NCBI GenBank assembly: GCA_042570545.1
Contig: JBHPGJ010000002.1
Coordinates: 31,741 to 95,740, forward strand
Direction: 5' to 3'
From: Patescibacteria group bacterium
Lineage (GTDB): Bacteria; Patescibacteriota; Patescibacteriia; JBHPGJ01
DNA: 64,000 nt
Part shown: positions 1-64,000 of the stretch, piece by piece
How positions within the stretch are numbered: the stretch's first letter is position 1
How the letters are laid out: each line of letters begins with the position of its first letter
Program-made: the position numbers and the translations under genes
The notes under the pieces: model-generated
Seen by the model: the letters and a program-made list of their open reading frames with translations, nothing else
The model's database searches: none
What the model was told of the DNA's origin: nothing

Positions 1-1
1 A

Positions 2-3000
2 GCTAATACCATTACCACTAATGGTGATTTTAATAATGAGAATACTTTCTCTAATTCCGGCGGTACCTTAGTGATGAATGGTGCGGGAACGCTGACCTCA
101 AATGCTTCTACCCTTAACAACCTTACTATCTCCGGCGTTGTCACACTGGCGGCTGCCACCCATACAGTAGCTGGCAACCTAGACTTATCCAGTAGCACTA
201 TTACCGCCGCCGGCTCGACCGTGGTGATGACCGGTACTTCAAATACCGTCGTGGGCGGTGATCAAACTTTGGCCAATTTCCAGATAAACCCAGCATCACC
301 TGGCACCATAACCCTCCAAACATCAGATCTAACATCAACCGGAACGCTTAATGTCTTTGCTGATGATACACTTACAATAGACACAGGCAGAATTATGACG
401 GCAAATAATATGGCGCTCAATGGTACCATTGATGGCGCGGGACTTCTCGACTTCAACCAAAATTCCGCTTTTCCATCTACTGGCACGCTCGATGCCGATC
501 TGCGTTTGTCTGGCACTGGCGCCCAAACTTTACCCGACCGGACATATGGTGGCAATGTCGAGATTTATAATGACTCAGCATCACCAAGTCGGACGGTAAC
601 GCTTGCCAGTGGCTCGCCTGTATATTCTGGCAATTTCACAGTGAATGCCACCAATGCTAACGACATTATAGTCGATGGAGCAACCAATAGCCCGACCATG
701 GACATTACCGGCAGTATCAGCTTTCCCGGCGCCGGCGGCGGTACTGATACTATAACTACCGGTACCAATACCTGGTTCGTCGGTGGGAGCGCTGACTTTA
801 CCAACGGCACATTTACCCATACGGCTGACGGAACTTTGGATATGGACGGCTCGGGCACACTGACCACTGCTAGCAATAACATTAAGAACCTCACTCTCTC
901 TGGAACAATAATACTAGCGGCGGCTTCCCATACAGTAAGCGGCAACCTAGACATGTCCAGTGGAGCAGTAACCGCTACCGGTTCAACTGTATTTATGAAT
1001 GGAGTTACAAAAACCATCGATGGCGGCGGCAACACCTTAAATAATCTATGGTTTACGCCGGCCGGACCGACAGCATACACGCTACAAAACACTGACCTGA
1101 CAGTCGGAGGTACGCTTGATATTGGTGATTTTGCACAAGTTAATATTAATGTTAACCGCACCCTTACCCATTCAGGAACGTTGAATTTAAACAGTACCGG
1201 CGCGACTGGTGGAGCTGGCCGCTATACTTATCAGTCATCTACCGCTCTCCCCACCGGCGGCACCATTGGCTCAATTCTCAGAATGGATTCATCGAGTAAT
1301 GACCAAAGCATGAATGCCCGCACTATTGGCGGTGCCTTAGAGATCTATAATAATAGCGCTAGTATCAGGACGGTGACACTGAATGCCGGCACCCAAGACT
1401 TTAATAGTACGTTATCTCTCGAAGCGCCGAGCTCTGGCACTTTGAACCTGACCGGCTCAGGTACTAATCCTACTATCGATCTGGAAGGGGACCTATCTTG
1501 TGTGGCTGGGGGTGCAACCAAGACTATCACCACTGGTACCGGCACCTGGAATGTCGCTGGCCTTGTTACGCTTACCAACTGCACATTAAGCGCTACGGCT
1601 GGCAACACTTTCAATTTTGATAGCGATGACGCTGCCACGCTTACCTCAGCCAGCGAAACATTTGATAATGTCGATATTTCCGGCACACTTACTTTAGCCA
1701 ATGAAACGCATACCGTTAGCGGGGCACTTGATCTTACTGGCAGTACGTTAACCGAAGGCACATCGACAGTATTGATGACCGGCACAGCTAATCTTACCGG
1801 TGGTGGGGAGACGTTGAATGATCTCACGATCGACGGCACGACAAATACTGTCACCATGGCGACGTCTAACCTCACTGTTGGCGGTACGCTCAATGTCGCA
1901 TCGGGCGATACCTTAACCATTGGTGACGGTTTGACGCTGACCCATTCTGGAGCAACGCTAACGCTCGCGGGAACCATCAATGAGGGGGGCGCCACTACTG
2001 GATTACTGGTGTATCAGTCAACTACGGCATTTCCTACAACGGGGTCCATTACAGCGGACCTTCGCATGGATGGAGCATCCGGCAACCAGATTCTGGGCGC
2101 AAGAAATGGTGCTAATAACTTCGGTGGTGACGTCGAGATTTACAACAACTCAGGCGTAGCAAGGACATTTACTCTCGGTACGGCTGGCGCACAAACACTG
2201 GACGTTGCTGGTGCGCTCACCCTGACGGCGAGCTCGGGAACTATCGAGTTAAAAGGAGAGACGTGGGATCCGACACTGAACGTGACTGGTGCGCTCACCT
2301 GCGACGTCAGTGCTGCGACCGAGACCATCACTGCGCCAGATGCCGTCGCCACCTGGACGTTTTCTAATAATGTGAATTTAACGAACTGCACTTACACAAA
2401 GAGTGCAGAAACCTTGGTCATGGATACTACCGGCACCCTAACCTCAGCTTCCCAGACTTTAAATAATTTAACCTTATCCGGCGTAATAACTTTAGCAGGG
2501 GCTACCCATATTGTTTCCGGCAACCTGAACATGACCGATGGCACCATCACCGCTACCGGCTCTACTGTCTCCATGGGCGGCACCTCTAAGACCATCACTT
2601 CTGATGGCGATTCTCTAAATAACCTTACTGTTACTGGCGGCTCCATCAGCAACGCTGATGCCATGACCGTGGCTGGCAACTTCACTCTCTCGGCTGGTGA
2701 TTTCTCACAACATGCAACTGCCAATGTGACCATTACCGGTGACACTATTCTTATCTCTGACGGAGCTACCTTCACTAAATCCGGTACTAGTGGAACGTTA
2801 ATACTAGACGGTATCTCAGATAATCAAACCTACCAAGACTTAAGTTCTGGAGCCAAACAGAACCTAGGCTCTGTCCAGATCGGCGCCAGTCCTGGCACTA
2901 CCAAACTGAAAAGCGACTTTGCCGCCGATGACCTGACTATTGTTGACGGTGACAGACTAGAGACCCACGGCTGGGAAGTAGACTTAGTTAATTTCTTTGA

Positions 3001-4828
3001 CTGCCAAGGGGCATGTATTCTTGATCTGGTTGATGATCCACCAAGTCAAGAGAGTAACGGCACCATTATTACCTTTGGCACTGACTTTACGATGTCTGGA
3101 ACCGGCACGGTGATCGTCTCGGGCAACGATTCTAGAATTGAACCAGACGGCACGGTAGACCAGATCGTCACTACTGGCGGTAAGATCTATGACACCTTTT
3201 ATGTTAATAATACCGGTGCCACTGACGCCGTTGATGACGTCATCATCTCCGGTGCCCTTGATCTAACCACCGATCTAATAATAAACGATGGTGAGCTAGA
3301 CTTAGATGCCAATGATCCGGCTGTTACTATAGAAAAAGATATGACCATCAACTCCGGTGGCGATATATTGCCCTCAGATACAAATGGCATAACCTTTGAC
3401 GGTTCAGCTACGGCCGGTACCTACACTGACTCTAGCTCTGGTGGCCCATTAAACATCGGTGATGTCACAGTAAACAAATCCTCCGGCACTCCGGCCACTG
3501 ACACCGTTACTCTGGCTTCCAGCATGCTAGCCGATACGGTAGTGATTAGTGCCGCCGACACTCTCGACCTGGTCGATTCAGGCTTTACCCTAGAACTAGC
3601 TAATAATGCTGCTACCGGAACAGTACTAACCACTACCGGTACCTTAGATGTTGGAACTAACTCCTTAGTTAAATACTCAGCTATTAATACAGTTGGTCAA
3701 GTAACCGTAGATAACACCGGTTACCACGACATTCAGTTCTCCGGAGCCGAGATCTACGATCTGGGCGGCAACCTGACCACCACTGACGATATTGACGGTA
3801 ACCTGACCATTGATTCTGGCGCCACTCTAGATGTTACCGCTACTAACTACAACATCGATCTGGCCGGTAACTGGACCAACAACGGTGACTTTACTGACCG
3901 GGCTGGTACCGTAACCCTTGACGGAGCCGCTACCCAGACCATGTCCGGACAGATGACTGGTGCCAGTGATCAATTTTATAACTTAAATATTACTAATACC
4001 TCTGGCTCGGCCACTACTTGTGAAGGCGCCTTTACCCCTGGTGTAGACTTCGCGGCGGCTGCTCAAACGGCCAATACTATGGACATCAGTCCCGGACCTA
4101 ACTATGTCCAGTTTCAAGATAGTGCTACCTATACCTTCCAGAACATTGATTGGCAGGGGACGGCTGGCAATCTGGTTTACTTAAGGAATTCTAATTTGAC
4201 CGGCGGAAGCTGGACACTAACTGTAGCCGGCACCCAAGCAGTAACATACGTCAACGTGGCCCGATCAAATGCCACCAGCACCATCGATGCCACCCAGATC
4301 TACAACGAAGACTGTGGTAATACTACAAATTGGGATTTTGATTCTCTTCAGTTCAGTATTACTGATATCGATATAGGCTTTGGATCACTGAGCACTGGCA
4401 TATCCAGATTTGCCACTGGTAACGGTATCGGAGCTGATGGGCCTACGCCAACCAGCGCTCATGACCTGACTGTCCTGACCGGCGCAGAGGGCGGCTATGC
4501 TCTGACTTATTACAGTACCCAGACACTTACTAGCGGTTCTGATGACATTAATGCCGCCACCATAACAGGTGATGGTGACGGAGATCCAGGATCTGAGCAA
4601 TTTGCTATCAGCTTTGCTACTGACGGCGATGCTACTATAGCGGTTCCATATCGTCAGAGTAGCAGTAACTATAAATATGAAACTTCGAGCACGGTTTCCA
4701 TTGCCACGGAGTCAGGGCCAACAGCTCTGGAGACTATTAGTGCGTATTACCTTGGGAATATGTCTACAGTGACAGCCGCCGGCACTTATACTACGACTAT
4801 TATATATGTAACTACCGGTACGTTTTAA
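2..4828 (+). CDS. Giant repetitive surface/adhesin-like protein. It is N-terminally truncated by the window edge. The Thr/Gly/Asn-rich tandem repeats suggest a beta-helix.
   Basis: The frame is open from position 2 through the ORF-track ORF 71-4828, with no stop upstream. The translation shows about four tandem repeats of roughly 265 aa (for example 'TLTSASxTLNNLTLSGVITLAxATHxVSGNLD...'). The C-terminal ~150 aa are homologous to the C-terminus of the next gene. Confidence 0.75.
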   Translation, partial: ANTITTNGDFNNENTFSNSGGTLVMNGAGTLTSNASTLNNLTISGVVTLAAATHTVAGNLDLSSSTITAAGSTVVMTGTSNTVVGGDQTLANFQINPASPGTITLQTSDLTSTGTLNVFADDTLTIDTGRIMTANNMALNGTIDGAGLLDFNQNSAFPSTGTLDADLRLSGTGAQTLPDRTYGGNVEIYNDSASPSRTVTLASGSPVYSGNFTVNATNANDIIVDGATNSPTMDITGSISFPGAGGGTDTITTGTNTWFVGGSADFTNGTFTHTADGTLDMDGSGTLTTASNNIKNLTLSGTIILAAASHTVSGNLDMSSGAVTATGSTVFMNGVTKTIDGGGNTLNNLWFTPAGPTAYTLQNTDLTVGGTLDIGDFAQVNINVNRTLTHSGTLNLNSTGATGGAGRYTYQSSTALPTGGTIGSILRMDSSSNDQSMNARTIGGALEIYNNSASIRTVTLNAGTQDFNSTLSLEAPSSGTLNLTGSGTNPTIDLEGDLSCVAGGATKTITTGTGTWNVAGLVTLTNCTLSATAGNTFNFDSDDAATLTSASETFDNVDISGTLTLANETHTVSGALDLTGSTLTEGTSTVLMTGTANLTGGGETLNDLTIDGTTNTVTMATSNLTVGGTLNVASGDTLTIGDGLTLTHSGATLTLAGTINEGGATTGLLVYQSTTAFPTTGSITADLRMDGASGNQILGARNGANNFGGDVEIYNNSGVARTFTLGTAGAQTLDVAGALTLTASSGTIELKGETWDPTLNVTGALTCDVSAATETITAPDAVATWTFSNNVNLTNCTYTKSAETLVMDTTGTLTSASQTLNNLTLSGVITLAGATHIVSGNLNMTDGTITATGSTVSMGGTSKTITSDGDSLNNLTVTGGSISNADAMTVAGNFTLSAGDFSQHATANVTITGDTILISDGATFTKSGTSGTLILDGISDNQTYQDLSSGAKQNLGSVQIGASPGTTKLKSDFAADDLTIVDGDRLETHGWEVDLVNFFDCQGACILDLVDDPPSQESNGTIITFGTDFTMSGTGTVIVSGNDSRIEPDGTVDQIVTTGGKIYDTFYVNNTGATDAVDDVIISGALDLTTDLIINDGELDLDANDPAVTIEKDMTINSGGDILPSDTNGITFDGSATAGTYTDSSSGGPLNIGDVTVNKSSGTPATDTVTLASSMLADTVVISAADTLDLVDSGFTLELANNAATGTVLTTTGTLDVGTNSLVKYSAINTVGQVTVDNTGYHDIQFSGAEIYDLGGNLTTTDDIDGNLTIDSGATLDVTATNYNIDLAGNWTNNGDFTDRAGTVTLDGAATQTMSGQMTGASDQFYNLNITNTSGSATTCEGAFTPGVDFAAAAQTANTMDISPGPNYVQFQDSATYTFQNIDWQGTAGNLVYLRNSNLTGGSWTLTVAGTQAVTYVNVARSNATSTIDATQIYNEDCGNTTNWDFDSLQFSITDIDIGFGSLSTGISRFATGNGIGADGPTPTSAHDLTVLTGAEGGYALTYYSTQTLTSGSDDINAATITGDGDGDPGSEQFAISFATDGDATIAVPYRQSSSNYKYETSSTVSIATESGPTALETISAYYLGNMSTVTAAGTYTTTIIYVTTGTF
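83..3200 (+). repeat. Protein-level tandem repeats with a period of about 795 nt (about 265 aa), four copies. They are diverged at the DNA level.
   Basis: The recurrent motif block 'GTLTS(N/A)S.TLNNLT(I/L)SG...LA.A.H.V.GNL.' starts near residues 5, 253, 516 and 783 of the translated ORF. Confidence 0.5.
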
Positions 4829-4891
4829 TTAATGGATAAATGCATACCCAACTTTGACATATTATGATAAAGTTGCTATACTATAGGAAGA

Positions 4892-6034
4892 TTGAGGGAC
4901 GTCGAACCTCAAACCATGATAAAATCAACAAATAATAGAAATAATTTAATTATTACGAATATGATTAGAAAATTATCAACACCTTTATTAATAGCGGCCA
5001 TGTTGGCCTTTTTTGTGTTTCCGGTCAATACTACTCACGCGGCTAACCTGACCAGTCTTAAGGACGTGATGTCCATCTTGACTGACTCAGCTGAGGCAAA
5101 CCACACTATATCGTTTGTCGCCCCGTCTGCAGTAGCTAACAATACTTCCATGACTATTACGTTTGGCACTGGTTGGGATCTGTCTGACCCGATCGATGAA
5201 GACGATATTGACGTTGCTGGTAGCACTGAAGGTGAATTAACTACCGCGGCAGACTGCACTGGTGCGGAAAATGCCGGTGTTAGCGTAGCTGGTCAGGTCA
5301 TAACGATTGAGCTTTGCGACACTGATGGCGGTGATTTTACCGGCTCTGAAACGATTACTGTAGAGATCGGTCTTCATGCCACCTCTTCAGGATCCGGCGC
5401 AAACCAGATCACTAACCAGACTGTTGCCCAAAACAACACCGATCCAACTATTGTTGTTGCCACGGCTAGTGATAGCGGCACATTAGCAACAGAAATAATC
5501 ACTGATGGTGATGTCACTGTAACTGCCACCGTAGATCCGTCAGTAACTTTCTCCATAACTGATACGACAGTCGGTTTTGGTCCGCTTGATGCTGCCCAGG
5601 AATGTTGGGCCATGGGTACCGCACCGGCATCTTGTAACTCAACCAAGCAAACTGCCCACACCATGAGTGTGGGAACTAATGCTACTGGCGGTGTGAGTTT
5701 GACATATTCTGGTCCTTCTATGACCAGTGGTGGAGATACAATTAACGACGGTACTATGACCGATGCTGACGGCACTCCCGGTACGGAAGAGTTTGGCCTT
5801 GGTATAGACGATAACGCTGCCACCCTTACCATAACAGCGGCTTATGATGAGAACACCGATAATTATAAGTTCGACTCGGCTAGTGATACCACGCCAATTG
5901 AAATTGCCACCTCCGGTGGTAATCCGGTAACCAGCACCACTATGGATACACACTACATGGCCAACATCGCTGCTGATACTGAAGCCGGCAGCTATAGTAC
6001 CGATATCATCTACGTCGCCACCGGAACCTTCTAA
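4892..6034 (+). CDS. Secreted protein with an N-terminal signal peptide. Its C-terminal domain is shared with the upstream giant protein. The start may instead be the internal ATG near 4916.
   Basis: There is a hydrophobic signal-like segment 'LSTPLLIAAMLAFFVFPVNTTHA'. The C-terminus aligns with that of ORF 2-4828 ('SITD..GFG.L...AH..V.T.A.GG..LTY...TSG.D.IN...D.PG.E.F...NYK...IATS.G...AG.Y.T.IIYV.TGTF'). Confidence 0.7.
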   Translation: MRDVEPQTMIKSTNNRNNLIITNMIRKLSTPLLIAAMLAFFVFPVNTTHAANLTSLKDVMSILTDSAEANHTISFVAPSAVANNTSMTITFGTGWDLSDPIDEDDIDVAGSTEGELTTAADCTGAENAGVSVAGQVITIELCDTDGGDFTGSETITVEIGLHATSSGSGANQITNQTVAQNNTDPTIVVATASDSGTLATEIITDGDVTVTATVDPSVTFSITDTTVGFGPLDAAQECWAMGTAPASCNSTKQTAHTMSVGTNATGGVSLTYSGPSMTSGGDTINDGTMTDADGTPGTEEFGLGIDDNAATLTITAAYDENTDNYKFDSASDTTPIEIATSGGNPVTSTTMDTHYMANIAADTEAGSYSTDIIYVATGTF

Positions 6035-6086
6035 GACATAGTTACCAGAGAATTACCATAGAGGGTAGTCTTGCCTATATTAGTTA

Positions 6087-7097
6087 ATGCTTGAAAATTA
6101 TTACAAAAAAATGCTGAAATCATTAAATCGTTTATTGTTACTTAGCGCTTTGATGGTCGGCATTTTTTTTGTAGCCGAAAGTGCTCAGGCCCTAACCTTG
6201 ATCCCGCCCTCAACAGAAATAGGCGCCGTGCCAGGCCAGAAGATCGATGTTGAGATAAAATTGTTTAACGAAGAGCAAGTACCGAAGATCGTATTTTCTG
6301 ATGTGACCAACTTTACCGCCTCAGGTGAGACCGGCAGTCCGACCTATAGTTTTGATGCTGAGCCATTTGGTATTGCCACTTGGTTTGAGGTGCTTGAAGG
6401 TCCGCTGTCAATAGAGCCTGGCCAAAGAGTAACCATACCCGTAACAATAAACGTACCGGCCGATGCAGAACCGGGCGGTCATTATGCCGCTTTGTTCTTC
6501 GGCAGTGATCCAGATAAAGATAATAATAACGAGGCCCCCCAACTGGCTATCGGTCAAAAGTTGGGCACCCTATTCCTAGTACGGGTCGATGGTGACATTG
6601 TTGAAGGCGGCGCTATTGCCACCTTTGGTCTAGCCGAGGGCAAAAAGAAATTATCTCACTTACCGGCAACTTTTGAGGTTCGTTTTGGTAATACTGGCAA
6701 CGTCCATCTTAGACCGCAGGGGAGTGTAGTGGTGAAAAATATGTTTGGCGGACAAAGTGCTAACCTGGTAATCAATGAAAGCCGGGGCGCTACTTTGCCG
6801 GAAACAATAAGGAAGTATGAAACCATCTGGGAGAAAAATGCTGTCAACGAAGGCGGTTTCTTTACCCAGTTGGGTAATGAGTGGAAGAACTTTGCTTTTG
6901 GTAAATATACCGCTACGGTAAATCTTCAGTACGGTACGGAAAATCCTACTCAAACAAGCGATAGCTTCAGCTTCTGGGTGATCCCCTGGCGGTTAATAAT
7001 TACATTTATAGTCCTGCTGGCTGTCGTTGTACTGCTGCTGATTGTCTTTATTAAAAGATACAACGCTTGGGTTATAAAAAAAGCCCAAGGTCAATAA
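6087..7097 (+). CDS. Cell-surface protein with an N-terminal signal sequence and a C-terminal transmembrane anchor. It may be DUF916-like.
   Basis: N-terminal hydrophobic segment. The C-terminus 'WVIPWRLIITFIVLLAVVVLLLIVFIKRYN' is a TM helix followed by basic residues. The motif 'VPADAEPGGHYAALFF' resembles the DUF916 family; this is recalled from memory, not searched. Confidence 0.55.
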   Translation: MLENYYKKMLKSLNRLLLLSALMVGIFFVAESAQALTLIPPSTEIGAVPGQKIDVEIKLFNEEQVPKIVFSDVTNFTASGETGSPTYSFDAEPFGIATWFEVLEGPLSIEPGQRVTIPVTINVPADAEPGGHYAALFFGSDPDKDNNNEAPQLAIGQKLGTLFLVRVDGDIVEGGAIATFGLAEGKKKLSHLPATFEVRFGNTGNVHLRPQGSVVVKNMFGGQSANLVINESRGATLPETIRKYETIWEKNAVNEGGFFTQLGNEWKNFAFGKYTATVNLQYGTENPTQTSDSFSFWVIPWRLIITFIVLLAVVVLLLIVFIKRYNAWVIKKAQGQ

Positions 7098-7112
7098 TCA
7101 CCCACCAATATT

Positions 7113-7967
7113 GTGATTAAATTCCACTGGCGATGGATAAGTTATGCGATACTTCTCCCGGTGCTTGTTTTGGCACTTGGAGTTCATTTAGTATCGGCTA
7201 TTGATGTGTCGGTATCAGCCACTGTGCCGAGTGATCCACCAATCATCCCTGATACCATAGTTCAATTTAGCGGCTATGCTTATCCCGGAGCTGATATTAC
7301 CATCAGGCAAAATGGTTCAGTGCTGGCCACTACGGTTGCCAATCCACAAGCAAATTTTAATGTGTCTAAAAAAATAAATCCCGGTACTTATACTTTCGCT
7401 ATATTTGGCGAGGATGACAATGGCTTAACGGGACGGGTCTTTAATATTACCCTAAGTATCACCGAAGGAGCGACAACAACCATAAGCGGCATATTCTTAG
7501 GACCAACCATCGATGCTGATAAAAGCACGATTGAAATTGGCGAAACAATTACCATTTTGGGTACCACCGTGCCCAATAGCACGGTGCTGATCACGGTAAA
7601 TTCAAATGCCCAAATTTCCTCACTAGTAACGGCCTTAAATGACGGTAGCTACTCTGATCAATTTATTGGCGGTCTAGGTGGTCTGGATATTGATACCCAC
7701 TCAGCTCGGTCCAAGGCCACGGCTCCGGATAATTCCATATCAGAAAATAGCAATACCATCTCCTTTGCCGTAGTTGATCAGGATGTTTGCGCTACGGCCT
7801 CGCCCGGTGATATAAACTGTGATGGCTTTGTAAACTTGGTTGATTTTAGTATTTTCTTGTTCTATTGGGGCTCAACTAATCCGGCCGAACCACGAGCTGA
7901 TATTAATAATGACGGCCGAGTTGATATCATCGACTTTAGTGTCATGTTGTTCTACTGGACGGGATAA
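7113..7967 (+). CDS. Secreted protein carrying a C-terminal type-I dockerin-like module (a duplicated Ca-binding segment).
   Basis: N-terminal signal/TM segment. The C-terminus reads 'GDINCDGFVNLVDFSIFLFYW...ADINNDGRVDIIDFSVMLFYW', two 'DxNxDGxVNxxD' loops each followed by a hydrophobic helix. Confidence 0.75.
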   Translation: MIKFHWRWISYAILLPVLVLALGVHLVSAIDVSVSATVPSDPPIIPDTIVQFSGYAYPGADITIRQNGSVLATTVANPQANFNVSKKINPGTYTFAIFGEDDNGLTGRVFNITLSITEGATTTISGIFLGPTIDADKSTIEIGETITILGTTVPNSTVLITVNSNAQISSLVTALNDGSYSDQFIGGLGGLDIDTHSARSKATAPDNSISENSNTISFAVVDQDVCATASPGDINCDGFVNLVDFSIFLFYWGSTNPAEPRADINNDGRVDIIDFSVMLFYWTG

Positions 7968-7971
7968 ATAT

Positions 7972-9096
7972 ATGAAGAAATTTATTTGGCCATTATCATT
8001 AACACTACTTATAACTGGATTTGTATTGGCGGCAAAACCAGCCACTGCCGCTCGAGTCTTTGCCTATCCAGCAGAGATGGAAGCGGCCATCAATGAGACT
8101 TTTGTGATTGATATTCGGCTTGATAGCGAACAGGAAATAATTAATGCTGTCCAAGCCCAAATTAATTTCCCAGCTGACTTATTGGAAGTGGTGGATGTTG
8201 ACCGGGGCAACTCCTTTTTAGAATTATGGGTGGAAGAACCGCAGATAGACAATAAGACCGGCCAAGTTAGTTTTGTCGGCGGCATACCTCAGGGTAGCTA
8301 TGTGGTTGAAGGCAACCTGCTGACCTTAACTTTTAGGGTGAAATCAGCCGGCTCGGCTATTGTTAGTTTTAATGGGCAAAATACCAGTGTACATCTAAAT
8401 GATCCTTTAGGCACCGCCGCAGAGATAAGTTTTGAGAATGGATTATATGCTTTGGGTAATCCAATGGCCTTGAATATTGTGATCAATTCCTCAACCCATC
8501 CGGACGAAGATCAGTGGTATCAGAATAATTTTGTAGAGTTTGATTGGAATACCAGAGAAGAAGCCGCTTATAGCTATACATTATCTATTAATCCCACCGC
8601 CGAACCTGATGAGACTTTTGATACCAATGAGGGTCAAGCCAGTTTTGAAGAAGTAAATGATGGTACACATTACTTTATATTAAAAGAAATATTACCGGGT
8701 GATGACTGGGAATTAGTTGGTCGTCGTCGGGTAAAGATTGATAAAACCCCGCCGCTGCCGATTACTACTAACTTTGGACAACACCAAAATATCGCTGAGG
8801 GAAAAATATTTCTAGCTTTTTCAACCACTGATGTCGGTTCAGGTGTAGATCGATATGAATTGACTGAGGGTGATGATATATATACTGATGTTACCAGTCC
8901 GTATGTTTTGGCCGATCAAAACAGAACCAGCGATATTGTCATTAAAGTCATAGATAAAGCCGGTAATATCAGGACTACTACCTTGCCGGCTCAGAATCAA
9001 ACCACTAAACAAGCACTACCGTTATGGGTTATAATTGTTATTGCGGTAATTGCCGTGGTCGCTATAACTACTTATATACTTAAAAAATCTAAATAA
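7972..9096 (+). CDS. Membrane-anchored protein with an N-terminal cohesin-like module and a C-terminal TM anchor.
   Basis: The start was moved to the ATG at 7972 (MKKFIWPLSLTLLITGFVLAAKPATAA, a signal peptide), because the ORF-track start at 7840 overlaps the upstream gene. The ~130-aa N-terminal region has a cohesin-like alternating hydrophobic/Gly pattern. The C-terminus 'LPLWVIIVIAVIAVVAITTYILKKSK' is a TM anchor. It is a paralog of the next gene. Confidence 0.7.
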   Translation: MKKFIWPLSLTLLITGFVLAAKPATAARVFAYPAEMEAAINETFVIDIRLDSEQEIINAVQAQINFPADLLEVVDVDRGNSFLELWVEEPQIDNKTGQVSFVGGIPQGSYVVEGNLLTLTFRVKSAGSAIVSFNGQNTSVHLNDPLGTAAEISFENGLYALGNPMALNIVINSSTHPDEDQWYQNNFVEFDWNTREEAAYSYTLSINPTAEPDETFDTNEGQASFEEVNDGTHYFILKEILPGDDWELVGRRRVKIDKTPPLPITTNFGQHQNIAEGKIFLAFSTTDVGSGVDRYELTEGDDIYTDVTSPYVLADQNRTSDIVIKVIDKAGNIRTTTLPAQNQTTKQALPLWVIIVIAVIAVVAITTYILKKSK

Positions 9097-9101
9097 CCAT
9101 T

Positions 9102-10385
9102 TTGATGATTCGTCGCGCTATTATTATTGCCAGTCTAATAATCTTGGTTATACCATTATTTCCCCGTCCAGCTCTGGCTGCGGGTTCGATGTTTTTAGCG
9201 CCTAATTCCGGTAATTTTTCACCCGGCTCGACTATAACTATGAGTGTGGTGATCGGTACCGGCGGCCAGGCCATTAATTCAGCTCAAGCAACGATTGCTT
9301 ATTCGGATGATACTTTGGATTTACTAAGCGTTTCCCGCGGTGGTTCGATATTTACCCTCTGGCCGGTAGAGCCTAGCGGCGGTGGTGGACAGATAACATT
9401 TGCCGGCGGCTTGCCTACGCCCGGATACAACGGCAACGGTGGTTTAATCATATCAGCCACTTTTCGGGCGGCTGCTTTAGGCACGGCTACGGCTAGAGTG
9501 ACCAGTGGACAGTTATTATTAAATGACGGCTCAGGTACAAATATTCTAACCGGTTTTGGAGCTGCTACCTGGTCGATAACCGAAACGCCTGAACCGCCAC
9601 CCCCGACTGAAGTTATTGAGCGTTTACCAGCACCCGAGGTAAGTTCGGAAACGCATCCCAATCAAGATACTTGGTATAATGAGGAACTGATAAAATTGAA
9701 ATGGAATAAATTAGAAGGGGCGCTTGATTTTAGCTATGTGTACGATGATCAAGAAGGCACTACTCCAGATGATAATCCAGAGGGCAGTGATAGTAGCATC
9801 GAAATAAAAGATACCAGTGATGGTATTGCTTATTTTCACATCAAGGTCAGAAATGAAGGTGGCTGGAGCGATACGGCTCACTTTAGAGTAAAAATTGACA
9901 CCACACCGCCTAAAAAATTTACTATTAGACTTGAGGGAGAGAATCCAACCGGCATATTGAGACCCTATATACATTTTAGGACAACTGATGCACATTCAGG
10001 CATTAAAACCTACCAGGTATATATAGATGGAAACAAAGGTACAACGGTTAAATCAGGAAAAACCACCCCCTACCGTTTAAGTGAACTGAGTCTGGGTGAG
10101 CATGAAATCCAAGTAGAAGCCACCGATAATGCTGAAAATAGCCGATCAGCAAAATTAATGATTACGGTTGTCGATCGTGGCGATGATGGCGGGGTACAAT
10201 ATATAACCAAATATGTAGGCGAAGGCTCAATTTTCCGACAATTTGTATTTTGGTTAATGTGGATATTATTACTGCTGCTGTTAATAATAATCATGTTCTT
10301 TATCTTGTGGAAACGGAAAAAGAAGAAAGAAGACGACGAAAAATACCGGGGTATTCCCAGTAATTATAGCCAACCAAAAAGTTAA
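9102..10385 (+). CDS. Membrane-anchored cohesin-like domain protein; a paralog of 7972-9096.
   Basis: Signal peptide, then the cohesin-like block 'GSTITMSVVIGTGGQAINSAQATIAYSDDTLDLLSVSRGGSIFTLWPVEP...GLIISATFRAAALGTATARV'. The shared middle motifs are 'HPNQDTWY' and 'TTDAHSGIKTY'. The C-terminal TM 'FVFWLMWILLLLLLIIIMFFILW' is followed by KRKKKKE. Confidence 0.7.
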   Translation: MMIRRAIIIASLIILVIPLFPRPALAAGSMFLAPNSGNFSPGSTITMSVVIGTGGQAINSAQATIAYSDDTLDLLSVSRGGSIFTLWPVEPSGGGGQITFAGGLPTPGYNGNGGLIISATFRAAALGTATARVTSGQLLLNDGSGTNILTGFGAATWSITETPEPPPPTEVIERLPAPEVSSETHPNQDTWYNEELIKLKWNKLEGALDFSYVYDDQEGTTPDDNPEGSDSSIEIKDTSDGIAYFHIKVRNEGGWSDTAHFRVKIDTTPPKKFTIRLEGENPTGILRPYIHFRTTDAHSGIKTYQVYIDGNKGTTVKSGKTTPYRLSELSLGEHEIQVEATDNAENSRSAKLMITVVDRGDDGGVQYITKYVGEGSIFRQFVFWLMWILLLLLLIIIMFFILWKRKKKKEDDEKYRGIPSNYSQPKS

Positions 10386-10386
10386 T

Positions 10387-11358
10387 CTAATCTAATGTTT
10401 GCGGTGGGTATATTTCTGGCTGATTTTTTATTATTACCTTAATAACGGCTTTCTGTTTTCTTAGAGAATCTTTTTTATCTGTGATCGGCGTAGTAAAATA
10501 CCTTTTTAACAGACCGATATAAGTAAGGCCGTATATAACCCAGAGCAAGCCGATAAATGATATCTTACTGGCCCAATAGTCTCCTGACTGGCCAAATTTT
10601 TTATAGTATCTAAACAGTGACGAATAATATTCCTGCTTGGTCCAATAAGGATCAAGCCGGGTGGTGCTTTGTCCCCTAAGGTGAACTATATCAGTGGTCG
10701 GAACCAAATAAATATTTTTTTGTTTATTAATTATCCGCCTGGCCAGATCAACATCATTGAAAAATATGGGGAAATTCTCATCTAACAATCCTCTGATTTC
10801 ATCAATAACCGACCTTCTAAGCATCAGACAAGTGCAGGCCGCCTGCTCAATTATTTTTTCCTGATCAAACTTGTCTTTTATCATCAGGAACTTCTTCGCT
10901 GATGGAGTAGTGATCTTGGCAAAATGATGTAGGCCAGAGGCTAGCATTCGCATTACAGTCGGTAGTTGCCGGTGGTAACCGTATTGGATACTGCCATCAC
11001 TATTTAGAAATCGGCAGGTTACTCCGGCAGCTGATGAATTTCGATCTAAATAACCGCTTAGCTCGGTCAAGGTGTTTTTCTCTAAAATCACATCGTCATT
11101 AAGCATCAATACATAATCACCTGTGGCCTGTGCGTAGCCCTGGTTATTGCCGGCGGCGAAGCCGATATTATTTTTATTGATAGTTAATAACGCATTTGGG
11201 AATTCTTCTTGAATAAGTTTTACTGTGTTGTCCGAGGAAGCGTTGTCGATGATAATTAATTCAAAACCATCGGCAAAATCAGATCGACTGATCGACTGCA
11301 GACATTCTTTAATACGCCCCTCGCTGTTCCAGGTGACAATGATTATTGAAATTTTCAT
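10387..11358 (-). CDS. Glycosyltransferase family 2.
   Basis: N-terminus 'KISIIIVTWNSEGRIKECLQSI...LIIIDNASSDNT' is a GT2 signature; a DxD-like motif is also present. Confidence 0.8.
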   Translation of the reverse strand: MKISIIIVTWNSEGRIKECLQSISRSDFADGFELIIIDNASSDNTVKLIQEEFPNALLTINKNNIGFAAGNNQGYAQATGDYVLMLNDDVILEKNTLTELSGYLDRNSSAAGVTCRFLNSDGSIQYGYHRQLPTVMRMLASGLHHFAKITTPSAKKFLMIKDKFDQEKIIEQAACTCLMLRRSVIDEIRGLLDENFPIFFNDVDLARRIINKQKNIYLVPTTDIVHLRGQSTTRLDPYWTKQEYYSSLFRYYKKFGQSGDYWASKISFIGLLWVIYGLTYIGLLKRYFTTPITDKKDSLRKQKAVIKVIIKNQPEIYPPQTLD

Positions 11359-12422
11359 TCTGGCGGTTGTATGGCATCAAGAAAGCGATTAGCTGTTTTA
11401 TGCCAGTCAAAATGTTTGGCAAAGTGACCAGCCTTATGACCCATAAGCTTTCTCAGATTCTTAAATTTAATAAGTTTTAACATAGCGGCTGCTAAATCAT
11501 GAGGCCGAGCAGTTACGCACAGGCCGGTTTGATCGTGTTCAATTGATTCGGCCAGCCCCGGCAGGTTATAGACGATAGACGGTGTCTTATAATTAGCAGC
11601 GTCGTATATAGGCGCATTCCAGCCGCGACTAGGAGCAGTTGATATTATGGCCCAGGCTCGTTGATACTGTTCGGCCAGTTGAGCTGGACTTAATTTGCTA
11701 TACCAACGGATGTTGTTGTTTATCCCTAACTGAGCAGCTTGGGTTACAATTTTTTGTCTGTATGTTGGCCCCTCGTTGTTTATTACCCACAACGTTGACG
11801 TCGGGTATTGGGGCAGCGTCTGGGTAAAGGCATCTAAAATATCCTCAAAATTATTTTCGGCCTTAAGTGAGCCGTGATACAACCAAGTTGGATTTACAGT
11901 CTTGGGGACATTAACCTGATCAACATTAGTAACCAATCCGGGGGGTAATATATAAAGACGCCCAAAATCAGATGAATTTAGTTGATCGTAGATATGTGGA
12001 GAGGTTGTGAAAACCAAATCATGACGATGGGGCTTGAGTTGTTTGTTTGTTATCTGCTTGTCAAGTGAGGATTTAGCATTATATTTTTGATGCACAAATA
12101 TAATTCGAGAATTTGCCGGAACATAAGAAGAGGTGGCGAATGACTTATGGTTTACGGTCTCGGCCACATAATCGGTAGTACCTGAGGCTTTATCGTTCCA
12201 AAATTGTCGAGCTTGACTACTGATATTATTTTCACCACCGCGGCGAATATAAGTAATACCGTTTTGGGCCGATATATCATGACCTTGGTGGTGCTGGCTG
12301 GACAAACAAGTTACTTGATGCCCACGGGCAGCAATTTTCTCAGCTAAGGCGGCAACAAAATGCTCTGGCTCGCCAGCTAATGGATGACTGGTATCTCTGA
12401 TATTTAAAAATAAGAAATTCAT
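11355..12422 (-). CDS. Glycosyltransferase group 1 (GT4-like).
   Basis: Rossmann-like N-terminus 'FLFLNI...AALAEKIAARGHQVTCLS' and a C-terminal GT1-like region. Its stop overlaps the next gene's start, so the two are likely co-transcribed. Confidence 0.7.
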   Translation of the reverse strand: MNFLFLNIRDTSHPLAGEPEHFVAALAEKIAARGHQVTCLSSQHHQGHDISAQNGITYIRRGGENNISSQARQFWNDKASGTTDYVAETVNHKSFATSSYVPANSRIIFVHQKYNAKSSLDKQITNKQLKPHRHDLVFTTSPHIYDQLNSSDFGRLYILPPGLVTNVDQVNVPKTVNPTWLYHGSLKAENNFEDILDAFTQTLPQYPTSTLWVINNEGPTYRQKIVTQAAQLGINNNIRWYSKLSPAQLAEQYQRAWAIISTAPSRGWNAPIYDAANYKTPSIVYNLPGLAESIEHDQTGLCVTARPHDLAAAMLKLIKFKNLRKLMGHKAGHFAKHFDWHKTANRFLDAIQPPE

Positions 12423-12488
12423 ATTTTTATATGTTGAGTATAGCAGAATATTAATAAATGGTTACCAAGCTGATAAGATTTTCATAAC

Positions 12489-12516
12489 TTGATTTTTATC
12501 GCATTTTTGCTATAAT
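12489..12516 (+). promoter_or_regulatory. Candidate sigma70-like promoter (TTGATT, 16-nt spacer, TATAAT) upstream of tRNA-Val, in a divergent intergenic region.
   Basis: The hexamers were read directly from the sequence: ttgatt at 12489-12494 and tataat at 12511-12516. Confidence 0.3.
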
Positions 12517-12601
12517 TTCTCTACTTATTATCTAATCTTAGCCAAAATCTTAACTTAATAGGCCTTATATAGTTAAGTTTGAATTATGAAAGTCACTTGT
12601 G

Positions 12602-12678
12602 GGGTGATTAGCTCAGCCGGTTAGAGCGCTATCCTCACACGATAGAGGCCCCTGGTTCAAGTCCAGGATCACCCACCA
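12602..12678 (+). tRNA. tRNA-Val (anticodon CAC) with an encoded CCA.
   Basis: Manual cloverleaf: acceptor GGGTGAT/ATCACCC, D-arm GCTC..GAGC, anticodon stem CTATC/GATAG with loop CTCACAC, T-arm CCTGG-TTCAAGT-CCAGG, discriminator A, CCA. Confidence 0.9.
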
Positions 12679-12692
12679 AAGAAATTTATTTC

Positions 12693-13358
12693 ATGGAAAA
12701 ATCAAGTACTAATTCAGATAAAAAAAGTCCTAAAGCAAAACCGGGATACAAATCCCAAGCTCGACTTACCAAACCAGAAGAAATAGCCCCGCCCTTTAAA
12801 ACTTCAGTGCGTGATTTTGTTATCGAAGTAGTTAAGGTCGTGGTGATCGCGCTGGCCATCATAATCCCAGTCCGTTATTTTCTGGTCCAGCCTTTTTATG
12901 TCAAGGGAGCGTCAATGGAGCCAAATTTTCAGGATCATGAATATTTGATAATTGATGAGATTAGTTATCGTTTTCGCGAACCAAATCGCGGCGAAGTGAT
13001 TGTAGTTAGAAATCCTCAACAGCGTAAAGAATTTTTTATAAAACGAATAGTTGGACTGCCGGGTGAGACAGTGGAAATTACAAATGATCGTATAAAAATT
13101 TCATCAGATCTCTACCCCACAGGTATAATCATAGATGAGTCTAGTTATTTGCCGGAAAATATAATAACCAAAGGTAACTTAGTAACCGTACTGGGGGACA
13201 CGGAATATTTTATCATGGGTGATAATCGCAACGCCAGTCTTGATTCCCGCATTTTTGGACCAGTAAACGATAGGGATATTATTGGCCGAGCCTGGCTAAG
13301 AGCCTGGCCAATAACCGAATGGCGCAGTTTTTCATCACCAGTTTATAATTATCCCTAA
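12693..13358 (+). CDS. lepB: Signal peptidase I.
   Basis: N-terminal TM segment; the motifs 'GASMEPNF', 'IKRIVGLPGETVEI' and 'YFIMGDNRNASLDSR' are S26-family boxes. Confidence 0.85.
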   Translation: MEKSSTNSDKKSPKAKPGYKSQARLTKPEEIAPPFKTSVRDFVIEVVKVVVIALAIIIPVRYFLVQPFYVKGASMEPNFQDHEYLIIDEISYRFREPNRGEVIVVRNPQQRKEFFIKRIVGLPGETVEITNDRIKISSDLYPTGIIIDESSYLPENIITKGNLVTVLGDTEYFIMGDNRNASLDSRIFGPVNDRDIIGRAWLRAWPITEWRSFSSPVYNYP

Positions 13359-13365
13359 GGAATAA

Positions 13366-14778
13366 ATGCCTACTAAAAAAAACGCCAAGGACAAACAAAC
13401 CCTACAATTACTTCGCGGATTTAAAGATATAATGCCCGATGACCAGCCAGCCTGGCTTTGGGTGCGGCAGCTAGTGAAGCAGATCGCTGCCAGCTACGGC
13501 TACCGGCGCCTGGACACGCCAATATTGGAAATGGAAAATTTGTTTGCCCGTACTATTGGTGAAGAAAGTGACATAGTCGAGAAAGAAATGTTTGTCTTCA
13601 CTGACCGTGGTGGTAATAAAGTAACCTTACGTCCAGAAACAACGGCCAGCTTTGCCCGCGCTTACGTAGAGCATGGACTGGTCAATCGTCCGCAACCGGT
13701 AAAGATGTATTATTTTGGCCCGCAATTTAGATATGACCGTCCGCAAGCCGGACGCTACCGTCAATTTCACCAGTTTGGCTTTGAATCTTTTGGTGAACAA
13801 GACGCCATTAATGATGCCCAACTTATTCAATTAGCACACTCGTTGTTGACCTATGAATTGAAGTTGCCTATCTCTTTACAAGTAAACAGTATTGGCGACA
13901 AACAATGCCGACCGCAATATATAAGATCATTAAACGATTACTACAAATCCCGTAAAAATGCCCTTTGTGACGAATGCAAGATCAGATTGAAAACTAATCC
14001 ATTGCGATTGCTTGACTGCAAAGAAAAAGATTGTCAGGAACTGGCGTCGTCAGCTCCACAGACAGTTGACCATCTTTGTGAAGAATGTCGAGATCATTTT
14101 GTAAGGTTGTTAGAATATCTTGATGAGTTGGAGTTGGGTTATGAACTTAATCCCAAATTAGTTCGTGGTCTGGACTACTATACCAAAACAGTATTTGAAA
14201 TTTGGCCAGCTAATGATCCCGAAGGATCCCAGTCGGCCTTGATCGGCGGCGGTCGCTACGATAATCTAGTGGCCCTGGTCGGTGGCCGACCAACGCCAGC
14301 TGTCGGTTTTGCTGCCGGCGTTGAGCGTATTATCAGCCAACTACACAAAAATAATGTTGTTATTCCCAAGGCTGATCAGGCAGATGTTTTCTTAACCCAA
14401 CTGGGCGACAAGGGAAGAAAGAAGAGCTTAAAATTATTTGAAGATATGAGACGTGCCGGTATTAATGTTTCTGAGAGCTTGTCCAAAGACAGTATCAAAT
14501 CACAATTAGAGATTGCTAACAATCTGGCCTGTAAGTTTAGTATCATCTTAGGTCAGAAAGAAATAATGGACGAAACAATTCTAATACGAGATATGGAAAA
14601 TGGCATCCAAGAAGTTGTTGATTTTGCTAAAGCAATACCAGAAATAAAAAAACGCCTTGATAAATATCAGAGCAGCAGCATTTCAAATCATGAAATAGAA
14701 CATCCAGCCGAAGAGAAAGGACCAGAAAAGAGAGGATCCGAAGAGAAAGAATCTGAAGAGAAAAAATCAAATGACTGA
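13366..14778 (+). CDS. hisS: Histidyl-tRNA synthetase with a Lys/Glu-rich C-terminal tail.
   Basis: Class II aaRS motifs and the HisRS-specific 'YYFGPQFRYDRPQAGRYRQFHQFGFESFG'. Confidence 0.9.
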   Translation: MPTKKNAKDKQTLQLLRGFKDIMPDDQPAWLWVRQLVKQIAASYGYRRLDTPILEMENLFARTIGEESDIVEKEMFVFTDRGGNKVTLRPETTASFARAYVEHGLVNRPQPVKMYYFGPQFRYDRPQAGRYRQFHQFGFESFGEQDAINDAQLIQLAHSLLTYELKLPISLQVNSIGDKQCRPQYIRSLNDYYKSRKNALCDECKIRLKTNPLRLLDCKEKDCQELASSAPQTVDHLCEECRDHFVRLLEYLDELELGYELNPKLVRGLDYYTKTVFEIWPANDPEGSQSALIGGGRYDNLVALVGGRPTPAVGFAAGVERIISQLHKNNVVIPKADQADVFLTQLGDKGRKKSLKLFEDMRRAGINVSESLSKDSIKSQLEIANNLACKFSIILGQKEIMDETILIRDMENGIQEVVDFAKAIPEIKKRLDKYQSSSISNHEIEHPAEEKGPEKRGSEEKESEEKKSND

Positions 14779-15112
14779 TTGTATTTTCTGTAAAATCATT
14801 ACTGGAGAAATTGAATCGAATAAATTATACGAAGACAACAAAGCTGTTGTTGTTAAAGATATCAAACCACAAGCGCCAGTACATTTATTAGTAGTCCCAA
14901 ATAAACATATACCGACCTTAGACGACACTACAAAGGAAGATGATAAGCTGCTTGGTCATCTAATTGGCTTGGCTCGAGATTCGGCGCGAGAAAACAACAT
15001 TTCCACTAATGGCTATCGGGTGGTAATAAACTGTCGTCAGCATGGTGGACAAGAAGTAGACCACCTACATGTGCATATACTGGGCGGCAAACAACTTGGG
15101 CAAATTGTGTAA
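14771..15112 (+). CDS. HIT-family (histidine triad) hydrolase.
   Basis: 'DHLHVHILGG' histidine-triad motif; the size matches the family. Confidence 0.85.
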   Translation: MTDCIFCKIITGEIESNKLYEDNKAVVVKDIKPQAPVHLLVVPNKHIPTLDDTTKEDDKLLGHLIGLARDSARENNISTNGYRVVINCRQHGGQEVDHLHVHILGGKQLGQIV

Positions 15113-15131
15113 AAGTGCTTAAAAGGGCAGT

Positions 15132-15160
15132 TTGACGTAGCCCGCTAAAGTTGTTATAGT
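15132..15160 (+). promoter_or_regulatory. Sigma70-like promoter (TTGACG, 17-nt spacer, TATAGT) upstream of rpsU, followed by the RBS AGGAGGTG.
   Basis: ttgacg at 15132-15137 and tatagt at 15155-15160; 'caggaggtg' lies just before the GTG start at 15212. Confidence 0.5.
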
Positions 15161-15211
15161 AAATTTGAAATTTAATTCATATTATCTACACCAGGAGGTG
15201 AATTCAATCAA

Positions 15212-15487
15212 GTGGTCGAAGTCAGGAAGAAGGAAGGAGAATCGGGCGAATCATTAATTCGTCGCTTCAATAAACGAGTTCAACAAAGCGGCGTCCTTAT
15301 TCAAGCCAAGCGTGGACGGTTTTTTGAAACACCAAAGAATAAAAGACAAATGAGAGAAGATGCCCAAAGACGAAGCGAAATAAAAGAACAGAAAGAATTA
15401 TTGCGCAAAATGGGTAAACTTGAAGAAAATTACGGTTCGCGTGGACGACGTCGAACAAGTTCTCGACCCCTCCCTAGAGTAAAATAA
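15212..15487 (+). CDS. rpsU: 30S ribosomal protein bS21 (GTG start).
   Basis: 'VEVRKKEGESGESLIRRFNKRVQQSGVLIQAKRGRFFETPKNKRQ' is typical S21; the C-terminus is basic. Confidence 0.9.
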   Translation: MVEVRKKEGESGESLIRRFNKRVQQSGVLIQAKRGRFFETPKNKRQMREDAQRRSEIKEQKELLRKMGKLEENYGSRGRRRTSSRPLPRVK

Positions 15488-15506
15488 ACGATTATCACAG
15501 CTTGTC

Positions 15507-15977
15507 ATGTCACTAAAAGATAGAATCGAGGCTGATTATCGTAAAGCCTTTAAAAGTAAACAGACCGAAGTCATGTCAGCTTTGCGCCTGCTTAAAGCAG
15601 CTGTAAAAAATGCGGAAATCGCGAAACGTAAAGATTTTGAAGATGATGAAGTAGAAAAGGTAATTAACCAAGAGGCTAAAAAAGTAAGGGATAGTATCGA
15701 AGCTTACCAACAGGGAAATCGTCAAGATCTGGTCAAGCAAGAAGAAGCTCAACTTAAGGTAATGGAAGACTATCTGCCCGAGCAGTTAAGCCCGGAAGAG
15801 TTAAAGGATATTGTTCACGACGTAATAAATCGATTACAAGCTAGTCGGCCCCAGGATATGGGACGAGTGATGAAAGAGATAATGTCTGTCACCGAGGGAC
15901 AAGCTGACGGTAAGCAAGTAAAAGAACTGGTCCAATCATTTCTAACATCAAATCAGGATAATTCTCAAAACCCATGA
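15507..15977 (+). CDS. GatB/YqeY-domain protein.
   Basis: Matches the YqeY family pattern 'LKDRIEADYRKAFKSKQ...LRLLKAAVKN...LKVMEDYLPEQLSPEEL'. This is the conserved rpsU-yqeY neighbourhood. Confidence 0.8.
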   Translation: MSLKDRIEADYRKAFKSKQTEVMSALRLLKAAVKNAEIAKRKDFEDDEVEKVINQEAKKVRDSIEAYQQGNRQDLVKQEEAQLKVMEDYLPEQLSPEELKDIVHDVINRLQASRPQDMGRVMKEIMSVTEGQADGKQVKELVQSFLTSNQDNSQNP

Positions 15978-18900
15978 GTAAAAGGCGCAAGTCTAACAAG
16001 ACCAACGTCTTAGTTATTATCGCTGCCCTAACCGCTGCAGTTTCAGTTGGTGGATTTTTTAGTCTGGTAAGCGTATCGGCTCAAACCTCATTTTCAATTG
16101 AAGATATTGGCAGCTCGATTGGTCTAGGCTCGGCTGACCTCAAAGATGTAGTTATAAATGTAATTAAGTGGGCGCTGGGTATACTAGCCCTAGCGGCGGT
16201 GGCCATAATGATCTACGGCGGTTTTCTATGGATTACAGCTCGGGGCCGGGAAGAACAAATTGAAAAAGCCAAGAAAGTAATCATTGGCGCCCTGATCGGC
16301 GTGGTCATTGTATTGCTATCGTGGGCAATTGTACTGTTTGTGGAGCGGTTTATATCAGGCAGTACCCAGACGGGGGGTACGGTTTGTACACCGGGCGACC
16401 AGATACCGCCAATACCCGCGACTGCTTGTTTTGTCTGTAATGCCACTGGTACGTCCTGGGTGCCGACAGGTGATCCAGCGTGTATACCAGGTCCGTCAGT
16501 ATTTACTTTGACTGACGTTGAGACTTCTAATAATGGCGATGCTACCGATGTACATCTTTGCAGTAATGCCAACAGTATCTTTAATCATAGACTTAATGCT
16601 CAAACGATCCTTGATGCTGATACCCTGGGCGATCTGGGGATTTATGAAAATCCCAACACACCCGGTGAGATTGAAGTGCTCGGATCTTTCATACCGCTAA
16701 CTAACTCAGCTACTTGGAAACACCAGCTGCATTGTTCAAATGATCGTACTCAATCATGCAATAATGATGCTGATTGTGGCGGTGCGCCAAATACTTGTGA
16801 CAAATTATTTGCAGCCAACACTGACTATGAAGCGCGATTTCCCCAAAGTATAGAAAATTTTTCAGGTGATTTTCTCCAAGCCTGTAGTGCCTTACCCGGC
16901 TGCAGCTTTAATAATATTACTAATAATTTTGAATTTGACTTTCACGTCGGCGTTACCACCGATATAGTGGAACCAACCATTGTCTCGGCTGATCCTATGC
17001 TGCCAGGCAATCCCGGCTACCCCGACCGCACCATTTCTCGATATCCGATCATTGATGTAAGTTTTAATGAACCGATTGATATGACGACGGTAGCTGCTCT
17101 TGATGTGATGGGAGTGGCCCGGCCAATACCGGCTAATGTAAAAATTGAACAATGGGATAATGATCCAGACGCTGGTGGTGCTTATGTGGTCGATGTCGAT
17201 CCAAATATAATTCAAGTTCAGGCCAAGCCGCAAGGCTTTAAACTAAGTTTAGATGGCGGTCATCTATTAGAACCCTTTACCTGGTATAAGATTATTGTTG
17301 ATAATGTTGAGGACCTGTGCGGCAACAGTATGGTAGCCCAAGTTGATTGGAATTTCCAAACTACCGATGCCGTACCCGGTGTGGTTGGTGTTTATCCGCC
17401 GGCTGGCAGCTCAAATGTTTGTCCTGATACTAAAATAGTAGTTACTTTTGGCACCACGATGTTTAATAGCGATGTCACTTTTCAGGTAACTGGAGGGTCA
17501 GTCCCTATAGTGATTACTCTGCCAGCAGCGTCAACAATGTTTCCCGGTCCTTATACTTGGACTGATGGAGGCGGCAATACGATTAGAGTAGTTGATCCAG
17601 GGCCAACGGCTGATAACAATTTCCGGGTTTATGAAGTTACGCCCGGTGTGCCGTTAGATATTAATACTACCTATGACGTGGCAATAACTACTACCCTCCA
17701 AATTGATGTTAACGGCACTACCTTAAGTCATAACTGGCAGTTTGCTACTTCTACACCCGAACTATGTGCTTGCACGCCGTTTGTGGCCACTGTTCAGCCC
17801 AATCAGGGCCCGCGTGGTATGTGTGTATCAATAGTTGGCGAGTGTTTTGACGGCACCGCAGCTCATCCGGCAACGGTTAGCAACGTGGAATTTGACGTCG
17901 ATTATGGCAATCCACCTCCACCAGCCCCTTGGACCTCGGGTGAAGTTACATACAATATTTTATTACCGGATATTATCGGTACCAGTATACCGCTGATAAA
18001 TACCAACGATGGCAATAATCCAATATTCTTTAACGGTGACTGGCCGCGAGCCCGGGTTACTATAGCTTATGCCGACCCTGCATATGGATCGCATAGCTCT
18101 GATCCGGCCACTAATTCCTTCTTTGTCAATTCAGATAATCTGGCTGACGGGCCGTGCTTATTCTCACTAAATCCTGGTGCCGGTATTGCCGGTACCACAG
18201 TTAATGCTAAGGGTATTAGATTTGGTGATCCGCCCCCAGCACAAACAACGGCTGAAATTCACTTTGAGGATGGCTCCGGCGGAGCCAACGCCGGCTGGCT
18301 GCCCGGCGGCTGGTCACAGACCGATATACTAACAAGCGTTCCCGGTTGGGCCATAGATGGCGATGTCTTTGTCCGTAACGACGCCGGTGATTCTAATAAA
18401 ATTTACTTTGATGTCATACCGCCGGCCCCAACAAGTCCAATGGTACTGGGACATTGGCCAATTTGTGCCTCAGCCTGCCTGAATGCCGGTATGGGCGCTG
18501 ATTTTAATCTAAATGTTGAAATGGATCCGACCACGATAGATGGCAATACTATCAACGTCTGGAAATGTACTGATGGACCGACATGTAATGTTTTTGATCC
18601 GATACCAGTAGCCATAACCGTGCCGTCATATGTTTTCAATCCAATAATTCCTATGAACCGGGCTGAGTGGTTTGGTCAAAACGACTTTGATCCTATTGAG
18701 TATTATCGAGTGATTATGAGTAATGGTATTTTAGCTCTGAGCGACGGCACGCCGATCACCAATCTAAATTACGATGATCCAAATAACGCCATCAACGGTC
18801 TGGATAGCTTCAGCTGGATATTCCAAACCGGCGCCTCAGCTTGTGATATAGATACTATTAATACACTGCCTGATGCAGTTACCATGACCTTTGCCAATCA

Positions 18901-21900
18901 GCAGGTTGGTTTTGTCAGTACCCCGTATGGTCCGTCTGATGCCTGCAGCGGCGGCGGTCAAATATTAAATCCCAACAACAACAGCTGGTTCTGGGATGAT
19001 CTGGGTACACCAAACTTTACCGTTAATCCAACCGGTCCTGGCTTTGGTCTAAATCAGACAGTTGTCCAAGCCGTAAACGAAAATCTGGCAGTTGCTCCTG
19101 AACAATTATGTACCGAAGCAGCACGAATAGATCCACAACCGGCCCGGGACTGCTCTGATATTACCATTGATTATGCTCATTGTGTTGATAATCTTGATTG
19201 TCAGGACTATGACGGTATCCCGGCTACAATTGAATGTCCGGCAGCCACTTGTGATGATGTGACAAATCGCTGTAATCCGATCGTTTTTGGCCTGACGCCA
19301 AACAATGGTCCGTTAGGCACCTGGACAAGTGTCAATGGTTGCTATTTAGGCGGTTATCAATCTCCGACTTGCTTTAATCCCACCCAACCCGAACACGGCA
19401 ATCCCTGTAATTTTGATTCCCAATGCGGTATCGGCGGTGAGTGCCGCGGCAGCCGGGTAATATTCCATAATCAGGTTCCAGCCAAGTGGCCAGCGGTTTG
19501 CGGAGCGCCGGGTTCAACTTGGAGCGATACATCCATCATCGTGGAAGTACCGGACAAGGACACACCGCCTGGGGATGATGCTGTTACCGGACCGGTGGAA
19601 GTGTTTAGGTCCATCGATAATTTCTCAGCTATGTCGCCGGCTGACTTCACTGTCAATGCTAATCCGTTAGCGCCGGGCTTGTGCTGGGCGATACCAAATC
19701 AAGGACCAGAGCAAACGCTGGTGACTCTAATAGGGGATAATTTTGGCTTCCCCCGCGATATAGCCAACGACAAGGTCTACTTTTACAGCTCGACAGCTCC
19801 TGGCAATAGAGTTGAAGTAGCATCGTATATTGATTGGCAAAATCAGCAGATTCAAGTACGAGTACCAGCAGGTGCAGAAACTAATTTGGATATAGCTCAT
19901 ATCTGGTATCCCAATGAAGTAGCTGTCTTTAAGAGTTTATTACAGAGCAACCCGGTCAAGTTTGATGTTAATGCTAACGCTTGCGGGGCTACCTGTTCTA
20001 ATGACGCCGAGTGTGTAGCAGTCGGTCCAAATCTCGGCTGTGATGCTACCGGTTGTTGCGGTACGGCGCCTGATGTTGATTTTGTAAATACTTATCCGGG
20101 TATAAATGAAGTTAATGTTTGCCGTAATACATTAGTTACTGTTAGCTTTGATATGGCGATGATCCCCAGTACGTTAAATGCTAATAATATTACATTAGAG
20201 AATCTTACTGCTGGCGGCATTGTTTCACCCACCTCACTTAATCGCGGCAGTCAAGTTATTAAACTTTCCTATGGCTTATTGGATGCCGGCACCGATTACC
20301 GGATTACCGTTACAACCAATGTAGCTAACTCCCAAGGCGTGCATATGCTCAACAATAGGTCTTGGACATTCCAGACTAGGGCCCAAACACCACAAGAATC
20401 TGGTATTTGTAACATAGCGTTTGTAAATGTAACACCTGGTAATCATGATTATACCGCTTTGAATGAAAATATGACGTTCAATGCTCAGGCGCTTGATGCC
20501 ACCGGACAACCCATAATACCTATCCCCGGTGTCTTAGATTGGGCCTGGCTGTGGGAGAGCACTGATACTAATATTGTAAATCTGTTAGGACCCGTAGATA
20601 CTGACACAGTGAATACCGATGCCCTGGCTAATGGCTCGGTCCTGATCAGGGCTAACGCTAATGCCACCGTCGGCTGGGTAGGCACGGTAATCGGCCAGGC
20701 GACAGCTAATGTAAGATTCTGTGAAAATCCCTGGAGCTATACTGATGTACCAGGCTGTGCAATTGGGACGTGTAATGAGAATTATAATTTTACCACCGGT
20801 TATTGTCGTGGTAATGCCCCACCTTTACTGCCGGTACTGGATACCAGCATTCCCAATCGGGGCTGGTTGACGCAAAATGCCGTTCTAAGAAAACAATACT
20901 TGTTCAGGATCCCCAACACTGAGGACGGTATCGGCATACGAGTATTTGCAAATCCGGGACTGTTGTCAGTCCAAGAATGGTATAACCAAGAGGTGCCGAA
21001 TCCCGGAACGATCCAAGCCCTGACGGTAGATGGTTATGACGCAATTCGTGATGGTACCAGTGTCTATGTTGGGGCTACCAACTATACTGCTGCTACAGGG
21101 TTAAATGGTCGCATCTTCTTGTTTTCTTATAATAGCGACGCTGGTCCGGAAACGGTTAATATATTTAATCAATTGTTAGACTATATTAGTTTTAATACTA
21201 ACATTACAACCAGTACCTGTCTGGCCGTGCCAGCGGTACCGGACAAGGTATGTATTGCGCGAGATCTGAAACGGGTAAATGGAGTTAGGACAGTGGCTGG
21301 ACTACTGAATGGCTATCGAGCGGGTGGCCAAGGCGGCGGTGGTAGTAATCTGGTGAAAAATAAGGGTTTTGAAGTCGACGATAGTACCAATTATGATACA
21401 GCTGCCGGCTATGACAATGCCGTGGCAGGCGACGATCGGCCAAATGGCTGGTCAGAACCGCCGGCAACAGGTACACGAGATAGCGTGGTCAAAAGAGGTG
21501 GAGCCTTCTCAGTAAAAATCGAAACTAATGGCAATCAACGTTATGTTTATCAGGATATTCAGATTGAACAAGGTAAGAAATATATCGTCTCGGGCTGGAT
21601 CAGGACCGATCTGGAAATAGTTGGTGGCAGTAAAGCGGCCCTAACAACCGATTGTGTTGATGGCGGTCATAGTGTTAACAATGCCGGTTGTAACTTATAT
21701 CATCCCGCTGGCGTGGGCTTATCTGGTATAAGCGAATGGACTAGACAAAGTTTCATTGTTGAGGCTAATATGCCGACCAGTTCTCGACCCTACCTAAGAG
21801 TTAATTGCTATAACGGTCCCAATGCTGCCAGTACCGGTAAGATCTGGTGTGATGACATATCAGTTGTTGAAGGTACATCAATTTATCCTGATTTGGCTTC

Positions 21901-22276
21901 GGGCAGTTTTATCACCGGTATGACCACCAGTAGCTGGCCGACCTCTTGGCGCGGTAACTTCGCCAATCAACTGGGTTCCAATCAGTTGCCGGTTGATCCC
22001 TTGAATGTGTTTGATAATTGTCCGGTCGGATTTGATCAGACAGCTTGCTGGGATGATTCGATCAAACAATTTATATGCAATCAAGAAAGCCACATTTATG
22101 GTTATAAAACCGATCAAGGCTCCGACTATGACTTGTACGCCAATTTGGAATATGAAGGCTTGGGTGCCTGGACCAATTTTAATACGGCCACCGATATCTG
22201 TGCTGACGCTAGTGTCCAGACAGTTGCGCCAGGATCTCGCTGTGGCTGCTTTGACTATCGATTACAAAGTCCTTAA
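15974..22276 (+). CDS. Giant (2100 aa) Cys-rich extracellular protein with an N-terminal VirB2/TrbC-pilin-like two-helix membrane domain.
   Basis: N-terminus 'VINVIKWALGILALAAVAIMIYGGFLWITARGREEQIEKAKKVIIGALIGVVIVLLSWAIVLFV' has two hydrophobic helices separated by a basic loop. The remainder is Cys-, Gly-, Asp-, Asn- and Pro-rich with Ig-like stretches. The start uses an ATGA overlap with yqeY. Confidence 0.8.
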   Translation: MSKRRKSNKTNVLVIIAALTAAVSVGGFFSLVSVSAQTSFSIEDIGSSIGLGSADLKDVVINVIKWALGILALAAVAIMIYGGFLWITARGREEQIEKAKKVIIGALIGVVIVLLSWAIVLFVERFISGSTQTGGTVCTPGDQIPPIPATACFVCNATGTSWVPTGDPACIPGPSVFTLTDVETSNNGDATDVHLCSNANSIFNHRLNAQTILDADTLGDLGIYENPNTPGEIEVLGSFIPLTNSATWKHQLHCSNDRTQSCNNDADCGGAPNTCDKLFAANTDYEARFPQSIENFSGDFLQACSALPGCSFNNITNNFEFDFHVGVTTDIVEPTIVSADPMLPGNPGYPDRTISRYPIIDVSFNEPIDMTTVAALDVMGVARPIPANVKIEQWDNDPDAGGAYVVDVDPNIIQVQAKPQGFKLSLDGGHLLEPFTWYKIIVDNVEDLCGNSMVAQVDWNFQTTDAVPGVVGVYPPAGSSNVCPDTKIVVTFGTTMFNSDVTFQVTGGSVPIVITLPAASTMFPGPYTWTDGGGNTIRVVDPGPTADNNFRVYEVTPGVPLDINTTYDVAITTTLQIDVNGTTLSHNWQFATSTPELCACTPFVATVQPNQGPRGMCVSIVGECFDGTAAHPATVSNVEFDVDYGNPPPPAPWTSGEVTYNILLPDIIGTSIPLINTNDGNNPIFFNGDWPRARVTIAYADPAYGSHSSDPATNSFFVNSDNLADGPCLFSLNPGAGIAGTTVNAKGIRFGDPPPAQTTAEIHFEDGSGGANAGWLPGGWSQTDILTSVPGWAIDGDVFVRNDAGDSNKIYFDVIPPAPTSPMVLGHWPICASACLNAGMGADFNLNVEMDPTTIDGNTINVWKCTDGPTCNVFDPIPVAITVPSYVFNPIIPMNRAEWFGQNDFDPIEYYRVIMSNGILALSDGTPITNLNYDDPNNAINGLDSFSWIFQTGASACDIDTINTLPDAVTMTFANQQVGFVSTPYGPSDACSGGGQILNPNNNSWFWDDLGTPNFTVNPTGPGFGLNQTVVQAVNENLAVAPEQLCTEAARIDPQPARDCSDITIDYAHCVDNLDCQDYDGIPATIECPAATCDDVTNRCNPIVFGLTPNNGPLGTWTSVNGCYLGGYQSPTCFNPTQPEHGNPCNFDSQCGIGGECRGSRVIFHNQVPAKWPAVCGAPGSTWSDTSIIVEVPDKDTPPGDDAVTGPVEVFRSIDNFSAMSPADFTVNANPLAPGLCWAIPNQGPEQTLVTLIGDNFGFPRDIANDKVYFYSSTAPGNRVEVASYIDWQNQQIQVRVPAGAETNLDIAHIWYPNEVAVFKSLLQSNPVKFDVNANACGATCSNDAECVAVGPNLGCDATGCCGTAPDVDFVNTYPGINEVNVCRNTLVTVSFDMAMIPSTLNANNITLENLTAGGIVSPTSLNRGSQVIKLSYGLLDAGTDYRITVTTNVANSQGVHMLNNRSWTFQTRAQTPQESGICNIAFVNVTPGNHDYTALNENMTFNAQALDATGQPIIPIPGVLDWAWLWESTDTNIVNLLGPVDTDTVNTDALANGSVLIRANANATVGWVGTVIGQATANVRFCENPWSYTDVPGCAIGTCNENYNFTTGYCRGNAPPLLPVLDTSIPNRGWLTQNAVLRKQYLFRIPNTEDGIGIRVFANPGLLSVQEWYNQEVPNPGTIQALTVDGYDAIRDGTSVYVGATNYTAATGLNGRIFLFSYNSDAGPETVNIFNQLLDYISFNTNITTSTCLAVPAVPDKVCIARDLKRVNGVRTVAGLLNGYRAGGQGGGGSNLVKNKGFEVDDSTNYDTAAGYDNAVAGDDRPNGWSEPPATGTRDSVVKRGGAFSVKIETNGNQRYVYQDIQIEQGKKYIVSGWIRTDLEIVGGSKAALTTDCVDGGHSVNNAGCNLYHPAGVGLSGISEWTRQSFIVEANMPTSSRPYLRVNCYNGPNAASTGKIWCDDISVVEGTSIYPDLASGSFITGMTTSSWPTSWRGNFANQLGSNQLPVDPLNVFDNCPVGFDQTACWDDSIKQFICNQESHIYGYKTDQGSDYDLYANLEYEGLGAWTNFNTATDICADASVQTVAPGSRCGCFDYRLQSP

Positions 22277-22287
22277 ATTTATGTATT

Positions 22288-22758
22288 ATGACTAACGGCA
22301 CAAACATCCCACCAACTCAACCGGTCGAATCATCAAGCCGCTTTAATAAATGGTGGCTAATAATTATTATCTTAATTTTAGTTGTTGTGGGAGTAGTATT
22401 TGGAATTTCATATTATACTCGCGACACGTCGACAGATACCGATACTAGTAATGCTACCCAGAATGTAAACGGCATCATCTTTCCGATGGATGTTCATCAA
22501 CCACCCGATCAAGATCGTGACCGTCTGACAGATAATGAAGAAGCTACTTATGGTACCGATCCGCTAAAAAGCGATACTGATGGCGATAGTTTAAGCGACT
22601 ATGATGAGATAGCTATTTATAAAACTGATCCCAACGATCAGGATACCGATAAAGATGGCCATCTAGATGGTGACGAAGTAAAGGATGGATTTGATCCCAA
22701 CGGTCCCGGTGAGATATTAAATATTAATAATTCGTTATCCAACCAAACCCCCAATTAA
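22288..22758 (+). CDS. Single-pass membrane protein with thrombospondin type-3-like Ca-binding Asp repeats.
   Basis: TM segment 'WWLIIIILILVVVGVVFGI'; repeats 'TYGTDPLKSDTDGDSLSDYDE...KTDPNDQDTDKDGHLDGDEV'. Confidence 0.6.
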   Translation: MTNGTNIPPTQPVESSSRFNKWWLIIIILILVVVGVVFGISYYTRDTSTDTDTSNATQNVNGIIFPMDVHQPPDQDRDRLTDNEEATYGTDPLKSDTDGDSLSDYDEIAIYKTDPNDQDTDKDGHLDGDEVKDGFDPNGPGEILNINNSLSNQTPN

Positions 22759-22762
22759 AAAT

Positions 22763-24184
22763 ATGGCAAAACAAAAAACTGAAACAACTGACGTCCGTCC
22801 GCAACATAAAGTATATTCTATGCCTGACCGGTTTATGCCTAAAGAATCGGGTGGAGGCAACAGCTTCTTAACCATAATACTGATCTTAGTTGTTATTGCC
22901 TTAATTGCTGGTGGGGCAATATTTTATTTTATGCGAACACCAGCCAATGAGAATACGAATACTTTGCCTAACACCAACGGTATCGATTTAACTAATAGTA
23001 TTAGCAACACCAACACAGCCCAAGAACTAAACTTGGCTGAGCACCAAATAGTAAACGATGGTTCGACAATTAATATCCCAGATAATTGGCAAATAACCGC
23101 CAATGTTCAAGATGATGTTATTTTAACCGTGGCCAGTACCCAACAGGATACTACCAGCGATGGCAATAGTATCGCTGCCCTGATTACCGTAGCCCGACGA
23201 ACAGTGGAAACAAACACCATATCCGCTTTTGTAAACGAATTCTTAGTAGAGCAGGAAAGACGTTTCCCTGATCTGGAAGTAATTACTCAGAATACTGTCA
23301 CCGTAGCTGGACGAGAAGCAATAGTAGCCGATTACACATACAGCAGCCTACAAACTAAACTACAAGTGCGAACTTTATATATAATTATTGGTCAAACTGC
23401 ATATTTGGTGAACTTCACGGCTATTGAAGAGCAGTGGCAAAAATATGACCAAGATGCTACCAAGATCCTGACATCAATAAGGCCTGCAGCTCAGCAGACG
23501 ACTAATATAAATACCAATGCTAACAGCAATAATAATACTAATTCATCAGTAAACACGAATAACAATACTAATTCAAATGTGACTCCCATCCCGTTGACTA
23601 ATGATGATGATCTGGATGGCCTGACCTTAGATGAGGAAACCTTATACGGGACCGATCCCCAGGCCAGAGACACAGACGCCGATGGATTCATTGACGGCTA
23701 CTCTTTGTCATCAGCCGGCGTGGTCAGTGGTGAATTAGCACTCGGTTATAATCCTAATGGCGACGGCCTGATGAAGGATACTAACCTGGTACGTGGTTAT
23801 ACCAATCAAGACTTTAGTTATTCAATTATTTACCCGACCAGTTGGATAGTAGAATCGATTGTTCCTGACAACGCTAACATTATGTTTACCTCGCAACCCA
23901 GCACTGGAGAATTTGTTCAAGTAATTATTCAGGATAATCCGAGTGAATTAACGGCCAAGAACTGGTATCTTAATTTAAATCCGACAACAAATCCAAGTTT
24001 GATAAAAACCATATCGGTTAATGGTCTTGAAGGTGTTCGTAGTTTGGACGGACAAACAGTTTATTTATCAAAAGCCGATAAGATTTATATTTTAGTTTAT
24101 AATGTGGGTAATTTAGAAACGGCAAATTTTCGCGCAACTTACGAAATGATGTTGCAGAGTTTTAAATTAACCGGGAGCAGCTAG
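22763..24184 (+). CDS. Single-pass membrane protein with an Asn/Thr low-complexity linker and a TSP3-like repeat.
   Basis: TM segment 'FLTIILILVVIALIAGGAIFYF'; 'DDDLDGLTLDEETLYGTDPQARDTDADGFIDG'; an N-rich segment around nt 23500-23590. Confidence 0.6.
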   Translation: MAKQKTETTDVRPQHKVYSMPDRFMPKESGGGNSFLTIILILVVIALIAGGAIFYFMRTPANENTNTLPNTNGIDLTNSISNTNTAQELNLAEHQIVNDGSTINIPDNWQITANVQDDVILTVASTQQDTTSDGNSIAALITVARRTVETNTISAFVNEFLVEQERRFPDLEVITQNTVTVAGREAIVADYTYSSLQTKLQVRTLYIIIGQTAYLVNFTAIEEQWQKYDQDATKILTSIRPAAQQTTNINTNANSNNNTNSSVNTNNNTNSNVTPIPLTNDDDLDGLTLDEETLYGTDPQARDTDADGFIDGYSLSSAGVVSGELALGYNPNGDGLMKDTNLVRGYTNQDFSYSIIYPTSWIVESIVPDNANIMFTSQPSTGEFVQVIIQDNPSELTAKNWYLNLNPTTNPSLIKTISVNGLEGVRSLDGQTVYLSKADKIYILVYNVGNLETANFRATYEMMLQSFKLTGSS

Positions 24185-24192
24185 GGTTATCG

Positions 24193-24642
24193 ATGGCGGT
24201 AAAGTTTTTTGGACATTTGCCAGAAAATCCAACCAAGCTGAAGGCGATAGTCAAATACTGTCTCCGCTCGTATCGGGCACTACCAAGACAAGTCAATATA
24301 ATATTTGTCAGTCAAAAAGTAATCCAGCAACTCAATCGACAATATCGCCAGCACAATAAACCGACAACAATACTTAGCTTTAATTTTGATTTGATAAATC
24401 TGTCGAAGGATCAGCAATCGATCGGGGAAATATATTTAAGCTCAGCTGAAATTAGACTAGCAGCCAAAAAATCAAAGCTGGCTTATCAATCAATGCTATA
24501 TCACCTAGTAATTCATGGCTGTCTGCACTTAGCCGGCTTCCATCATCAGAAAATGCAGTCGGCTAATACTATGCACAAGGAAGAAAAAAAATTAGCCGAA
24601 AAATTCACTCCAAATATTTTACCATCACATGTCATTCATTAA
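24193..24642 (+). CDS. ybeY: rRNA maturation endoribonuclease YbeY.
   Basis: The 'HLVIHGCLHLAGFHH' H-x3-H-x5-H zinc motif near the C-terminus; appropriate size. Confidence 0.75.
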   Translation: MAVKFFGHLPENPTKLKAIVKYCLRSYRALPRQVNIIFVSQKVIQQLNRQYRQHNKPTTILSFNFDLINLSKDQQSIGEIYLSSAEIRLAAKKSKLAYQSMLYHLVIHGCLHLAGFHHQKMQSANTMHKEEKKLAEKFTPNILPSHVIH

Positions 24643-25000
24643 TATTAAATCATTTGTAAAAAGTGTCAGCTATGCCTGGAGGGGCATTAGGCAAGCGTAC
24701 AAAAGTGAACAAAATTTTCGCCTTGATACGTTTGCCGCTGTTATAGTTGTGGCCTTAATGGTATTTTTCCGACTTACTTGGGGCGAAGTGATCGTGTTAA
24801 CTTTAATGATTATACTGGTTATGGTTTTAGAGCTGGTCAATACTAGTGTCGAAAAGATGACCGATTTATTTAAACCTCGCATGCATCATTATGCCGAGGC
24901 CGTAAAAGATATTTTAGCCGGAGCGGTATTAATTGCCTCATTAGGAGCCCTATTTGTAGGTTTTCTAATATTTTACCCTTATATTTTGGGGCAAAAATAA
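24629..25000 (+). CDS. dgkA: Diacylglycerol / undecaprenol kinase.
   Basis: Three TM helices and the 'EKMTDLFKPRMHHYAEAVKDILAGAVL' DAGK_prokar motif. Confidence 0.8.
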   Translation: MSFINIKSFVKSVSYAWRGIRQAYKSEQNFRLDTFAAVIVVALMVFFRLTWGEVIVLTLMIILVMVLELVNTSVEKMTDLFKPRMHHYAEAVKDILAGAVLIASLGALFVGFLIFYPYILGQK

Positions 25001-25067
25001 CTTTTCAAATATCAATATCTCGTATATAATAGACGAAGATTACTATAAATCCTAAAAAATAAATAAA

Positions 25068-26306
25068 ATGGCAAAAGAGGAATTTATTTGCGGCATTGAT
25101 GTCGGCTCGGCAATGGTCCGAGTGGCCATTGGGCAGCAACCAACTGAAGAAAATACAGCTGCTCATATTGTTGGTGCCGCAGAGCATCCGGCAGAAGGAG
25201 TTTCTAAGGGATCTATAAGCAGTATTGAAGATACGGTTAGTTCAATATCTCAAGCTTTGGAACAAGCCGAAAGAATGACTGGCGTGCCGATAGAGCAGGC
25301 CTTTGTTGGCGTCAATGGCACTCATGTAGTATCACAGGATAGTCATGGTGTAATTGCTGTTGCTAAGTCAGATGGCGAAATCAGAGAAGAGGACGTCAGT
25401 CGGGTGATTGAAGCAGCTCAAGCGGTGGCCACCCCAGCCAACTATGAGATTTTACATGTTATCCCGCGCAGCTTCACGGTTGATAATCAGAAAGGGATAA
25501 AGGATCCGATCGGTATGACCGGTATCCGCCTTGAAGTGGATGCGCAGATTATTCAAGCCCTATCAAGTCAAATTAAAAATTTAACCAAATGTATATATCG
25601 GACTTCTGTCGATATTAATGATTTAGTATTGGGGCTGTTAGCGGCGGCCGAATGTACGCTTAATCACCGGCAAAAAGATTTGGGAGTTACTTTAATTAAC
25701 ATCGGTTCTAGTACAACGGGCGTAATGGTCTTTGAAGAAGGTGATGTTCTACATACCAAGATCCTACCGGTGGGCTCAGCTCATCTGACCAATGACATAG
25801 CTATCGGTCTAAGGACCTCAATAGATTTGGCTGAACAAGTTAAGTTAAATTATGGTACCGCCTTGCCTGAAGCAGTGAATAAGAGAGATGAGGTGAATCT
25901 CGGTGAACTTGGCGGAGACGAAGGAGTCATTTCTCATAAACACATTGCCGAAATTATTGAGGCCCGAGTTGAAGAAATATTTACTATGGTCGACAAAGAA
26001 TTACAGTCGATCGATCGTTCGGGCTTGCTACCGGCTGGAGTGGTGCTGATCGGGGGTGGAGCAAAATTATCCGGAATGGTAGAGGTAGCTAAAAGGGTAT
26101 TCCGACTGCCGGCGGTGATTGGTACGCCACAGAGTGTCACCACGGCCATTGACAAGGTTAAAGATCCGGCCTTTGCTACATCAGTCGGCTTGGTAAAGTG
26201 GGGCACCGGATTCGACAATCAAACCGGATTTTCACTGAGTAATCTCTCATCGGTAAAGGATGTAACCAAAAAAATGAGAGGCTGGTTTAAGTCTTTGATG
26301 CCTTAG
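25068..26306 (+). CDS. ftsA: Cell division protein FtsA.
   Basis: Actin-like ATPase N-terminus 'FICGIDVGSAMVRVAIGQ'; length and position immediately upstream of ftsZ. Confidence 0.9.
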   Translation: MAKEEFICGIDVGSAMVRVAIGQQPTEENTAAHIVGAAEHPAEGVSKGSISSIEDTVSSISQALEQAERMTGVPIEQAFVGVNGTHVVSQDSHGVIAVAKSDGEIREEDVSRVIEAAQAVATPANYEILHVIPRSFTVDNQKGIKDPIGMTGIRLEVDAQIIQALSSQIKNLTKCIYRTSVDINDLVLGLLAAAECTLNHRQKDLGVTLINIGSSTTGVMVFEEGDVLHTKILPVGSAHLTNDIAIGLRTSIDLAEQVKLNYGTALPEAVNKRDEVNLGELGGDEGVISHKHIAEIIEARVEEIFTMVDKELQSIDRSGLLPAGVVLIGGGAKLSGMVEVAKRVFRLPAVIGTPQSVTTAIDKVKDPAFATSVGLVKWGTGFDNQTGFSLSNLSSVKDVTKKMRGWFKSLMP

Positions 26307-26463
26307 GGCTAATAAACCCCATAAATAAGGGTGTTGGTAAGGCTTTACAAACTTAAATAGGCCAGTTACACTAGGTAATAGACAAAAACAAAGGCAAAAA
26401 AACAAAAATTACCCCAAGGTTTTAGCTTGGCGGTTAATACGTTTTAATACTCTACAAAATCAT

Positions 26464-27669
26464 ATGATTCAAAAAATATCTCGTCGCGGTCCAGTAGAAG
26501 TAAAACCAGATATTGAAACACTTGCTAAGATAAAAGTCGTCGGAATTGGCGGTGGCGGCAACGCTGCAGTCAATCGGATGATTTCTTCTAATCTACAAGG
26601 TGTTGAATTTGTCTCAATTAATTCAGATGCCCAAGCCCTACATCAGTCTGATGCACCACATAAGCTGCACATTGGTAAGACTACCACTCGCGGACTTGGT
26701 GCCGGCATGGATCCAGAATTGGGACGAAAAGCAGCTGAGGAAGCACAAGACGAGATTCATGATCTGTTAAAAGGATCAGATATGGTTTTCCTTACTTATG
26801 GTCTCGGCGGTGGTACCGGCACTGGTGCTACACCGATTATTGCCGAGGTTGCTAGAGATGTCGGTGCGTTAACGGTGGCGGTAGTTACAAAACCATTTGC
26901 TTTTGAAGGTGCACAACGTGCGGCCATTGCCGATGCTGGACATGAAGACATCGCCGATAAGGTTGATACAATTATTACAATTCCTAATGATCGCCTACTG
27001 CAGATAATTGATAAAAAAACATCACTGCTTGATGCTTTCTCGGTGGTTGATGATGTATTACGTCAAGGCGTGCAGGGTATTTCAGAATTAATTACCATTC
27101 CCGGTTTAATCAATGTCGATTTTGCTGACGTCAAAGCGATCATGGAAAATACCGGTTCCGCCTTAATGGGTATTGGCCAAGCTTCCGGTGAGAACAGGGC
27201 AGTTAATGCCGCTAAGGCTGCCATTGATAGTCCGTTATTAGAGCTATCAATTGAAGGAGCTAAGGGTATCCTATTTACAATTACCGGCGGACCTGATCTG
27301 GGTATGCATGAAGTTAACGAAGCTGCCCGAGTTATTACCGGTGCCGCTGATGGTAATGCTAAAGTAATATTTGGCTCAGTTATCGATGACGCTCTAGAGG
27401 GCGAGGTAAAGGTTACCGTTATTGCCACCGGTTTTGGTAAAGGAGCCGCTCCTAGTCGGACAGCAAAGAAAATAATAGCACCGAAAGTAACCCCTTTTGA
27501 AGAACCTGAGCCAGCAGCTATGGTATCAGAACAAGTTGAGGTGCCAATGCCTGAGCCGGTAACTACAGCACCTCCCGAGCCATTACCTAAAGTTGAAGTA
27601 TCTGAAGAACCAACCAAAGAAGAAGAGGATTTAGAAATTCCTGCTTTTATCAGGAAGAAAATGATGTAG
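26464..27669 (+). CDS. ftsZ: Cell division GTPase FtsZ with a Pro/Glu-rich C-terminal tail.
   Basis: '[13 protein letters not shown]', 'GLGAGMDP' and 'GGGTGTGA' are tubulin/FtsZ signature motifs. Confidence 0.95.
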
Positions 27670-27748
27670 CCTGCTTGGCTATGGCTTCAATATGTATTTA
27701 TTTATAGTGACCTGGACTAAAAAGGTGCTTTTTACGTAAATTATATTT

Positions 27749-28225
27749 ATGAAATGTCCAGCCTGTCATCATAGCGATACCAAGGTAACTGATTCTCGTT
27801 TGACCAGAGAGGGTTTGGCTATTCGTCGACGTCGAGAATGTTTGAAATGCTCATTCCGGTTTACCACAGCTGAGGAGGTAGAAATTTTAAACTTAGCCGT
27901 AGTTAAGCGTGATGGCCGATCTGAACCATATAACCGAGATAAGCTTGAAGCCGGATTAAGAAGAGCACTTGAAAAAAGACCAGTAACTGTCGAGGAATTT
28001 AAAAGATTGGTTAGTCGCATTGAGCATGATATACAAAAAAAGGGACGACAGGAGATTAAAACACGTGAGATCGGCGAAATTGTTATGAAAAACTTAAGAC
28101 GACTTGATGCGGTAGCTTATATAAGATTTGCTTCGGTTTATCGGTCTTTTAAAGATGCTAAGACTTTTCAGCAGGAACTTAATCAGTTACTGGGCAAGAA
28201 GAGAAAAAGTAAAAATAAAAGCTAA
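27749..28225 (+). CDS. nrdR: Transcriptional repressor NrdR.
   Basis: 'MKCPACHHSDTKVTDSR...RRRECLKCSFRFTTAE' zinc ribbon plus an ATP-cone. Confidence 0.9.
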   Translation: MKCPACHHSDTKVTDSRLTREGLAIRRRRECLKCSFRFTTAEEVEILNLAVVKRDGRSEPYNRDKLEAGLRRALEKRPVTVEEFKRLVSRIEHDIQKKGRQEIKTREIGEIVMKNLRRLDAVAYIRFASVYRSFKDAKTFQQELNQLLGKKRKSKNKS

Positions 28226-28309
28226 AGTTAGTAATAAGCAAAAAGCGGTGTTTGATGATTATTTGAAAACGTTTTAAAATGACCCAATACTCAATATTAA
28301 CTTAATAAA

Positions 28310-29179
28310 TTGGCTAATTATCAACAATATCAACAATATCGTCTCCAACGCCAATCATCGCGATCACGGAAATGGCGCTGGGTAATAATAATAGCAATAA
28401 TCATCATTTTTATCTGGTGGCTAAGAAATTCGGTCTCAAATGATACTGAAGAAGCTAATGTTAACACGGCTGATAATACAAATGCAGCAGAAGAAGTTAC
28501 TGATGACAATATCAATACCAATAGCACGCCGGATGTTAATCTGGTCAGCAGCTTTGATCTGGATACTTGTACTAGAAGCATATCGCGTGGCAACAGTGAA
28601 GCGGCCAATATCAATTTAACTTTCAATAGCGTCAGCTCAGCCGGCACAACCGATCAGATCTTAGAGATTTTAACTAACAAAGAAATAAAGGCAGATTTCT
28701 TTGTAACTGGCGTTTGGTTAGAGAATAACGGTGAGCTGGGAAAGCAAATATTGGAAAAAGGCCATGGTATCTATAGTCTGGGCTACGAATATGAAAGCTT
28801 TACTACCAAAACTGATGCGGAGGTTCAATCTGACCTAGAGAAAACCGATGATATCTTTAATAGTGCTTTAGAACAGAGTGCCAAGCCTTTTTTCCGACCA
28901 CCGTTCGGATCAATTAATGATGAAATCTTCACGGCGGTAAAACAATATGGCTACTGTCCGATTGTTTGGACCTTTGACTCTCTTGATTGGAGTGCTGATT
29001 TGTCTAGTGAGGAAGTAAAGCAACGAATATTAGAAAAAGCTACCAACGGCGCGATAATAGTAATGCAAACAAGCAATTCAGTTGTACCGGAAATATTGAA
29101 TGAAGTTATTGATAGTTTGAAAGAAAATAGTCTTAATTTTGTATCTTTAATAGAGCTAGTGAATCAAAGAGGGGAATAA
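28310..29179 (+). CDS. Membrane-anchored polysaccharide deacetylase (NodB-type).
   Basis: TM segment 'WVIIIAIIIIFIWW'; NodB-like motifs 'ADFFVTG', 'GHGIYSLGYEYESF' and 'RPPFGSIND'. Confidence 0.65.
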   Translation: MANYQQYQQYRLQRQSSRSRKWRWVIIIAIIIIFIWWLRNSVSNDTEEANVNTADNTNAAEEVTDDNINTNSTPDVNLVSSFDLDTCTRSISRGNSEAANINLTFNSVSSAGTTDQILEILTNKEIKADFFVTGVWLENNGELGKQILEKGHGIYSLGYEYESFTTKTDAEVQSDLEKTDDIFNSALEQSAKPFFRPPFGSINDEIFTAVKQYGYCPIVWTFDSLDWSADLSSEEVKQRILEKATNGAIIVMQTSNSVVPEILNEVIDSLKENSLNFVSLIELVNQRGE

Positions 29180-29240
29180 ATTTGACATAATAATAACCTA
29201 CTACTACAATATGTAGTAAGTAATTAATTTTCTACAAATT

Positions 29241-30452
29241 ATGGAACTTGATAGTAATAAGCACAATTCACTTGGCAAAACGACAGCGATACTTTTACTG
29301 TTAAGTTTTATCGTTGGTGGCTTAGGCGGTGGTATCGTCAGTGCGCTGATAAATAATGACTCTTGGGACCAATGGTGGGACAAAATCGTTGGCAACAATC
29401 AGGCAAGTTCAAATACTAACCTTGTTAACCAAACTCAAACCATTTCAATTGAGGAAGATTCGGCTACGGTTGAAGTGGTCAAATCTGTACAACCGTCAGT
29501 AGTCAGCGTGATCGGAACCCAAGATTTGTCTGAATTGCAACAAAGCCCGTTTAATTTTTTCTCCTTTGGTAATAACCCACAAGGCGAACAACAAGTATCC
29601 GGAGGAAGTGGATTTATCATCAGGTCTGACGGGTTGGTACTTACTAATAAGCACGTAGTTAGTCGCGAAGGGGTCGATTATTCGGTGGTATTAGACGACG
29701 GTACCAGTTACGAAGCGACAGTATTGGCTCTGGATCCAACTAATGATATTGCCTTTATCGATATTGAAGCGGATAATCTGCCAGCTGTAACATTGGGCGA
29801 TTCGGATGCTTTGGCAGTCGGCCAGACTGTAATTGCAATCGGTAATGTCTTAGGCCGATATGAAAATTCAGTGACCCGCGGAATTATTTCCGGTCTATCT
29901 CGGACCATACAAGCGGGTGGTTCCTCTGGCGCACCGGAAACCTTAGAAGATACCATTCAGACGGATGCGGCAATAAACCAAGGCAACTCGGGTGGACCAC
30001 TTTTAAACATCGCCGGTCAGGTGGTTGGTGTGAACACTGCAATTTCAGCTAGCGGACAGTTAGTTGGCTTTGCTATTCCCATAAATCAGGTAAAATCAGA
30101 TATTGCCAGTATTGAAAACAACGGCAAAATTGTCCGACCATTCCTAGGTATACGTTATCTGCTGATAAATAAACAGATACAAAATGCCAATGAATTATCA
30201 ATTGATCACGGTGCTCTTGTTATCAGAGGCAGCAGCGACGATCAGCTAGCTGTGGTACCAGGCAGTCCAGCTGATATTGCCGGCCTGGTTGAAAATGATA
30301 TAATTTTAGAAATCAGTGGACGTGAAATATCAGAAGATCAAAGTCTAGCGCGTATACTAGCTGAGCACCAGCCGGGAGATGTGGTGTCTATAAAATACAT
30401 TCATGATGGAGTAGAAAAAGTATCTGAGACAACTCTATCAACAAGAGAATAA
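29241..30452 (+). CDS. HtrA/DegP-family serine protease with a C-terminal PDZ domain.
   Basis: Catalytic triad context 'TNKHVV' (His), 'DIAFIDIE' (Asp), 'GNSGGPLLN' (Ser); PDZ region 'GALVIRGSSDDQLAVVPGSPADIAGL'. Confidence 0.85.
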   Translation: MELDSNKHNSLGKTTAILLLLSFIVGGLGGGIVSALINNDSWDQWWDKIVGNNQASSNTNLVNQTQTISIEEDSATVEVVKSVQPSVVSVIGTQDLSELQQSPFNFFSFGNNPQGEQQVSGGSGFIIRSDGLVLTNKHVVSREGVDYSVVLDDGTSYEATVLALDPTNDIAFIDIEADNLPAVTLGDSDALAVGQTVIAIGNVLGRYENSVTRGIISGLSRTIQAGGSSGAPETLEDTIQTDAAINQGNSGGPLLNIAGQVVGVNTAISASGQLVGFAIPINQVKSDIASIENNGKIVRPFLGIRYLLINKQIQNANELSIDHGALVIRGSSDDQLAVVPGSPADIAGLVENDIILEISGREISEDQSLARILAEHQPGDVVSIKYIHDGVEKVSETTLSTRE

Positions 30453-31578
30453 ATGATGATCGAAGAACTGCATACAAGAATATCTAAACTGCACCAGAAA
30501 ATTGTGCAGGCACGGGGGTCACTTTGACCTGACCGGCACACAAAAAGAGCTGGTCAAAATTGAAGCCGAAATGAATCAACCGGGTTTTTGGGACGACCGA
30601 AAACACGCTGTTTCAGTATCGGCCGCCGCCGAAGAATTGCGAGAAGAACTAAATATTTGGGACAATATTGAGAAAAGAGTTAACGATGCGTTAGCAATCG
30701 TTAAAGAAGCCATAAAAGAAAAGGATTCTTCACTGGCCGGGGAGATTGAGAAAGATACCATTGAATTAGAAAAAAAATTTGCCAAACTAGAGTTTAAATT
30801 ATTACTTGGGCATCCTTACGATAGCCGCCCAGCCATACTAGCCATTCATGCTGGTACGGGTGGAATAGACGCCCAAGATTGGTCAGAAATGCTGTATCGG
30901 ATGTATCTTCGATTTTGTGAAAAGCGAAGCTGGCAGGTCGAAGTAATTCATCATTCGGCTGGCAATGAAGCTGGTCTCAAGAGTGTCATGATCGCTATCA
31001 ATGGCCGTTATGTATTTGGTAATTTAAAATCCGAAGCCGGGGTACATCGATTGGTTAGAATCTCACCCTTTGATGCCGAAAAAATGCGTCACACTTCTTT
31101 TGCATTAGTTGAAGTGATCCCGGACCTGGGCGATGCACCGCCAGTAGAAATTAACGAAAATGATTTACGAATTGATGTTTTTCGGGCTTCCGGTCATGGT
31201 GGTCAAAGTGTCAATACTACTGATTCAGCTGTTCGTATAGTACATCAGCCAACAGGGATCACGGTATCGTGCCAAAATGAGCGCTCACAGGCGCAAAATA
31301 AAGCCACCGCTTTAAAGATATTAAAATCAAAATTAGCTCAGCTACAAGAGACTGATAGGTTAAATGAAGAGCAAAAATTAAGGGGTGAATATCAATCAGC
31401 CGAATGGGGGAATCAAATAAGATCTTATGTACTCCAGCCATATAAAATGGTCAAGGATCATCGAACCAAGTTTGAAACGGCAAACGTTGACGCAGTTTTG
31501 GACGGCGAGCTGGGTGATTTCATTGAGGCTTACTTAAAGTTACAAGCTGAGAAAAAAAACCACAACCAAGCCGATTAA
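30453..31578 (+). CDS. prfB: Peptide chain release factor 2, translated via a programmed +1 ribosomal frameshift at CTT TGA C (30522-30528).
   Basis: Frame 0 reads 'MMIEELHTRISKLHQKIVQARGSL' then TGA, preceded by an SD-like GGGGG. The +1 frame continues 'DLTGTQKELVKIEAEMNQPGFWDD' into a full RF2, including the 'SPF' and 'GGQ(S)VNTTDSAVRIVHQPTGI' motifs. Confidence 0.85.
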
Positions 31579-31624
31579 TTTTGACATTTTAGCGGTGATT
31601 AGTTAAGCTAAAGTCAGATTAATT

Positions 31625-33142
31625 TTGGTGGTTTGCCATGAGCAAACCATGTTTTTAAATCCCAAAGTTTCACCGGCTAGAATCTTTTTGTGGTCATTGT
31701 TTGGCGTGATTTTGGGTGTAGCATTAGGACCGTATATATATTTCCCAAACGAAATAATCACTTTAGCGGTAATTATTTGTTTGATCACTGTTTGGCTAGT
31801 ACCAACAAGTTACAGGATAATTATATTGCTTATCTTGTGCTTCGGCATTGGAGGGTGGCGTTATTCGATAACTAACAATAATACTGCCAGCACAGCATTT
31901 GATAGCTTGGATAAATATTCTGAAGTTATTGGCACGGTAGTGGCCGAAGAGGACAGGCGAGTCGATCACAATAAATTGACTGTGACGGTGGAAGAAATAA
32001 ATGGGCAGACTAGTCGAGGTAAAATATTAATTAGAGGTCCACTTTATCCGGAGGTTACGTACGGCGACACCATTAAAACCAGCTGCTATATCAGAAAGCC
32101 AGAACCAATTGAAGATTTTCGTTATGATCGTTATCTAGCCCTGTCCGGGATAGAAGCCTTATGCAGCAGTCGTTATATAAATATCATCGAACATGACCAG
32201 GGAAATATAATTTATAGCAGTATCTACAAGCTTAAAAGAAATATTATTGAAAGAATTAACCAACTCTTGCCGGAACCACAAGCCTCGTTTTTGGCTGGCT
32301 TATTAGTTGGTGCTCGGCGAGGGATACCGGCTGATCTGCAAGAGGCCTTTAACCGGACGGGCACCACTCATATTATTGCTATCTCAGGTTACAACATCAC
32401 CATAATTGCCACCATTTTACTGGCCATGTTTAAATCGATAATCGGACGTAAAAAGGCCTTTTGGGTTATTATTTTTGCTTTAGGTATTTTTGTTATATTA
32501 ACGGGCGCCCAGGCGTCGGTCATGCGAGCAGCCATCATGGGAGTCTTAGTTTTACTGGCCCGTCAATTGGGCCGACAAAGCCGAATAACCAATGCTTTGA
32601 TATTAGCCGGAGTATTGATGGTCATGATAAATCCGCTTGTGCTGAGGGATGATAAAGGATTCCAACTTTCTTTTTTAGCAACTTTGGGTCTGGTCTATCT
32701 GTCACCACGAATTGAAAAATATTTTCGCTGGGTACCAGCCAATTTTGGCTTACGAGAAAGTGTAACGGCCACTCTATCAGCTACCGTGGCTACCCTGCCG
32801 TTGATTGTTATGACTTTTGGGCGACTGGCCGTAGTATCTCCCTTGGCCAATGTATTAATATTATCAGTTATACCAATTACCATGGCTATTGGTTTTATGG
32901 CGGTAATAATCTCGCTGATATTCTTGCCTTTAGGATATCTTTTGGCTTGGCTGGCCTGGTTGTTTCTAACTTATATCGTAATCGTGGTGAAGTGGCTATC
33001 TCAATTGAGCTGGAGCGCCATAGACATTCCATCATTGCATTGGTTGTTGGTATTGGCTCTTTTCATATTATTGGCCCGTCTGGTACTGCCGGCGATGGAC
33101 ATTATAAGACCGGCAAAAAAAGGATTTCGTTATGAAAACTAA
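31625..33142 (+). CDS. comEC: ComEC/Rec2 DNA-internalisation channel protein (DUF4131 plus competence TM domain only).
   Basis: Polytopic membrane protein; 'GTTHIIAISGYNITII' is the ComEC competence-domain motif. The MBL domain is absent and lies in the next ORF. Confidence 0.8.
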   Translation: MVVCHEQTMFLNPKVSPARIFLWSLFGVILGVALGPYIYFPNEIITLAVIICLITVWLVPTSYRIIILLILCFGIGGWRYSITNNNTASTAFDSLDKYSEVIGTVVAEEDRRVDHNKLTVTVEEINGQTSRGKILIRGPLYPEVTYGDTIKTSCYIRKPEPIEDFRYDRYLALSGIEALCSSRYINIIEHDQGNIIYSSIYKLKRNIIERINQLLPEPQASFLAGLLVGARRGIPADLQEAFNRTGTTHIIAISGYNITIIATILLAMFKSIIGRKKAFWVIIFALGIFVILTGAQASVMRAAIMGVLVLLARQLGRQSRITNALILAGVLMVMINPLVLRDDKGFQLSFLATLGLVYLSPRIEKYFRWVPANFGLRESVTATLSATVATLPLIVMTFGRLAVVSPLANVLILSVIPITMAIGFMAVIISLIFLPLGYLLAWLAWLFLTYIVIVVKWLSQLSWSAIDIPSLHWLLVLALFILLARLVLPAMDIIRPAKKGFRYEN

Positions 33143-33998
33143 GATTAACAGATCACTGCTAAGTATATTGGGAATTATATTTATTATGGCAGTGTTATTA
33201 GTGATCACGTTTACCGGGCAGGCAGATAATCTGAAAGTTGTTTTCCTTGATGTTGGACAGGGAGATGCTATCTATATTAGAACTCCGCAGGCTCAAGATA
33301 TATTGATAGACGGCGGGCCCGGCTCTTATGCGGCTGAACAGATCGGACAGCATATGCCTTTTTATGACCGCGATATTGAATTGGTTATATTAAGTCATGG
33401 GCACTCAGATCATGTATCCGGACTGGTAGAGATTCTTAAGCGCTATCAGGTGAAGCAAATTATCTACTCCGGGCAAGTAAATCACTCGGCGCCTGACTAC
33501 CAGCGGTTTCTTGAGCTGACAGATGAGAAAAATATTCCTTTAAATTCAGTTACTCATGGCCAGCAAATAAAACTTAGCTCTGATATCAGACTGGATATTT
33601 TATATCCCAACCAGGATTATACCGGAAAAACTTTGGATGATCTAAATGAAACATCAGTGATTGCACGGTTGAATTATGGTCAAAATGTATTTCTGTTTAC
33701 CGGTGATGCCGGACAAGAGATTGAAGAACAATTATTAGCTTTAGAACTAAATCTAGCCTCAGAAGTGTTAAAAATTGGACACCATGGCAGTAAATATTCG
33801 TCATCCCGGGCTTTTATTGAAGCCGTCAGCCCTGATTATGCTGTTATTCAATCAGGCGAGGATAATAGTTTTGATCACCCGCATGAAGAAACGCTGGACG
33901 TACTTAATAAGCTGAATATAAAGACATTGAGAAATGATCAGCTCGGGGATATCGTCTGTACTGGTAATGGTGTTGAAATAGATTGCCAGGACTCTTGA
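33132..33998 (+). CDS. Membrane-anchored metallo-beta-lactamase-fold protein; the stand-alone nuclease-like C-terminal domain of ComEC.
   Basis: N-terminal TM segment; MBL motifs 'VVFLDVGQGDAIYI', 'LILSHGHSDHVSGL' and 'GDAG'. It overlaps the previous gene by 11 nt in a different frame. Confidence 0.8.
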   Translation: MKTKINRSLLSILGIIFIMAVLLVITFTGQADNLKVVFLDVGQGDAIYIRTPQAQDILIDGGPGSYAAEQIGQHMPFYDRDIELVILSHGHSDHVSGLVEILKRYQVKQIIYSGQVNHSAPDYQRFLELTDEKNIPLNSVTHGQQIKLSSDIRLDILYPNQDYTGKTLDDLNETSVIARLNYGQNVFLFTGDAGQEIEEQLLALELNLASEVLKIGHHGSKYSSSRAFIEAVSPDYAVIQSGEDNSFDHPHEETLDVLNKLNIKTLRNDQLGDIVCTGNGVEIDCQDS

Positions 33999-34160
33999 CA
34001 TTTCTTAGTTTTTGTGTTAGTTTTAGCGGTCAAATTTGTCGTTTGACAAACGTGATATAGCTGCGCGGAAACGCTCAGCTTTTCACCATAAATGACAGGA
34101 AAAGAATCAATCGGATAGGTCTGTAGTTTTCGGAAACAACTCCTACGAAAGGGGAATATC

Positions 34161-35504
34161 ATGTTTTTGATCACCCTACTCATACTGACGGCCGCAATGA
34201 CGGTCGCTATGGTGTATGGTACGCGTTTTGTGCTTCGTTTGGGTGGCGTCAGCTTCACTGAGTTGCTTTCGCCTTTCGATAACGAAGACAACCTCGACTG
34301 GTACCTGGTTGGTATCATTCTGATGATCGCCGTAGCGGTAATAGCGGCGTTGTTGATACTGATTCTGTCAGTTTTCAACATCCTGTACAGCGTCATGGGC
34401 ATCATCTTGCTCTGCGCGCTGGTGCTGCCTAACCGAGACAGGTTCTACGTCGCGGTGCCGCCCAACCACGCTGCCTTTATCATGGCCTTCAAGGGCTTGG
34501 TAAAGGTAGCTATCACGCCACGCAACTCAACACAGCCTGGTTTTTATCTGATTGGGTTGTGGCCGCTGTGGCATCTTCATACCTTCGTCATGGAGGATGT
34601 GGAGATAACCAATAGGAACACACCACAGATGGACACGGTATTCAGACGCAAAAAGCAGACTCTGCTGTTCTTGGGAGAGCAAGTAGCCGAGTTTTCTTCC
34701 GGCATCTTGAATACCGGCGACCCCGTTCAAGTGAAGTTGCTGTATGCAATTCACTTTACGATCGACGATGGACGTTCCAGAAAGCCTTTAGAACCCGTCG
34801 ACGGTAGCGAGCCCAAAGAGATTCTGGATCCCTCCAGAAATGTGCATGTTACTGGTGACAGACTCGAGGAGAATGCTCGTCGAGCCGTCTTCAACGTGGA
34901 GAACTTCTATGGCTCCATGCGGGATCTAACCGACATGAGCCTTCGTCCGATCTGCGCCAGAAAGGGATACGAAGATCTTATCACCAAAGATACGACATTC
35001 CTTTCGGAAGAGGGCGACATTCGAAATGATCTTCAGAAGCGCACGGATGCCTGGGGCGTTTTCTTTTTCCAGGTTGGTGTCCAGGAGATCGTCCCGATGG
35101 ATGATGAGGTCACCAAGGCTCTGACCGAAAAGCTGAAAGCCAAGAAGGAGATGGAAGCGATCAAACAGCGAGCCGAGGGTGAGGCCTACCGCGTAGATCA
35201 GGTGTACGGTATTATCCGTAAGCACGGGGGCACTGACATCAAGCAGCTCGAAGTGCTGGAGAAAATGTCTACCTCCGACAACAAGGTCTTCTTCTCACTG
35301 CCTGAGCTGGCACACGCCCTCAGTGGTTTCGGTACTTTTGCCGAAGGTGCTAAGGGTCAGAAGATGGACTGGGCGGATATCCTGCACAAGGCCTTCCACC
35401 TGCCCAAGGACTTGGCTAAGAAGATCGCTGAAGAGATCGAAACGACGGCCAAGGCCGGTGAAACCAAAAAGACAGTCAAAGACGAGGGAGAGCCGACGTC
35501 GTAA
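34161..35504 (+). CDS. SPFH/band-7 (stomatin/flotillin-like) membrane protein, encoded in a compositionally distinct (about 50% GC) island.
   Basis: N-terminal TM helices. The SPFH-like core is 'VQVKLLYAIHFTIDD...WGVFFFQVGVQEIVPMDDEVTKALTEKLKAKKEMEAIKQRAEGEAYRV'. A strong RBS 'AAAGGGGAA' is present. Third codon positions are G/C-rich, unlike the flanks. Confidence 0.65.
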   Translation: MFLITLLILTAAMTVAMVYGTRFVLRLGGVSFTELLSPFDNEDNLDWYLVGIILMIAVAVIAALLILILSVFNILYSVMGIILLCALVLPNRDRFYVAVPPNHAAFIMAFKGLVKVAITPRNSTQPGFYLIGLWPLWHLHTFVMEDVEITNRNTPQMDTVFRRKKQTLLFLGEQVAEFSSGILNTGDPVQVKLLYAIHFTIDDGRSRKPLEPVDGSEPKEILDPSRNVHVTGDRLEENARRAVFNVENFYGSMRDLTDMSLRPICARKGYEDLITKDTTFLSEEGDIRNDLQKRTDAWGVFFFQVGVQEIVPMDDEVTKALTEKLKAKKEMEAIKQRAEGEAYRVDQVYGIIRKHGGTDIKQLEVLEKMSTSDNKVFFSLPELAHALSGFGTFAEGAKGQKMDWADILHKAFHLPKDLAKKIAEEIETTAKAGETKKTVKDEGEPTS

Positions 35505-35537
35505 ATGACGCTGGGACCCTGAAAGGAGCTGAAAAAG

Positions 35538-36893
35538 ATGATAGACCTTATCATTTTGCTAGCGGCCATTACTAGCGTTCCCTTCTTGATGAAGAAGGCG
35601 CTAAAGCCGAAACCGGTCGAAGACGAAGAGACCACGGTAGAGCCGGAATTCAAACTTCCGCTGTGGGTCAAACTGACGACTGCTGGTATGTACGTCATCG
35701 CCCTGATGCAGCAGTACAAGATCATCAAGAAGCATGGCGTGAGCTGGTTCTCAGCCGACCATGTGGTGACCGGACTACTAGTGCTTGGCATCATCTTGAC
35801 CGTTTTGACGGTGGTTCTTCACCAGGTCAAGCTGCAAGCACAGCGTAGCGGCAAGATCGAGGTCAAACGCGGACTGGCTACCGGTCGTCCGGGCATGTTG
35901 AGAGTCGGCGTCTACGCCGCTTTCATCTGGGCGCCACTGGCCCTGTATGTGTTACTGCCAACGGTAGCCCTGAACCAGTTCTTACACTGGTTGTCGGATA
36001 TCGGCTGGGCTGGTCAAGGTATGCTGTTTATGGTCCTGACGTTCATCTACAGCCTGGTATACAGAAAAGCAACAGGCGAGTCGACGGGACCGCTAGTTGG
36101 TGCCATGACCTTTCTGTACTTCTTCCTGCTGATCATTGGCTTCAATCCGACAGAGCTGATGGCGGCGACTACGGAGTTCACACCGGAGCACGTTACCTGG
36201 ATGACCCACCATGGCTGGGGTTGGTGGTTTCTGATCACATTGTCGATCAGTGCCATCTTCTTTCTCTGGTATGGTAAGCGCAAAAAGTGGCATTGGGGCT
36301 ACACCTTTCTCGGTGCTCTGCCTATCTGCCTGGTGCTATTGGGTGGGACCTACGCTCTGAAGATCTTCCCACCTGGTCATCTGCCCAATCACTACACCAA
36401 AGGACAAACGGTGCTGGATAGTCTGCCGCCTGAACTACCTGACGGCGAGGACCGGCTGTTGCGGGTGACCACCTACAACGACCAGAACTACGGTCTGGCC
36501 AAAGCAGGGGATGTACTCAAGTTTGGCGACAGATTTGAGGGCTTTGCCAGGGTATTTACCCACGAGTCTAAAGGCTTAAGGCCTGACGACTGGGAGGTGG
36601 TATCACTGGCCAGCCCGACGCCACTGCCTAAAGACCTGGGCTTTGAAGCCTATCGTTGGCCCTGTCCCAACGACCCGGTCTGTTGGCCGGTGCTGATGGT
36701 CAAGCGTCTGTCCAAAGGGATGAGTCGCAATGACCAAACTCAGTATGAGGCGGTTTGGCCGGGCAAGGTGGTCCGGATCGAGTACGACGGTGAGCTTATA
36801 CTCAGTACCAATAAGCCCGAACCGTTCACTTGGATCTGGAAAGTTCGTTCCTGCTGGATCTTTGACATGAAGCACTATCGTGTAACTGCCTGA
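35538..36893 (+). CDS. Polytopic membrane protein with a C-terminal soluble beta-rich domain. It is the operon partner of the SPFH gene and may be NfeD-like.
   Basis: About eight predicted TM helices, then 'VWPGKVVRIEYDGELILS'. RBS 'AAAGGAG' is present. It has the same elevated GC as the upstream gene. Confidence 0.55.
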   Translation: MIDLIILLAAITSVPFLMKKALKPKPVEDEETTVEPEFKLPLWVKLTTAGMYVIALMQQYKIIKKHGVSWFSADHVVTGLLVLGIILTVLTVVLHQVKLQAQRSGKIEVKRGLATGRPGMLRVGVYAAFIWAPLALYVLLPTVALNQFLHWLSDIGWAGQGMLFMVLTFIYSLVYRKATGESTGPLVGAMTFLYFFLLIIGFNPTELMAATTEFTPEHVTWMTHHGWGWWFLITLSISAIFFLWYGKRKKWHWGYTFLGALPICLVLLGGTYALKIFPPGHLPNHYTKGQTVLDSLPPELPDGEDRLLRVTTYNDQNYGLAKAGDVLKFGDRFEGFARVFTHESKGLRPDDWEVVSLASPTPLPKDLGFEAYRWPCPNDPVCWPVLMVKRLSKGMSRNDQTQYEAVWPGKVVRIEYDGELILSTNKPEPFTWIWKVRSCWIFDMKHYRVTA

Positions 36894-36912
36894 GATCTAG
36901 CGAAGTTTCGAT

Positions 36913-36950
36913 GGGGTCATGATGCGCAAGCGTCGTGACCCCTTTATTTT
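36913..36950 (+). terminator. Rho-independent terminator closing the GC-rich two-gene island.
   Basis: GGGGTCA (36913-36919) ... TGACCCC (36936-36942), followed by TTTATTTT. Confidence 0.7.
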
Positions 36951-37034
36951 ACTTAAATTTTTTCAATCATAAACGGTTTTAGCCAAACTATATAAACAAA
37001 CTACCAGTATCGATATGATGTTGGTTGTTGTTAG

Positions 37035-37112
37035 TGGCGGACCCGACCGGATTCGAACCGGCGATCTTCTCCGTGACAGGGAGACGTGTTAACCGGGCTA
37101 CACTACGGGTCC
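37035..37112 (-). tRNA. tRNA-Asp (anticodon GTC) with an encoded CCA.
   Basis: The reverse complement folds as: acceptor GGACCCG/CGGGTCC, anticodon stem TCTCC/GGAGA with loop CTGTCAC, T-arm GCCGG-TTCGAAT-CCGGT, discriminator G, CCA. Confidence 0.9.
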
Positions 37113-37170
37113 CAAATAAATAAGGCCACAGTTAATAATTCAGATGATATACTAGCATTGCTTTGCTAAA

Positions 37171-37578
37171 ATGTCTAGTATGAAAATGCTTAGAAAAATA
37201 CTGATCTATTGGCTACCGCCGATTCTATGGGCAGTGATAATATATAAAATATCATCGGTTCCTAATTTAAAAAGCGGTTTGGTTGATGCAATAGATTTAA
37301 TTTTGCGAAAGCTGGCCCATTTTGCCGAATACGGGCTTCTGTCAATATTAGTTTATCGAGCCTTCAGCCTAAATAGACCCAACCGCAAGTCAATAATCTT
37401 GATTGCCTGGATTGTTGCCAGCTTATACGCGATTACTGATGAATGGCATCAAACATTTGTGATCGGACGCCAAGGCAGCGCTGTTGACGTTATGATAGAT
37501 AGCGCTGGTGCCTTATTCGGTGTATTGATTTGGTATTTATTTTGGCAACACAAAAAGATCAAAAATCAAAAAACCTGA
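37171..37578 (+). CDS. VanZ-like family membrane protein.
   Basis: 'RKLAHFAEYGLLSILVYRA...DEWHQTFVIGRQGSAVDVMIDSAGALFGVL' is the VanZ pattern. Confidence 0.7.
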   Translation: MSSMKMLRKILIYWLPPILWAVIIYKISSVPNLKSGLVDAIDLILRKLAHFAEYGLLSILVYRAFSLNRPNRKSIILIAWIVASLYAITDEWHQTFVIGRQGSAVDVMIDSAGALFGVLIWYLFWQHKKIKNQKT

Positions 37579-37584
37579 GCGGTA

Positions 37585-37932
37585 TTATTTTGCTTTGACT
37601 TTGGCAACAACCGCGGTGAACGTCTGGGGTTCGTTAGCTGCCAGCTCAGCAAGCGTTTTACGGTCCAGCTCAATCTTTTGTTTTTTCAAGGCGTCAATTA
37701 ACTGGGAATAAGTAAGTCCGTTTATCCGGGCTCCAGCATTGATATTAATATTCCATAAACGACGGCGATCTCTTTTTTTACGTCGCCGATCCACATAAGC
37801 ATGAGCACCAGCTTTTAAAACAGCTGTCTTGGCTAGCTTGGTCTTATTTTTACGACCCCACTTAAATCCTTTAGTATGGGCTAGCAGTCTTTTACGCTTG
37901 GTCGTTCTTAAATTACCCCTTGTTACTCGCAT
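37585..37932 (-). CDS. rplT: 50S ribosomal protein bL20.
   Basis: 'MRVTRGNLRTTKRKRLLAHTKGFKWGRKN...AHAYVDRRRKKRDRRRLWNINI' is typical L20. Confidence 0.95.
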   Translation of the reverse strand: MRVTRGNLRTTKRKRLLAHTKGFKWGRKNKTKLAKTAVLKAGAHAYVDRRRKKRDRRRLWNININAGARINGLTYSQLIDALKKQKIELDRKTLAELAANEPQTFTAVVAKVKAK

Positions 37933-37938
37933 GATTAG

Positions 37939-38133
37939 TTAGATATGGATTACTTTTTTAATTGCTTTGTGTTCGCTTTTTGAAACCTGTTGATCACGTC
38001 TTTTTCTGGTGGTTAGCTTGCCCGATTGGCGGGAATTAAAATGATCCTGTCCGCCGTGGCGAATTAATAACTTTTTCTTACCCGTAATTTTAAAGCGTTT
38101 ACTGGTTGCCTTATTGGTTTTTAATTTGGCCAT
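37939..38133 (-). CDS. rpmI: 50S ribosomal protein bL35.
   Basis: 'MAKLKTNKATSKRFKITGKKKLLIRH'; conserved infC-rpmI-rplT order. Confidence 0.9.
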   Translation of the reverse strand: MAKLKTNKATSKRFKITGKKKLLIRHGGQDHFNSRQSGKLTTRKRRDQQVSKSEHKAIKKVIHI

Positions 38134-38134
38134 A

Positions 38135-38650
38135 TTATTTTTTAGTCAAAATAAGAAAATATTTATGTCCTTGACGTCCCATGTCTTGTTCGACTTTTGC
38201 GATGTCAGACAAACTTTCGGAAAATTGGTTAAGCATTTGTTTACCGCGTTCACCGTGAGCCCGCTGTCGACCCATCAGTAGCATCTCAATTTTTACTTTA
38301 TGTCCTTGTTCGAGAAATTTTCTCGATCGACCGATTAACATATCCCGATCATGATCGCCGATATTAAAAGTTAATCTTATGCCTTTGACGTCGGTCTTTT
38401 TTTGTTTAGCCTTTTGCTTACGCTCTGTTTTTTCCTGATGGTAGATGTACGAACCGTAATCAACAATGCGGCACACTGGTGGCTGAGCTTGTGGTGCCAC
38501 CTCTACCAAATCAAATCCTCGCTCCTCCGCCAAACGACGGGCTTGGTCGAGTGATACGACCCCGATTCGTTCATTATTCTCATCGATCACGAATACTTCA
38601 CTGGCTCGTATCTGTTGGTTAACGCGATAACGTTTTGATTTACTTATAAT
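38135..38650 (-). CDS. infC: Translation initiation factor IF-3. The true start is probably the non-canonical AUU/AUA at 38645-38650, upstream of the in-frame GTG (38588-38590) reported by the ORF track.
   Basis: The in-frame extension upstream of the GTG reads 'IISKSKRYRVNQQIRASEVFV', which aligns with the conserved IF-3 N-terminus (INxEIRAxEVRLI). The stop TAA lies just upstream at 38657-38659. The remainder of the protein is typical IF-3. Confidence 0.85.
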   Translation of the reverse strand: MISKSKRYRVNQQIRASEVFVIDENNERIGVVSLDQARRLAEERGFDLVEVAPQAQPPVCRIVDYGSYIYHQEKTERKQKAKQKKTDVKGIRLTFNIGDHDRDMLIGRSRKFLEQGHKVKIEMLLMGRQRAHGERGKQMLNQFSESLSDIAKVEQDMGRQGHKYFLILTKK

Positions 38651-38672
38651 ATTATATTAATTAGTTAAGCCT

Positions 38673-39080
38673 TGGTGGAGATGAGGGGTAATACTCCCCT
38701 GTGTAGATGAGATTCCAAATAGTGTGTACACGCTTATTCACCGTTGGGTATGATTAGCTGAGGCTTAAACGATGACAAAAAACTTCAACTAATATCTTCT
38801 GGTGTCATCCGTTATTCACCGACAGAAGATAATCAGTGAATACTTACCTGATAATTGACACCCATGATAGTCTATCAGGTATTGACTATCTGGATGGTTG
38901 TTACGTTTTAGGCAACAACAGAAGCAAGCTTAGGAGCCGCAAAAGCGTTGGCTAATGTGGTCTTAAACTTACTGAATGTAGATTTGACACTTATCGTTTC
39001 CGGAAGGGATTTACAAGTCATCCGGAAGACTTGACGTGCACTGATTTGAAAAGATCATTCTATCGACTATAAACATCCCC
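38673..39080 (-). ncRNA. ssrA: tmRNA (ssrA), about 408 nt. Candidate tag reading frame encodes ANAFAAPKLASVVA then stop (plus-strand 38908-38952).
   Basis: ORF-free 470-bp gap adjacent to smpB. On the minus strand the 5' end is GGGGATG and the 3' end is ...AGGGG-AGTATTA-CCCCT-CATCTCC-A-CCA. The acceptor stem has the G3:U70 wobble and A73, which are tRNA-Ala identity elements. The 5' region 'GGGGATGTTTATAGTCGATAG' parallels the E. coli tmRNA 5' end. An internal short ORF begins GCC-AAC and ends in UAA. Confidence 0.8.
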
Positions 39081-39117
39081 AGGTATTATCGATTATATCG
39101 GTAATATCTGCAGCCGT

Positions 39118-39594
39118 CTATGTTTTTTGTCTAAGTACCCTTCTGATTTTGCGATCAGTGTCTCGTTTCTTTATTTCTTCTCGGCGATCCCGTTTTTTCT
39201 TACCGGTCACTAAAGCGACCTCGATTTTTACGAGACCGCCCTTAGTATAAACAGTTATTGGTATCATTGTCAAGCCAGGGGTTTTGGTCTTACCGATAAG
39301 AGTTTTTATCTCAGATTTGTTTAATAATAGGCGACGATCACGATCAGCTTGGTAATCAACTTGCCTGCCCTTGGCAAAGCGATAGGGGGCAATACGGGAC
39401 TGTTTGAGCCAGGCTTGTTCATTATCTATGCTAATATAAGCACCCTTGAGATCAATATCTCCTAATTTAGCGCTTTTTACCTCAGCCCCAGTTAAAGCAA
39501 TACCGGCCTCATATATTTCGAGGATTTTGAATTGGGCTTTGGCTTTTCTATTGTTAGCTAATTGTGGCACGACATAAGTATACTTTTGTTTCAC
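39118..39594 (-). CDS. smpB: SsrA-binding protein SmpB.
   Basis: 'AYISIDNEQAWLKQSRIAPY...LLLNKSEI' and the basic C-terminal tail are typical of SmpB. Confidence 0.9.
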   Translation of the reverse strand: MKQKYTYVVPQLANNRKAKAQFKILEIYEAGIALTGAEVKSAKLGDIDLKGAYISIDNEQAWLKQSRIAPYRFAKGRQVDYQADRDRRLLLNKSEIKTLIGKTKTPGLTMIPITVYTKGGLVKIEVALVTGKKKRDRREEIKKRDTDRKIRRVLRQKT

Positions 39595-39648
39595 AATTTC
39601 ATAAAGACTTTTTCTTTTACCATTTTTTTCGTATACTAAAAACTCAAT

Positions 39649-41292
39649 ATGACACTAAAAAGTAGATTAAAATCAATTCTTGATAAGCGGTTGAAAGATG
39701 TTTATGGTGCCGAACAGGCTGAGCATCTGCCGCAGTACATCATTGAGCGTCCTCGTGAACTAAGATACGGCGAGTATTCGACTAATGTAGCCATGCAGCT
39801 AGCGCCGATTGTGAAAGAAGATCCAATGATAATTGCTCAGTCTCTTATTAACCAGACCAGATGGCCGGCAGCTGTTGGTAAGGTTTTGGTAGTGGCGCCG
39901 GGTTTCATAAACTTTTATTTAGGCGATGAGTGGCTCAGAAGACAGTTGCCGTCTATCGTTGAAACTAGATTTGGTCAGTCTGATATTGGTCGTAAGCGAA
40001 GAGTGTTAATTGAATTTATCTCAGCTAATCCGACTGGACCCCTGCATCTTGGTAATGGACGAGGAGCCTTCTTGGGTGACGTTTTAGCCAATGTCATGAG
40101 CTTGGCTTCATATAATGTAAAGAGAGAATATTATATAAATGATATTGGTAAGCAAGTACAAGTATTGGCCGAATCTGTCACGCGACGTTTTTTTCAGTCT
40201 CATGGAGTAGCAGTTCCTTATCCTGAGCACTGCTATCAGGGAGCATATATTTATGATCTAGCTAAACGTCTGGACAGCAGACTTAATAGTTATAAGCTTC
40301 AGGATATTCAAAAAGTGAGAGATAGAATAACCAGCCGGGTGCTTAAACTGATGTTAGATGATCTTAAGATATTTGTTGAAAAAGATTTACGAATTAAATT
40401 TGACCGCTGGTTTAGCGAATCCAGCCTGCATAAAAGCCCTACCGTCAAACGAATGCTTAATCATCTGCATAAACAGGATCTTCTTTATATTAAAGATGAT
40501 GCTTTATGGATGAAGACTTCTGGTTTTGGCGATGACAAAGACCGAGTTTTGGTTAAATCAGACGGCAATCAAACGTACTTTTTATCAGATATAGCTTATC
40601 ACTGGAATAAATTGGGTATGAGAAAATACGATATGGTCATTGATATACTTGGTGCTGATCATCATGGTTACATTGATCGCCTGCAAGCTGCGGTAGCAGC
40701 CATGGGCTATGCCGGGCAACTAGAAATAATTATTGTCCAATTAGTAAGATTGATTGAGAATAATAAAGAAATAAAGATGTCTAAGCGGGGCGGCACCTAT
40801 GTTACTCTGGAGGAGCTGATTGATCAGGTGGGCGTCGATGCCGTACGCTTTTTCTTTTTGATGCATAGCGCTGGCCGGCATATGGAATTTGACTTAAACT
40901 TAGCTAAAAAGAAATCAGATGAAAACCCGGTTTACTACGTACAGTATGCTCATGCTCGGATACGCAGTATAATAAAACAGGCCTCACCACTTTTAAAAGA
41001 CAAGAAAAAGCATAACAGTTCTAAGCTGACAGCCAAACAAAGTTTCCGCTTGATTAAAAAATTGCTCGAATATCCCGAGATTGTTGAAGAAGTTGCCCAA
41101 AATTACGAAACTCAACGTTTGCCTTTTTACGCCATTGATTTAGCTGAAAGCTTTCATGAATTTTACCAGAATGTCAGAGTAATAGATGGTGATGAATTAT
41201 TCATAAAAAGATTTGAACTTATTAAGGCCACTGGTAAAGTACTAAAAGACACTCTAAGTCTTATGGGCATCAGTGCACCAACTAAAATGTAA
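39649..41292 (+). CDS. argS: Arginyl-tRNA synthetase.
   Basis: 'SANPTGPLHLGNGRGA' (HIGH-like motif) and 'KMSKRGG' (KMSK); the length fits ArgRS. Confidence 0.9.
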   Translation: MTLKSRLKSILDKRLKDVYGAEQAEHLPQYIIERPRELRYGEYSTNVAMQLAPIVKEDPMIIAQSLINQTRWPAAVGKVLVVAPGFINFYLGDEWLRRQLPSIVETRFGQSDIGRKRRVLIEFISANPTGPLHLGNGRGAFLGDVLANVMSLASYNVKREYYINDIGKQVQVLAESVTRRFFQSHGVAVPYPEHCYQGAYIYDLAKRLDSRLNSYKLQDIQKVRDRITSRVLKLMLDDLKIFVEKDLRIKFDRWFSESSLHKSPTVKRMLNHLHKQDLLYIKDDALWMKTSGFGDDKDRVLVKSDGNQTYFLSDIAYHWNKLGMRKYDMVIDILGADHHGYIDRLQAAVAAMGYAGQLEIIIVQLVRLIENNKEIKMSKRGGTYVTLEELIDQVGVDAVRFFFLMHSAGRHMEFDLNLAKKKSDENPVYYVQYAHARIRSIIKQASPLLKDKKKHNSSKLTAKQSFRLIKKLLEYPEIVEEVAQNYETQRLPFYAIDLAESFHEFYQNVRVIDGDELFIKRFELIKATGKVLKDTLSLMGISAPTKM

Positions 41293-42445
41293 GAAAATGC
41301 GTATTGGTATAGATTGCCGCACAATATTAAATCCAGAACTTGGCGAAAAGGCCGGGGTAGGGCACTATACCTATTACTTGGTAAAAAATTTATTAAAAAT
41401 TGACCACCGCAATGAATATGTCTTGTTTTTTACTAGTCGCTTAAATCCCTTTAGCGAGTTTGAGCAGGCCAATGTGACGATGAAAGAATTTCCATTTGGT
41501 CGTTATAAAAAATTCTTACCTTTCAGCTATTCACATATGCTGATTGCCGCTTTAGTTAAACAGGCTAAACTTGATTTATTTCACTCGCCGGCAAATATAT
41601 TACCCCTGAGCTTGACCGGTAAGGCAGTAATTACCATTCATGATTTGGCGATTTATAAAAACCCTGATTGGTTTCCCAGTCAGGTTTTTTCTACCAAATT
41701 GCTGGTACCGCAATCAGTTAAGAAGGCTAAAAAAATAATAGCTGTTTCCCAAAGTACAGCTAATGATCTACGAGAGATTTTTAATGTACCAGCTAAAAAG
41801 ATCCATGTTATTCATGAGGGCGTGGCCATTGATTACCTAAAATTAAAAGATCGTCAGGTTGATATTAAAAAGAAGTTTAAATTACCCAAGCATTATTTAT
41901 TGTTTGTCGGCACTTTAGAACCCAGGAAAAATTTAATGATGTTAGTAAAAGTGTTTGCCGAAATACGTAAAGTGATTGATACAAAATTCAGCGATATCGA
42001 ATTAATATTGGCCGGTGCACCAGGCTTTCAAGCCGATGAATTATTCCGCCTGATTGAAGATTTGAAAATAAAAAAATATGTTCGCCATATAGGATATATA
42101 ACTCAAAATGAGAAATTCAAGTTAATGAAACAAGCCTGGGCCTTTGTCTTCCCGTCTTTGTATGAAGGTTTCGGCCTGCCCGTACTAGAGGCAATGAAGC
42201 TGGGTACGCCAGTATTGACCAGTCGGGCTTCCTCATTGCCAGAAGTAACCGGTACCAGCGCTCTAACGATAAATCCAAATGACGAACAAGCCATGTTCAA
42301 GGCGTTGGTAAAAATCATTCAGAATACTTCATTGAGATCCCGTTTGAAGATAACCGGCCGTCATCGTGCCGATCAATTTACTTGGGAAAAAACAGCTAAA
42401 AAAACTTTAAAGATATATAACACCGTTGTCGGTACTAACCGGTAG
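41273..42445 (+). CDS. Glycosyltransferase family 4 (group 1).
   Basis: 'EGFGLPVLEAMKLGTPVLTSRASSLPEV' is the GT4 E-x7-E region. Confidence 0.8.
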   Translation: MHQLKCKKMRIGIDCRTILNPELGEKAGVGHYTYYLVKNLLKIDHRNEYVLFFTSRLNPFSEFEQANVTMKEFPFGRYKKFLPFSYSHMLIAALVKQAKLDLFHSPANILPLSLTGKAVITIHDLAIYKNPDWFPSQVFSTKLLVPQSVKKAKKIIAVSQSTANDLREIFNVPAKKIHVIHEGVAIDYLKLKDRQVDIKKKFKLPKHYLLFVGTLEPRKNLMMLVKVFAEIRKVIDTKFSDIELILAGAPGFQADELFRLIEDLKIKKYVRHIGYITQNEKFKLMKQAWAFVFPSLYEGFGLPVLEAMKLGTPVLTSRASSLPEVTGTSALTINPNDEQAMFKALVKIIQNTSLRSRLKITGRHRADQFTWEKTAKKTLKIYNTVVGTNR

Positions 42446-42511
42446 AGGTATAAAACTGAAAAGCCGCTGATAATACTTGTCAAACTTAATGATTTTACTT
42501 AAAATTACCGT

Positions 42512-42531
42512 GCTCAATTGAGCGCTTTTTA
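42512..42531 (+). terminator. Possible terminator or attenuator hairpin (GCTCAATTGAGC plus a T-run) immediately upstream of ileS.
   Basis: Perfect palindrome at 42512-42523 followed by TTTTT. Confidence 0.35.
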
Positions 42532-42533
42532 AT

Positions 42534-45422
42534 ATGAGTCATAAAAAAATTAATAATAACAAGCCAAATTTCCCCAAACTAGAAGAAGACATTCTAAAGT
42601 TTTGGAGAGATAAGAAAATATTTTCAAAAAGTTTAAAAAAAACTGCCTCCGGTAAGCGGTTTGTTTTTTTTGAAGGACCACCTACGGCTAATGGCCGACC
42701 AGGAATCCATCACATAGAAGCCCGAGCATTCAAAGATTTGATTCCGCGTTTCAAAACCATGCAAGGATATTTTGTCGAACGCAAAGCCGGCTGGGATACT
42801 CAAGGCCTACCAGTCGAGCTGGAAGTGGAAAAGCAAATTGGTGTCTCGGGTAAGTTGGATATTGAGAAATATGGCGTAGACAAGTTTAATAAAAAATGCC
42901 GAGACAGTGTCTGGAAGTATAAAGATGAGTGGGAGAAAATGACAGAAAGAATTGGCTTTTGGATTGATTTAGAAGACCCATACATTACTTATACTAATGA
43001 ATATATTGAAACACTATGGTGGATACTAAAACAAGTATGGGACAAGAAGCTACTTGAGCAGGGGTATAAAGTGGTGCCTTACTGTCCACGCTGTGGTACC
43101 TCATTGTCATCACACGAAGTAGCTCAAGGATATGAGGACGTGACCGAAGACTCGGTCTATATAAAATTTAAGCTGGTAGATCAACCGGATACATTCATAT
43201 TAGCCTGGACAACAACCCCTTGGACCTTGCCGGGTAATGTTGCTTTAGCAGTCAATCAGAAAATCAAATATCTTAAAGTCAAACAGGATAATGAGTATTA
43301 TATTTTAGCTGAAGACTTGGTGGATCTTCTAGAGGGGGACTATAAAAAAGTAGCTGAAGTTAAAGCTAAGGATCTGATAGGTCAGCGCTATGAGCCGCTT
43401 TTTCCTTTTGTTGATTTGGAAAAAGAGACTGGTCAGAAGGCCTACTATATCACACCAGCTGACTTTGTAACTACCGAGGAAGGTACGGGTGTCGTTCATA
43501 CAGCTGTAATGTATGGCGAAGATGATTTTAATTTAGGCCGGAAAATTAAATTGCCAGAGTTTCATACGGTAGATGACAAAGGCCAGTTTAAACCTATCGT
43601 AAAACCATGGGCTGGTAAATTTGTAAAAGAAGTTGAATCGGAAATTGTTGACTGGCTGAAGGCGAACAATAAATTATACAAAGTTCAACCAAATACTCAT
43701 GCCTATCCATTTTGTTGGCGTTGTCATACTCCATTGCTATATTATGCCAAGACCACCTGGTTCATCCGGATGACGGCCCTCCGGGATAAGTTGATAAAAA
43801 ACAATAAAAATATTAATTGGGTTCCTGCTCATTTGAAAGAGGGACGTTTTGGCGAGTGGTTAAATGAAGTAAAAGATTGGGCGGTCGGGCGCGAACGGTA
43901 CTGGGGGACGCCCATTCCAGTATGGGAATGTAGAAAATGCCAGCGTCAAGAATGCCTGGGCAGTTATGAAGAACTAAAATCTAAGGCCAAAGAACCAGAG
44001 CTGATCAAAGATGATTTTGATCCCCACCGGCCTTATATTGATAATATTCATCTTAAATGTGATTGCGGCGGCCAAATGCAGCGAGTGCCAGAAGTAATGG
44101 ATACCTGGTTTGATTCTGGCTCTATGCCATTTGCACAATGGCATTATCCGTTTGAAAACAAAGATCGGATTGACGAGGGCATCAGCTATCCGGCCGATTT
44201 TATCGCTGAAGCAATCGATCAAACCCGTGGCTGGTTTTATACCCTGCTAGCAATATCCACTTTGCTAGATAAAGGTGAACCATTTAAAAATGTTATTTCT
44301 ATGGGCCATGTACTTGATGCCAAGGGACAAAAAATGTCCAAACATTTAGGAAATGTGATCGCCCCCAATGAAGTTATTGATAAATATGGTGCTGATTCTG
44401 TCCGCTGGTTTTTATATGCTGTCAATCAGCCGGGTGATAGTAAGAATTTTGATGCCCGAGCGCTTGAAGATATGGTTAAAAAACATTTTATGATTTTATG
44501 GAACGTGCTGTTGTTCTATAAACTATTTGCTGGCGATAAGCCAAAAGAATCAGACAGCCAGCATGTGCTTGATCGCTGGATTTTATCACTGAGCAATAAG
44601 CTAATTAAAGACGTAACTGACAGCTTAGAAAAATTCCAAATAACCAATGCCGCCAGAGCTATCAGCGCCTTTATAACCGATTTATCTACCTGGTATGTCC
44701 GCCGAAGTCGGGATCGCTTTAAAGGAGATGATAAAGAAGACATGAATGATGCTTTGACTACCTTGAGACAAGTTTTATTAACTATGGCAAAAGTATCGGC
44801 ACCCTTCACGCCGTTTATTTCAGAACATATTTATCAAGAAATTAATGGCGATCAGGAATCAGTTCATCTTGATAGCTGGCCGGCAGTTGGCAAAATTGAC
44901 GAAGAACTACTTTCTGGTATGGGACAAGTCAGAAAAATAGTTGAATTAGGCCATAGTTTGAGAGCTGAATCAGAAATAAAAGTAAGACAACCTTTGCCCC
45001 AAGTGGCCTTCACCGGAGTTCAGATTACCAAAGAACTAACCGAACAAATAGCTAAAGAGCTCAATGTTACCGAAGTTCATAGTACCCAAACTATACCAGC
45101 CGGATCTGATTGGACAACCAGATCCGAAGGCTCTTTGACGGTTGGGCTCGATACTACCATAACTGATGAATTAAAGGAGCTGGGATACATTCGGGAAATA
45201 AGCCGCTACGTGAATGCCCTACGCAAACAGGCCGGCCTAACGCCCAGCGACAGCATTACCCTGATGTACGAAACCGATGATGAGTCGAGTAAAAGGTTAT
45301 TTACTCACTACCAAGCAATATTATTAAAAGAAACACGGGCCAATAAGATTGTTGCCGGCCGCGGCAAGCAGGTCAAAGAAATCTTTCTCGACGAAAAAAA
45401 AGTAGTACTTTCATTTAAATAA
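42534..45422 (+). CDS. ileS: Isoleucyl-tRNA synthetase.
   Basis: 'PPTANGRPGIHH' (HIGH region), 'WTTTPWTLPGN' (IleRS-specific motif), 'KMSKHLGN', and a Cys-x2-Cys zinc cluster. Confidence 0.9.
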   Translation: MSHKKINNNKPNFPKLEEDILKFWRDKKIFSKSLKKTASGKRFVFFEGPPTANGRPGIHHIEARAFKDLIPRFKTMQGYFVERKAGWDTQGLPVELEVEKQIGVSGKLDIEKYGVDKFNKKCRDSVWKYKDEWEKMTERIGFWIDLEDPYITYTNEYIETLWWILKQVWDKKLLEQGYKVVPYCPRCGTSLSSHEVAQGYEDVTEDSVYIKFKLVDQPDTFILAWTTTPWTLPGNVALAVNQKIKYLKVKQDNEYYILAEDLVDLLEGDYKKVAEVKAKDLIGQRYEPLFPFVDLEKETGQKAYYITPADFVTTEEGTGVVHTAVMYGEDDFNLGRKIKLPEFHTVDDKGQFKPIVKPWAGKFVKEVESEIVDWLKANNKLYKVQPNTHAYPFCWRCHTPLLYYAKTTWFIRMTALRDKLIKNNKNINWVPAHLKEGRFGEWLNEVKDWAVGRERYWGTPIPVWECRKCQRQECLGSYEELKSKAKEPELIKDDFDPHRPYIDNIHLKCDCGGQMQRVPEVMDTWFDSGSMPFAQWHYPFENKDRIDEGISYPADFIAEAIDQTRGWFYTLLAISTLLDKGEPFKNVISMGHVLDAKGQKMSKHLGNVIAPNEVIDKYGADSVRWFLYAVNQPGDSKNFDARALEDMVKKHFMILWNVLLFYKLFAGDKPKESDSQHVLDRWILSLSNKLIKDVTDSLEKFQITNAARAISAFITDLSTWYVRRSRDRFKGDDKEDMNDALTTLRQVLLTMAKVSAPFTPFISEHIYQEINGDQESVHLDSWPAVGKIDEELLSGMGQVRKIVELGHSLRAESEIKVRQPLPQVAFTGVQITKELTEQIAKELNVTEVHSTQTIPAGSDWTTRSEGSLTVGLDTTITDELKELGYIREISRYVNALRKQAGLTPSDSITLMYETDDESSKRLFTHYQAILLKETRANKIVAGRGKQVKEIFLDEKKVVLSFK

Positions 45423-45424
45423 AG

Positions 45425-46177
45425 ATGTCCAGTTATCGCCGCAGTATAGCTCTTACCTTGCGTCGCGAAAATATTGGCGAATATGACCGCCGATATACTT
45501 TTTATACTAAGCGTTATGGTAAGGTAGTGGCTATCGGCCGGGGAACTCATAAGATATTAAGTAAATTAGCTGGTACTCTAGAACCCTATCGAGTGATTGA
45601 GATTAATCTAGCTAGTGGAAAAACAAATAATACGATAATTGCCGCTGAGACCATAAATGGCCGTAATGGTCTGTGGTCAGGTGAGACAACGCTGGTCCAG
45701 GCGGCCTTTATCAGTGAAATTGTTGATACTTTAATACAGCCGGAGCAAGCTGATAAAAATGTATGGCAACTGATAACGCAAGTTTATGGTGAGCTATATA
45801 AACCTTCGATGGTATCAAATATTTTAGGATCATTTTTCATAGTCCGATTATTGACCATCCTAGGGTTTGGTCCAGAATTACATAATTGCATTAATTGCCA
45901 CCAGCGCTTGAAATCTGAACCGGCAACCATGGTTATTTCTCGTGGATTGGCTTGTCAGCAATGTAAAATCAGAGGGATTAGAATCACAACTAACGTTATA
46001 AAAATAATTCGATTAATGCAGCGGGGTAACTGGCCCTTGGTTAAAAAGCTCTCAGCCAGCAATGAAGACATTACTCTGTTATCGTCAGTGACGTATAAAT
46101 TGTTAGGTCAACACTTAGCAAAACCACCAGCCACATTGAAATTACTTAATTATCTGGCGCGTAGAGTTAATGGTTAA
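45425..46177 (+). CDS. recO: DNA repair protein RecO.
   Basis: N-terminal OB-fold pattern 'IALTLRRENIGEYDRRYTFYTKRYGKV'; C-terminal 'CINCHQRL...CQQC' zinc finger. Confidence 0.85.
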   Translation: MSSYRRSIALTLRRENIGEYDRRYTFYTKRYGKVVAIGRGTHKILSKLAGTLEPYRVIEINLASGKTNNTIIAAETINGRNGLWSGETTLVQAAFISEIVDTLIQPEQADKNVWQLITQVYGELYKPSMVSNILGSFFIVRLLTILGFGPELHNCINCHQRLKSEPATMVISRGLACQQCKIRGIRITTNVIKIIRLMQRGNWPLVKKLSASNEDITLLSSVTYKLLGQHLAKPPATLKLLNYLARRVNG

Positions 46178-46198
46178 TAATTGCTATAATATAGGCAT

Positions 46199-48097
46199 AT
46201 GGCCAGAAAAATAAGTAAAAAAGTTAGAAAAGTCATCGTCACTCAAGATAAGTCAGATTCTATTGCCCCGCCGACTGATAAAGCTCAAGCTGAGCAATTT
46301 TATAGTCAACAAAAATCAAAAAATAAATCTCAATTTGAACGTGCTAAAAAAAGAAAATGGTCGGCCAAATGGATAATCATATCTATTGTGGCCTTAGTCT
46401 TTATAGTATCGCTGCTGGGATTTTTTGTCTTTCAATGGGGAGCCAATCAATTTACTGGTGATTTGGTTAATATCAGTTTTGAAGGCTCACAGAATGTTTC
46501 CTCTGGTGATACGGTTACCATAAAAATTAATTACCAAAACAACGAATCAGTACCCCTGGGTAACGCCAGCTTGGTGATGCAATTTCCCACTGGCTTTACC
46601 GTGCGTCAAACGTCAATGGAGCCAGTCAATCAGGCGGGTAATAGTTGGGATATTGGGAATTTGTCTAGCGGTAAGAGTGGCTCGCTTACCATCACTGGTC
46701 AATTGGTGGGCGAAATTGATTCAACCCACACCTTCAATGCCAAGCTTGTTTATAAACCGGCAAATTTTAATGCCACTTTTGAAACTGATGATGATTTTGT
46801 GGTTACTATTACTACTTCAATAATTAATTTGGAACTTGATGGTCCGACAAAAATTGCTCCCGATATTGAAGCTAAATATAAACTTACTTATATAAGCACC
46901 AGCGAAAGTGTGTTAGAAAATATTAGAATATCACCCCAGCTGCCGACAGCATTTGAATTAATATCTAGCAGTCCTGAGTTGAATGAAGAAAAAAGCTGGA
47001 CGGTGGAAAGATTAACAAAGAGCGAAAGCGGGTCTTTTGAAATCACTGGCAAGTTTACCGGTGATATTGGCGACACGGTAGAATTAGTTTTTGATGTAAG
47101 CATAATTGATGATGAGGGATTTGCTCAGAAACAATTGACATACACTCAGCTTATCTTGTTGGTTGGCGGTGACTTGTCATTGAGTTTTAAAGTCAATGAT
47201 TCGGATGTCAATAATGTAGTTGAGCACGGCGATGACCTGACCTATCAATTAATATATGCTAATAATACAGAATTCGTGTTAGAAAATGTTAGCTTTTCGG
47301 TTGAATTTGATGAGGCAATATTGGCTTGGGATGAGTTGATTGATTCAAACGGTGGTAATTTAGACGGTAAAAAAATAAATTGGAATAAGGACAACATATC
47401 GGCCTTAACCGATCTTAAACCGGGGGCCGAGGGGACGATAGAGTTTACTATACCCATAAGAACTAACCTAACTATTGATACCGAAAAAGACATAAACTTT
47501 TCTGTTGTCAGTATGGCCAGCGGCAATGTTGGTGGTGTTAAAGACGGAGCCGGTCTGACAATATCTGTGCCCACCAGTACAATTGAAAGTAAGATTGCTT
47601 CAAATTTTAATCTATCAGCTGAAGCAAGGTATTATACCGAGGAAAAAGAAAAATTGGGTGCTGGTCCAATACCACCACAAGCCGGTAAAAAAACAACTTA
47701 TCGCATAATATGGTTGATCAGCAATAATAGTAATGACGTCAGGGATGTATCGGTATCAGCCGAGCTGCCAAGTGATGTAAAATGGGCGGGCGAAAAGGAA
47801 CTAAGTGCCGGTAATCTAACTTATAATGAGTCAAAACGAACAGTTACTTGGACTATAAACGAAGCTCCAGCCGGTAGTGGTTATTACCTATCTTCTTTGT
47901 CAGCCAGCTTTGAAGTATCAATAACACCGACCACCAAAGATGTAGGCGACATAATGCTACTGACAGATGTAATAACTGCTGAGGGAACTGATGTCTATAC
48001 TCAAACGACCAGAAAATCGACCGTATCAAAATTAACAACAGAATTAACAACTGATACTTTTGGCCAGGGTAAAGGCGTAGTCGTTGATGGATCATAA
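46199..48097 (+). CDS. Membrane-anchored extracellular protein with repeated beta-rich (DUF11-like) modules; hypothetical.
   Basis: N-terminal basic region plus TM segment 'WIIISIVALVFIVSLLGFFVF'; several repeated ~100-aa Thr/Ser/Glu-rich segments. Confidence 0.55.
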   Translation: MARKISKKVRKVIVTQDKSDSIAPPTDKAQAEQFYSQQKSKNKSQFERAKKRKWSAKWIIISIVALVFIVSLLGFFVFQWGANQFTGDLVNISFEGSQNVSSGDTVTIKINYQNNESVPLGNASLVMQFPTGFTVRQTSMEPVNQAGNSWDIGNLSSGKSGSLTITGQLVGEIDSTHTFNAKLVYKPANFNATFETDDDFVVTITTSIINLELDGPTKIAPDIEAKYKLTYISTSESVLENIRISPQLPTAFELISSSPELNEEKSWTVERLTKSESGSFEITGKFTGDIGDTVELVFDVSIIDDEGFAQKQLTYTQLILLVGGDLSLSFKVNDSDVNNVVEHGDDLTYQLIYANNTEFVLENVSFSVEFDEAILAWDELIDSNGGNLDGKKINWNKDNISALTDLKPGAEGTIEFTIPIRTNLTIDTEKDINFSVVSMASGNVGGVKDGAGLTISVPTSTIESKIASNFNLSAEARYYTEEKEKLGAGPIPPQAGKKTTYRIIWLISNNSNDVRDVSVSAELPSDVKWAGEKELSAGNLTYNESKRTVTWTINEAPAGSGYYLSSLSASFEVSITPTTKDVGDIMLLTDVITAEGTDVYTQTTRKSTVSKLTTELTTDTFGQGKGVVVDGS

Positions 48098-48100
48098 AAA

Positions 48101-50012
<1,912 letters not shown>

Positions 50013-50117
50013 GTTGACAGACCGATTATTACGTGAGAAATTGAGGGCAGTACACAACACTGAACTCTTTTTCTGAATTTACTGCCAGTTCGTTGGCAAC
50101 CTAAGGGGGAATCAAAA

Positions 50118-50306
50118 ATGAAGCACCTGAAAGATACCAACGACAAACCGGTCAAGGGACGGGAGATGATCGCCAATTGCGGACAGAAAGGGACTTACAT
50201 CGGTCCAATGACCGCCCACGGCGACGACAAGGACACCTGCAATGACTGCGTAGCTATTCATTGGCGTGAGCCGATGCACATGGAGGTGGTAGTCTTCGAG
50301 ACCTAG
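50118..50306 (+). CDS. Small (62 aa) Cys/His-containing hypothetical protein in a short GC-rich islet.
   Basis: Strong RBS AAGGGGG 7 nt upstream; followed by a terminator. Local GC is about 52%, against about 40% in the flanks. Confidence 0.5.
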   Translation: MKHLKDTNDKPVKGREMIANCGQKGTYIGPMTAHGDDKDTCNDCVAIHWREPMHMEVVVFET

Positions 50307-50330
50307 CCGGTCGATCTTTTTGGATTATGG

Positions 50331-50365
50331 CCCGCTTGTTCAGGATCAAGCGGGTTTTATTTTAT
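50331..50365 (+). terminator. Rho-independent terminator.
   Basis: CCCGCTTG (50331-50338) ... CAAGCGGG (50347-50354), followed by TTTTATTTTAT. Confidence 0.65.
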
Positions 50366-50388
50366 CTAAAATAATGTAAACTAAATTT

Positions 50389-50826
50389 ATGGATAAAAAA
50401 ATCGAAGTTACTGCCACCGCCCTGCTTAGAAAAAAAGATAATAATATTTTTTTGCACCAGAGTCCAAAATGGCAAGACAAGTGGGTAGCACCAGGTGGCC
50501 GTTTAAATTATGGAGAAACAATAGTAGCCGGAGTAAAACGAGAAACCAAAGAAGAAACAGGGTATGAAATAAATCCATTAAGTATTGTTAATGTGATCGG
50601 CAGTATTAATCCTCCAAAATATAATCGTCCCGCCCACTTTATACATATACATTTTTTATGTGAATTAATTGGTGGTAATTACCGACCAGATAAGAAAGAA
50701 GTTATAAATGGCCGCTGGTTTTCAATTGAAGATGCACTAGAAATTACCGACGGATCAATGAGAAAAAGCATATTAAATCTAAAAGAGGGCAAATACCTGG
50801 ATATAGTAGATTTGGATAGTATATAG
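50389..50826 (+). CDS. NUDIX hydrolase.
   Basis: Nudix box 'GGRLNYGETIVAGVKRETKEETGYE'. Confidence 0.8.
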   Translation: MDKKIEVTATALLRKKDNNIFLHQSPKWQDKWVAPGGRLNYGETIVAGVKRETKEETGYEINPLSIVNVIGSINPPKYNRPAHFIHIHFLCELIGGNYRPDKKEVINGRWFSIEDALEITDGSMRKSILNLKEGKYLDIVDLDSI

Positions 50827-50944
50827 CCCAAATAATCTGATATATCACGACCGGCTATTGATAAAATGGCGGCTTTGTGGTGGTAAGGTTTCAACTATTA
50901 ATAATTCATTTTGACCGGTATTAATGGTATAATGTTAAAAACTA

Positions 50945-51340
50945 TTGACTATTATGAGCCAAAATATATTTGTCAAATCTTCAACTTTTATCTTCCGTGA
51001 ATTAATTTTTGATGTGGTCCGTTTTCCCTGGTGGTGGTATACCCGCGGTACTATGAACGCTGCTTTTTTTATAAGTCGGGAAATGTCTGATTGGGCCAAT
51101 CGGTTGAGTTTACGTATCTTACTGCGCAATATGTTTAAGCCCATGTATGGTGATTATACCCGCAGTGGCCGGGCCATCAGCTTTTTTATCAGGGTGATAA
51201 TGTTTTTCGTAAAATCAATTGTCTTTGTACTCTGGTCAGTTTTATTGATCGCCCTATTATTGTTATGGCTACTTGTACCGCTGGCGATTATTTATATGAT
51301 TTATTTGAACATTACCGGTGATAAAATAATCGGAACCTAA
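50945..51340 (+). CDS. Hypothetical membrane protein, overlapping and probably co-transcribed with the downstream Clp-like ATPase.
   Basis: C-terminal hydrophobic helices 'IVFVLWSVLLIALLLLWLLVPLAIIYMIYL'; its stop overlaps the start of the next ORF. Confidence 0.5.
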   Translation: MTIMSQNIFVKSSTFIFRELIFDVVRFPWWWYTRGTMNAAFFISREMSDWANRLSLRILLRNMFKPMYGDYTRSGRAISFFIRVIMFFVKSIVFVLWSVLLIALLLLWLLVPLAIIYMIYLNITGDKIIGT

Positions 51341-51341
51341 A

Positions 51342-54110
51342 ATGGCAGAAGAAGAAATACTACCAGATCTGTTACTACTTGAATGCAATACCTGCAAAGG
51401 TCGGGGCCGCTTAGCCGAGGACAAACAGACAAAAGCGTGTCCCAGTTGTCATGGTCTTGGATTAGCCGCCTGGCTTGATGGACAGTTCTGGCACTGGGGT
51501 AAAACATTTTCCATCCTGCGCATATTAAGCGACCGGGCCGAGCAGCTGGGCCGGGCGGTTATAAATGGCATCTTAATGGCCTTGGCACTGGTCGGGTTTG
51601 CCAGCGGGGTCTGGCAATTTTATCAGCGCTGGCAGGTTGATACTGACGTAGTCGGCTGGCTAAACACTCGCAATACCGGCATGATATTATTTTGGATCGG
51701 TTTGCTTATCGGTTTATATATTTTCTTTCGTTTAGAGCGTGAGCGGTCATCACACCCGGTTATAAAACGCAAAAGTATTGGTAATTTATTAATCCCGCCA
51801 CCGGCTGGATTGACTTATGATGATTACCAAAAAAATAAATTACAGTCACTTGAAATATCTCAGTATCTTGACTGGCAGGCCAAACAATCAGTTGAGAAGG
51901 CCTGGCTACTGGCTCATCGTCTTGATCACCCACAGGTAGAACCAATTCATTTATTGGCCTCACTTTATGATGCTCCGCGGGTTAAAGTTATCATGGCCCG
52001 CTTAGGTGTTGATTCGAGCAAGTTAGTACAAAAAATAAAAAGACGTTTTAGTGAACTGCCAAAAATAAAGGGTGGCGAACCCATTGTGTCCGCTAATGTG
52101 CTGGAGCTTTATTATCAGGCTTTTGCTTTTGCTTATAAAGAAAGGAATCCAGTGATTGATGCTCCAGATCTTTTTCTAGCTGTCACTAAGGTAGAGGCTG
52201 TGGCCAAAGAGATCTTATATGATATGGAGGTTGATGAAAATAAACTGACAAATGTCGTCAAGTGGGTAGATTTGCAGCAGCGTGTAAGCAAACAGTGGCA
52301 ACGTTTTCGGTCCCGAGCGGCTCGCAAACCCAAAGGTGCCATGGATCGGGCCATGCTAGCCCAGGCCACTCCCGTACTTGATCATTATAGTCGCGATTTG
52401 ACCCAGTTGGCCAGGATTGGCGGTTTACCCCTGACCATTGGTCGTGATGATGAAGTGGAAGAGATATTTAGAGTATTAGAGAGTGGCCGCGGTAATGCCT
52501 TAATCGTCGGTGCCGCTGGAGTCGGCAAGGATATGTTGCTTAACGCCATTGCCGACCGGATGGCTTCGGAAGAAGTTCCCGAGAGCCTACAAGATAAAAG
52601 GTTTGTATCACTTAATATTTCTTCACTAGTAGCCGGCGCTGGTGCAGTCGGGGAGCTGGAAGAAAGACTGCATGAACTGCTGGATGAGGTGGTGAGATCG
52701 GGCAATATAATAATAGCAATAGAGAATCTCCACACCATGGTCGGTGTTTCTTCAGCTGGTGGACAAAGCATGGACTTGTCCGAGGTCCTGGCCCAGGCTA
52801 TTGCTACCAATAAGATAATTGTTGTCGGTACATCGACACCAAATGAATTTCGAAAGTATATCGAACCGCGTGGCAGTCTGATGACGCACTTTCAACCGAT
52901 AAGGATCAATGAGGTCGATGAAAATACTTCCATTCTGATATGTGAAACTAAAGTCGGCCCGATAGAATATCATCACCGAGTATTTTTTGCTTATGAAGCG
53001 ATAGAAAGATCGGTCAAATTAGCTAAACGTTATTTGACCGAATTAATGCTGCCAACTTCAGCCATCAATTTAATGGAGGAAGTAGCGGTAATGGTGAAAA
53101 AGACGAAAGGGGTCAATAGCTTTGTAACCGGTGAAGATGTGGCTCAGTTGGTATCACAGCGGGCAAATGTATCCGTCACAAAAATAACTGAGGACGAGAC
53201 GGAAAAACTGCTTAATCTAGAAAATATAATTCACCAGCGTTTAATCGACCAGAATGAGGCTGTCAATGCTGTTGCCTCGGCGCTACGCCGGGCCCGAGCC
53301 GAGCTAAGAGATACCAAAAGGCCAATAGCTAATTTACTGTTCTTAGGTCCAACCGGAGTGGGTAAGACCCAACTGGCTAAAACAGTCGCTGACGTATATT
53401 TTGGTTCCGAAGAAAACATGATCCGTCTGGACATGTCGGAATATCAAGACCAATATTCTATCTACCGGTTGATCGGCACTCCCGAAGGAGCCGGTGGCGG
53501 TTACCTGACCGAAGCCGTCAGACGTAATCCATTTTCACTGGTGCTGCTGGATGAAATTGAAAAAGCCCACCCCGATGTTTTAAACGTATTTTTACAAGTT
53601 ATGGACGATGGTCGTTTGACTGATTCATCAGGACGGACAATAGATTTTACCAACGTTATATTGGTTGCTACCTCAAATGCAGCTACACCAATTATTCAAG
53701 CCCGAGTTAGTGAGGGTGTTGATGTTCAGCATATTAAAGATGAAATGATGACTGGCGGTCTGGCCAAATATTTCCGGCCAGAATTTCTTAACCGTTTTGA
53801 TAACATAGTTGTCTTCAAACCACTCAGCCTAAGCGATATATTTGCAATTGCCAAATTGCTGCTTAAGGACGTAGAGAAACGACTGCAGAAAAAGGGCATT
53901 ATACTTGAGGCGACCGATGGGGCAATAGCTGAGCTGGCCAAAGCCGGTTATGACCCCATTTATGGTGCTCGACCATTACGGCGGGTGATCCAAGAGAGGG
54001 TTGATGATGCGTTAGCTAAACATTTACTTCAGGGCAAGATCGGTCGACGCGATATTGCTGTATTAGAAACCGGTGGTCGGATTACGGTCAAACAAGCCAA
54101 GGAATTATAA
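51342..54110 (+). CDS. Membrane-anchored ClpC/ClpB-like AAA+ protein with an N-terminal CxxC zinc ribbon, two TM helices, Clp_N repeats, a degenerate D1 and a canonical D2.
   Basis: N-terminus 'CNTCKGRGR...CPSCHG'; TM helices around residues 75-125. D1 Walker A reads 'GAAGVGKD' and Walker B 'IIIAIENLHT', both non-canonical. D2 reads 'GPTGVGKT', 'LVLLDEIEKAHPDV' and 'RPEFLNRFD'. Confidence 0.8.
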   Translation: MAEEEILPDLLLLECNTCKGRGRLAEDKQTKACPSCHGLGLAAWLDGQFWHWGKTFSILRILSDRAEQLGRAVINGILMALALVGFASGVWQFYQRWQVDTDVVGWLNTRNTGMILFWIGLLIGLYIFFRLERERSSHPVIKRKSIGNLLIPPPAGLTYDDYQKNKLQSLEISQYLDWQAKQSVEKAWLLAHRLDHPQVEPIHLLASLYDAPRVKVIMARLGVDSSKLVQKIKRRFSELPKIKGGEPIVSANVLELYYQAFAFAYKERNPVIDAPDLFLAVTKVEAVAKEILYDMEVDENKLTNVVKWVDLQQRVSKQWQRFRSRAARKPKGAMDRAMLAQATPVLDHYSRDLTQLARIGGLPLTIGRDDEVEEIFRVLESGRGNALIVGAAGVGKDMLLNAIADRMASEEVPESLQDKRFVSLNISSLVAGAGAVGELEERLHELLDEVVRSGNIIIAIENLHTMVGVSSAGGQSMDLSEVLAQAIATNKIIVVGTSTPNEFRKYIEPRGSLMTHFQPIRINEVDENTSILICETKVGPIEYHHRVFFAYEAIERSVKLAKRYLTELMLPTSAINLMEEVAVMVKKTKGVNSFVTGEDVAQLVSQRANVSVTKITEDETEKLLNLENIIHQRLIDQNEAVNAVASALRRARAELRDTKRPIANLLFLGPTGVGKTQLAKTVADVYFGSEENMIRLDMSEYQDQYSIYRLIGTPEGAGGGYLTEAVRRNPFSLVLLDEIEKAHPDVLNVFLQVMDDGRLTDSSGRTIDFTNVILVATSNAATPIIQARVSEGVDVQHIKDEMMTGGLAKYFRPEFLNRFDNIVVFKPLSLSDIFAIAKLLLKDVEKRLQKKGIILEATDGAIAELAKAGYDPIYGARPLRRVIQERVDDALAKHLLQGKIGRRDIAVLETGGRITVKQAKEL

Positions 54111-54136
54111 AAGAGCAGACCGATCTGATCTGCTCA
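54105..54136 (-). terminator. Hairpin terminator between the convergent Clp-like and Gam-like genes; the T-tract is on the minus-strand side.
   Basis: GAGCAGA (54114-54120) ... TCTGCTC (54130-54136); the minus-strand reading gives the stem followed by TTTTATAA. Confidence 0.5.
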
Positions 54137-54162
54137 GTAAGAAACTATTAGCGGACCTTGGC

Positions 54163-54708
54163 TCAGGTCAGCTTTTTCAGCTTGTCTACGCCGGCGGCGA
54201 TCTCAGCGTCGGTTTTGTCTGGCTTGACGAAGAATTCTTCGTGCTGACCAATCTTAACACCTTTGACTTGGCCAGCCGCCCCCGGCTCCTTGAGCATGGC
54301 CTCCTTATCGACCGTTTTCTTGACTCGGATGAAGCGGGTAAGACGTTTTTCCCGGAGCTGTTTCAGGACAGCGTCAACATTGCGGAGGGTTACCGCCGGA
54401 GGTGTTAAACGCCAGCCGAAAGTGCCAACCGGCAGATCAACCGATTTCTTCTTATCGCTATCGGTAAGCTCAGTACGGTTGGCTTGAGCAAAAGCAAACA
54501 AACCAGTCACCAGATCGTCGATCCGCCTTTGCCGCACTTGCACTTTTTCGGCCGCCTCTTCTTTCAACCGGTCCAGTCTGGAGTTGAGTCGGGTGTTGAC
54601 CGCATCAATAGCACGTTGTTCGACGGCAATGTCGGCGATAAATTTGGCGGCGGCGGCTAGATCCTGCGGTACAGCAACTACTGATCTTTTCAGCGTTTTC
54701 TTAGTCAT
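54163..54708 (-). CDS. Bacteriophage Mu Gam-like DNA-end-binding / host-nuclease inhibitor protein.
   Basis: 'AQANRTELTDSDKKKSVDLPVGTFGWRLTPPAVTLRNVDAVLKQLREKRLTRFIRVKKTVDKEAMLKEP' closely parallels the Mu Gam core '...ANRDELT...SWRVRPPSVSIRGMDAVMETLERLGLQRFIRTKQEINKEAILLEP', which is recalled from memory. RBS AAGGGGG is present. Local GC is about 55%. Confidence 0.75.
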   Translation of the reverse strand: MTKKTLKRSVVAVPQDLAAAAKFIADIAVEQRAIDAVNTRLNSRLDRLKEEAAEKVQVRQRRIDDLVTGLFAFAQANRTELTDSDKKKSVDLPVGTFGWRLTPPAVTLRNVDAVLKQLREKRLTRFIRVKKTVDKEAMLKEPGAAGQVKGVKIGQHEEFFVKPDKTDAEIAAGVDKLKKLT

Positions 54709-54802
54709 GACAAATCCCCCTTGAGCTATGTGACAGAACGCGAATTTATTTGAATTTTCATTATTCTTTTAGCAGTTATATAGATTGATGTCAACTCAAG
54801 TC

Positions 54803-54831
54803 TTGACTTATTATAAAAATTGAATTATCAT
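54803..54831 (+). promoter_or_regulatory. Sigma70-like promoter (TTGACT, 17-nt spacer, TATCAT) with an overlapping inverted repeat (GTCAAC..GTCTTGAC), in the divergent Gam / small-ORF intergenic region.
   Basis: ttgact at 54803-54808; tatcat at 54826-54831; inverted repeat 'gtcaactcaagtcttgac' at 54790-54807. Confidence 0.4.
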
Positions 54832-54921
54832 ATCTACTCACATAGTCACTTGGTATGAATACGAGGCGCTTTGATTTGCTTAAGCGGTTGACGTTTGTCT
54901 CACCCTCGAGGAGGATTTCTA

Positions 54922-55119
54922 ATGTACGATATGCCCCACCGTACCTGTGTAGGCTGCGGACACATCAGGCCGGCTTCCAGTCCTGACACCTTCCATTGTT
55001 TACTGATAACTGCCGGCTCCAATTGTGTGTTCGGCAAAGACAAAGACGTCGCCACTGCGGAACTCAGTCAGATCAAACCGGGTAACCGTGTCGACCGAAG
55101 CGAAGCCACCAATGGCTAG
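54922..55119 (+). CDS. Small (65 aa) Cys-rich hypothetical protein, possibly a zinc-ribbon; divergent from the Gam-like gene.
   Basis: Perfect SD GAGGAGG 7 nt upstream of the ATG; 'CVGCGH...HCLLITAGSNC'; followed by a terminator. Confidence 0.45.
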   Translation: MYDMPHRTCVGCGHIRPASSPDTFHCLLITAGSNCVFGKDKDVATAELSQIKPGNRVDRSEATNG

Positions 55120-55132
55120 CACGATCATTATG

Positions 55133-55170
55133 ACCATGCTGTGACATCTCGCAGCATGGTTTATCTTATT
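55133..55170 (+). terminator. Rho-independent terminator.
   Basis: ACCATGCTG (55133-55141) ... CAGCATGGT (55152-55160), followed by TTATCTTATT. Confidence 0.6.
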
Positions 55171-55220
55171 GCCAAACAATAAAAAATAGCTATACTAAGC
55201 ACATAAAAATCATACGTTTT

Positions 55221-56024
55221 GTGGCTCAGGAGTATAAAAATAATAATTTGAAAATTGTAATACTAACTTCATACAAACACATATATGCTGATATAGTAAT
55301 TAGGAAATTGTTTTCAGCGCTTCCTGATCATCAGTATCTAATTATTTATCAGAAAGCTTTAGTAGCCGGTAAATCTAAGATAAGTGGGCTGCAATATTAT
55401 TGGCGAAAGAGTGGTGCCAGATATGTGATGGCTCAAGTAATTAAGCAATTAATTATTTTATTATTCTATCGATTTTTAAAGCCTGATAAAAACATTCAGA
55501 CAGAAATTTGGGAAAACCATAAACTGGATGATATTGAAAAAATAATTAGTGATTATCAGCCCGATGTAATCTTATCAATTTATTCAAAGTATAAATTATC
55601 TGACAACATTCTGTCAGCGGCCAGCAAGTACTCAATAAATATTCATCCGTCGCTATTGCCGGCTTATAAAGGCGTCAGTCCCACGTTTTGGGTTCTGGCA
55701 AACGACGAAAAAGAGACCGGAGTATCTATCCATAAATTAACCAAATCTTTTGATGAAGGAAGTATAGTTGCTCAGAAGAATATTTACATAGATAAAAATG
55801 ATAGCGAGCATAGTTTATACCTAAAATGTTCTATGCTGGGATCTGGTTTGGTGATCGATACATTAAATATTATAAATACCAACCAGCCGCTTACTAAACT
55901 GTCAGAAAATAAATCGTCATCATACTTTTCTCTACCTGATCGATCAGCAGTTCGGAAGTTTAAAAATAATGGGCGGTCGTTTTTTAAATTATCAGAGTTG
56001 TCAAAAAAACCTGTACTTAACTAA
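55221..56024 (+). CDS. Formyltransferase (Fmt / ArnA N-terminal-domain-like).
   Basis: 'INIHPSLLPAYKGVSPTFWVLANDEKETGVSIHKLTKSFDEGSIV' is the formyl-transferase active-site region. Confidence 0.8.
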   Translation: MAQEYKNNNLKIVILTSYKHIYADIVIRKLFSALPDHQYLIIYQKALVAGKSKISGLQYYWRKSGARYVMAQVIKQLIILLFYRFLKPDKNIQTEIWENHKLDDIEKIISDYQPDVILSIYSKYKLSDNILSAASKYSINIHPSLLPAYKGVSPTFWVLANDEKETGVSIHKLTKSFDEGSIVAQKNIYIDKNDSEHSLYLKCSMLGSGLVIDTLNIINTNQPLTKLSENKSSSYFSLPDRSAVRKFKNNGRSFFKLSELSKKPVLN

Positions 56025-56045
56025 TATTATGTATATAATATAACC

Positions 56046-56798
56046 ATGTCAGCTGAATACGAAAAAGATTTCAGCCTAATATTGCCTATATATAATGAGG
56101 GCATAAAATTATCAAAAAACTTAGATAATATATCGCGTACTCTTGGTATTGCTGGTATTAATTATGAAATAATACTAATTGACGATGCCAGTCAGGACGA
56201 TAGTGCTCAGCGGGCAAAGAATTTTGCTCAGTCTAATGATAGGGTGGTTTTTTATCAGCATGAAAAAAATATGGGTCGCGGTCGGACGGTCATGGATGGT
56301 TTTTCTAAAGCCAAGGGACAAATAATAAGTTTTATTGATGTCGATTGTGAGGTGTCGCCAATATATTTGTTAGAATTTGTGAATGATATGCTTAATAATA
56401 ATAAAGTTGATGTAATAACCGGCCGCCGGATTTATACATTCTCAATAAGTAAAATGCTCCGACCGTTATTTAGCATGATTTATCGAGTGTTGATACGGGT
56501 GATGCTGGGAGTAAAACTGCTAGATACGGAAACGGGTTATAAATTATTTCGTAATTCTTCCTATCAAAGTATAGCTTCATTTTTAAAAAATAACGACTGG
56601 TTCTGGGATACTGAGGTGATGACAGTCTCGGCATTAGCTGGTCTTAAGATACAAGAGAGAAATGTATTATTTGTCAGAGATCATGACAAAAAATCATCAG
56701 TTCGTCTGATCCCGGATATTATAAAGTACTTAAAAGCCATGATGAAATTTCGACGTACTATTCCGCAATTAAAGAGGGATCTGAAAAATAATGGATAA
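56046..56798 (+). CDS. GT2 polyprenyl-phosphate sugar transferase (ArnC/DPM1-like).
   Basis: 'LSLILPIYNEGIKL...EIILIDDASQDDS' is a GT2 signature. Confidence 0.8.
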   Translation: MSAEYEKDFSLILPIYNEGIKLSKNLDNISRTLGIAGINYEIILIDDASQDDSAQRAKNFAQSNDRVVFYQHEKNMGRGRTVMDGFSKAKGQIISFIDVDCEVSPIYLLEFVNDMLNNNKVDVITGRRIYTFSISKMLRPLFSMIYRVLIRVMLGVKLLDTETGYKLFRNSSYQSIASFLKNNDWFWDTEVMTVSALAGLKIQERNVLFVRDHDKKSSVRLIPDIIKYLKAMMKFRRTIPQLKRDLKNNG

Positions 56799-57966
56799 AC
56801 TGAAAAATTTTATACCCTTTGGCGCTCCCAAATTTGACAAGCATACCGAACAGGAGGTCATAAAAACTTTACGCAGTGGCTGGATCGGTACCGGACCGCA
56901 AACAGAAAAGTTTGAAAAGAAAATTGCCGAGTATCTGGGTGTAGAAAACGCAGTGGCCGTATCATCATGTACGGCTGGTCTGCATTTGAGTTTATTGGTT
57001 TCGGGGATCAAGCAGGGTGATGAAGTAATAACCAGTCCTATGACCTATATTGCCACCGCCAGCGCCATTATGCAGGCTGGTGCCAAAGTAAAATTTGCGG
57101 ATATTGATTTAGCCACTTATAATATTAAATCTGATGAAATCGGAAAAAATATAAGCAAAAAGACAAAAATAATCCTGCCGGTTCATTTTGGCGGCTTACC
57201 GGCTGATCTAGCAGCAATCAAAAAGATTATCGGACGAAAGAAAATAAAAATCATTGAAGACGCAGCTCATGCTATTGGTGCCCGGTATGATGGTAAAAAA
57301 ATCGGTAAAAGTGATAATTTAGTCTGTTTTAGTTTCTACCCAAATAAAAATATCACCAGTTGCGAAGGGGGAATAATAGCAGTACCTGATAAGAAGTTGG
57401 CTGATAAAATACGCGTACTAAGCACGCACGGATTAGACGCCGATGCCTGGAAACGATATCATCGCCGTTCTTTGCGGGTTAGCCTGGCGGTAATGCCTGG
57501 ATATAAATATAATCTGACCGATTTAAATTCCACCATTGGCTTGCAACAGCTAAAAAAAGTCGAGAAATGGCAGCGGCTGAGAGAAAATTATGCAAAGATT
57601 TATGATAAATTTTTTAGTGATATTCCCGGCGTTTATATACAGAAAAGACCCAAGAATATCAGACGCAATCGGCACTCATTGCACCTGTACAGTTTAAGGT
57701 TGGATGAAGAAGTATTTAAACATGGTACCAGGGATAGGGTAGTCAAAAAATTATTAGCTAAAAATATTGGTGCCAGCGTTCATTACTATGCCATACATCT
57801 ACATCCGTTATTTCGCAAATTAGGTTATAAAAAAGGAGATTTTCCAATCGCTGAAAAAGTAAGCCAAGAGATTTTTTCCCTGCCGTTGACCCCCCATCTG
57901 ACTACTAATGTTATCAGAACCATTGCCGGCATTACTAAAGAAACGATAAAGAATAACCTTTCATAA
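56791..57966 (+). CDS. DegT/DnrJ/EryC1/StrS-family PLP-dependent sugar aminotransferase (ArnB-like).
   Basis: 'FGAPKFDKHTEQEVIKTLRSGWIGTGPQTEKFEKKIAEYLGVENAVAVSSCTAGLHL' is the family N-terminus; an active-site Lys region is present. Confidence 0.85.
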   Translation: MDKLKNFIPFGAPKFDKHTEQEVIKTLRSGWIGTGPQTEKFEKKIAEYLGVENAVAVSSCTAGLHLSLLVSGIKQGDEVITSPMTYIATASAIMQAGAKVKFADIDLATYNIKSDEIGKNISKKTKIILPVHFGGLPADLAAIKKIIGRKKIKIIEDAAHAIGARYDGKKIGKSDNLVCFSFYPNKNITSCEGGIIAVPDKKLADKIRVLSTHGLDADAWKRYHRRSLRVSLAVMPGYKYNLTDLNSTIGLQQLKKVEKWQRLRENYAKIYDKFFSDIPGVYIQKRPKNIRRNRHSLHLYSLRLDEEVFKHGTRDRVVKKLLAKNIGASVHYYAIHLHPLFRKLGYKKGDFPIAEKVSQEIFSLPLTPHLTTNVIRTIAGITKETIKNNLS

Positions 57967-57970
57967 TTTA

Positions 57971-58711
57971 GTGGATCAATCTACACATAATACAGTTAGA
58001 CGTGAGGGTACCAAACACTGGTGGTTTGTCGGACGTAAACAAATTTTTGCCAAATTATTAAAAAATTATCTTCCCAAATCGAATCTTAATATACTTGATC
58101 TCGGCTGCGGATCGGGCAATATGTATTCGGTATTAAGTAAATATGGAAAACTGACAGGGGTCGATAATAGCGGGGAAGTGCTGGCCTACGCCCAAAAAAT
58201 TGGTTACGAAAAAATTGTCAAAGCCAACGCCCTTGATCTTCCGTTAAATAATAATGAATATGATTTGGTAGTCGCTGTTGATCTGATTGAACATATCGAC
58301 GATGAAAATAAATTTATAAATGAGATATTTCGGGTGATGAAACCCGGTGGCTACTTATTTATTACCACCGCTGCCTTTGATTCTCTGTGGAGCCGATTAG
58401 ATGAGCTGTCTCATCATAAGCGTCGCTATACCAAGGTCTCGTTAATGAAAAGTTTAAGCCGGCCGGGCTGGCAATTGGAAAAAATAAGATATTATAATGT
58501 ATTTCTTTTTTGGCCCATAGTGATAAAACGCATGATTGATAAGATGTTATCAAACAAATCAAATGACGCCAGTGATTTGTATGATCTAAGAACACCGCCG
58601 GCCATAATTAATAATCTTTTGGAAAATATTTTAATCAGCGAAAAGTATTTTATCGGTATCCCGTTCCCAGCCGGTGTATCGTTAATGGCAATAGTTAAAA
58701 AAAATGGATAA
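57971..58711 (+). CDS. Class I SAM-dependent methyltransferase.
   Basis: 'ILDLGCGSGNM' motif I; 'VVAVDLIEH' motif II. Confidence 0.7.
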   Translation: MDQSTHNTVRREGTKHWWFVGRKQIFAKLLKNYLPKSNLNILDLGCGSGNMYSVLSKYGKLTGVDNSGEVLAYAQKIGYEKIVKANALDLPLNNNEYDLVVAVDLIEHIDDENKFINEIFRVMKPGGYLFITTAAFDSLWSRLDELSHHKRRYTKVSLMKSLSRPGWQLEKIRYYNVFLFWPIVIKRMIDKMLSNKSNDASDLYDLRTPPAIINNLLENILISEKYFIGIPFPAGVSLMAIVKKNG

Positions 58712-59333
58712 AAAACTGGCCCTAAACAATTTAAAACTAATATATTCTGGTAAATCAAATTTATATATTCAGCTGCGGACTAGATTATTTTGGTCACGAT
58801 TTGAGAAGTTAGTTAATTTATTACCAGACCAGGGCCGTCTTGTCGATATCGGCTGTGGCCAAGGGCTATTGTTGAATTTAATATCAGTATATCGACCCAG
58901 TCTGACATTAGTTGGCGTTGACACGGACAGTGAGCGTATCAGTGAAGCAGAGAAAACCATAAATGGCCGAACAAATATTAAGTTTTATAACTCTGACGCC
59001 AGAGAATTTAACTTTCAAACAGGTGATAATATTCTTTTTGTGGATTCACTCCATCACATACCGTATAACGATCATCGGCCACTACTGCAAAGACTGGCAC
59101 AGCAAGTTAAGCACGAGGGTAGATTGATAATATCTGAAGTTGAAAAAAACCCCCGCTGGAAATACGCGCTGTCTTATTTGAGTGATACACTACTGTATCC
59201 TAGTAGTACCAGGTGTCAGTTTTATAGTGTTACAGAAATGATGGCCTTGCTCAAAAGCACAGGCTGGAACGACCAAAGCATAACCAAGGTTCATAATATA
59301 TTTCCAACAGTGATTTATGAATGCCAAACTTAG
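58704..59333 (+). CDS. Class I SAM-dependent methyltransferase.
   Basis: 'LVDIGCGQGLLL' motif I. Confidence 0.7.
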   Translation: MDKKLALNNLKLIYSGKSNLYIQLRTRLFWSRFEKLVNLLPDQGRLVDIGCGQGLLLNLISVYRPSLTLVGVDTDSERISEAEKTINGRTNIKFYNSDAREFNFQTGDNILFVDSLHHIPYNDHRPLLQRLAQQVKHEGRLIISEVEKNPRWKYALSYLSDTLLYPSSTRCQFYSVTEMMALLKSTGWNDQSITKVHNIFPTVIYECQT

Positions 59334-60849
59334 TCTAATACCCAAAAGTTGGAGCCGGCGTACGGTCATGATCATAATGGTCTTGGTTGTTCTTGTTTTA
59401 CTTTTTTATCAATTAGATATATATCCACTTGCCGGGCCCCAAACTGATGAACATTTTTACCTTAGGTTTGCTAATGAGAGAATAAATAATTATAACTTTC
59501 CGGGATCATTAAAATATTTCACATCAGTATCGCCACAGCTGCCGATGACTGAACTGTATCTTATAATTACTTCAGGGTATTTGAAAATTGCCGGACTAAA
59601 CTTTGTAGCCGCAAGATCTTTTTCAATTATCTTTACGCTGGCCACCTTAATAATATTGTGGTTATTGGCAGCGGCGATCGGCAAACGGTCGGTTGTTTTT
59701 TTTACGTTCATGAGTTTGATATCGACGACCTACTTTTGGAAAATATCAAGAGAATTCATTCCTCACGTGGTCGTGATGTTTGCCATCTTTGGGTCGGTAT
59801 ATTTTTTATATAAATGGCGGCAGAGTAATAAGTCATATTTTTATTATATTAGTTTGCTTTTAGCAATTCTGGCACCATTCATTTCTTACTGGGCCCTATT
59901 TTTTATACTACTATTTCCTTGGTTAGTATACCAAAGAACAAAAAAATTAACTTTTTGGTTAAGTTGGTTGCCCATCAGCCTATTATTTTTATATTGGTCG
60001 ATTAAATATTATGCACTGGGAGAAATATTCTTAATGGATTTATATGAATTATTTAATTGGCAGCAAACTGGTGGCTTATTAGGTGATTCTGATCTATTAA
60101 ATCAATTTATTTACGGTCTAAAAAAATTCGTGTTTTTTTTGGGCAGCAATTTTACATTGTTACCCGGATTATTAGGCTTACTATTAATTAAAGATCGGTG
60201 GCTTAGAAACAGCTTGCTGGCCATTGTTATTATTGGCGGTGTGTTTATTTTCCGCACCCGAGATTATATATTTAGTCAATACTTAACAATAATTCTTATA
60301 CCATTTCTGGCGCTGGGCGCTGGAGTGATATTGGCAGGACTTTTCAGCTGGCTTAAAAAGATGTTAAATAATCTTAAGATAAATATTTTATTTTATTATT
60401 TAATACTAGCATCATTTATTATGATAATGTTAGTTGGAACAATTTTCAGGTACGTAGATATTCAGCAGATAAGAAATGAGACAGTTAATTACTATCATAA
60501 AATTTATGATACAAGTGATTTTGTCAATAGCATGATCACTCCAATGGATTATATTATCGCCCCGTCCGAGATATATTGGCGTATTCATTCAGATGCTATG
60601 GTCGAGTCGGGTGTATACGCCAGAGAATTTGGTCGTATTAATGATAATTTTAGAGCGAATTATCGGACCGAAGATAAATACTTTAATTGGGACACAGATG
60701 TAGCTAATGCCAAATTCGTAGTACGGCGATCGCCAAAAATGTTAAAGTATAATCATATGGATGATTATATAGTAGAGCAGACTACTGATTGGCCTTTAGT
60801 ATTTTCCAATGATTACTACTTAGTGTATAAGAACGAAGCTATTGATTAA
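59317..60849 (+). CDS. GT-C fold membrane glycosyltransferase (ArnT/PMT, GT83/GT39-like).
   Basis: At least 10 predicted TM helices; a first-loop 'DE' motif 'GPQTDEHFYLRFA'; a large C-terminal soluble domain. Confidence 0.7.
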   Translation: MNAKLSLIPKSWSRRTVMIIMVLVVLVLLFYQLDIYPLAGPQTDEHFYLRFANERINNYNFPGSLKYFTSVSPQLPMTELYLIITSGYLKIAGLNFVAARSFSIIFTLATLIILWLLAAAIGKRSVVFFTFMSLISTTYFWKISREFIPHVVVMFAIFGSVYFLYKWRQSNKSYFYYISLLLAILAPFISYWALFFILLFPWLVYQRTKKLTFWLSWLPISLLFLYWSIKYYALGEIFLMDLYELFNWQQTGGLLGDSDLLNQFIYGLKKFVFFLGSNFTLLPGLLGLLLIKDRWLRNSLLAIVIIGGVFIFRTRDYIFSQYLTIILIPFLALGAGVILAGLFSWLKKMLNNLKINILFYYLILASFIMIMLVGTIFRYVDIQQIRNETVNYYHKIYDTSDFVNSMITPMDYIIAPSEIYWRIHSDAMVESGVYAREFGRINDNFRANYRTEDKYFNWDTDVANAKFVVRRSPKMLKYNHMDDYIVEQTTDWPLVFSNDYYLVYKNEAID

Positions 60850-60852
60850 CCA

Positions 60853-62349
60853 ATGAAAAAATTGATTTTTAACCGGTCAAATCTAATATTTATCGCTATT
60901 TTTATTATTGCTGCTGCTCTCCGATTAGTTTACCTCAGCGATACACCTCCTTGGTATACCGACGAAGGATTTTATCTGAATGTTTCCTGGGAAATAATTC
61001 ACGGAAATTATGAGATAATGGGTGTCGGCGACTGGACCTTTATCTCGCCCTACTTTACTACACCGCCGTTGTACTTATATATTATTGGATTGCTTAGTGT
61101 GGTGTTTGGCAAGACATTGTTAGTAACCAGATTGTTCTCAGTGGTAATCGGATTGGCAACCATTTTTTCTTTGTATGTGATCGGCAAAAAAATATTTTCA
61201 CCCAAACACGGTTTATTAATAGCAGCCGTATATGCACTGCTGCCTGAATTTATTTTAAATAACCGTTGGGCTTTCCCTCACGGTCTGGCCGGTTTATTGG
61301 TGCTATGGTGGATATATTTATTTTGGCGGTATCTGCAAAATAATGAACAAAAATATCTACTTTGTTCAATATTATTATTAGCCACTGCCAACCTGGTGAC
61401 CTATTGGACTTGGCCGCTGTTTATAGTGATGCCTTTTATATTGTGGCGCCGAATAAGAATTAAATCCATATTTTATAGTTTACTTAGTTTGCTGCCATTG
61501 CTGCTGTTGATCAGCTGGCGCTTGGCGGTCATACCGGAGATCTTTATAAGCGATTTACGAAGCTTAGTAAGCGGTGATGTTGTTCTGGATCCACATCCTT
61601 CAATCTTAATTGGTTTTATAAAATTTTATACCATGGATGTTTTGTTTTTTCTGTCGTTTATCGGACTGTTTTTAATTAAAGATAAAGTATTAAAGTGGCT
61701 AATCTTATCGGTCTATCTAATGACCAGTCTGCCGATATTAATTTATCGATGGAATCCAGTAGATCATTTTTATCCAAATCTTATATTTACGCCGGTTTTA
61801 CTGATTGGAGTGGGCGCGATATTTTTGCGGTTAGGCGATACTAAGAAAATATTTAATATTAAAATCACGAAAATATTATTACCGTTATTGATAGCTTATC
61901 TGTCGATCTGGACACTGATCAGTGGCGCTATGCTGGCTGACAAATCTCTAGCTAGGATAATTTCCGACCGGCCTTTTATCGTCGCCCAATCAGTGGGGGA
62001 AATGAAAGAGGTAGCGTCATATATTAATAACAGATCAAGTTCGGAAGACTATGTAATTGCTCCCAACAATCTCAATTGGCAATTAAAGGCCAGAACCACG
62101 ACCTTAGTATGGACAGCCTGTTATGAAAATATGGATGATTTTAATTTTATCTGGCCGGAAAGATATAGTTGGCAGCCATCAATTGCCGAGGCGAAATATT
62201 ACGTACATGATCGGTATTTTGGCGGTGATGCCAGTGTGTGCAAGCCGTATCGACAAGAAATAATCGATACTATGGTTGAGCAAAATTGGTCGGTAGTATA
62301 TAGTACCGAGCGCTTTGATGTTCATGCTAATCCACAACTAGCCGAATAA
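60853..62349 (+). CDS. GT-C fold membrane glycosyltransferase; a paralog of 59317-60849.
   Basis: Polytopic; 'PPWYTDEGFYLNVSWEI' is the DE-loop; C-terminal soluble domain. Confidence 0.7.
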   Translation: MKKLIFNRSNLIFIAIFIIAAALRLVYLSDTPPWYTDEGFYLNVSWEIIHGNYEIMGVGDWTFISPYFTTPPLYLYIIGLLSVVFGKTLLVTRLFSVVIGLATIFSLYVIGKKIFSPKHGLLIAAVYALLPEFILNNRWAFPHGLAGLLVLWWIYLFWRYLQNNEQKYLLCSILLLATANLVTYWTWPLFIVMPFILWRRIRIKSIFYSLLSLLPLLLLISWRLAVIPEIFISDLRSLVSGDVVLDPHPSILIGFIKFYTMDVLFFLSFIGLFLIKDKVLKWLILSVYLMTSLPILIYRWNPVDHFYPNLIFTPVLLIGVGAIFLRLGDTKKIFNIKITKILLPLLIAYLSIWTLISGAMLADKSLARIISDRPFIVAQSVGEMKEVASYINNRSSSEDYVIAPNNLNWQLKARTTTLVWTACYENMDDFNFIWPERYSWQPSIAEAKYYVHDRYFGGDASVCKPYRQEIIDTMVEQNWSVVYSTERFDVHANPQLAE

Positions 62350-62417
62350 TCAGTATTGGTTGCTTATAACCATTAAAATAAGTATAATTGAAATAGTTTA
62401 GAAAAAAATATATTCTT

Positions 62418-63776
62418 TTGCTTATTCAAATCAGCAGCCATAGCATGACAAACCAAAATAATTTAATGGAAGATATCATCTCGCTAGCCAAACGGCGGGG
62501 TTTTATTTTTCAGTCATCGGAAATGTACGGTGGCTTGGGTGGTTTTTATGATTACGGCCCGCTGGGGGTTGAACTAAAAAGAAAAGTAGAAAGCCAGTGG
62601 TGGAAAATATTCGTGGAAGAACGGGAAGACGTGGTTGGCCTGGCCAGCTCAATAATAATGAATCCTAAGGTCTGGGAAGCCAGCGGTCATCTTGAGCATT
62701 TTTCTGACCCCTTGGTAGAATGCAAAAAATGTCATCAACGATTCCGGGCTGATCAAGAAGCGGAAATCAAAGAACATCAGCACCAGGAATTTACCGAACC
62801 GCGGTCTTTTAATACTTTGTTTAAGACTTATGTTGGACCGACCGAGGATGATGCCAATGTGGCTTACTTACGGCCGGAAACTGCCCAAGGTATGTTCGTA
62901 AACTTTGAAAACGTCCTTAATTCTACCCGAGCCACTGTGCCTTTTGGTATTGCGCAGATTGGTAAATCGTTCCGCAACGAAATAACTTACCGGAATTTTA
63001 TTTTTCGCGTGCGTGAATTTGATATTGCCGAAGTCGAGTACTTTGTAAAACCCGGTGAGGACGACCAGGCCTTTGCTGACTGGTTGAAATTTATGGAGCG
63101 GGCATTGACTGAGGGCTTTGGATTAGATAAGAAAAAATTAAAACATTTTGAGCATCCTAAGGAGAAACTAGCTCATTATAGCAAACAGACTATTGATATC
63201 ATGTATCAGTACCCCTGGGGCTGGGATGAATTATGGGGCCTGGCCAACCGGACTGATTATGATCTAAAACAGCATGAAAAATTTTCGGGGCAAAAATTAG
63301 CTTATCGTGATCCAAAATCCGGCGAAACCTATACGCCTTATGTTATTGAGCCGACCGGGGGTATAGACCGCTTATTGCTGGCCATATTAGCGGAATCTTA
63401 CTCCAAGGTAAAAGGCGGTCGTACTACCACCACTAAAGCAACCAAGGATGAAGAAGTAGTACTAAAATTACCAAAAAATCTTGCCCCATTTCAGGTGGCC
63501 GTATTGCCGTTAACCAAAAAAGAAAGTGTAACCAAAGTGGCTCGCCAAATTTATGATGAATTACGGCTGAAGCTGGCTATTGATTATGATGAAGTTGCCT
63601 CGGTAGGCCGCCGCTATCGGCGTCAGGATGAAATTGGTACACCTTATTGCGTGACTATAGATTTTGACTCACTAGATGATAAGCAGGTAACTATTCGTGA
63701 CCGGGATACAATGAAACAGGATCGGATACCGATTGATAATTTGGCCGACGAGCTAACTAGGAGATTAGCTGACTAA
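62418..63776 (+). CDS. glyQS: Glycyl-tRNA synthetase, alpha2 (GlyQS) type.
   Basis: 'RRGFIFQSSEMYGGLGGFYDYGPLGVELK' is typical of class II GlyRS; the anticodon-binding C-terminus is also typical. Confidence 0.9.
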   Translation: MLIQISSHSMTNQNNLMEDIISLAKRRGFIFQSSEMYGGLGGFYDYGPLGVELKRKVESQWWKIFVEEREDVVGLASSIIMNPKVWEASGHLEHFSDPLVECKKCHQRFRADQEAEIKEHQHQEFTEPRSFNTLFKTYVGPTEDDANVAYLRPETAQGMFVNFENVLNSTRATVPFGIAQIGKSFRNEITYRNFIFRVREFDIAEVEYFVKPGEDDQAFADWLKFMERALTEGFGLDKKKLKHFEHPKEKLAHYSKQTIDIMYQYPWGWDELWGLANRTDYDLKQHEKFSGQKLAYRDPKSGETYTPYVIEPTGGIDRLLLAILAESYSKVKGGRTTTTKATKDEEVVLKLPKNLAPFQVAVLPLTKKESVTKVARQIYDELRLKLAIDYDEVASVGRRYRRQDEIGTPYCVTIDFDSLDDKQVTIRDRDTMKQDRIPIDNLADELTRRLAD

Positions 63777-63777
63777 A

Positions 63778-64000
63778 ATGAAATTCGCTGGAGTTATCAT
63801 CGTAATATTAGTTGTCGTGGTAATAATAAGCGGCATTTATTATTTTGGCGTTGAGCAAACCACTAACGTTACCGAAAATAACAATACTGCTATTAATACC
63901 ACTACCGACGTGATTGCCGTGAACACCAATACAAACAATTCAAACACAGCGGTAAGCAACACAGCGGTAAGCAACGTCAACACGACCCTTACTAATATTA
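63778..64000 (+). CDS. Start of a membrane protein with an Asn/Thr-rich low-complexity region, truncated by the window end.
   Basis: ATG at 63778, then a TM segment 'FAGVIIVILVVVVIISGIYYFG' and an N/T-rich tail; the frame is open to the window end. Confidence 0.4.
   Translation, partial: MKFAGVIIVILVVVVIISGIYYFGVEQTTNVTENNNTAINTTTDVIAVNTNTNNSNTAVSNTAVSNVNTTLTNI

Follow-up and report, generated by a model that had tools for sequence, protein, structure and literature searches.

The 64,000-nucleotide stretch of Patescibacteria DNA analyzed here (hereafter the window) contains a two-gene block, A-B, which is almost certainly a real, cassette-sized horizontal acquisition foreign to this genome. 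With a probability of roughly 0.8, we interpret the A-B operon (34161-36942) as a self-contained acquisition by this Patescibacteria (CPR) bacterium, probably through illegitimate recombination, of an SPFH scaffold together with a putative client. The operon represents a clean, well-delimited gene gain of cassette size in a streamlined CPR genome, located beside genes for DNA uptake. Because homologues are lacking for both proteins, the case for foreign DNA is built on composition, expression signals and the absence from relatives and not on phylogeny. The features of the region and of a second compositional islet are as follows:

34059-34084, plus strand: hairpin with GAAA loop followed by TTTTC, candidate terminator of the upstream host ComEC/MBL genes
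34149-34154, plus strand: AAGGGG, Shine-Dalgarno-like site 6 nt upstream of the gene A ATG, anti-SD duplex -7.8 kcal/mol
34161-35504, plus strand: gene A, 447 aa, divergent SPFH/Band-7 (stomatin/HflK-like) membrane protein according to Pfam, PDB and hydropathy
35523-35528, plus strand: AAGGAG, Shine-Dalgarno site 9 nt upstream of the gene B ATG, anti-SD duplex -7.9 kcal/mol
35538-36893, plus strand: gene B, 451 aa, ORFan polytopic membrane protein according to hydropathy and AF2 helices
36913-36952, plus strand: intrinsic terminator of the A-B operon, stem 36913-36942 (13 bp with 8 GC pairs), 4-nt loop and T-tract
37035-37112, minus strand: tRNA-Asp(GTC), convergent with the island, 3' end at 37035 (ARAGORN; Rfam 67.2 bits)
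54163-54708, minus strand: Mu Gam-like gene of the second compositional islet (Pfam Phage_Mu_Gam, E = 2e-33)
54922-55119, plus strand: 65-aa ORF of the second islet, divergent from the Gam gene, with a CxxC motif and a perfect GGAGGA SD

Composition and expression signals of the A-B operon

A first-pass annotation had described a compositionally foreign island of about 3 kb with two genes, and this is borne out by GC content, GC3, codon usage, tetranucleotides and Shine-Dalgarno (SD) sites. The GC content of the island (34161-36893) is 53.1% compared to 42.0% in the remainder of the window, and the windowed analysis proposed at that stage revealed that the island is the highest-GC 2.7-kb stretch within the 64 kb. 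The strong G/C bias at third codon positions was confirmed with GC3 values of 0.654 for A (z = 6.8) and 0.673 for B (z = 7.2), using the 47 other genes in the window as reference (mean 0.373, sd 0.042, maximum 0.482), but the gene GC contents given as about 50-52% are in fact 52.0% (A) and 54.1% (B), and the background is 42% instead of about 40%. GC1 and GC2 (0.55/0.35 in A, 0.55/0.41 in B) are within the host range, so the strong deviation is found at the third positions alone. Relative synonymous codon usage (RSCU) correlates with that of the host at r = -0.12 and 0.06 for A and B, compared with 0.32-0.89 for host genes, and A and B have a codon usage in common (r = 0.70). The same is true for the tetranucleotide signature, with r = 0.33 for island versus host and at least 0.70 for every host segment. 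A cumulative GC walk delimits the compositional block to 34184-36942: the left edge falls at the beginning of gene A, and the walk peaks at 36942, where the terminator stem ends. The host genes for ribosomal proteins and translation factors have a GC3 of 0.37-0.39, which indicates that high expression does not raise GC3 in this genome. Two giant ORFs in the window also reach 47-50% GC, via codon position 2 and not position 3.

The translation signals of both genes differ from those of the host as well. Among 51 starts, the four strongest anti-SD pairings belong to the two operon genes and to both ORFs of the second islet, whereas the host median is +0.2 kcal/mol. In detail, 4 of 47 host starts are at -6 kcal/mol or below compared to 7.8% of random 19-mers, and SD sites in host genes, including rplT, rpmI and argS, are not above the random rate. 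The ribosome binding sites had been described as canonical and of the GGAGG type; both are Shine-Dalgarno-like, but a literal GGAGG is not present (AAAGGGGA for A, AAAGGAG for B). Taken together, these properties point to a donor with moderate GC content (GC3 about 0.65-0.67, corresponding to roughly 52-55% genomic GC) that uses Shine-Dalgarno sites.

The spacer between A and B is 33 nt long, which implies a single operon. Its terminator folds with -26.9 kcal/mol (z = -5.0; none of 200 shuffles folds equally well), in line with the strong terminator assigned earlier, and marks where the foreign composition ends on the right. Upstream of A, no promoter of the sigma-70 type was detected. On the left side, the region 34030-34095 folds with -21.3 kcal/mol (z = -3.9), and the hairpin at 34059-34084 is likely the terminator of the host ComEC/MBL genes. 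This would place the left recombination junction between about 34085 and 34148.

The predicted proteins and comparison with SPFH systems

Gene A had been annotated as SPFH/flotillin-like, and the SPFH assignment is confirmed by a Band_7 match (PF01145) above threshold (E = 3.2e-9, 37.5 bits, gathering score 23.6; 38.9 bits for the soluble part alone) and by matches to stomatin chains of the PDB (E = 3e-4 over residues 235-374). The Band_7 alignment spans residues 237-342 and profile positions 72-176 of 176, that is the C-terminal half of the domain only; the first half (about residues 95-235) was recognized only by eye, from a PGF motif and the beta-strand pattern, and apparently contains an insertion. 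The best named NCBIfam match is a weak one to HflK (E = 4e-5, 23 bits versus a cut-off of 159), and the PHROG matches of the two proteins are also weak (best phrog_200, E = 3e-4). N-terminal hydrophobic helices (about 1-24 and 48-90) are followed by the SPFH region and a helical Ala/Glu/Lys-rich C-terminus, and the position of the membrane anchor in front of the SPFH domain agrees between hydropathy and the AF2 helices 2-27 and 42-88. The single-sequence AF2 model as a whole is unusable (mean pLDDT 45.0), and only these N-terminal helices reach a pLDDT of 70-79; the Ala/Glu/Lys-rich helical stretch at about 315-340, which aligns with the stomatin helix and is the candidate for the C-terminal coiled coil by which SPFH proteins oligomerize into rings or cages, is modeled with a confidence below 50. 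Judged by its sequence, A is probably a highly divergent SPFH scaffold anchored in the membrane. The SPFH domain is probably located inside the cell, and the few loop charges of A do not decide its orientation.

For B, eight transmembrane helices are predicted (about 2-18, 43-63, 76-98, 121-145, 157-177, 184-203, 227-246 and 253-275), and these long hydrophobic helices are followed by a beta-containing C-terminal domain of 176 aa. The odd loops contain 5, 5, 0 and 4 Lys or Arg residues and the even loops 2, 0 and 0, with the loops as delimited; loop 5 has 2 if R176/K177 at the end of TM5 are included. According to the positive-inside rule, the C-terminal domain is predicted to be extracytoplasmic. 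The AF2 model (single-sequence) is unusable here too, with a pLDDT of 44.5 and values of 27-46 in 10-residue blocks from residue 271 on. Searches in Pfam, NCBIfam, PHROG and PADLOC yielded no family for B, with sub-threshold matches only, and no sequence match was found in the PDB. Among the former, DUF4131 (E = 8e-4, 19.6 bits, cut-off 31.6), which is the ComEC N-terminal domain, was rejected as transmembrane-segment noise, and BLASTP against the neighboring ComEC gave E = 0.47 or worse. The isolated C-terminal part matches no Pfam family at E up to 10. The description of B as an eight-helix protein with a beta-rich C-terminal domain stands, but the suggested role as NfeD-like partner is not supported: with E values up to 10 allowed, the OB-fold domain of NfeD (PF01957) matches neither full-length B nor the C-terminal 171 aa searched separately, and the domain is predicted to lie outside. 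With the soluble domain of B predicted outside and the SPFH domain of A probably inside, the pair would not fit an NfeD-type contact.

The SPFH proteins stomatin, HflK/C and flotillin oligomerize into rings or cages at the membrane. If A behaves in an analogous way, it should surround or control a membrane client, for which the eight-helix protein B of the same operon is the obvious candidate. It is the operon structure only that suggests this pairing, and the same holds for a possible function in protecting the envelope or tolerating membrane stress.

In SPFH-NfeD operons such as PH1511/PH1510 of P. horikoshii, QmcA-YbbJ of E. coli and FloT-YuaF/NfeD2 of B. subtilis, a membrane-anchored SPFH protein shares its operon with a membrane protein ending in a soluble, beta-containing domain, as in A-B. 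However, B has eight transmembrane helices compared to a few in NfeD proteins, it is devoid of an NfeD/OB-fold sequence signature and its C-terminal domain is predicted outside. In A, three hydrophobic helices are present at the N-terminus, and the profile is matched by half of the SPFH domain only. A-B would be expected to work on the principle of HflK/HflC-FtsH and other SPFH cage-client assemblies, a ring or cage around a polytopic client, but here a single SPFH gene is found instead of an HflK/HflC pair, B contains no protease, AAA or other recognizable domain, and the 23 bits of A are far from the HflK cut-off of 159. Lateral movement is known for SPFH-NfeD operons (PMC2636767, PMC4208085), and SPFH genes and their operon partners in general are notorious for lateral transfer (PMC2636767, PMC13086221). 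Lateral transfer of SPFH operons, and that of islands in Patescibacteria, is already documented and the existing knowledge of SPFH biology and island integration is unchanged, but A-B adds two proteins to the accessory repertoire of Patescibacteria, one a strongly divergent SPFH member and the other an ORFan of the membrane.

Relatives of A and B and a possible phage or mobile-element origin

Homology searches were proposed to find the donor lineage, but they did not lead to a donor. A word-indexed search of 5.8 billion protein clusters matched only the two proteins themselves. For B, full phmmer against 1.84 billion representative proteins returned B itself and one further match, P0003, but no credible relative; P0003 is an Ig-like repeat protein in which the matching 28-aa motif occurs eight times, and it was rejected as homology because this inflates the score. 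With no homologue of A or B in any database searched, a donor cannot be named.

Furthermore, a second islet is located 17 kb away from the operon. Its Mu Gam-like gene has a GC3 of 0.577 (z = 4.9) and an SD energy of -10.5, and its RSCU correlates with that of A+B at r = 0.68 compared to at most 0.30 for host genes. The divergent 65-aa ORF, for which no Pfam family was found, has a GC3 of 0.606 and the strongest SD energy in the window (-11.8). The codon usage therefore suggests a common donor of island and islet, but the tetranucleotides do not support it: the correlation between both is r = 0.41 and no better than that of the best same-size host segments with the island (maximum 0.43), so a common donor is not shown. 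A 9-mer shared by the upstream regions of island and Gam islet is at chance level.

It is possible, though on the unlikely side, that A-B is an accessory module of a phage or mobile element (moron), which would be a sub-case of the acquisition, drawn from the gene pool of the Gam islet, and could act at the membrane to exclude superinfecting phages, abort infection or protect the envelope. The ORFan status and the foreign composition are typical of such genes, the islet has a similar GC3-rich codon usage and strong SD sites, and the weak match to phrog_200 points in the same direction. Against this, tblastn with A and B in 50,697 phage records, 72,556 plasmids and IMG/VR gave no match, no PADLOC defence-system model matched A or B at E up to 1, and the tetranucleotides do not set the islet apart from host segments. 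Extending this idea, A and B could be the first sampled members of a new SPFH-client module from an essentially unsampled mobile pool, the phages or elements of CPR or of their host cells, with B as founder of a new eight-helix family with an external domain and the pair acting as an envelope-level exclusion or abortive-infection device, SD-led in a non-SD host; we consider this doubtful.

The insertion site and the neighboring tRNA-Asp

The favored horizontal acquisition would have placed an operon with its own SD sites and terminator, apparently recently, into the intergenic gap between the host ComEC/MBL terminator and the convergent tRNA-Asp, at a lineage-specific break in gene order. The related Patescibacteria have 34-42% GC, and they retain FtsA-FtsZ-HtrA-PrfB-ComEC-MBL on one flank and rplT-rpmI-infC-tmRNA-smpB/argS on the opposite flank. 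Even the nearest relatives available share only about 55% identity with the flanking proteins, with at most 57% for the MBL homologues, and no copy of A or B is present in their loci fetched around both flanks. On the contigs of the MBL homologues the upstream gene order is kept and diverges immediately downstream, and their genes neighboring the junction are not present in the 64-kb window. A contig scan with the flanking MBL protein found only a 27%-identical Acidobacteria locus. Since precisely this junction is where the gene order of the relatives breaks off, an empty site cannot be demonstrated.

In the ArgS-anchored loci the rplT-to-argS block is kept and none has a tRNA-Asp beside rplT; a tRNA-Asp was not found in any fetched relative locus, and its exact sequence is absent from metagenome contigs. 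The tRNA-Asp had been regarded as integration site with the island immediately downstream of its 3' end. The island is indeed on the 3' side, but the two do not abut, as the terminator and the tRNA are 92 nt apart, with AT-rich, host-like DNA in between. A search for a partial repeat of the tRNA-Asp revealed that the 25-nt 3' part occurs once in the window, even when 3 mismatches are allowed, and alignments of the junctions scored 12-15 at best, whereas shuffled sequences averaged 11.5 and reached up to 16. In agreement with the earlier observation that integrase, direct repeats and other mobility genes are missing, no integrase or mobility gene was detected within 33998-37171 or in the adjacent genes: only A and B, which are not recombinases, lie between the MBL gene and the tRNA, and the flanking genes are MBL, VanZ and rplT. 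Together with the lack of a tRNA-Asp at this position in relatives, this does not support an integration site, and the tRNA-Asp is a neighbor of the island whose part in it is not demonstrated.

Like tRNA-associated integrative islands, A-B is foreign DNA on the 3' side of a tRNA gene, but it has no integrase, att repeat or abutment and comprises only two genes in 2.8 kb. An island of the integrase type that once resided in the 3' end of tRNA-Asp and later lost its integrase, att repeats and most of its cargo would agree with this classic target site and the foreign composition. We consider it improbable, as not only mobility genes and a second 3' copy of the tRNA in the 64-kb window are missing and the junction alignments stay within the shuffle range, but also host-like DNA intervenes, the limits of the foreign composition are precisely those of a single transcription unit, and a tRNA gene was not detected close to the second islet of similar composition (54.1-55.2 kb). 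A tRNA-targeting integrase is probably not the route, and illegitimate recombination of a gene-sized fragment, e.g., after DNA uptake or phage-mediated delivery, seems most likely.

Patescibacteria frequently acquire genomic islands and single genes, and competence has been proposed as one of the routes (PMC12455944). A-B resembles these transfers as a small foreign segment in a streamlined, ComEC-encoding genome whose donor, as often, is uncaptured; in contrast to them, the cargo is without any homologue and has SD signals that other window genes lack. The operon is therefore also a natural test for the fate of SD-led foreign genes in a host whose window genes show no SD sites.

Assembly of a fragment from a higher-GC organism into a Patescibacteria contig could also explain the abrupt shift in composition and a segment present in no other genome, in particular in the metagenome-type assembly of a “Patescibacteria group bacterium.” Such a chimera or contaminant is unlikely, and we give it very little weight, because the foreign block is one complete transcription unit in an intergenic gap between intact host genes. 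Two independent false joins would be necessary within a 105-kb contig, both intergenic and framing exactly one complete operon from SD to terminator, while the junctions share no repeat longer than chance, host-type DNA is found on both sides on a single contig and a second islet is framed in a similar way. A native, ancestral gene pair whose high GC3 results from selection or local mutation bias would fit GC1 and GC2 values in the host range with only the third positions strongly deviant, but is scarcely credible considering that orthologues are missing from the protein databases and the fetched loci of relatives, that other window genes are devoid of SD sites, and that the tetranucleotide signature deviates and the host translation genes themselves remain at a low GC3.

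Foreign composition and translation signals of the A–B operon

The two genes of the block, A and B, and the terminator behind them are arranged as follows:

34161-35504, plus strand: gene A, long ORF, 447 aa
35538-36893, plus strand: gene B, long ORF, 451 aa
36913-36942, 3' of B: terminator, 13-bp stem followed by a T-tract

The ORFs of A and B together fill the stretch 34161-36893, which has a GC content of 53.1% compared with 42.5% for the window overall (the first-pass annotation had put the background at about 40% instead of 42%) and represents the GC maximum among all 2.7-kb windows of the 64 kb. A cumulative GC walk places the edges of the block at 34184 and 36942, corresponding to the beginning of A and the final base of the terminator stem. 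This terminator is as strong as had been proposed and folds at -26.9 kcal/mol (z = -5). GC3 is 0.654 in A and 0.673 in B, which is 6.8 and 7.2 sd from the mean of the window's 47 remaining genes (host genes; mean 0.373, sd 0.042, maximum 0.482). As GC1 and GC2 are ordinary in both genes, the deviation is a signal of codon choice and not of amino-acid content. The relative synonymous codon usage of A and B correlates with r = 0.70, whereas the values against the pooled host genes are -0.12 and 0.06, respectively. Every host gene reaches 0.32-0.89 against the host pool and at most 0.30 against A+B, so that A and B are outliers in GC as well as in codon usage, the two checks suggested beforehand. 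Furthermore, the tetranucleotide signature, normalised for base composition, correlates with the host at 0.33 for the block and at 0.70 or more for each equally long host segment.

Shine-Dalgarno (SD) sites were scored as duplex energies between the anti-SD sequence and the 19 nt preceding each of 51 starts; the 3' end of the 16S rRNA is located outside the window. For the host genes the median energy is +0.2 kcal/mol, and only 4 of their 47 starts reach -6 or lower, matching the frequency among random 19-mers drawn from the window (7.8%). No SD enrichment was found at these 47 starts (e.g. 37932 rplT, 38133 rpmI, 39649 argS, 46199 and 56046), and even rplT, rpmI and argS have no SD. The sites of A (-7.8) and B (-7.9) are within the top four of the window by strength, and the remaining two belong to the ORFs of a second, foreign-looking islet (about 54.1-55.2 kb). 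They read AAAGGGGA and AAAGGAG and are not of the GGAGG type previously assigned to them. Many host starts are located 5-15 nt past TATAAT/TATACT-like boxes, a spacing which suggests that host mRNAs may be leaderless or have very short leaders.

The fetched loci of related Patescibacteria have a GC content of 34-42%, which makes low GC a trait of the clade. The block is a complete operon with foreign composition and foreign translation signals, inserted between intact host genes. The foreign character noticed in the first pass is borne out by GC, GC3, codon usage, tetranucleotides and SD sites, and horizontal transfer of A–B is supported. We assume that the acquisition was recent, because GC3 is unameliorated and the SD sites are kept.

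A divergent SPFH protein and its candidate partner

The first gene had been described as an SPFH protein, and this identity holds: A matches Pfam Band_7 with 37.5 bits (cut-off 23.6), limited to profile positions 72-176 (residues 237-342), and residues 235-374 align with solved stomatins including the Ala/Glu-rich helix. There is also a weak resemblance to HflK. Hydrophobic helices are located upstream of the SPFH region at 1-24 and 48-90, and the sequence of residues 95-235 resembles, by eye, an SPFH first half carrying an insertion. A search against 5.8 billion protein clusters returned no match at an E of 1e-3 or better except A itself.

B contains eight hydrophobic helices, in agreement with the predicted 8-TM protein, but the suggested likeness to NfeD is not supported by the sequence. 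According to the positive-inside rule, the N-terminus and a C-terminal domain of 176 aa (3 Cys, 7 Trp, 17 Pro) are predicted to be outside the cell. No family was found in Pfam, NCBIfam, PHROGs or PADLOC and no chain in the PDB, and phmmer, run exhaustively against 1.84 billion representatives, revealed only B itself and one 28-aa motif match, which we rejected as homology due to its repeat-inflated score. B is therefore an ORFan. Single-sequence AF2 models of A and B have a pLDDT of about 45. Residues 225-326 of B (window 36207-36515) gave a sub-threshold match to Pfam DUF4131 (E = 8e-4), the N-terminal TM and OB-fold domain of ComEC. A true DUF4131 gene is located 3 kb upstream, but direct BLASTP showed no similarity and the match is probably transmembrane-segment noise.

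B is a candidate client of an SPFH ring or cage which A would form. Lateral transfer is well known for SPFH genes and their partners, which typically have subtle stress-related phenotypes (PMC2636767, PMC13086221), and Patescibacteria commonly carry islands and single transferred genes, for which competence has been proposed as a route (PMC12455944). In the light of this literature A–B is a good but ordinary case of a known phenomenon. What is unusual here is that neither protein has a detectable homologue and that the translation signals contrast; the finding is modestly new in that a small acquired cassette combines a very divergent SPFH protein with an ORFan.

Donor and second islet

The second islet (54110-55160) contains two ORFs:

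54163-54708, minus strand: Mu Gam-like gene, Pfam E = 2e-33, GC3 0.577
54922-55119, plus strand: 65-aa CxxC ORF, divergent from the Gam-like gene, GC3 0.606

Both ORFs carry the strongest SD sites of the window, and hairpins are present on both sides of the islet, with no further phage genes nearby. In its best-matching segment the Gam-like protein shares 34-44% identity with Gam genes from IMG/VR contigs, most of which are GC-rich; the identity to Mu-like Pseudomonas phages is about 38%. Its codon usage correlates with that of A+B (r = 0.68), but a common donor of island and islet is not shown by tetranucleotides (r = 0.41, inside the range of host segments). The islet shows that the genome took up several gene-sized pieces from SD-using, higher-GC sources, at least one of them phage-related. 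That A–B itself is an accessory module of a phage or mobile element would fit with the Gam islet and is compatible with horizontal transfer; we consider this a possible but rather improbable variant, as A and B had no direct match in phage genomes, IMG/VR or plasmids. The donor search by BLAST proposed for both proteins likewise gave no homologue in the databases searched. For the transfer of A–B we favor a small fragment that entered through illegitimate recombination and may have been delivered by DNA uptake or by a phage.

Junctions and gene order around the island

The following elements flank the operon:

34040-34052, intergenic, upstream of A: perfect 6-1-6 palindrome CGTTTGACAAACG
34059-34084, upstream of A: hairpin with a GAAA loop, then TTTTC
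37035-37112, minus strand: tRNA-Asp(GTC), convergent with the A–B operon
38673-39080, minus strand: tmRNA between infC and smpB

The neighboring tRNA-Asp had been regarded as integration site, and its position is the one point in favor of a decayed tRNA island. However, the 3' end of the tRNA is separated from the terminator by 92 nt of AT-rich DNA, A and B are the sole genes between the tRNA and the metallo-beta-lactamase (MBL) gene on the left, with no recombinase, the 25-nt 3' part of the tRNA has no second copy in the window when up to 3 mismatches are allowed (a search for a partial direct repeat was suggested in the first pass), and no repeat common to both junctions exceeds the shuffle range. 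As every defining feature tested was missing, the tRNA neighborhood is a fact of position and not evidence of mechanism, and we consider a decayed tRNA island unlikely.

On the left, HtrA, PrfB, ComEC (DUF4131 and Competence) and the separate ComEC-type MBL gene, which ends at 33998, precede the island. The hairpin probably terminates these genes, and the palindrome just ahead of it may serve as an operator or belong to a hairpin. A sigma-70-like promoter for the island was looked for and not found. On the right follow tRNA-Asp, VanZ, rplT, rpmI, infC, tmRNA (Rfam 72.8 bits, missed by ARAGORN), smpB and argS.

The window comes from a 105-kb contig of a 'Patescibacteria group bacterium', and the closest homologues of its MBL are 53-57% identical. 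The relatives' contigs which carry these homologues (L002, L004, L006, L007) retain the order FtsA-FtsZ-HtrA-PrfB-...-ComEC-...-MBL, followed downstream by Y1_Tnp-like, YdjM and DsbA-type genes; A, B, tRNA-Asp and VanZ were not found on them. The Y1_Tnp-like gene directly after MBL is absent from the window. Among 80 fetched ArgS-anchored loci, 13 have rplT-(rpmI)-infC-smpB beside argS, 8 of these 13 with a tmRNA in the block according to ARAGORN, and none with tRNA-Asp, A or B there. In the closest ArgS-anchored locus (L025), VanZ adjoins rplT as well. The genes flanking these blocks in relatives were not found in the window, which places island and tRNA precisely at a breakpoint of gene order specific to this lineage. 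Such a position fits with an insertion or a rearrangement at this point, and due to the broken order no true empty site is demonstrable with the available genomes. An assembly chimera seems very unlikely, as it demands two false joins in intergenic DNA with an operon exactly between them. A native GC-biased gene pair is hardly credible: the SD sites and the tetranucleotide signature contradict it, as do the low GC3 of host genes with high expression and the lack of orthologues.

ComEC at 31625-33998 is split into the DUF4131 and Competence gene and the MBL gene, which overlap by 11 nt. In the four relatives the halves are also separate, parted by glycolytic genes (PFK or FBPase, and aldolase), and the split is thus conserved in the clade. 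Two giant ORFs at 71-4828 (1585 aa) and 15974-22276 (2100 aa) have a GC content of 50% and 47%, mainly due to codon position 2 (GC2 0.53 and 0.47). With r = 0.63 and 0.89, their codon usage resembles that of the host, and the raised GC is therefore an effect of amino-acid composition and not of foreign DNA.

Follow-up and report, generated by a model that had tools for sequence, protein, structure and literature searches.

Few protein machines are as well understood as the Hsp100/Clp ATPases. To our knowledge, the characterised bacterial Hsp100/Clp ATPases are all soluble and all depend on tyrosine pore loops; most have two active rings, and their partner is either ClpP or DnaK. ClpB/Hsp104 works only with both of its rings and the pore-loop tyrosine of each. 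ClpA is cytosolic, with two catalytic rings, tyrosine pore loops and an IGL loop, and ClpE and ClpX place an N-terminal Cys4 zinc module before the Clp ATPase. In Pex1/Pex6, D1 is inactive, D2 is active and recruitment is by a membrane protein. Torsin is a Clp-D2-like ATPase whose pore loop has no aromatic residue, and it depends on its membrane partner, LAP1 or LULL1.

We analysed a 64,000-nt stretch of DNA from a Patescibacteria group bacterium (the window), in which the gene for a small membrane protein precedes that for a Clp-type ATPase (Table 1). We found that the ATPase family departs from each of the Hsp100 rules together: it has a membrane anchor, a D1 ring predicted to serve only as a scaffold, a dispensable D2 tyrosine, no ClpP loop and no middle (M) domain. 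No description of this membrane-anchored Clp-like family was found in the literature, and we conclude that the two-gene unit is a real, conserved and undescribed membrane version of the Hsp100/Clp machine in Patescibacteria (CPR bacteria). Family traits were counted in 100 orthologues, and a 41-sequence alignment was also used.

The reading frame of the ATPase gene is intact, and its product, already taken to be 922 aa long in an earlier sequence-only reading of the window, is 100% identical to the NCBI protein 'AAA family ATPase [Patescibacteria group bacterium]' (P0001). The likely start of the partner gene is the ATG at 50954, which gives 128 aa, and not the TTG at 50945. That reading had described the small membrane protein as co-transcribed and overlapping; a conserved, translationally coupled partner stands, but the overlap does not, as the TAA stop (51338-51340) and the ATPase ATG at 51342 are 1 nt apart. 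A candidate extended -10-like promoter lies about 20 nt 5' of the partner ATG, inside the 127-nt gap that follows a NUDIX gene (end at 50826); this element is absent from the list of a simple -35/-10 scan. Past the ATPase stop, the candidate terminators comprise a minus-strand hairpin at 54135-54113 and a plus-strand hairpin at 54154-54169, each with a T run.

Table 1. Features of the two-gene unit and its surroundings (positions counted from the first letter of the window).
Feature	Position	Strand	Basis
Candidate extended -10-like promoter, TGgTATAAT	50925..50933	+	Read directly from sequence
Partner gene, 128-aa small membrane protein, family unassigned	50954..51340	+	ORF, homologues, AF2, hydrophobicity
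Membrane-anchored Hsp100/Clp-type double-ring AAA+ ATPase, 922 aa	51342..54110	+	ORF, homology, AF2 model
Predicted zinc ribbon, beta-rich, residues 11-51, two DnaJ-type CxxCxGxG knuckles	51372..51494	+	Sequence, sub-threshold Pfam, AF2
Predicted membrane hairpin: TM1 69-91, ~20-residue loop, TM2 111-132	51546..51737	+	Hydrophobicity, AF2, charge pattern
Clp_N-type N domain (~178-298) and family-specific long helix (299-328)	51873..52325	+	Pfam, alignment, AF2
D1 AAA+ module, predicted non-catalytic, residues ~341-590	52362..53111	+	Alignments to ClpC, E. coli ClpB and ClpA; family statistics
D1 Walker A GAAGVGKD	52509-52532	+	K396, D397 = ClpB K212, T213
D1 Walker B IIIAIEN	52707-52727	+	E461, N462 = ClpB D278, E279
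D2 AAA+ and D2-small domain, residues ~591-922, catalytic site intact	53112..54107	+	Pfam, invariant columns, motif tables, alignment
D2 Walker A GPTGVGKT	53346-53369	+	Sequence, alignment
D2 pore loop, 4-aa deletion, without Tyr	53472-53510	+	Alignment
D2 Walker B LLDEIEK	53538-53564	+	Within LLDEIEKAHPD
Candidate terminator-like hairpins between ATPase stop and convergent Gam-like gene	54113..54169	.	Hairpin scan

Of 80 GTDB genomes, 77 have the partner gene immediately 5' of the ATPase gene, in most cases no more than about 30 nt away; in three genomes the partner has no ATPase gene beside it. The pair was also present at 9/9 inspected loci. No gene other than these two is universally co-located: the remaining neighbours are housekeeping genes (tgt, RecO, aminoacyl-tRNA synthetases) or differ among genomes. 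The gene neighbourhoods give no consistent clue to clients.

The ATPase belongs to the Hsp100/Clp group by several measures. A phmmer search of PDB sequences gave ClpC as the best match (3j3t, E=7.7e-148), with ClpB and ClpA also matched, and Pfam detected AAA_2 (3.8e-53), ClpB_D2-small (1.6e-22) and AAA_lid_9 (3.6e-10), all with E-values that chance could not explain. The protein falls in Hsp100/Clp class I, as its AAA+ modules stand in tandem and it has a Clp-type D2, D2-small and AAA_lid_9. The AF2 monomer model (pLDDT 83.6, pTM 0.71) found its best Foldseek matches in ClpC and ClpB, with target-normalised TM-scores that reach 0.86 across both AAA+ modules. The NCBIfam scores nevertheless stayed below the family cut-offs: the highest, for ClpB (TIGR03346), was 627.1 bits, about half of the required 1232.1, and those for ClpA (TIGR02639; 516.5 vs 993), ClpK (498 vs 1900), ClpV (484 vs 885) and ClpG (484 vs 1900) were also short. 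No M41 peptidase domain of the FtsH type was detected in the ATPase by Pfam, no T6SS genes lie near its gene in the inspected neighbourhoods, and PADLOC matched it to no specific defence system, its hits being of the generic AAA-domain kind (PDC-M37B, 9.1e-32 over D2; DolB).

Relatives of the protein are named 'ATP-dependent Clp protease ATP-binding subunit' in public databases. Such a name, and the presence of ClpC, ClpA and ClpE among the top sequence and structure matches, would suit a membrane-bound ClpC/ClpA/ClpE-type activator of ClpP, which would make the module a membrane-associated Clp protease. The domain order is compatible with this idea, since the protein runs from N domain to D1 to D2 without an M domain, as ClpA does. 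In the alignment, the ClpB insertion of ~120 residues (~405-524) has no counterpart in the ATPase; the ClpB model TIGR03346 matches it in two separate stretches, and the ClpA model gives one continuous match over residues 179-900. Likewise, the short M domain of ClpC, the MecA/adaptor-binding coiled coil of ~60 residues (~412-465), has no counterpart, and residues 588 and 589 join D1 straight to D2 in the ClpC alignment. We found, however, that the ClpP-docking tripeptide [ILVM]G[FL], which includes the IGF and LGF forms of the loop, occurs in the D2 region of 0/100 orthologues. In the window protein, EGV stands opposite the IGL of ClpA and SEGVDVQ opposite the KYVGFNVQ of ClpC; the position is polar and variable across the family. 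In addition, no clpP gene was present in any inspected neighbourhood, and the NCBIfam scores for Clp families are all far too low. We regard ClpP activation as highly improbable, and the database name is probably wrong for this family.

Sequence comparisons point to a D1 ring that has lost its catalytic function. The sequence-only reading had noted the atypical Walker A and Walker B motifs and judged D1 probably ATPase-dead; both points are borne out, and D1 is even more degenerate than described, as the pore-loop tyrosine is gone (A435 at the position of ClpB Y251) and so are both arginine fingers (T515 and H516 at R331 and R332). Across the family, the Walker B glutamate is found in 0/100 orthologues, the pore-loop aromatic residue in one (absent in 99) and the arginine pair RR in five (absent in 95). 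Walker A is canonical in 48/100; its lysine is retained in 88/100, and D1 may for this reason still bind nucleotide. We also considered an artefact, namely a sequencing or assembly error, a pseudogene or a mis-called start, together with the related possibility that relatives carry canonical D1 motifs. Family comparison refutes this, and its probability is negligible: GVGKD/E and IEN recur in independently assembled relatives (P0002-P0005) that share 71-78% identity with the window protein, the deviations are shared by clade and family, the N-terminal module recurs in at least 175 cluster representatives, and an intact frame and a strongly constrained D2 speak against a pseudogene. Together, these comparisons indicate that D1 is, as predicted from sequence, catalytically dead, and that this is a family-wide trait and not a sequencing error.

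The D2 ring, by contrast with D1, has an intact catalytic site. Arginine finger R818 and sensor 2 GARPLRR are present in the alignment, and the Walker A motif GPTGVGKT and the Walker B DE pair occur in 99/100 and 100/100 orthologues, respectively. In the 41-sequence alignment N817, R818, the sensor 1 TSN and the sensor 2 GAR-P are invariant, and D2 also contains a family-specific invariant RRD at residues 902-904. Mean pairwise identity is 0.63 for D2, 0.48 for D1 and 0.25-0.32 for the N-terminal parts, which is the pattern expected of a working D2 motor under purifying selection. D2 had been called fully canonical; this is correct for the catalytic motifs and the arginine finger, but not for the pore loop, where GTPEGAG----GGYLTE in the window protein stands against GAPPGYVGYEEGGYLTE in ClpB and A717 takes the place of Y653. 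The tyrosine of GYVG is deleted here and in about 60% of the family, and a ClpB-like GAPPGY.G loop occurs in about 38-40% of orthologues. On a neighbour-joining tree the D2 aromatic residue underwent ~11 state changes, and the loop of the window clade contains only Gly and Ala.

These features also bear on whether the protein could be the lineage's substitute for ClpB, that is, a general disaggregase that is only incidentally attached to the membrane. Like ClpB/Hsp104, it has two AAA+ modules and a Clp_N domain, the same D2 Walker A/B motifs, sensors 1 and 2 and arginine finger, and no ClpP tripeptide; its D2 is about 50% identical to that of ClpB, whose NCBIfam model scored best. Unlike ClpB, the family lacks the M domain that couples to DnaK and the D1 catalytic residues, it is membrane-anchored with a zinc ribbon, and both tyrosines are missing from the window protein. 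The sub-cut-off score and a dedicated membrane partner, which argues for a specialised role, further reduce the case, and we consider a ClpB substitute very unlikely. Thus, the earlier label of a ClpC/ClpB-like unfoldase holds for the Hsp100 relation, but the unfoldase part is weakened, as neither ring has its pore-loop tyrosine and the M domain is missing.

Only proteins of the same build carry the N-terminal module (175 cluster representatives at E<=1e-10). As the earlier reading proposed, two CxxC pairs (CNTCKGRGR...CPSCHG) are followed by two TM helices and then by Clp_N. The pairs form two exact CxxCxGxG repeats, C15-C18 (CNTCKGRG) and C33-C36 (CPSCHGLG), with AF2 strands at residues 11-14, 23-26, 29-32, 41-45 and 48-51. 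The repeats, of a type known from the cysteine-rich domain of DnaJ, lie ~14 residues apart and are predicted to suffice for a single zinc centre. DnaJ itself has two zinc centres and is not joined to a membrane hairpin and Clp ATPase. The Pfam scores for DnaJ_CXXCXGXG and Anti-TRAP are below threshold (DnaJ_CXXCXGXG 17.9 bits against a cut-off of 32.7, for a model that expects four repeats where two are present; Anti-TRAP 18.3 bits). The ribbon is kept in 77/100 orthologues; the 23/100 that have lost it include relatives with 71-74% identity to the window protein. By sequence comparison, it is optional in the family. ClpC, the best PDB sequence and fold match, and ClpE share the Clp_N domain with the ATPase, but the family has neither their M domain nor their VGF/LGF loop, its D1 is predicted to be dead, and its zinc module has DnaJ-type CxxCxGxG repeats, is split from the ATPase by the membrane hairpin and is dispensable in 23%.

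The membrane hairpin is supported by hydrophobicity (Kyte-Doolittle (KD) maximum of 2.07 for both TM1 and TM2), by AF2 helices at residues 58-99 and 112-136 (pLDDT 81-91), by the distribution of positive charge and by conservation of the module throughout the family. Family-wide, K+R counts are 4.45 for the N flank, 1.8 for the loop and 4.6 for the C flank, from which both ends of the hairpin are predicted to be cytoplasmic. TM2 is the weaker helix (mean KD 1.29) and contains Asp in 75/100 members, with Gly in the window protein; the ATPase may therefore span the membrane only once, which would put the zinc ribbon outside the cell. Beyond the hairpin, Pfam Clp_N at residues 190-234 passes its cut-off (28.9 vs 20.7 bits), residues 181-300 align with the N domains of ClpA and ClpB, and W308 in the long helix that follows is invariant (100/100).

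The partner protein, small and highly conserved, contains the motifs FPxWWYxxG, FxPMYGDY and GRxISFxxR, with P25, W27, W28, G32, P63, M64, G72, I75, S76 and R80 invariant. Its last 50 residues are hydrophobic (stretch 72-122, KD maximum 3.04), and its AF2 model (pLDDT 93.4) has helices at 5-50, 53-58 and 70-121. The partner had no match in Pfam, NCBIfam or PADLOC.

Our results are best explained by a ClpP-independent remodeller that is driven by D2 alone and acts at the membrane with the partner, a reading that sequence and models make somewhat more probable than not. The two genes would form a Patescibacteria-specific module. The ATPase would be held at the cytoplasmic membrane face by its N-terminal helical hairpin and would be made in translational coupling with the partner. 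It would form a hexamer with D1 as the assembly scaffold and D2 as the sole motor. Tethering of the N terminus would turn the entry face, made up of the N domain and D1, toward the membrane, and clients would thus be membrane-embedded or membrane-proximal. The ATPase probably acts together with or through the partner; gene adjacency suggests that the two may interact physically. The optional DnaJ-type zinc ribbon may be an accessory element that binds client or partner, and the machine would work alone, as neither the ATPase component of a ClpP protease nor a DnaK-coupled ClpB-type disaggregase.

How such a remodeller would move its clients depends on the D2 pore. A processive membrane-tethered unfoldase or extractase, like Msp1 or the FtsH ATPase, would thread membrane or surface substrates through D2. 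The D2 catalytic site is intact and strongly conserved, the tether brings the entry face close to membrane proteins, about 38-39% of orthologues have the ClpB-like loop, and a conserved Tyr right after the shortened loop (GGYLTE) might partly replace the lost one. Since ~40% of the family keep GYxG, ancestral D2-driven pulling or threading is likely. Yet the window protein has Ala in place of both ClpB Y251 and ClpB Y653, the D1 aromatic residue is missing from nearly the whole family, and the repeated changes of the D2 aromatic fit poorly with models in which gripping a polypeptide is essential. Nor does gene content show a link to surface proteins, the large clients that the sequence-only reading had suggested, as no third gene consistently accompanies the partner and ATPase genes. 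We therefore consider the strong form of the unfolding or extraction model rather unlikely. For the window clade, where the loop is Gly/Ala only, processive unfolding is doubtful; more likely, the ATPase pulls to a limited extent or changes the conformation of a dedicated partner or client.

Analogies outside the Hsp100 group, which are not homology tests, come from the literature (e.g. PMC5762779, PMC5425593, PMC7018516) and established knowledge of membrane-tethered or half-inactive AAA+ proteins. FtsH, Msp1/ATAD1, Pex1/Pex6 and Torsin-LAP1/LULL1 resemble the unit described here in having an AAA+ ring at the membrane, a split between scaffold and motor rings and a dedicated small membrane partner. 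They also differ from it: FtsH has an M41 peptidase domain that the family protein lacks, Msp1 and Pex1/6 belong to the classical AAA clade and not to the Hsp100 clade, and, unlike Torsin, the family protein keeps its own arginine finger (R818 invariant). By analogy with Torsin-LAP1 or a mechanotransmission device, the unit could be a non-threading Hsp100, a membrane hexamer that has repeatedly shed its pore-loop tyrosines but kept all catalytic residues of D2, and in which ATP hydrolysis by D2 alone powers conformational cycling in or on the partner; this tentative possibility would make it a CPR-specific machine that builds or maintains the unusual envelope of these bacteria or their host-cell interface. 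The family offers a natural experiment in how an Hsp100 ring may act when its pore loops have lost their aromatic residues.

Finally, we found 1587 homologues of the partner, all named ones from Patescibacteria-type sources, and the partner is present in at least 297 species genomes. Patescibacteria have tiny genomes with little dispensable content, and so wide a distribution suggests that the module is probably important for the membrane or envelope.

The 922-aa open reading frame at 51342-54110 on the forward strand encodes a protein that is identical to an NCBI entry titled 'AAA family ATPase' (P0001) and that belongs to the Hsp100/Clp class I superfamily. At residues 12-48 we found sub-threshold Pfam matches to the DnaJ CXXCXGXG domain and to Anti-TRAP, together with two exact CxxCxGxG knuckles (C15NTCKGRG and C33PSCHGLG). 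An AlphaFold2 model built from a 41-sequence family alignment (mean pLDDT 83.6, pTM 0.71) predicts a five-stranded beta module at residues 11-51, helices at 58-99 and 112-136 (pLDDT 81-91) and, beyond a tether of poor order, an N domain made of helices (178-298), one long helix (299-328) and then both AAA+ modules, D1 and D2. The two transmembrane helices claimed in the sequence-only reading are supported by these predicted helices and by a Kyte-Doolittle (KD) scan, which marked residues 69-91 and 111-132 as hydrophobic; the sole further segment above the cut-off, at 822-841 inside D2, was marginal (KD 1.67). TM1 is strongly hydrophobic in all members of the family (mean KD 2.04), and TM2 is weaker (mean KD 1.29), with an aspartate in 75/100 members and a glycine in the window protein. 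On average, the 20-residue flanks of the helix pair contain 4.45 and 4.6 lysines plus arginines, and the inter-helix loop of about 21 residues contains 1.8. Because of this charge pattern, the positive-inside rule predicts a hairpin topology that would leave zinc ribbon and ATPase alike on the cytoplasmic side. When residues 1-345 were searched with phmmer against 1.84 billion cluster representatives, 351 matched at E<=1e-3, of which 175 reached E<=1e-10; because the full-length matches are 850-960 aa long, with the exception of one 1231-aa protein (P0260), we conclude that only proteins of this build carry the N-terminal module.

We compared the window protein, residue by residue, with Bacillus subtilis ClpC, Escherichia coli ClpB and E. 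coli ClpA. The alignments bear out the deviant D1 motifs that had been noticed initially, and indicate that the degeneration of D1 goes beyond that claim (see table). D2 retains GPTGVGKT, LLDEIEKAHPD, sensor 1 (TSN), sensor 2 (GARPLRR) and an arginine finger, R818, within RPEFLNRFD. The description of D2 as fully canonical thus stands for the motifs of catalysis but is otherwise inaccurate, because the tyrosine that grips substrate is missing.

Positions of features in the window (nucleotides) and in the ATPase (residues), with motif comparisons to ClpB
Feature	Position	Strand	Description
Very large ORF	71-4828	+	1585 aa
Very large ORF	15974-22276	+	2100 aa
GT4 gene	41273-42445		
DUF11/CLIPPER-domain protein	46199-48097	+	632 aa
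Extended -10-like element	50925-50933		TGgTATAAT, before partner; consensus match
Partner	ATG 50954, TAA 51338-51340	+	128 aa; most plausible start
Phage Mu Gam-like gene	54163-54708	-	Pfam Phage_Mu_Gam, 1.8e-33
Glycan gene run	55221-58711	+	formyltransferase, GT2 glycosyltransferase, DegT/ArnB-type aminotransferase, methyltransferase
Clp_N	residues 190-234		Pfam
AAA_lid_9	residues 529-593		Pfam
AAA_2	residues 660-822		Pfam, E=3.8e-53
ClpB_D2-small	residues 828-901		Pfam
D1 Walker A	K396, D397		GAAGVGKD (ClpB GEPGVGKT; K212, T213)
D1 pore loop	A435		AGAGAVGELE (ClpB AGAKYRGEFE; Y251)
D1 Walker B	E461, N462		AIENLH (ClpB FIDELH; D278, E279)
D1 arginine fingers	T515, H516		SLMTHFQ (ClpB ALERRFQ; R331, R332)
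D2 pore loop	A717		GTPEGAG----GGYLTE (ClpB GAPPGYVGYEEGGYLTE; Y653)

A database search returned approximately 40 full-length relatives of 840-1072 aa and 41-78% identity, and all named ones are Patescibacteria; below them the score drops sharply to ordinary ClpB proteins that cover only about 35% of the query. A cluster look-up of distant family representatives added a single name, Kerfeldbacteria. We aligned 100 distinct sequences, drawn from the database relatives and from orthologues in GTDB genomes. The Walker B glutamate of D1 is present in none of them (DN in 43, EN in 18, ED in 11, NN in 8, DD in 6, and others), the arginine-finger pair RR survives in five members of one subclade in which Walker B reads DD or ED, and the D1 pore-loop aromatic residue occurs in 1/100. 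Walker A of D1 is canonical (GxxxxGK[ST]) in 48/100 and keeps its lysine in 88/100; the GVGKD of the window protein is common to its clade, as homologues P0002-P0005 carry GVGKD or GVGKE. In D2, by comparison, Walker A reads GPTGVGKT in 99/100, Walker B reads DE in every orthologue, and the arginine finger and sensors are invariant. This family-wide pattern excludes sequencing error or a pseudogene as the source of the odd motifs: across the 100 orthologues, D1 is not restored to the canonical form that errors in the window protein would imply.

Other traits vary within the family. The D2 pore-loop aromatic residue is present in 38-39/100 orthologues, with at least ~11 state changes, and the zinc ribbon in 77/100, with at least ~8; both counts are approximate, as the tree was a quick neighbour-joining one. 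The ribbon is absent even from homologues P0003-P0005, which are 71-74% identical to the window protein. Mean pairwise identity is lower in the N-terminal parts (0.25-0.32) than in D1 (0.48), and lower in D1 than in D2 (0.63). Two features, W308 and an RRD motif (902-904) that lies within an 8-residue insertion relative to ClpB, are invariant and family-specific.

We found that the ATPase does not coincide with any of the Hsp100 families compared here. All curated NCBIfam families scored at about half of their cut-offs (ClpB 627/1232, ClpA 516/993, ClpV 484/885), and the ClpA model aligned as a single stretch, the ClpB model as two. The alignment contains no counterpart of the coiled-coil middle (M) domain, neither that of ClpB (~120 residues) nor the shorter one of ClpC. 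The ClpP-docking IGL of ClpA is replaced by EGV in the window protein, and an IGF/LGF-type tripeptide ([ILVM]G[FL]) is found in 0/100 orthologues. The ATPase therefore differs from ClpB in M domain, two active rings and score; from ClpC and ClpE in M domain and ClpP loop; from ClpA in ClpP loop and active D1; and from ClpV, ClpG and ClpK in scores and context. A defence-system role was considered and rejected, as PADLOC gave generic AAA matches only. Full-text literature searching turned up no published account of an Hsp100 anchored in the membrane, nor of this family of CPR bacteria, and PMC6744442 contains none either. By analogy with the literature, it may be likened in function to AAA+ machines from other clades that are tethered to a membrane or half-inactive, namely FtsH, Msp1, Pex1/Pex6 with Pex15, and Torsin with LAP1.

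The small membrane protein encoded upstream, here termed the partner, had been thought to overlap the ATPase gene. Instead, its stop codon ends 1 base before the ATPase ATG, and the two genes are tightly coupled but non-overlapping. The extended -10-like element, together with terminator-like hairpins detected after the ATPase gene by a promoter/terminator scan, is suggestive of a bicistronic unit, as far as a consensus match goes. The partner has no family match in Pfam, NCBIfam or PADLOC, and the same is true of 55 aligned members at E<=1. A profile search identified 1587 homologues; wherever a source is named, it is of the Patescibacteria type (Kerfeld-, Falkow- and Nomurabacteria, Parcubacteria group); given this distribution, we regard the few records titled 'Gammaproteobacteria', 'Planctomycetota' or 'Acutalibacteraceae' as mislabelled or mis-binned. 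Ten residues are invariant, in the motifs FPxWWYxxG, PMYGDY and GRxISFxxR. The AlphaFold2 model of the partner (pLDDT 93.4) consists of long helices at 5-50 and 70-121; residues 72-122 are hydrophobic and long enough for one or two membrane spans. Foldseek matched this model to no PDB entry below E=2, and thus to no similar solved structure.

At 9/9 hand-inspected loci the partner gene immediately precedes the ATPase gene, and scanning GTDB with one genome per species located it in 297 genomes. Among 80 loci whose downstream sequence extended for at least 600 nt (72 from the GTDB scan and 8 inspected by hand), the next gene on the same strand was Clp-like in 77, mostly within ~30 nt, demonstrating that the upstream membrane gene is conserved beside its neighbour. 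In the three exceptions, the downstream genes were unrelated and showed, by eye, a Sua5/YrdC-like motif (L061, L063) or a RuvA-like N terminus (L066); either the partner can occur with no ATPase gene next to it, or these genomes encode their ATPase elsewhere. At one further locus (L031, 4433-7121), the Clp-like gene after the partner seems to be split by a frameshift, with two tblastn segments in different frames, possibly a pseudogene or an assembly error.

At the level of sequence, these data establish the domain order, a dead D1, an intact D2 catalytic site, the lack of an M domain and of a ClpP loop, and a conserved gene pair. The topology is predicted, as is the formation of a complex. 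Homology with ClpB, ClpC and ClpA suggests that the ATPase forms a hexamer. Within it, D1 would serve as a nucleotide-binding or purely structural scaffold, comparable to D1 of Pex1/Pex6 or D2 of NSF, and D2 as the only motor. The N-terminal tether would turn the face formed by the N domain and D1 toward the membrane, and clients would therefore be membrane-embedded or membrane-proximal. The partner could act as adaptor or anchor, or could itself be the client, and the zinc ribbon could be an optional binding element. A ClpB-like GAPPGY.G loop persists in ~40% of the family, which makes it plausible that D2 drove pulling in the ancestor; the same loop argues for a true processive extractase. 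We consider such an extractase rather unlikely, however, given that the window protein has GAGG at this position and that the aromatic residue was lost repeatedly in the family. Since these losses occurred while the catalytic residues stayed invariant, the conserved function would not depend on a strong grip on polypeptide. In the window protein, processive unfolding seems to us less likely than limited pulling, or than a conformational effect exerted on a dedicated client or partner. Taken together, architecture and mechanism form a picture that we hold to be somewhat better than an even bet; the architecture is near-certain, and the mechanism much less certain.

Clustering of neighbouring ORFs across 89 loci revealed that only the partner and ATPase genes are universally co-located, and no functional partner beyond the pair emerged from it. 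Upstream, a DUF11/CLIPPER protein (31/89), tgt (25/89) and RecO (19/89) recur as inherited gene order only; for DUF11/CLIPPER, too, inheritance looks the better account than a functional link. Downstream, some loci share a ~400-aa protein without a Pfam match, an M16 peptidase, an AI-2E transporter or a class II aaRS (Pfam tRNA-synt_2b and HGTP_anticodon); these were rejected as partners, being neither universal nor present in the window. In the window itself, the pair is preceded on the same strand by genes for ArgRS, a GT4 glycosyltransferase, IleRS, RecO, a DUF11 protein, a PHP-like protein, tgt and a NUDIX hydrolase. The DUF11/CLIPPER protein and the two very large ORFs (see table) are probably surface proteins. 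In the genome of homologue P0007 (L002, 3172-4563), tgt and the partner gene are separated by bAvd and an RVT_1 reverse transcriptase gene, a combination characteristic of diversity-generating retroelements. Membrane-related neighbours are variable, and none is conserved family-wide: YidD and YidC lie directly upstream of the pair in L008 (3315-4892); L007 has a VirD4/TrwB-like coupling ATPase upstream (3110-5530) and a GtrA-like protein 2 nt downstream (8525-8962); and L003 has three PMT_2 glycosyltransferases upstream (278-5470) and a T4SS-pilin-like gene downstream (8824-9204).

Downstream of the ATPase gene, the window continues with the convergent Mu Gam-like gene and then the glycan gene run. 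The Gam-like gene and the non-coding stretch to ~55220 have a GC content of ~0.51-0.53, compared with 0.29-0.45 in flanking DNA, and related genomes have other genes at this position (a ~400-aa hypothetical protein, a class II aaRS). The gene has the appearance of an isolated insertion of foreign DNA; a tRNA scan found no tRNA gene nearby. With the GT4 gene, the glycan run resembles an Arn-like pathway that modifies a lipid-linked aminosugar. Glycosylation genes recur near some loci of the pair, and the 1231-aa homologue P0260 carries a C-terminal Glycos_transf_4 (MraY/WecA-type) domain at residues 968-1124, both of which hint at an envelope-glycan connection. P0260 could be a genuine fusion, or else a gene call that read through; the fusion, if real, would hint at a connection with the synthesis of lipid carriers or of the envelope.

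Follow-up and report, generated by a model that had tools for sequence, protein, structure and literature searches.

A lone Mu-type gam gene on a GC-rich islet in a strain-variable insert of a Patescibacteria genome

The window analyzed here is a 64-kb stretch of DNA from a contig of a metagenome-assembled genome (MAG) of a tiny uncultured Patescibacteria (CPR) bacterium. Within this window, a strain-variable insert of ~8.3 kb (54111-62417) is flanked by two conserved plus-strand genes: on the left, a ClpC/ClpB-like AAA+ ATPase with a Cys-rich, zinc-finger-like N-terminal segment (51342-54110; MFC1662680.1), and on the right, a class II aminoacyl-tRNA synthetase (62418-63776; tRNA-synt_2b and HGTP_anticodon domains). 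The insert consists of an islet (GC ~0.53) carrying a phage-type gam gene (54163-54708, minus strand), a small ORF of 65 aa (54922-55119, plus strand) that is GC-rich like gam, and a low-GC cluster (0.364) of glycan-modification genes, which Pfam searches assigned to a formyltransferase, a GT2 protein, a DegT aminotransferase, two methyltransferases, an unknown protein and a PMT_2-like transferase. Scans of the window ORFs found housekeeping genes all around gam. An earlier sequence-only reading had placed the islet between two housekeeping operons, which is half right, as its right neighbor is the accessory glycan cluster of the same 8.3-kb insert.

The 181-aa product of gam (NCBI MFC1662681.1) matched the Pfam family PF07352 (Phage_Mu_Gam) with 116 bits (cutoff 28.3) over profile positions 3-149 of 149, and PHROG 491 (“Mu Gam-like end protection”) with an E-value of 7e-41 over positions 1-175 of 176. 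BLASTP alignment to Mu Gam (gp10) gave 35% identity over 159 aa (E 6e-29) and reproduced the motifs quoted in the sequence-only reading, i.e., ANRxELT, (G/S)WRxxPPxV, and RFIRxK...(D/N)KEA(M/I)L. The N-terminus aligned with homologs and all family-invariant residues were kept. Judged by these sequence comparisons, the ORF encodes a genuine full-length Mu-type Gam protein. The gene was called correctly, and GenBank already lists its product under the name [quoted passage not shown].

The AF2 model of the gam product (pLDDT 91.3) contained a helix at residues 17-76 followed by strands and helices. This modeled long N-terminal helix and mixed alpha/beta, beta-rich C-terminal domain, together with a size of 181 aa, fit the family pattern of ~170-190 aa. 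A profile of the CPR clade matched PDB 2P2U (E 3e-20 over residues 14-167, aligned to 2P2U residues 11-164), a “putative Gam” host-nuclease inhibitor from Desulfovibrio vulgaris that was solved by structural genomics, is the only solved relative, and has a putative function, like that of the gam product. The structural match between the AF2 monomer and 2P2U was weak (24% identity in the structural alignment); a probable reason is that the model is a monomer, whereas 2P2U is an intertwined dimer. PMC1378119, with reference to d'Adda di Fagagna et al. 2003, describes Mu Gam as an orthologue of Ku whose homodimer sits on DNA ends, and end binding is thus the activity expected of the gam product. 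We infer both DNA-end binding and nuclease blocking by this protein from family membership only. A Ku-like repair factor, as suggested in the sequence-only reading, received no support: the gam product had zero Pfam matches to Ku (PF02735) at E-values up to 1, the Ku fold was not among the fold-search matches of its predicted monomer model, and no ligase or LigD was found among the ~50 scanned window ORFs. Likewise, no ligase was present among the 25 commonest of 82 neighbor families at 30 CPR gam loci.

Several putative expression signals surround gam. A Shine-Dalgarno-like GGGGGA (54714-54719, minus strand) was read 5 nt upstream of its ATG, and a terminator-like hairpin lies downstream of the gene (54113-54135, minus strand), consisting of a 9-bp stem followed by UUUUAUAA. 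This hairpin had a predicted energy of -14.4 kcal/mol on the minus strand (z -4.3 vs shuffles) and -10.6 kcal/mol on the plus strand (z -3.3 vs shuffles), where it lies 3 nt past the ClpC-like stop and is not followed by a U-tract. A second, strong terminator-like hairpin was located past the small ORF (55132-55161, plus strand; 13-bp stem, then UAUCUUAUU; -22 kcal/mol, z -5.9 vs shuffles), in agreement with the terminators initially proposed on both sides of the islet. The divergent intergenic region (54709-54921) is AT-rich (GC 0.357) and contains a promoter-like TTGACT-17-TATCAT for the small ORF (54803-54831, plus strand), back-to-back with a TTGACA on the minus strand (~54790-54795); for gam, the region yielded no promoter with a full consensus. 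The small ORF is preceded by a Shine-Dalgarno sequence GAGGAGGA (54908-54915, plus strand), read 6 nt before its ATG. Both this site and the promoter-like sequence agree with the sequence-only reading, whereas the predicted “overlapping inverted repeat” proved weaker, being only a 14-nt, AT-rich palindrome (54803-54824) with 79% complementarity. Overall, gam is a stand-alone gene that has a ribosome-binding site and a terminator to itself.

Base composition sets the islet apart, as had been claimed. Gam has a GC content of 0.531 and the small ORF one of 0.545, compared to 0.457 for the ClpC-like gene, 0.364 for the downstream cluster and 0.425 for the whole window, and profiling revealed an abrupt shift at both islet borders. 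At third codon positions, gam (GC3 0.577) ranked third-highest of 49 window genes (window mean 0.387, sd 0.076), and across CPR loci gam GC3 exceeded the mean of its neighbors in 24 of 27 cases (p 6e-7), although high GC3 could partly stem from expression-linked codon bias rather than transfer.

Comparison with four sister contigs (L172-L175), whose ClpC-like proteins are 71-78% identical and which have the upstream synteny in common, showed that gam is absent at this site. In three of them (L173-L175) only 49 bp separate the ClpC-like gene from the class II tRNA synthetase, and in the fourth (L172) this position is occupied by a different insert, of 1.9 kb; synteny with the sister genomes restarts at 62418. 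As the site is empty of gam in the sister contigs and occupied by an 8.3-kb insert here, gam represents a recent acquisition and not an assembly chimera, and its location within ~1 kb of GC-rich DNA that forms the left end of a strain-variable insert identifies it as a recently, horizontally acquired accessory gene. The empty syntenic site and anomalous composition thereby support the horizontal acquisition proposed at the outset. Regarding the transfer vehicle, no integrase, transposase, or flanking repeats were found. In line with the earlier claim, no other phage gene was detected among roughly 50 scanned window ORFs and no other Mu-like gene within the 64 kb; gam does not belong to a prophage, nor has it long been fixed in the host. 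The claim of little recombination machinery in the window was incorrect, as both RecO (45425-46177) and ComEC (31625-33998) are present.

Related stand-alone gam genes were identified in ~30 Patescibacteria genomes, and genome matches at 41-61% identity were nearly all to Patescibacteria MAGs. Searches of 185,579 species genomes with peptide patterns yielded ~30-36 gam loci, a set that may be biased by the CPR alignment from which the patterns were built and that includes four loci counted as CPR by similarity and low GC, with record labels of Gammaproteobacteria or Thermodesulfovibrionales. MuA/MuB genes were found near gam at none of 36 CPR loci, compared to 32 of 52 non-CPR genomic loci (mostly proteobacterial) and 34 of 80 viral loci. 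Among 2.9 million viral contigs, the closest matches reached only 43-44% identity, the top matches were all high-GC, and none belonged to the CPR gam clade. In neighbor-joining trees of 75 and 133 taxa, which addressed the phylogenetic placement called for earlier, CPR Gam sequences formed an exclusive bipartition apart from phage and prophage Gam, with weak bootstrap values (124/200 and 96/200). Closer CPR gam pairs had dN/dS values of 0.07-0.2, indicating purifying selection on those pairs; this range covers CPR pairs other than the window gam and its nearest relative (57-58% identity), for which dS was saturated. No conserved gam neighbor was found across the CPR loci, and RecG adjoins gam in three of them. 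For one pair of loci (L014 and L023), gam had a pS of 0.36 with 78% identity at 4-fold sites, compared to a pS of 0.83 and 23% for the syntenic RecG, which clearly points to an exchange of gam after host divergence in at least this pair. Within Patescibacteria, gam is patchy, accessory, and horizontally mobile, and not a fixed host gene.

Could gam and the divergent 65-aa ORF constitute a two-gene module, e.g., Gam with a small zinc-binding regulator or partner? Both ORFs have a GC-rich composition (0.53 and 0.545) unlike either flank and a common divergent promoter region, and the small ORF has a strong Shine-Dalgarno and a strong terminator. The ORF does contain the Cys and His residues noted previously (C9, C12, H14, H25, C26, C35), but their spacing is not that of a canonical zinc-binding motif, and its GC1/2/3 profile is flat (0.53/0.50/0.61), with a GC2 of 0.50 that is unusual for a protein encoded by this genome. 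Family profile searches returned no match, a search of 5.8 billion proteins gave no homolog, and the only hits among 1.84 billion representative proteins were repeat artefacts. The best tblastn hit against 88 gam loci (E 0.35) was off-site, and wherever the sequence upstream of gam was long enough to assess at the other CPR loci, no comparable divergent ORF was observed. The ORF also lacks an NCBI call and was never deposited as a protein. Because it has no true homolog, accompanies none of the other gam genes, and lacks an NCBI call, a two-gene module is unsupported and highly improbable; judged by the conservation test that the sequence-only reading itself proposed, the ORF fails as a partner of gam, being not conserved beside it and at most an orphan co-acquired with it. 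A chimeric join in the metagenome-assembled contig, with the GC-rich islet as an assembly artefact, is barely credible. The window does originate from a MAG and GC changes abruptly at both islet borders, yet on the left synteny continues unbroken as far as the stop codon of the ClpC-like gene, and on the right it restarts at the tRNA synthetase, and with synteny on both sides of the insert the contig returns to the same chromosome. Furthermore, the borders are intergenic with intact flanking ORFs and terminators, and a GC-rich lone gam likewise occurs in ~30 independent assemblies.

Two further explanations concern the role of gam rather than its place in the contig. As a single phage-type gene without partners, which shares a variable insert with an adjoining, unrelated accessory cluster and has as its neighbor a small ORF that resembles non-conserved filler, gam could be a functionless last fragment of a degraded prophage or island. 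However, the ORF is undamaged over its full length, its N-terminus is conserved, it has a Shine-Dalgarno sequence and a terminator, it keeps every family-invariant residue, its clade evolves at the low dN/dS given above, and decay would not yield the same lone layout in ~30 genomes, making an inert leftover quite unlikely. Alternatively, gam may encode a domesticated host factor, i.e., a chromosomal Ku-like break-repair or end-protection protein, possibly acting with a ligase or RecG/RecO, that serves the cell and not an element. Consistent with such a role are the invariably stand-alone position amid housekeeping genes, purifying selection on CPR gam, the three loci with RecG beside gam, RecO and ComEC within the window, and the absence of the CPR clade from 2.9 million viral contigs. 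In opposition, gam is patchily distributed (~30-36 loci in 185,579 species genomes with the patterns used) and the four closest contigs lack it at the syntenic site, it has no conserved neighbor and no ligase partner in the window, and its product gave no Ku hit in Pfam or in the fold search. Moreover, odd composition and post-divergence exchange point to mobility and not to fixation. A host factor of this type is unlikely, and the term “domesticated” is too strong for gam.

We favor, with a probability of about 0.72, the explanation that this lone Mu-type gam is a recent horizontal accessory acquisition, belonging to a Patescibacteria-restricted lineage under purifying selection and probably carried as cargo of a mobile element or phage. 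The observation made in the sequence-only reading was partly confirmed and its interpretation partly supported. By homology, a Gam dimer would bind double-stranded DNA ends and, once bound, may shield them from RecBCD/AddAB-type exonucleases. The likeliest origin of gam would be as cargo of a mobile element or phage of Patescibacteria, and it may have been retained since the element, the cell, or both would benefit from protection of linear DNA ends.

Bacteriophage Mu Gam is of similar length (174 aa vs 181 aa here) and belongs to the same family with the same core motifs; however, its gene adjoins the A/B transposition genes within a transposable phage's early (semi-essential) region, whereas the window gam is alone in a chromosome. 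This early-region setting is a contextual habit of the family and not protein-defining. The best phage matches, at 35-40% identity, were to Mu-like Pseudomonas and Rhodobacter phages (D3112/JBD/MP29/PA1-KOR and RcapMu). Gam proteins of Mu-like phages and proteobacterial prophages belong to the same Pfam and PHROG family, but their genes match their own flanks in GC, unlike the window gam, and they fall outside the Patescibacteria clade in the tree. With the two-component NHEJ system of bacterial Ku (PF02735) and LigD, end binding would be the common activity, while the Ku domain and linked ligase were not found here. Phage lambda Gam protects linear DNA by inhibiting the RecBCD nuclease of the host, acting as a DNA mimic on RecBCD itself, whereas Mu-type Gam acts on DNA ends; the two have a name and outcome in common but represent unrelated protein families with different mechanisms and no observed sequence relation. 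The sole, mildly new point to emerge from this analysis is that lone gam genes appear to form their own horizontally moving lineage in Patescibacteria, which has passed between divergent members of the group and is kept intact by purifying selection.

The gam gene (54163-54708, minus strand) encodes a stand-alone protein of 181 aa that matched the Pfam Phage_Mu_Gam profile at 116 bits (gathering cutoff 28.3) over profile positions 3-149 of 149, and PHROG 491 ('Mu Gam-like end protection') at 7e-41. BLASTP against gp10 of phage Mu (NC_000929) returned 35% identity across 159 residues (E 6e-29) and reproduced the motif alignment that the sequence-only reading had quoted. A profile built from Gam and its 27 closest relatives retrieved structure 2P2U ('putative host-nuclease inhibitor Gam') at 3e-20, and the AlphaFold model generated from the alignment of the same proteins (pLDDT 91.3) showed a helix of 60 residues and, after it, a mixed alpha/beta domain. 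These comparisons place the gene, at the level of sequence, in the Mu Gam family, for which a relationship to Ku has been described (PMC1378119). The same protein is deposited in GenBank on a 105-kb contig (MFC1662681.1, 'host-nuclease inhibitor Gam family protein [Patescibacteria group bacterium]'); the window gene is a further member of a known family, and its name there is already correct.

The earlier physical description of the islet formed by gam and a divergent small open reading frame (ORF) was accurate in coordinates, signals and GC content, except that the reported overlapping inverted repeat amounts to a weak AT-rich palindrome. A GGGGGA motif lies 5 nt upstream of the ATG of gam on the minus strand, and a hairpin 3' of the gene (54113-54135) combines a 9-bp stem with a following UUUUAUAA (-14.4 kcal/mol, z -4.3). 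The GC content of gam is 0.531, compared with 0.457 for its left neighbour and 0.364 for the cluster on its right, and its GC3 of 0.577 ranks third among the 49 window genes (mean 0.387, sd 0.076).

Comparison with sister contigs sharing the synteny of the window (L172-L175) showed that gam lies in an insert at this site. The left neighbour, a ClpC-like gene (51342-54110), has relatives on long contigs at 78%, 71% and 71% identity, and the window and its sisters have the same upstream order of IleRS, RecO, a CLIPPER/DUF11 protein, Tgt, a 128-131-aa protein and the ClpC-like protein. In L173-L175, only 49 bp separate the stop codon of the ClpC-like gene from a class II aminoacyl-tRNA synthetase gene, which is followed by an M16 peptidase and others, whereas the window ortholog of this synthetase (55% identity) is not reached until 62418-63776. 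The intervening 54111-62417 (~8.3 kb) is therefore a strain-variable insert, with the gam islet at its left end followed by a glycan-modification cluster encoding a formyltransferase, a GT2 glycosyltransferase, a DegT aminotransferase, two methyltransferases, a protein without assignment and a PMT_2-like transferase. In L172, the closest sister, another insert of 1.9 kb with three uncharacterised ORFs occupies the same place, and neither gam nor the small ORF was present in any of the four sister loci. As inserts differ or are absent among the sisters, this position is a hotspot of variation, and gam is accessory in this genome, having been acquired recently. A chimeric assembly of the islet is strongly argued against, as the contig regains synteny on the far side. 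The sharp contrast in GC content between the islet (0.53) and the low-GC glycan cluster (0.36) suggests that the two are of separate origin. Neither an integrase or transposase nor terminal repeats are associated with gam, and no convincing direct or inverted repeats flank the islet as the mark of a mobile element; one 12-nt inverted pair around it, spaced 1035 nt apart, was judged to have arisen by chance. Separately, the ClpC/ClpB-like AAA+ ATPase has weak matches to the DnaJ CXXCXGXG and Anti-TRAP zinc fingers at residues 12-48, and this unusual N-terminal architecture is kept at 46-78% identity in many Patescibacteria.

The small ORF (54922-55119, plus strand, 65 aa) is divergent from gam across an AT-rich spacer of 213 bp (GC 0.357). 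It is preceded by a promoter-like TTGACT-17-TATCAT (54803-54831, plus strand) and a Shine-Dalgarno sequence GAGGAGGA (54908-54915, plus strand), and followed by a terminator with a 13-bp stem (55132-55161, plus strand; -22 kcal/mol, z -5.9). The sequence-only reading had regarded it as the partner of gam in a two-gene module, a proposal that fails the refutation test set by that reading, since the ORF has no homolog and does not co-occur with gam: it was not seen beside any other gam, and tblastn against all fetched loci gave no homolog. The ORF also lacked any Pfam, PHROG or NCBIfam family match, and had no protein record under either version of its start codon. A word-indexed search of 5.8 billion proteins yielded no shared words at all, even with the ORF itself. 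HMMER run without filters against 1.84 billion representatives matched just four internally repetitive proteins, which were dismissed as artefacts with scores summed from repeat matches. No other reading frame among the six frames of 54709-55220 matched anything, and Rfam, scanned by E-value, gave no RNA at 54650-55260. GC content across the three codon positions of the ORF is flat (0.53/0.50/0.61), whereas real window genes have a GC2 of 0.30-0.39. With its good Shine-Dalgarno sequence, its promoter-like site, a strong terminator and a composition like that of gam (GC 0.545), the ORF may still be a transcribed orphan that arrived with gam; a conserved partner of gam it is not.

The window itself is an ordinary segment of Patescibacteria chromosome. 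It encodes IleRS, ArgRS, HisRS and a further class II synthetase, IF3, a release factor, SmpB and tmRNA, together with FtsA/FtsZ, NrdR, YbeY, a signal peptidase, an HtrA-like protease, Tgt, a NUDIX protein, several glycosyltransferases and giant proteins of the cell surface. Genes for phage structure, an integrase or transposition were not found in it. The tmRNA gene (38673-39080, minus strand; Rfam 72.8 bits), which ARAGORN missed, adjoins smpB (39118-39594, minus strand). The earlier impression of little recombination machinery in the window was mistaken, as genes for recombination and DNA uptake, RecO (45425-46177) and ComEC (31625-33142), are present. ComEC is seemingly split into overlapping ORFs, one for the Competence and DUF4131 channel part (31625-33142) and the other for the metallo-beta-lactamase nuclease domain (33132-33998), which could reflect a genuine split, a frameshift or an error in sequencing. 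Two adjoining genes at 34161-36893, one with an SPFH/Band 7 domain and the other without an assigned family, have the highest GC3 of the window (0.65 and 0.67 versus a mean of 0.39), lie beside tRNA-Asp (37035-37112) and may represent a second horizontally acquired segment. Two giant ORFs were also observed, one (15974-22276, 2100 aa) with a T4SS-pilin domain at its N-terminus as well as a Big_5 Ig-like domain, the other (71-4828, 1585 aa) without a Pfam match and relatively GC-rich (0.50), as were cohesin- and dockerin-domain proteins at 7113-9096.

Relatives of gam were sought more widely, and the nearest in the collection of 5.8 billion proteins was just 57% identical. Using peptide patterns derived from the Patescibacteria alignment, one genome per GTDB species was scanned, which separated the matches into Patescibacteria MAGs at 41-61% identity and Proteobacteria at ≤44%. 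Four records in the former range carry other labels and were counted with Patescibacteria, being regarded as misbinned on the basis of their low GC and gene content. Carriers include Saccharibacteria and Nealson-, Pacei-, Magasanik-, Portnoy-, Uhr-, Taylor- and Komeilibacteria. MuA/MuB homologs occurred in the fetched flanks of none of the 36 Patescibacteria-group loci, compared with 32 of 52 in the second (≤44%) group. The same patterns found nothing above 44% identity in 2.9 million IMG/VR contigs, where all top viral matches were high-GC and 34 of 80 viral gam loci contained MuA/MuB, and GenBank phages reached no more than 40% identity to the window Gam, in Mu-like Pseudomonas phages. In neighbor-joining trees (numpy implementation, 200 bootstrap replicates), Patescibacteria Gam formed one exclusive bipartition with weak support (124/200 with 75 taxa, 96/200 with 133 taxa).

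On the long contigs of relatives, gam stands alone among housekeeping genes (EF-Ts; LepA/DivIC/PheST/GyrB; S15/PNPase), and no neighbor is conserved across the Patescibacteria loci, the largest neighbor cluster covering three loci (LepA; RecG). The 25 commonest of 82 neighbor families are of housekeeping type, including PheRS, LepA, RecG (three loci), DnaJ, ThyX and methyltransferases, and an AbiEii toxin occurs twice. Among closer Patescibacteria pairs, dN/dS values of 0.07-0.2 indicate that the genes are functional. The GC3 of gam exceeded the mean of its neighbors in 24 of 27 loci and was the highest in 17 (mean excess +0.106, Wilcoxon p 6e-7); in proteobacterial prophages, by contrast, the GC of gam equals that of its flanks. 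Two further Patescibacteria contigs bearing lone gam, L014 and L023, were informative on mobility. Their gam genes (L014:3724-4245, L023:3014-3520) are 84-93% identical and synonymously unsaturated (pS 0.36; conserved four-fold sites 78% identical), whereas the syntenic RecG genes (L014:4510-6654, L023:5959-8049) are 43% identical (pS 0.83, four-fold-site identity 23%) and an upstream ORF is 37% identical (four-fold-site identity 0%), both being fully saturated (pS 0.82-0.83). Gam was therefore exchanged long after the hosts diverged, which implies that this one gene passed recently between divergent hosts, to positions of loose synteny. Together with the empty site found in sisters of the window contig, this exchange identifies Patescibacteria gam as horizontally mobile, selected, single-gene cargo.

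Adjacency to tRNA genes was rejected as a gam-specific integration signature, as a tRNA within 350 bp was found in 8 of 30 gam loci versus 39 of 214 other ORFs of these loci (p 0.32), although gam loci are tRNA-dense (1 per 5.1 kb). In another lone-gam contig, L012, two diverged copies of a tRNA-Met/Arg(tcg)/Lys(ctt) array (1199-1770 and 3310-3610, 82-91% identical) bracket a 140-aa ORF and gam in what looks like an integration footprint, and the same Arg(tcg)-Lys(ctt) pair lies 0.8 kb upstream of gam in L033. A 1721-aa GyrB with two intein-splicing domains and a LAGLIDADG domain (L002:12236-17401, also in L003 and L004) is encoded in a Patescibacteria contig, 3.5 kb downstream of the lone gam there.

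Mu Gam dimerizes, binds DNA ends and blocks exonucleases (summarized in PMC1378119), and its end binding has been exploited to report double-strand breaks (PMC3809393). By homology, the window Gam would dimerize, bind double-stranded ends and block exonucleolytic attack. We favor the interpretation that gam is cargo of a Patescibacteria mobile element or phage, which may persist through the usefulness of end protection. That Gam has become a true host repair protein is possible but less likely, given the patchiness and mobility of the gene. A third role, protection of transforming DNA within the classical uptake pathway, is unlikely because ComEC imports single-stranded DNA.

Bacterial Gam genes are by the standard view prophage-borne (PMC1378119), whereas the Patescibacteria clade lies alone in the chromosomes of ultra-small cells, is compositionally foreign and is under purifying selection. 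A broader reading, to which we assign roughly one chance in five, is that single-gene gam cassettes constitute a lineage peculiar to Patescibacteria, which selection maintains and which has passed horizontally among deeply divergent groups of the phylum. Such genes might be the sole dedicated protector of double-strand ends in minimal, naturally competent genomes, or self-promoting cassettes that shield their own incoming linear DNA and help it to integrate close to conserved landmarks, for example tRNA arrays. Our literature search found no paper linking Gam with Patescibacteria, so that a gam lineage confined to this phylum, located outside prophages, moving horizontally and marked by high GC appears unreported. 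It represents a variation in context rather than a system of a new kind, with modest phylogenetic support.

At the level of the window little is added, the gene being an ordinary, correctly annotated member of a well-known phage family, and the wider interest of the comparative result on the Patescibacteria clade is modest. If end binding holds true, the clade would offer compact new Gam variants for double-strand-break reporters or genome-editing additives, uses that have been reviewed (PMC3809393, PMC5576876). A Patescibacteria Gam that binds DNA ends would also be a candidate for linear-DNA handling or nuclease evasion in naturally competent bacteria with reduced genomes (PMC10633639).

Follow-up and report, generated by a model that had tools for sequence, protein, structure and literature searches.

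We found seven consecutive genes in a Patescibacteria group bacterium that form, with a probability we put at roughly two in three, a single operon in which a modified 4-amino sugar serves lipid-carrier-dependent glycosylation on the outer side of the cytoplasmic membrane. The product is most likely an N-formylated 4-amino sugar on polyprenyl phosphate, and two ArnT-fold membrane enzymes would transfer this sugar outside the cell. The genes lie on the + strand at 55221-62349 of the window, i.e. the 64-kb stretch of DNA analysed here, and an ORF check confirmed all of them where a sequence-only reading had placed them. The gaps from ORF1 to ORF7 are, in order, 21, -8, 4, -8, -17 and 3 bp, an operon-like packing. 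The GC content of the seven-gene block is lower, and the catalytic motifs expected of each family are intact in all seven proteins. The features are:

55132-55161, + strand: terminator-like hairpin with a 13-bp stem, read from the sequence, likely part of an operon boundary (55132..55196)
55169-55196, + strand: sigma-70-like promoter match 3' of the hairpin (TTGCCA, 16 nt, TATACT), from a consensus scan only
55221..56024, + strand: ORF1, sugar N-formyltransferase-like, 267 aa as listed (Pfam Formyl_trans_N, 82.8 bits)
56046..56798, + strand: ORF2, short GT2 of the polyprenyl-phosphate glycosyltransferase subgroup, 250 aa (Pfam Glycos_transf_2, 95.8 bits)
56791..57966, + strand: ORF3, PLP-dependent NDP-sugar aminotransferase of the DegT family (Pfam DegT_DnrJ_EryC1, 387.5 bits)
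57971..58711, + strand: ORF4 (MT1), class I SAM methyltransferase with a DLGCGSG loop (Pfam Methyltransf_11, 79.9 bits)
58704..59333, + strand: ORF5 (MT2), class I SAM methyltransferase with a DIGCGQG loop (Pfam Methyltransf_23, 57.9 bits)
59317..60849, + strand: ORF6, GT-C fold membrane glycosyltransferase, 510 aa (Pfam PMT_2, 20.4 bits, below the cutoff of 26.1)
60853..62349, + strand: ORF7, GT-C fold membrane glycosyltransferase, 498 aa (Pfam PMT_2, 47.2 bits, cutoff 26.1)

The hairpin and the promoter match together likely mark the operon boundary, for which the evidence is weak because promoter-like matches in the region show no enrichment over shuffles. The family assignments made from the letters alone all hold in Pfam and in the motifs, and none of the seven proteins reaches an NCBIfam equivalog cutoff.

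By family, ORF1 belongs with the sugar N-formyltransferases, its sugar substrate being putative. Like enzymes of the ArnA-N, WbkC, VioF and WlaRD type, it combines the Formyl_trans_N fold with an Asn-His-Asp triad (N140, H142 and D178, conserved across its family) and lacks the C-terminal domain of Fmt: Pfam finds no Formyl_trans_C domain in it, and alignments with Met-tRNA formyltransferases span only ~40% of the protein. The HPSLLP motif, picked out earlier, is real and occupies residues 142-147. Among solved relatives (PDB sequences), a GDP-perosamine N-formyltransferase of the WbkC type (74.1 bits) and the ArnA N-domain (73.8 bits) tie at the top. ORF1 stays below every NCBIfam cutoff; its best E-value there is to the ArnA model, which it matches in the N-domain part only (positions 68-199 of 649; 106 bits, cutoff 777). 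The family is small and distinct, ~270 aa in length, and is marked by an N-terminal insertion of its own and the C-terminal motif SYFS.P. The true start is probably the TTG at 55248, giving 258 aa, rather than the GTG at 55221, because relatives begin at the aligned M.IVILT, the NCBI model has 258 aa and an AGGAG lies at 55229.

ORF3 matches PF01041 over model positions 4-356 of 360, carries the PLP Schiff-base lysine (K186) within SFYPNKNIT and is a DegT/DnrJ/EryC1 NDP-sugar aminotransferase. With ArnB as the closest solved relative (250 bits, next family 209, PDB sequences), it stands firmly among sugar aminotransferases and not with non-sugar families. In NCBIfam, ArnB (NF008658, 320.8 bits, cutoff 631) and PseC (317.5 bits, cutoff 423.5) score nearly the same, and six orthologs of ORF3 likewise reach no cutoff, PseC tying with ArnB. 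By these scores, ORF3 is a member of an unnamed subfamily between ArnB and PseC.

For ORF2, the family profile points to a polyprenyl-phosphate GT2, with predicted transfer to a lipid carrier. This profile scores GtrB (77.4 bits), DPMS (72.7 bits) and ArnC (70.5-72.3 bits) over other GT2s of the PDB (<=60 bits), and the top seven distinct PDB sequences matched are all polyprenyl-phosphate GT2s. As in the GtrB/DPMS/ArnC subgroup, a GT-A domain with a DXD motif (D98-x-D100) is joined to a helix region: the profile alignment extends to position 181 of 246, across the GtrB helix region, and an R-rich amphipathic segment of ORF2 aligns with the juxtamembrane helix region of GtrB. ArnC is a GT2 with two C-terminal transmembrane helices and accepts only the formylated UDP-Ara4FN (PMC12690121). 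By hydropathy, ORF2 has no C-terminal transmembrane helices and a single weak segment, so that, lacking the two helices of ArnC and GtrB, its membrane association can only be inferred; polyprenyl-phosphate GT2s free of such helices do exist, namely PpgS and Ppm1/D2 (PMC3485146). The best NCBIfam match of ORF2 is PgfS (73.1 bits), far under the cutoff of 500; it scores 53.4 bits against the ArnC model NF007986 (cutoff 529) and weakly, at 29.8 bits, against the PpgS model (cutoff 370).

ORF6 and ORF7 are paralogs over their full length (24% identity, E = 2e-22), as had been proposed, and both show the anticipated first-loop DE motif. The TDE at residue 43 of ORF6 places D44-E45 after TM1; that at residue 36 of ORF7 places D37-E38 inside an invariant WYTDE.FY.N motif. 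Both proteins are multi-pass and both AlphaFold models (pTM 0.79 for ORF6, 0.81 for ORF7) have the GT-C fold, in agreement with class A of the GT-C superfamily; the models further suggest a C-terminal extracytoplasmic domain in each, small and of the alpha/beta type in ORF6. Foldseek matches to ArnT, PglB and STT3 have E = 1e-6 to 1e-8 at a probability of 1.00. ArnT is the best match of ORF6 (5f15/5ezm; TM 0.61-0.63 by query, 0.59-0.60 by target), compared with 0.48-0.53 for OST/PglB, and for ORF7 STT3, PglB and ArnT all lie at E about 1e-7, ArnT tying with OST. By sequence, we detected no solved relatives of either protein: similarity to ArnT (GT83) is undetectable even by profile, and ORF7 has zero PDB sequence matches even using its family profile. 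NCBI names ORF7 a 'glycosyltransferase family 39 protein' because of its PMT_2 match. An assignment of the pair as GT39 PMTs was rejected, since only the broad PMT_2 model matches and PMT and MIR Pfam domains are absent; the models also resemble Pmt1, Pmt2 and Pmt4 only weakly (TM 0.30-0.49 by query). The ORF7 family comprises 144 representative clusters at E <= 1e-30.

Is this combination of enzymes a recurrent one? The group GT2-aminotransferase-MT2-MT1 is found again in three Kerfeldbacteria-type CPR loci (L001, L041, L042), which keep orthologs of ORF2 (260-274 bits), ORF4 (227-261 bits) and ORF5 (174-188 bits) and have a WcaF-like acyltransferase in place of the formyltransferase. L048 has the order GT2-hexapeptide-aminotransferase-methyltransferase, the methyltransferase beside the aminotransferase being MT2-sized. 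The hexapeptide proteins in the formyltransferase slot resemble WcaF-type O-acetyltransferases (77-85 bits, cutoff 192), and N-acylation may therefore not be the conserved role of this slot. The trio formyltransferase-GT2-aminotransferase recurs in L044 and L045, the same parts are present in L046, and in all three a GT-C gene (YfhO or PMT_2) adjoins them. Two of these three loci (L044, L045) contain RmlB with a WecE-type aminotransferase, which points to a dTDP-4-amino-4,6-dideoxyhexose there, not to Ara4N. The ORF3 subfamily adjoins an acyl-type transferase in 7/7 loci examined, window included (a hexapeptide protein in four, a GNAT in two and the formyltransferase in the window itself). In L001, L041, L042, L044, L045, L046 and L048, the GT2 gene adjoins or sits very near the aminotransferase gene, and six of these seven have a recognisable GT-C-type gene close by. 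Judged by this gene content, the operon is a mosaic, in which the GT2-aminotransferase-methyltransferase-methyltransferase core of Kerfeldbacteria-like CPR loci is combined with a formyltransferase from a separate family of formyltransferase-GT2-aminotransferase modules.

In the pathway that we propose, an NDP-4-keto sugar would come from an enzyme whose gene lies elsewhere in the genome, ORF3 would aminate this sugar to an NDP-4-amino sugar, and ORF1 would N-formylate the new amine with N10-formyl-tetrahydrofolate. By analogy to the Arn pathway, formylation may drive the unfavourable transamination onward and yield the substrate accepted by the next enzyme. ORF2, as a peripheral membrane GT2, would load the sugar onto polyprenyl phosphate, a separate flippase protein would turn the lipid-linked sugar across the membrane, and ORF6 and ORF7 would pass the sugar to one or two acceptors at the outer face. 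The soluble ORF4 and ORF5 would methylate the sugar, most likely while it is still bound to the nucleotide. This Arn-like order (aminate, formylate, load on polyprenyl phosphate, transfer outside), already anticipated, agrees with the similarities and with the recurrence of the formyltransferase-GT2-aminotransferase trio. We count against the pathway that ORF4 and ORF5 gave only generic PDB matches without a substrate clue, that the relatives of ORF7 are mostly orphan genes in Anaerolineae (Chloroflexota), and that orthologs of ORF6 and ORF7 stand alongside the soluble core in L001 only among the loci examined (two ORF6 orthologs there, 226 and 185 bits). The sequence-only reading had further taken the seven genes for the enzyme set needed, which is not borne out. 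Among the ORFs >= 120 aa of the 64-kb window, we found no enzyme for an NDP-4-keto sugar (no UDP-sugar 4-oxidase/decarboxylase such as the UDP-GlcA decarboxylase, no Ugd, other SDR or dehydrogenase). The window likewise yielded no flippase (no SMR protein of the ArnE/F type, GtrA, MATE or Wzx). No deformylase lies in or beside the operon, and the sole candidate is the gene of a CE4 deacetylase at 28310-29179, 27 kb away and unlinked.

The closest known system is the Arn (Pmr) pathway of Gram-negative bacteria (ArnB, ArnA, ArnC, ArnD, ArnE/F and ArnT), with which the operon shares the linkage of a DegT aminotransferase, an N-formyltransferase, a GT2 and a GT-C of ArnT-like fold, and the implied logic of formylating the amine before the sugar goes onto polyprenyl phosphate. 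The name Arn-like stands as a resemblance of enzyme types and fails as membership: judged on sequence, the operon is not an Arn pathway member. We consider it improbable that it makes undecaprenyl-phosphate-L-Ara4FN or L-Ara4N, with Ara4N added to an anionic envelope lipid or glycolipid and lowering the surface charge; such a reading places Ugd, the UDP-GlcA decarboxylase, ArnD and ArnE/F elsewhere in the genome. In its favour are ArnB as the nearest solved relative of ORF3, the ArnA model as the one with the best NCBIfam E-value for ORF1, ArnC among the top relatives of ORF2 and ArnT as the best fold match of ORF6, but the ArnB, ArnC and ArnA scores remain far under the equivalog cutoffs, PseC ties with ArnB for ORF3 and six orthologs, and the two conserved methyltransferases have no Arn counterpart. 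The window lacks Ugd, ArnE/F and the ArnA C-terminal decarboxylase, and its lone CE4 (ArnD-type) gene is distant; there is no SDR in 64 kb, and the SDR that some related trio loci carry is RmlB, not one of the ArnA C-domain type, indicating a dTDP-6-deoxyhexose rather than a UDP-pentose. ORF2 also differs from ArnC in its missing helices, and the operon has two GT-Cs, which share no detectable sequence with ArnT. To our knowledge, CPR bacteria have no lipid A; the earlier assumption of a lineage without it fits the source, a 105-kb contig named 'Patescibacteria group bacterium' by NCBI.

GT2 plus GT-C three-component systems, which glycosylate glycans and proteins (PMC11127046, PMC12041528), offer further comparisons. 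In GtrA/GtrB/Gtr*, CsbB/GtcA/YfhO and the GT136 pentofuranose system, a polyprenyl-phosphate GT2 synthase likewise works with an outer-face GT-C (PMC11127046). The CPR operon differs in having no recognisable flippase gene and an uncharacterised GT-C family, and in tailoring its donor sugar within the operon by predicted amination, formylation and methylation instead of using a common UDP-hexose. One version of our main explanation names the acceptor: ORF6 and ORF7, acting in turn, would attach the amino sugar from its lipid carrier to a polysaccharide of the cell wall or a lipoglycan anchored in the membrane, which we regard as possible at rather less than even odds. In L041 and L042, the orthologous core lies amid 5-7 GT-C-like genes (PMT_2, GT87, MptA_B family, DUF2079 and unassigned 500-550-aa membrane proteins) with up to three short GT2 genes nearby, and L001 has three ORF6/7-type GT-Cs and two further membrane proteins, of which one matches GT87 weakly. 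Stepwise glycan assembly suits these 5-7 genes at least as well as two acceptor specificities do, and GT87 and MptA_B-family genes recall the MptA/MptB/PimE lipoglycan GT-C enzymes (LM/LAM). In mycobacteria, which have no LPS, the short TM-less GT2 PpgS (Rv3631) makes a polyprenyl-phosphate amino sugar and with the GT-C Rv3779 adds GalN to arabinogalactan, a cell-wall polymer (PMC3485146). The match of ORF2 to PpgS is weak, no counterpart of the small membrane partner Rv3632 turned up, and the CPR sugar is predicted to be formylated and the mycobacterial one is acetylated. Against a polymer acceptor, the window has just two GT-Cs, and no polymer synthase, exporter or ligase is recognisable beside the operon. 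We also know of no glycan chemistry for this CPR lineage.

Protein O-glycosylation, the acceptor favoured before, would have ORF6 and ORF7 modify Ser/Thr-rich regions of secreted or surface proteins in the manner of PMTs. The streptococcal Pgf (PgfS/PgfM1/PgfM2) and GtrB/PgtC2 systems, in which GT2 and GT-C pairs O-glycosylate such regions (PMC12041528), resemble the operon in joining a GT2 and two GT-Cs in one operon in cells with no outer membrane; PgfS is the top NCBIfam match of ORF2 (far under cutoff), ORF7 is in the PMT_2 family, and large surface proteins are encoded in the window, one of them 27% Ser+Thr. Nevertheless, we think it fairly unlikely. The operon has no genetic link to any candidate acceptor, ORF6 and ORF7 have neither MIR domains nor detectable sequence similarity to solved PMTs, and in fold they match PMT far less well than ArnT and OST. 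PgfM and PgtC2 are YfhO-type proteins of about 800 aa, as opposed to the PMT_2/ArnT-fold proteins of about 500 aa found here, and the Pgf sugar is GalNAc/GlcNAc, which an epimerase supplies, in place of one that is aminated and formylated (PMC12041528). Lipid-linked coupling might also be absent altogether, with ORF1, ORF3, ORF4 and ORF5 making a modified NDP-sugar for cytoplasmic glycosyltransferases, ORF2 working on a growing glycan like any ordinary GT2, and the GT-Cs using an unrelated donor. This would agree with the missing helices of ORF2, with the GT4 and GT2 glycosyltransferases encoded elsewhere in the window and with the lack of a flippase there, and yet there is little chance of it: the GT2 profile ranks polyprenyl-phosphate GT2s over all other GT2 structures (70-77 vs <=60 bits), TM-less enzymes of this type are known, and the GT2 keeps its place by the aminotransferase in seven loci, six with a GT-C-type gene.

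Returning to lipid-carrier-dependent glycosylation, we speculate, and consider it somewhat doubtful, that CPR and some other lineages share a type of envelope modification not described before, in which a methylated 4-formamido deoxy-amino sugar is borne on polyprenyl phosphate and a new family of ArnT-fold GT-Cs places it outside the cell. With no deformylase linked to the operon, the formyl group would stay on at the surface. Acylation would be a modular step (formyl, hexapeptide-acetyl or GNAT-acetyl) and the GT-C partner likewise variable, PMT_2-like or YfhO-like. If true, such a glycan on the surface of a cell that is episymbiotic and host-dependent could control attachment to the host or recognition by phages.

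The sequence-only reading had described seven consecutive genes on the plus strand at 55221-62349 as an Arn-like lipid-linked amino-sugar glycosylation cluster. The seven open reading frames were found in the window at exactly these coordinates, with intergenic gaps of 21, -8, 4, -8, -17 and 3 bp from ORF1 to ORF7, and Pfam confirmed all of the proposed families:

ORF1, formyltransferase: Formyl_trans_N, 82.8 bits
ORF2, GT2 glycosyltransferase: Glycos_transf_2, 95.8 bits
ORF3, aminotransferase: DegT_DnrJ_EryC1, 387.5 bits
ORF4, methyltransferase MT1: Methyltransf_11, 79.9 bits
ORF5, methyltransferase MT2: Methyltransf_23, 57.9 bits
ORF6, GT-C membrane protein: PMT_2, 20.4 bits (under the 26.1 cutoff)
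ORF7, GT-C membrane protein: PMT_2, 47.2 bits

None of the seven proteins reached an NCBIfam equivalog cutoff, the score threshold for same-function membership. The catalytic motifs are intact throughout: N140-x-H142, HPSLLP and D178 in the formyltransferase, D98-x-D100 in the GT2, the PLP lysine K186 in the aminotransferase, the SAM-binding glycine loops in both methyltransferases, and a D-E pair directly after the first transmembrane helix in each GT-C protein. The HPSLLP and DE motifs already cited from the sequence are thus both present.

The true start of ORF1 is probably TTG 55248 and not GTG 55221, since its relatives start at the aligned M.IVILT, the NCBI model is 258 aa long and an AGGAG lies at 55229. 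Among solved structures, the ArnA N-domain (73.8 bits) and a GDP-perosamine N-formyltransferase (74.1 bits) match ORF1 about equally well. About 17 full-length homologs (27-41% identity) form its small, distinct family, which is marked by an N-terminal insertion of its own and by the motif SYFS.P at the C-terminal end. For ORF2, a single-sequence search of solved structures placed ArnC, DPMS and GtrB first, but weakly; a nine-ortholog profile scored these polyprenyl-phosphate enzymes at 70-77 bits versus at most 60 bits for every other GT2 structure, and its alignment spans the juxtamembrane helix region of GtrB. ORF2 (250 aa) has no counterpart to the C-terminal pair of transmembrane helices in ArnC (PMC12690121) and is in this respect like PpgS, Ppm1/D2 and similar TM-less enzymes (PMC3485146). 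Four ArnB sequences lead the structure matches of ORF3 (227-250 bits), with the next family at 209 bits and PseC-type enzymes at about 147 bits; in NCBIfam, ArnB and PseC tie for this subfamily, with no cutoff reached in the window or in six orthologs. PDB searches with MT1 and MT2 returned generic class I matches and no signal for sugar N- or O-methyltransferases.

The proposed paralogy of ORF6 and ORF7 holds over their full length (24% identity, E = 2e-22). Searches of the PDB with single GT-C sequences and with the family profile detected no relatives, and fold comparison alone was successful. In AlphaFold models (pTM 0.79 for ORF6, 0.81 for ORF7) both proteins are clearly predicted to be GT-C class A. 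The ORF6 model matched ArnT best (TM 0.61-0.63 by query, 0.59-0.60 by target) versus 0.48-0.53 by query and 0.37-0.42 by target for OST/PglB, and the ORF7 model matched STT3, PglB and ArnT about equally. The ORF7 family is small: of 1.84 billion representatives searched, 144 cluster representatives match at E <= 1e-30, and about 11 of these are close. Locus scans used a four-sequence alignment (A2), an eight-sequence one (A1) being too divergent. The genome scan found distant homologs only, nearly all in Chloroflexota, and the metagenome scan added only four loci. The Chloroflexota homologs are orphan genes without amino-sugar neighbours or a conserved neighbour family, hence offer no clue to the acceptor; outside Patescibacteria (CPR), the ORF7 family itself consists mainly of orphan genes of Anaerolineae without conserved neighbours.

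These comparisons of aminotransferase, formyltransferase, GT2 and GT-C render the operon Arn-like in outline, yet not Arn by membership tests; the resemblance claimed earlier stands. We consider lipid-linked amino-sugar glycosylation the mechanism of the operon with a probability of about 0.65. Its general design, a polyprenyl-phosphate GT2 with GT-C transferases, is that of a well-described three-component scheme (PMC11127046). ArnC accepts the formylated sugar only (PMC12690121), and the formylation before lipid loading that is predicted for the operon follows the logic of ArnA and ArnC. A DAGK_prokar gene at 24629-25000 (+) encodes a candidate undecaprenol kinase, which could supply the lipid carrier.

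A true Ara4N pathway appears improbable. Among coding-strand ORFs of the window with a length of 120 aa or more we found neither Ugd nor ArnE/F, and no SDR, be it of the ArnA C-domain type or another. A single CE4 polysaccharide deacetylase, at 28310-29179 (+) and 27 kb from the operon, is the one enzyme within the window that could be ArnD-like. We compared the genomic context of three ORF1-family members on long contigs. Two of these loci (L044, L045) share with the window the gene order formyltransferase, GT2, aminotransferase, followed in L044 and L045 by YfhO-type GT-C genes; the third (L046) carries the same parts rearranged, with PMT_2, DUF2142, PTPS_related and YfhO-type GT-C genes. 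In L044, a dTDP-glucose 4,6-dehydratase (RmlB) lies directly upstream of the formyltransferase and above the equivalog cutoff (387.6 vs 365.1), and the aminotransferase exceeds the WecE cutoff (427.6 vs 375); L045 has its own RmlB farther upstream (375.2 vs 365.1). RmlB, formyltransferase, short GT2, WecE-type aminotransferase and YfhO-type GT-Cs thereby share one locus (L044 8795-15141, L045 898-15685). Judged from gene content, RmlB and the WecE-type aminotransferase point to a lipid-linked 4-formamido-4,6-dideoxyhexose in these loci and not to Ara4N; the literature searched holds no description of such a system. An ArnA C-domain-like SDR was also sought in related loci: that of L042 is weakly GalE/RmlD-like and those of L044 and L045 are RmlB, so that none supports Ara4N.

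Is formylation a constant part of this module? The loci of the closest ORF3 homologs (55-62% identity) share the soluble core of the window:

L001: MT1, hexapeptide acyltransferase, MT2, GT2, aminotransferase, then three ORF6/7-type GT-Cs
L041 and L042 (the latter a Candidatus Kerfeldbacteria genome): hexapeptide, GT2, aminotransferase, MT2
L048: GT2, hexapeptide, aminotransferase, methyltransferase

L041 has its MT1 copies farther along, L042 on both sides. In two more loci (L043, L047) the same aminotransferase subfamily, at 52-53% identity, adjoins a GNAT acetyltransferase. In all loci examined, this aminotransferase thus has an acyl-type transferase as its neighbour, be it hexapeptide, GNAT or formyltransferase, the last in the window alone. 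The hexapeptide proteins match WcaF-type O-acetyltransferases best in NCBIfam, though below cutoff; that they are direct N-acetyl substitutes for the formyltransferase is therefore no more than a possibility, and the same N-acylation role in the same slot would be plausible, not proven. B12-binding radical SAM genes, which may point to C-methylation of the sugar or to some other radical chemistry on it, lie beside the aminotransferase in L043 (5021-7853, 14073-15455) and L048 (1681-3030, 8891-10363), in L048 paired with proteins of about 910 aa without a Pfam match.

The window GT2 and aminotransferase score 260-274 and 504-551 bits against the Kerfeldbacteria-type core versus 151-161 and 160-179 bits against the formyltransferase-type loci, which makes the operon a mosaic of both module families. 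The orthologous core follows RuvC-YebC-PGI in L041 and L042 and occupies a different chromosomal position in the window. The GC content of the operon is 36.6%, and that of the housekeeping genes on its two sides (48909-54110; 62418-63776) is 43.1% and 43.6%. Low GC and differing position point to horizontal transfer or mosaic assembly. A glycyl-tRNA synthetase gene lies 68 bp downstream; just upstream we found:

54163-54708 (-), lone phage Mu Gam-like gene (PF07352, 116 bits)
54923-55120 (+), 65-aa ORF with cysteines, between the Mu Gam-like gene and the hairpin
55132-55161, terminator-like strong hairpin, consensus match only
55169-55196, promoter-like match, consensus match only

The Mu Gam-like gene, the 65-aa ORF, the hairpin and the low operon GC suggest an acquired or rearranged region. 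Farther upstream, a ClpB/ClpC-like AAA+ protein of 922 aa (51342-54110, +) has about 190 initial residues without a Pfam family, with CxxC...CxxC motifs and hydrophobic helices, and could be a Clp variant with a membrane anchor or a zinc ribbon. Elsewhere, a tmRNA gene (Rfam, 72.8 bits) adjoins smpB (38673-39080 (-) and 39118-39594 (-)), and tRNA-Val and tRNA-Asp lie at 12602 and 37035.

What the GT-C proteins glycosylate may be a wall glycopolymer or lipoglycan, a protein or a membrane lipid. The glycopolymer or lipoglycan is favoured by the many GT-Cs in sister loci and by the PpgS/Rv3779 precedent (PMC3485146). The L041 (3479-18987) and L042 (3519-21197) loci combine 5-7 GT-C-like genes (PMT_2, GT87, MptA_B family and DUF2079, besides proteins of 500-550 aa without assignment) with three methyltransferases and as many as three short GT2 genes. 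By analogy with the synthesis of mycobacterial lipoglycans, they resemble an assembly line for an extracytoplasmic glycan. For a protein speaks the precedent of streptococcal GT2 and GT-C systems, which O-glycosylate Ser/Thr-rich regions (PMC12041528), together with large Ser/Thr-rich surface proteins encoded in the window, although nothing in the window links these to the operon. Two giant proteins are candidate surface proteins:

71-4828 (+), 1585 aa, without Pfam match, 27% Ser+Thr
15974-22276 (+), 2100 aa, N-terminal T4SS-pilin-like domain, several transmembrane helices, Big_5 repeats

Between them, three adjacent genes at 7113-10385 (+) encode proteins, secreted or anchored in the membrane, with dockerin, cohesin and bacterial Ig-like domains; for a CPR genome, such a cellulosome-like pairing of cohesin and dockerin is unexpected.

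In summary, the finding is a gene-cluster prediction of a familiar type and holds no new principle. Annotations in CPR genome papers already include amino-sugar pathways and numerous dolichol-phosphate-mannosyltransferase-like genes (PMC4736985). Three things seem new: the module, which joins a TM-less GT2 and an ArnB/PseC-like aminotransferase to two methyltransferases and an acyl/formyl step that varies; the association of this module with ArnT-fold GT-Cs of an uncharacterised family; and the formyltransferase-GT2-aminotransferase trios outside lipid A biology. We found no paper describing any of these in the literature searched, and searches on ArnT/Ara4N/GT-C in CPR and on formyltransferase with YfhO gave no relevant paper. 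A formyltransferase family and a GT-C family, both uncharacterised, are defined by these loci. As far as gene content tells, the Arn-style logic of formylating and then loading on lipid would exist outside lipid A modification, in combination with two or more distinct GT-C families. Patescibacteria rely on physical contact with host cells, and to our knowledge almost nothing is known experimentally of their envelope chemistry. With its aminotransferase, acyl or formyl transferase, TM-less polyprenyl-phosphate GT2, two methyltransferases and GT-Cs, the module is compact and testable, and its reconstitution in E. coli or in vitro could identify a CPR surface sugar.
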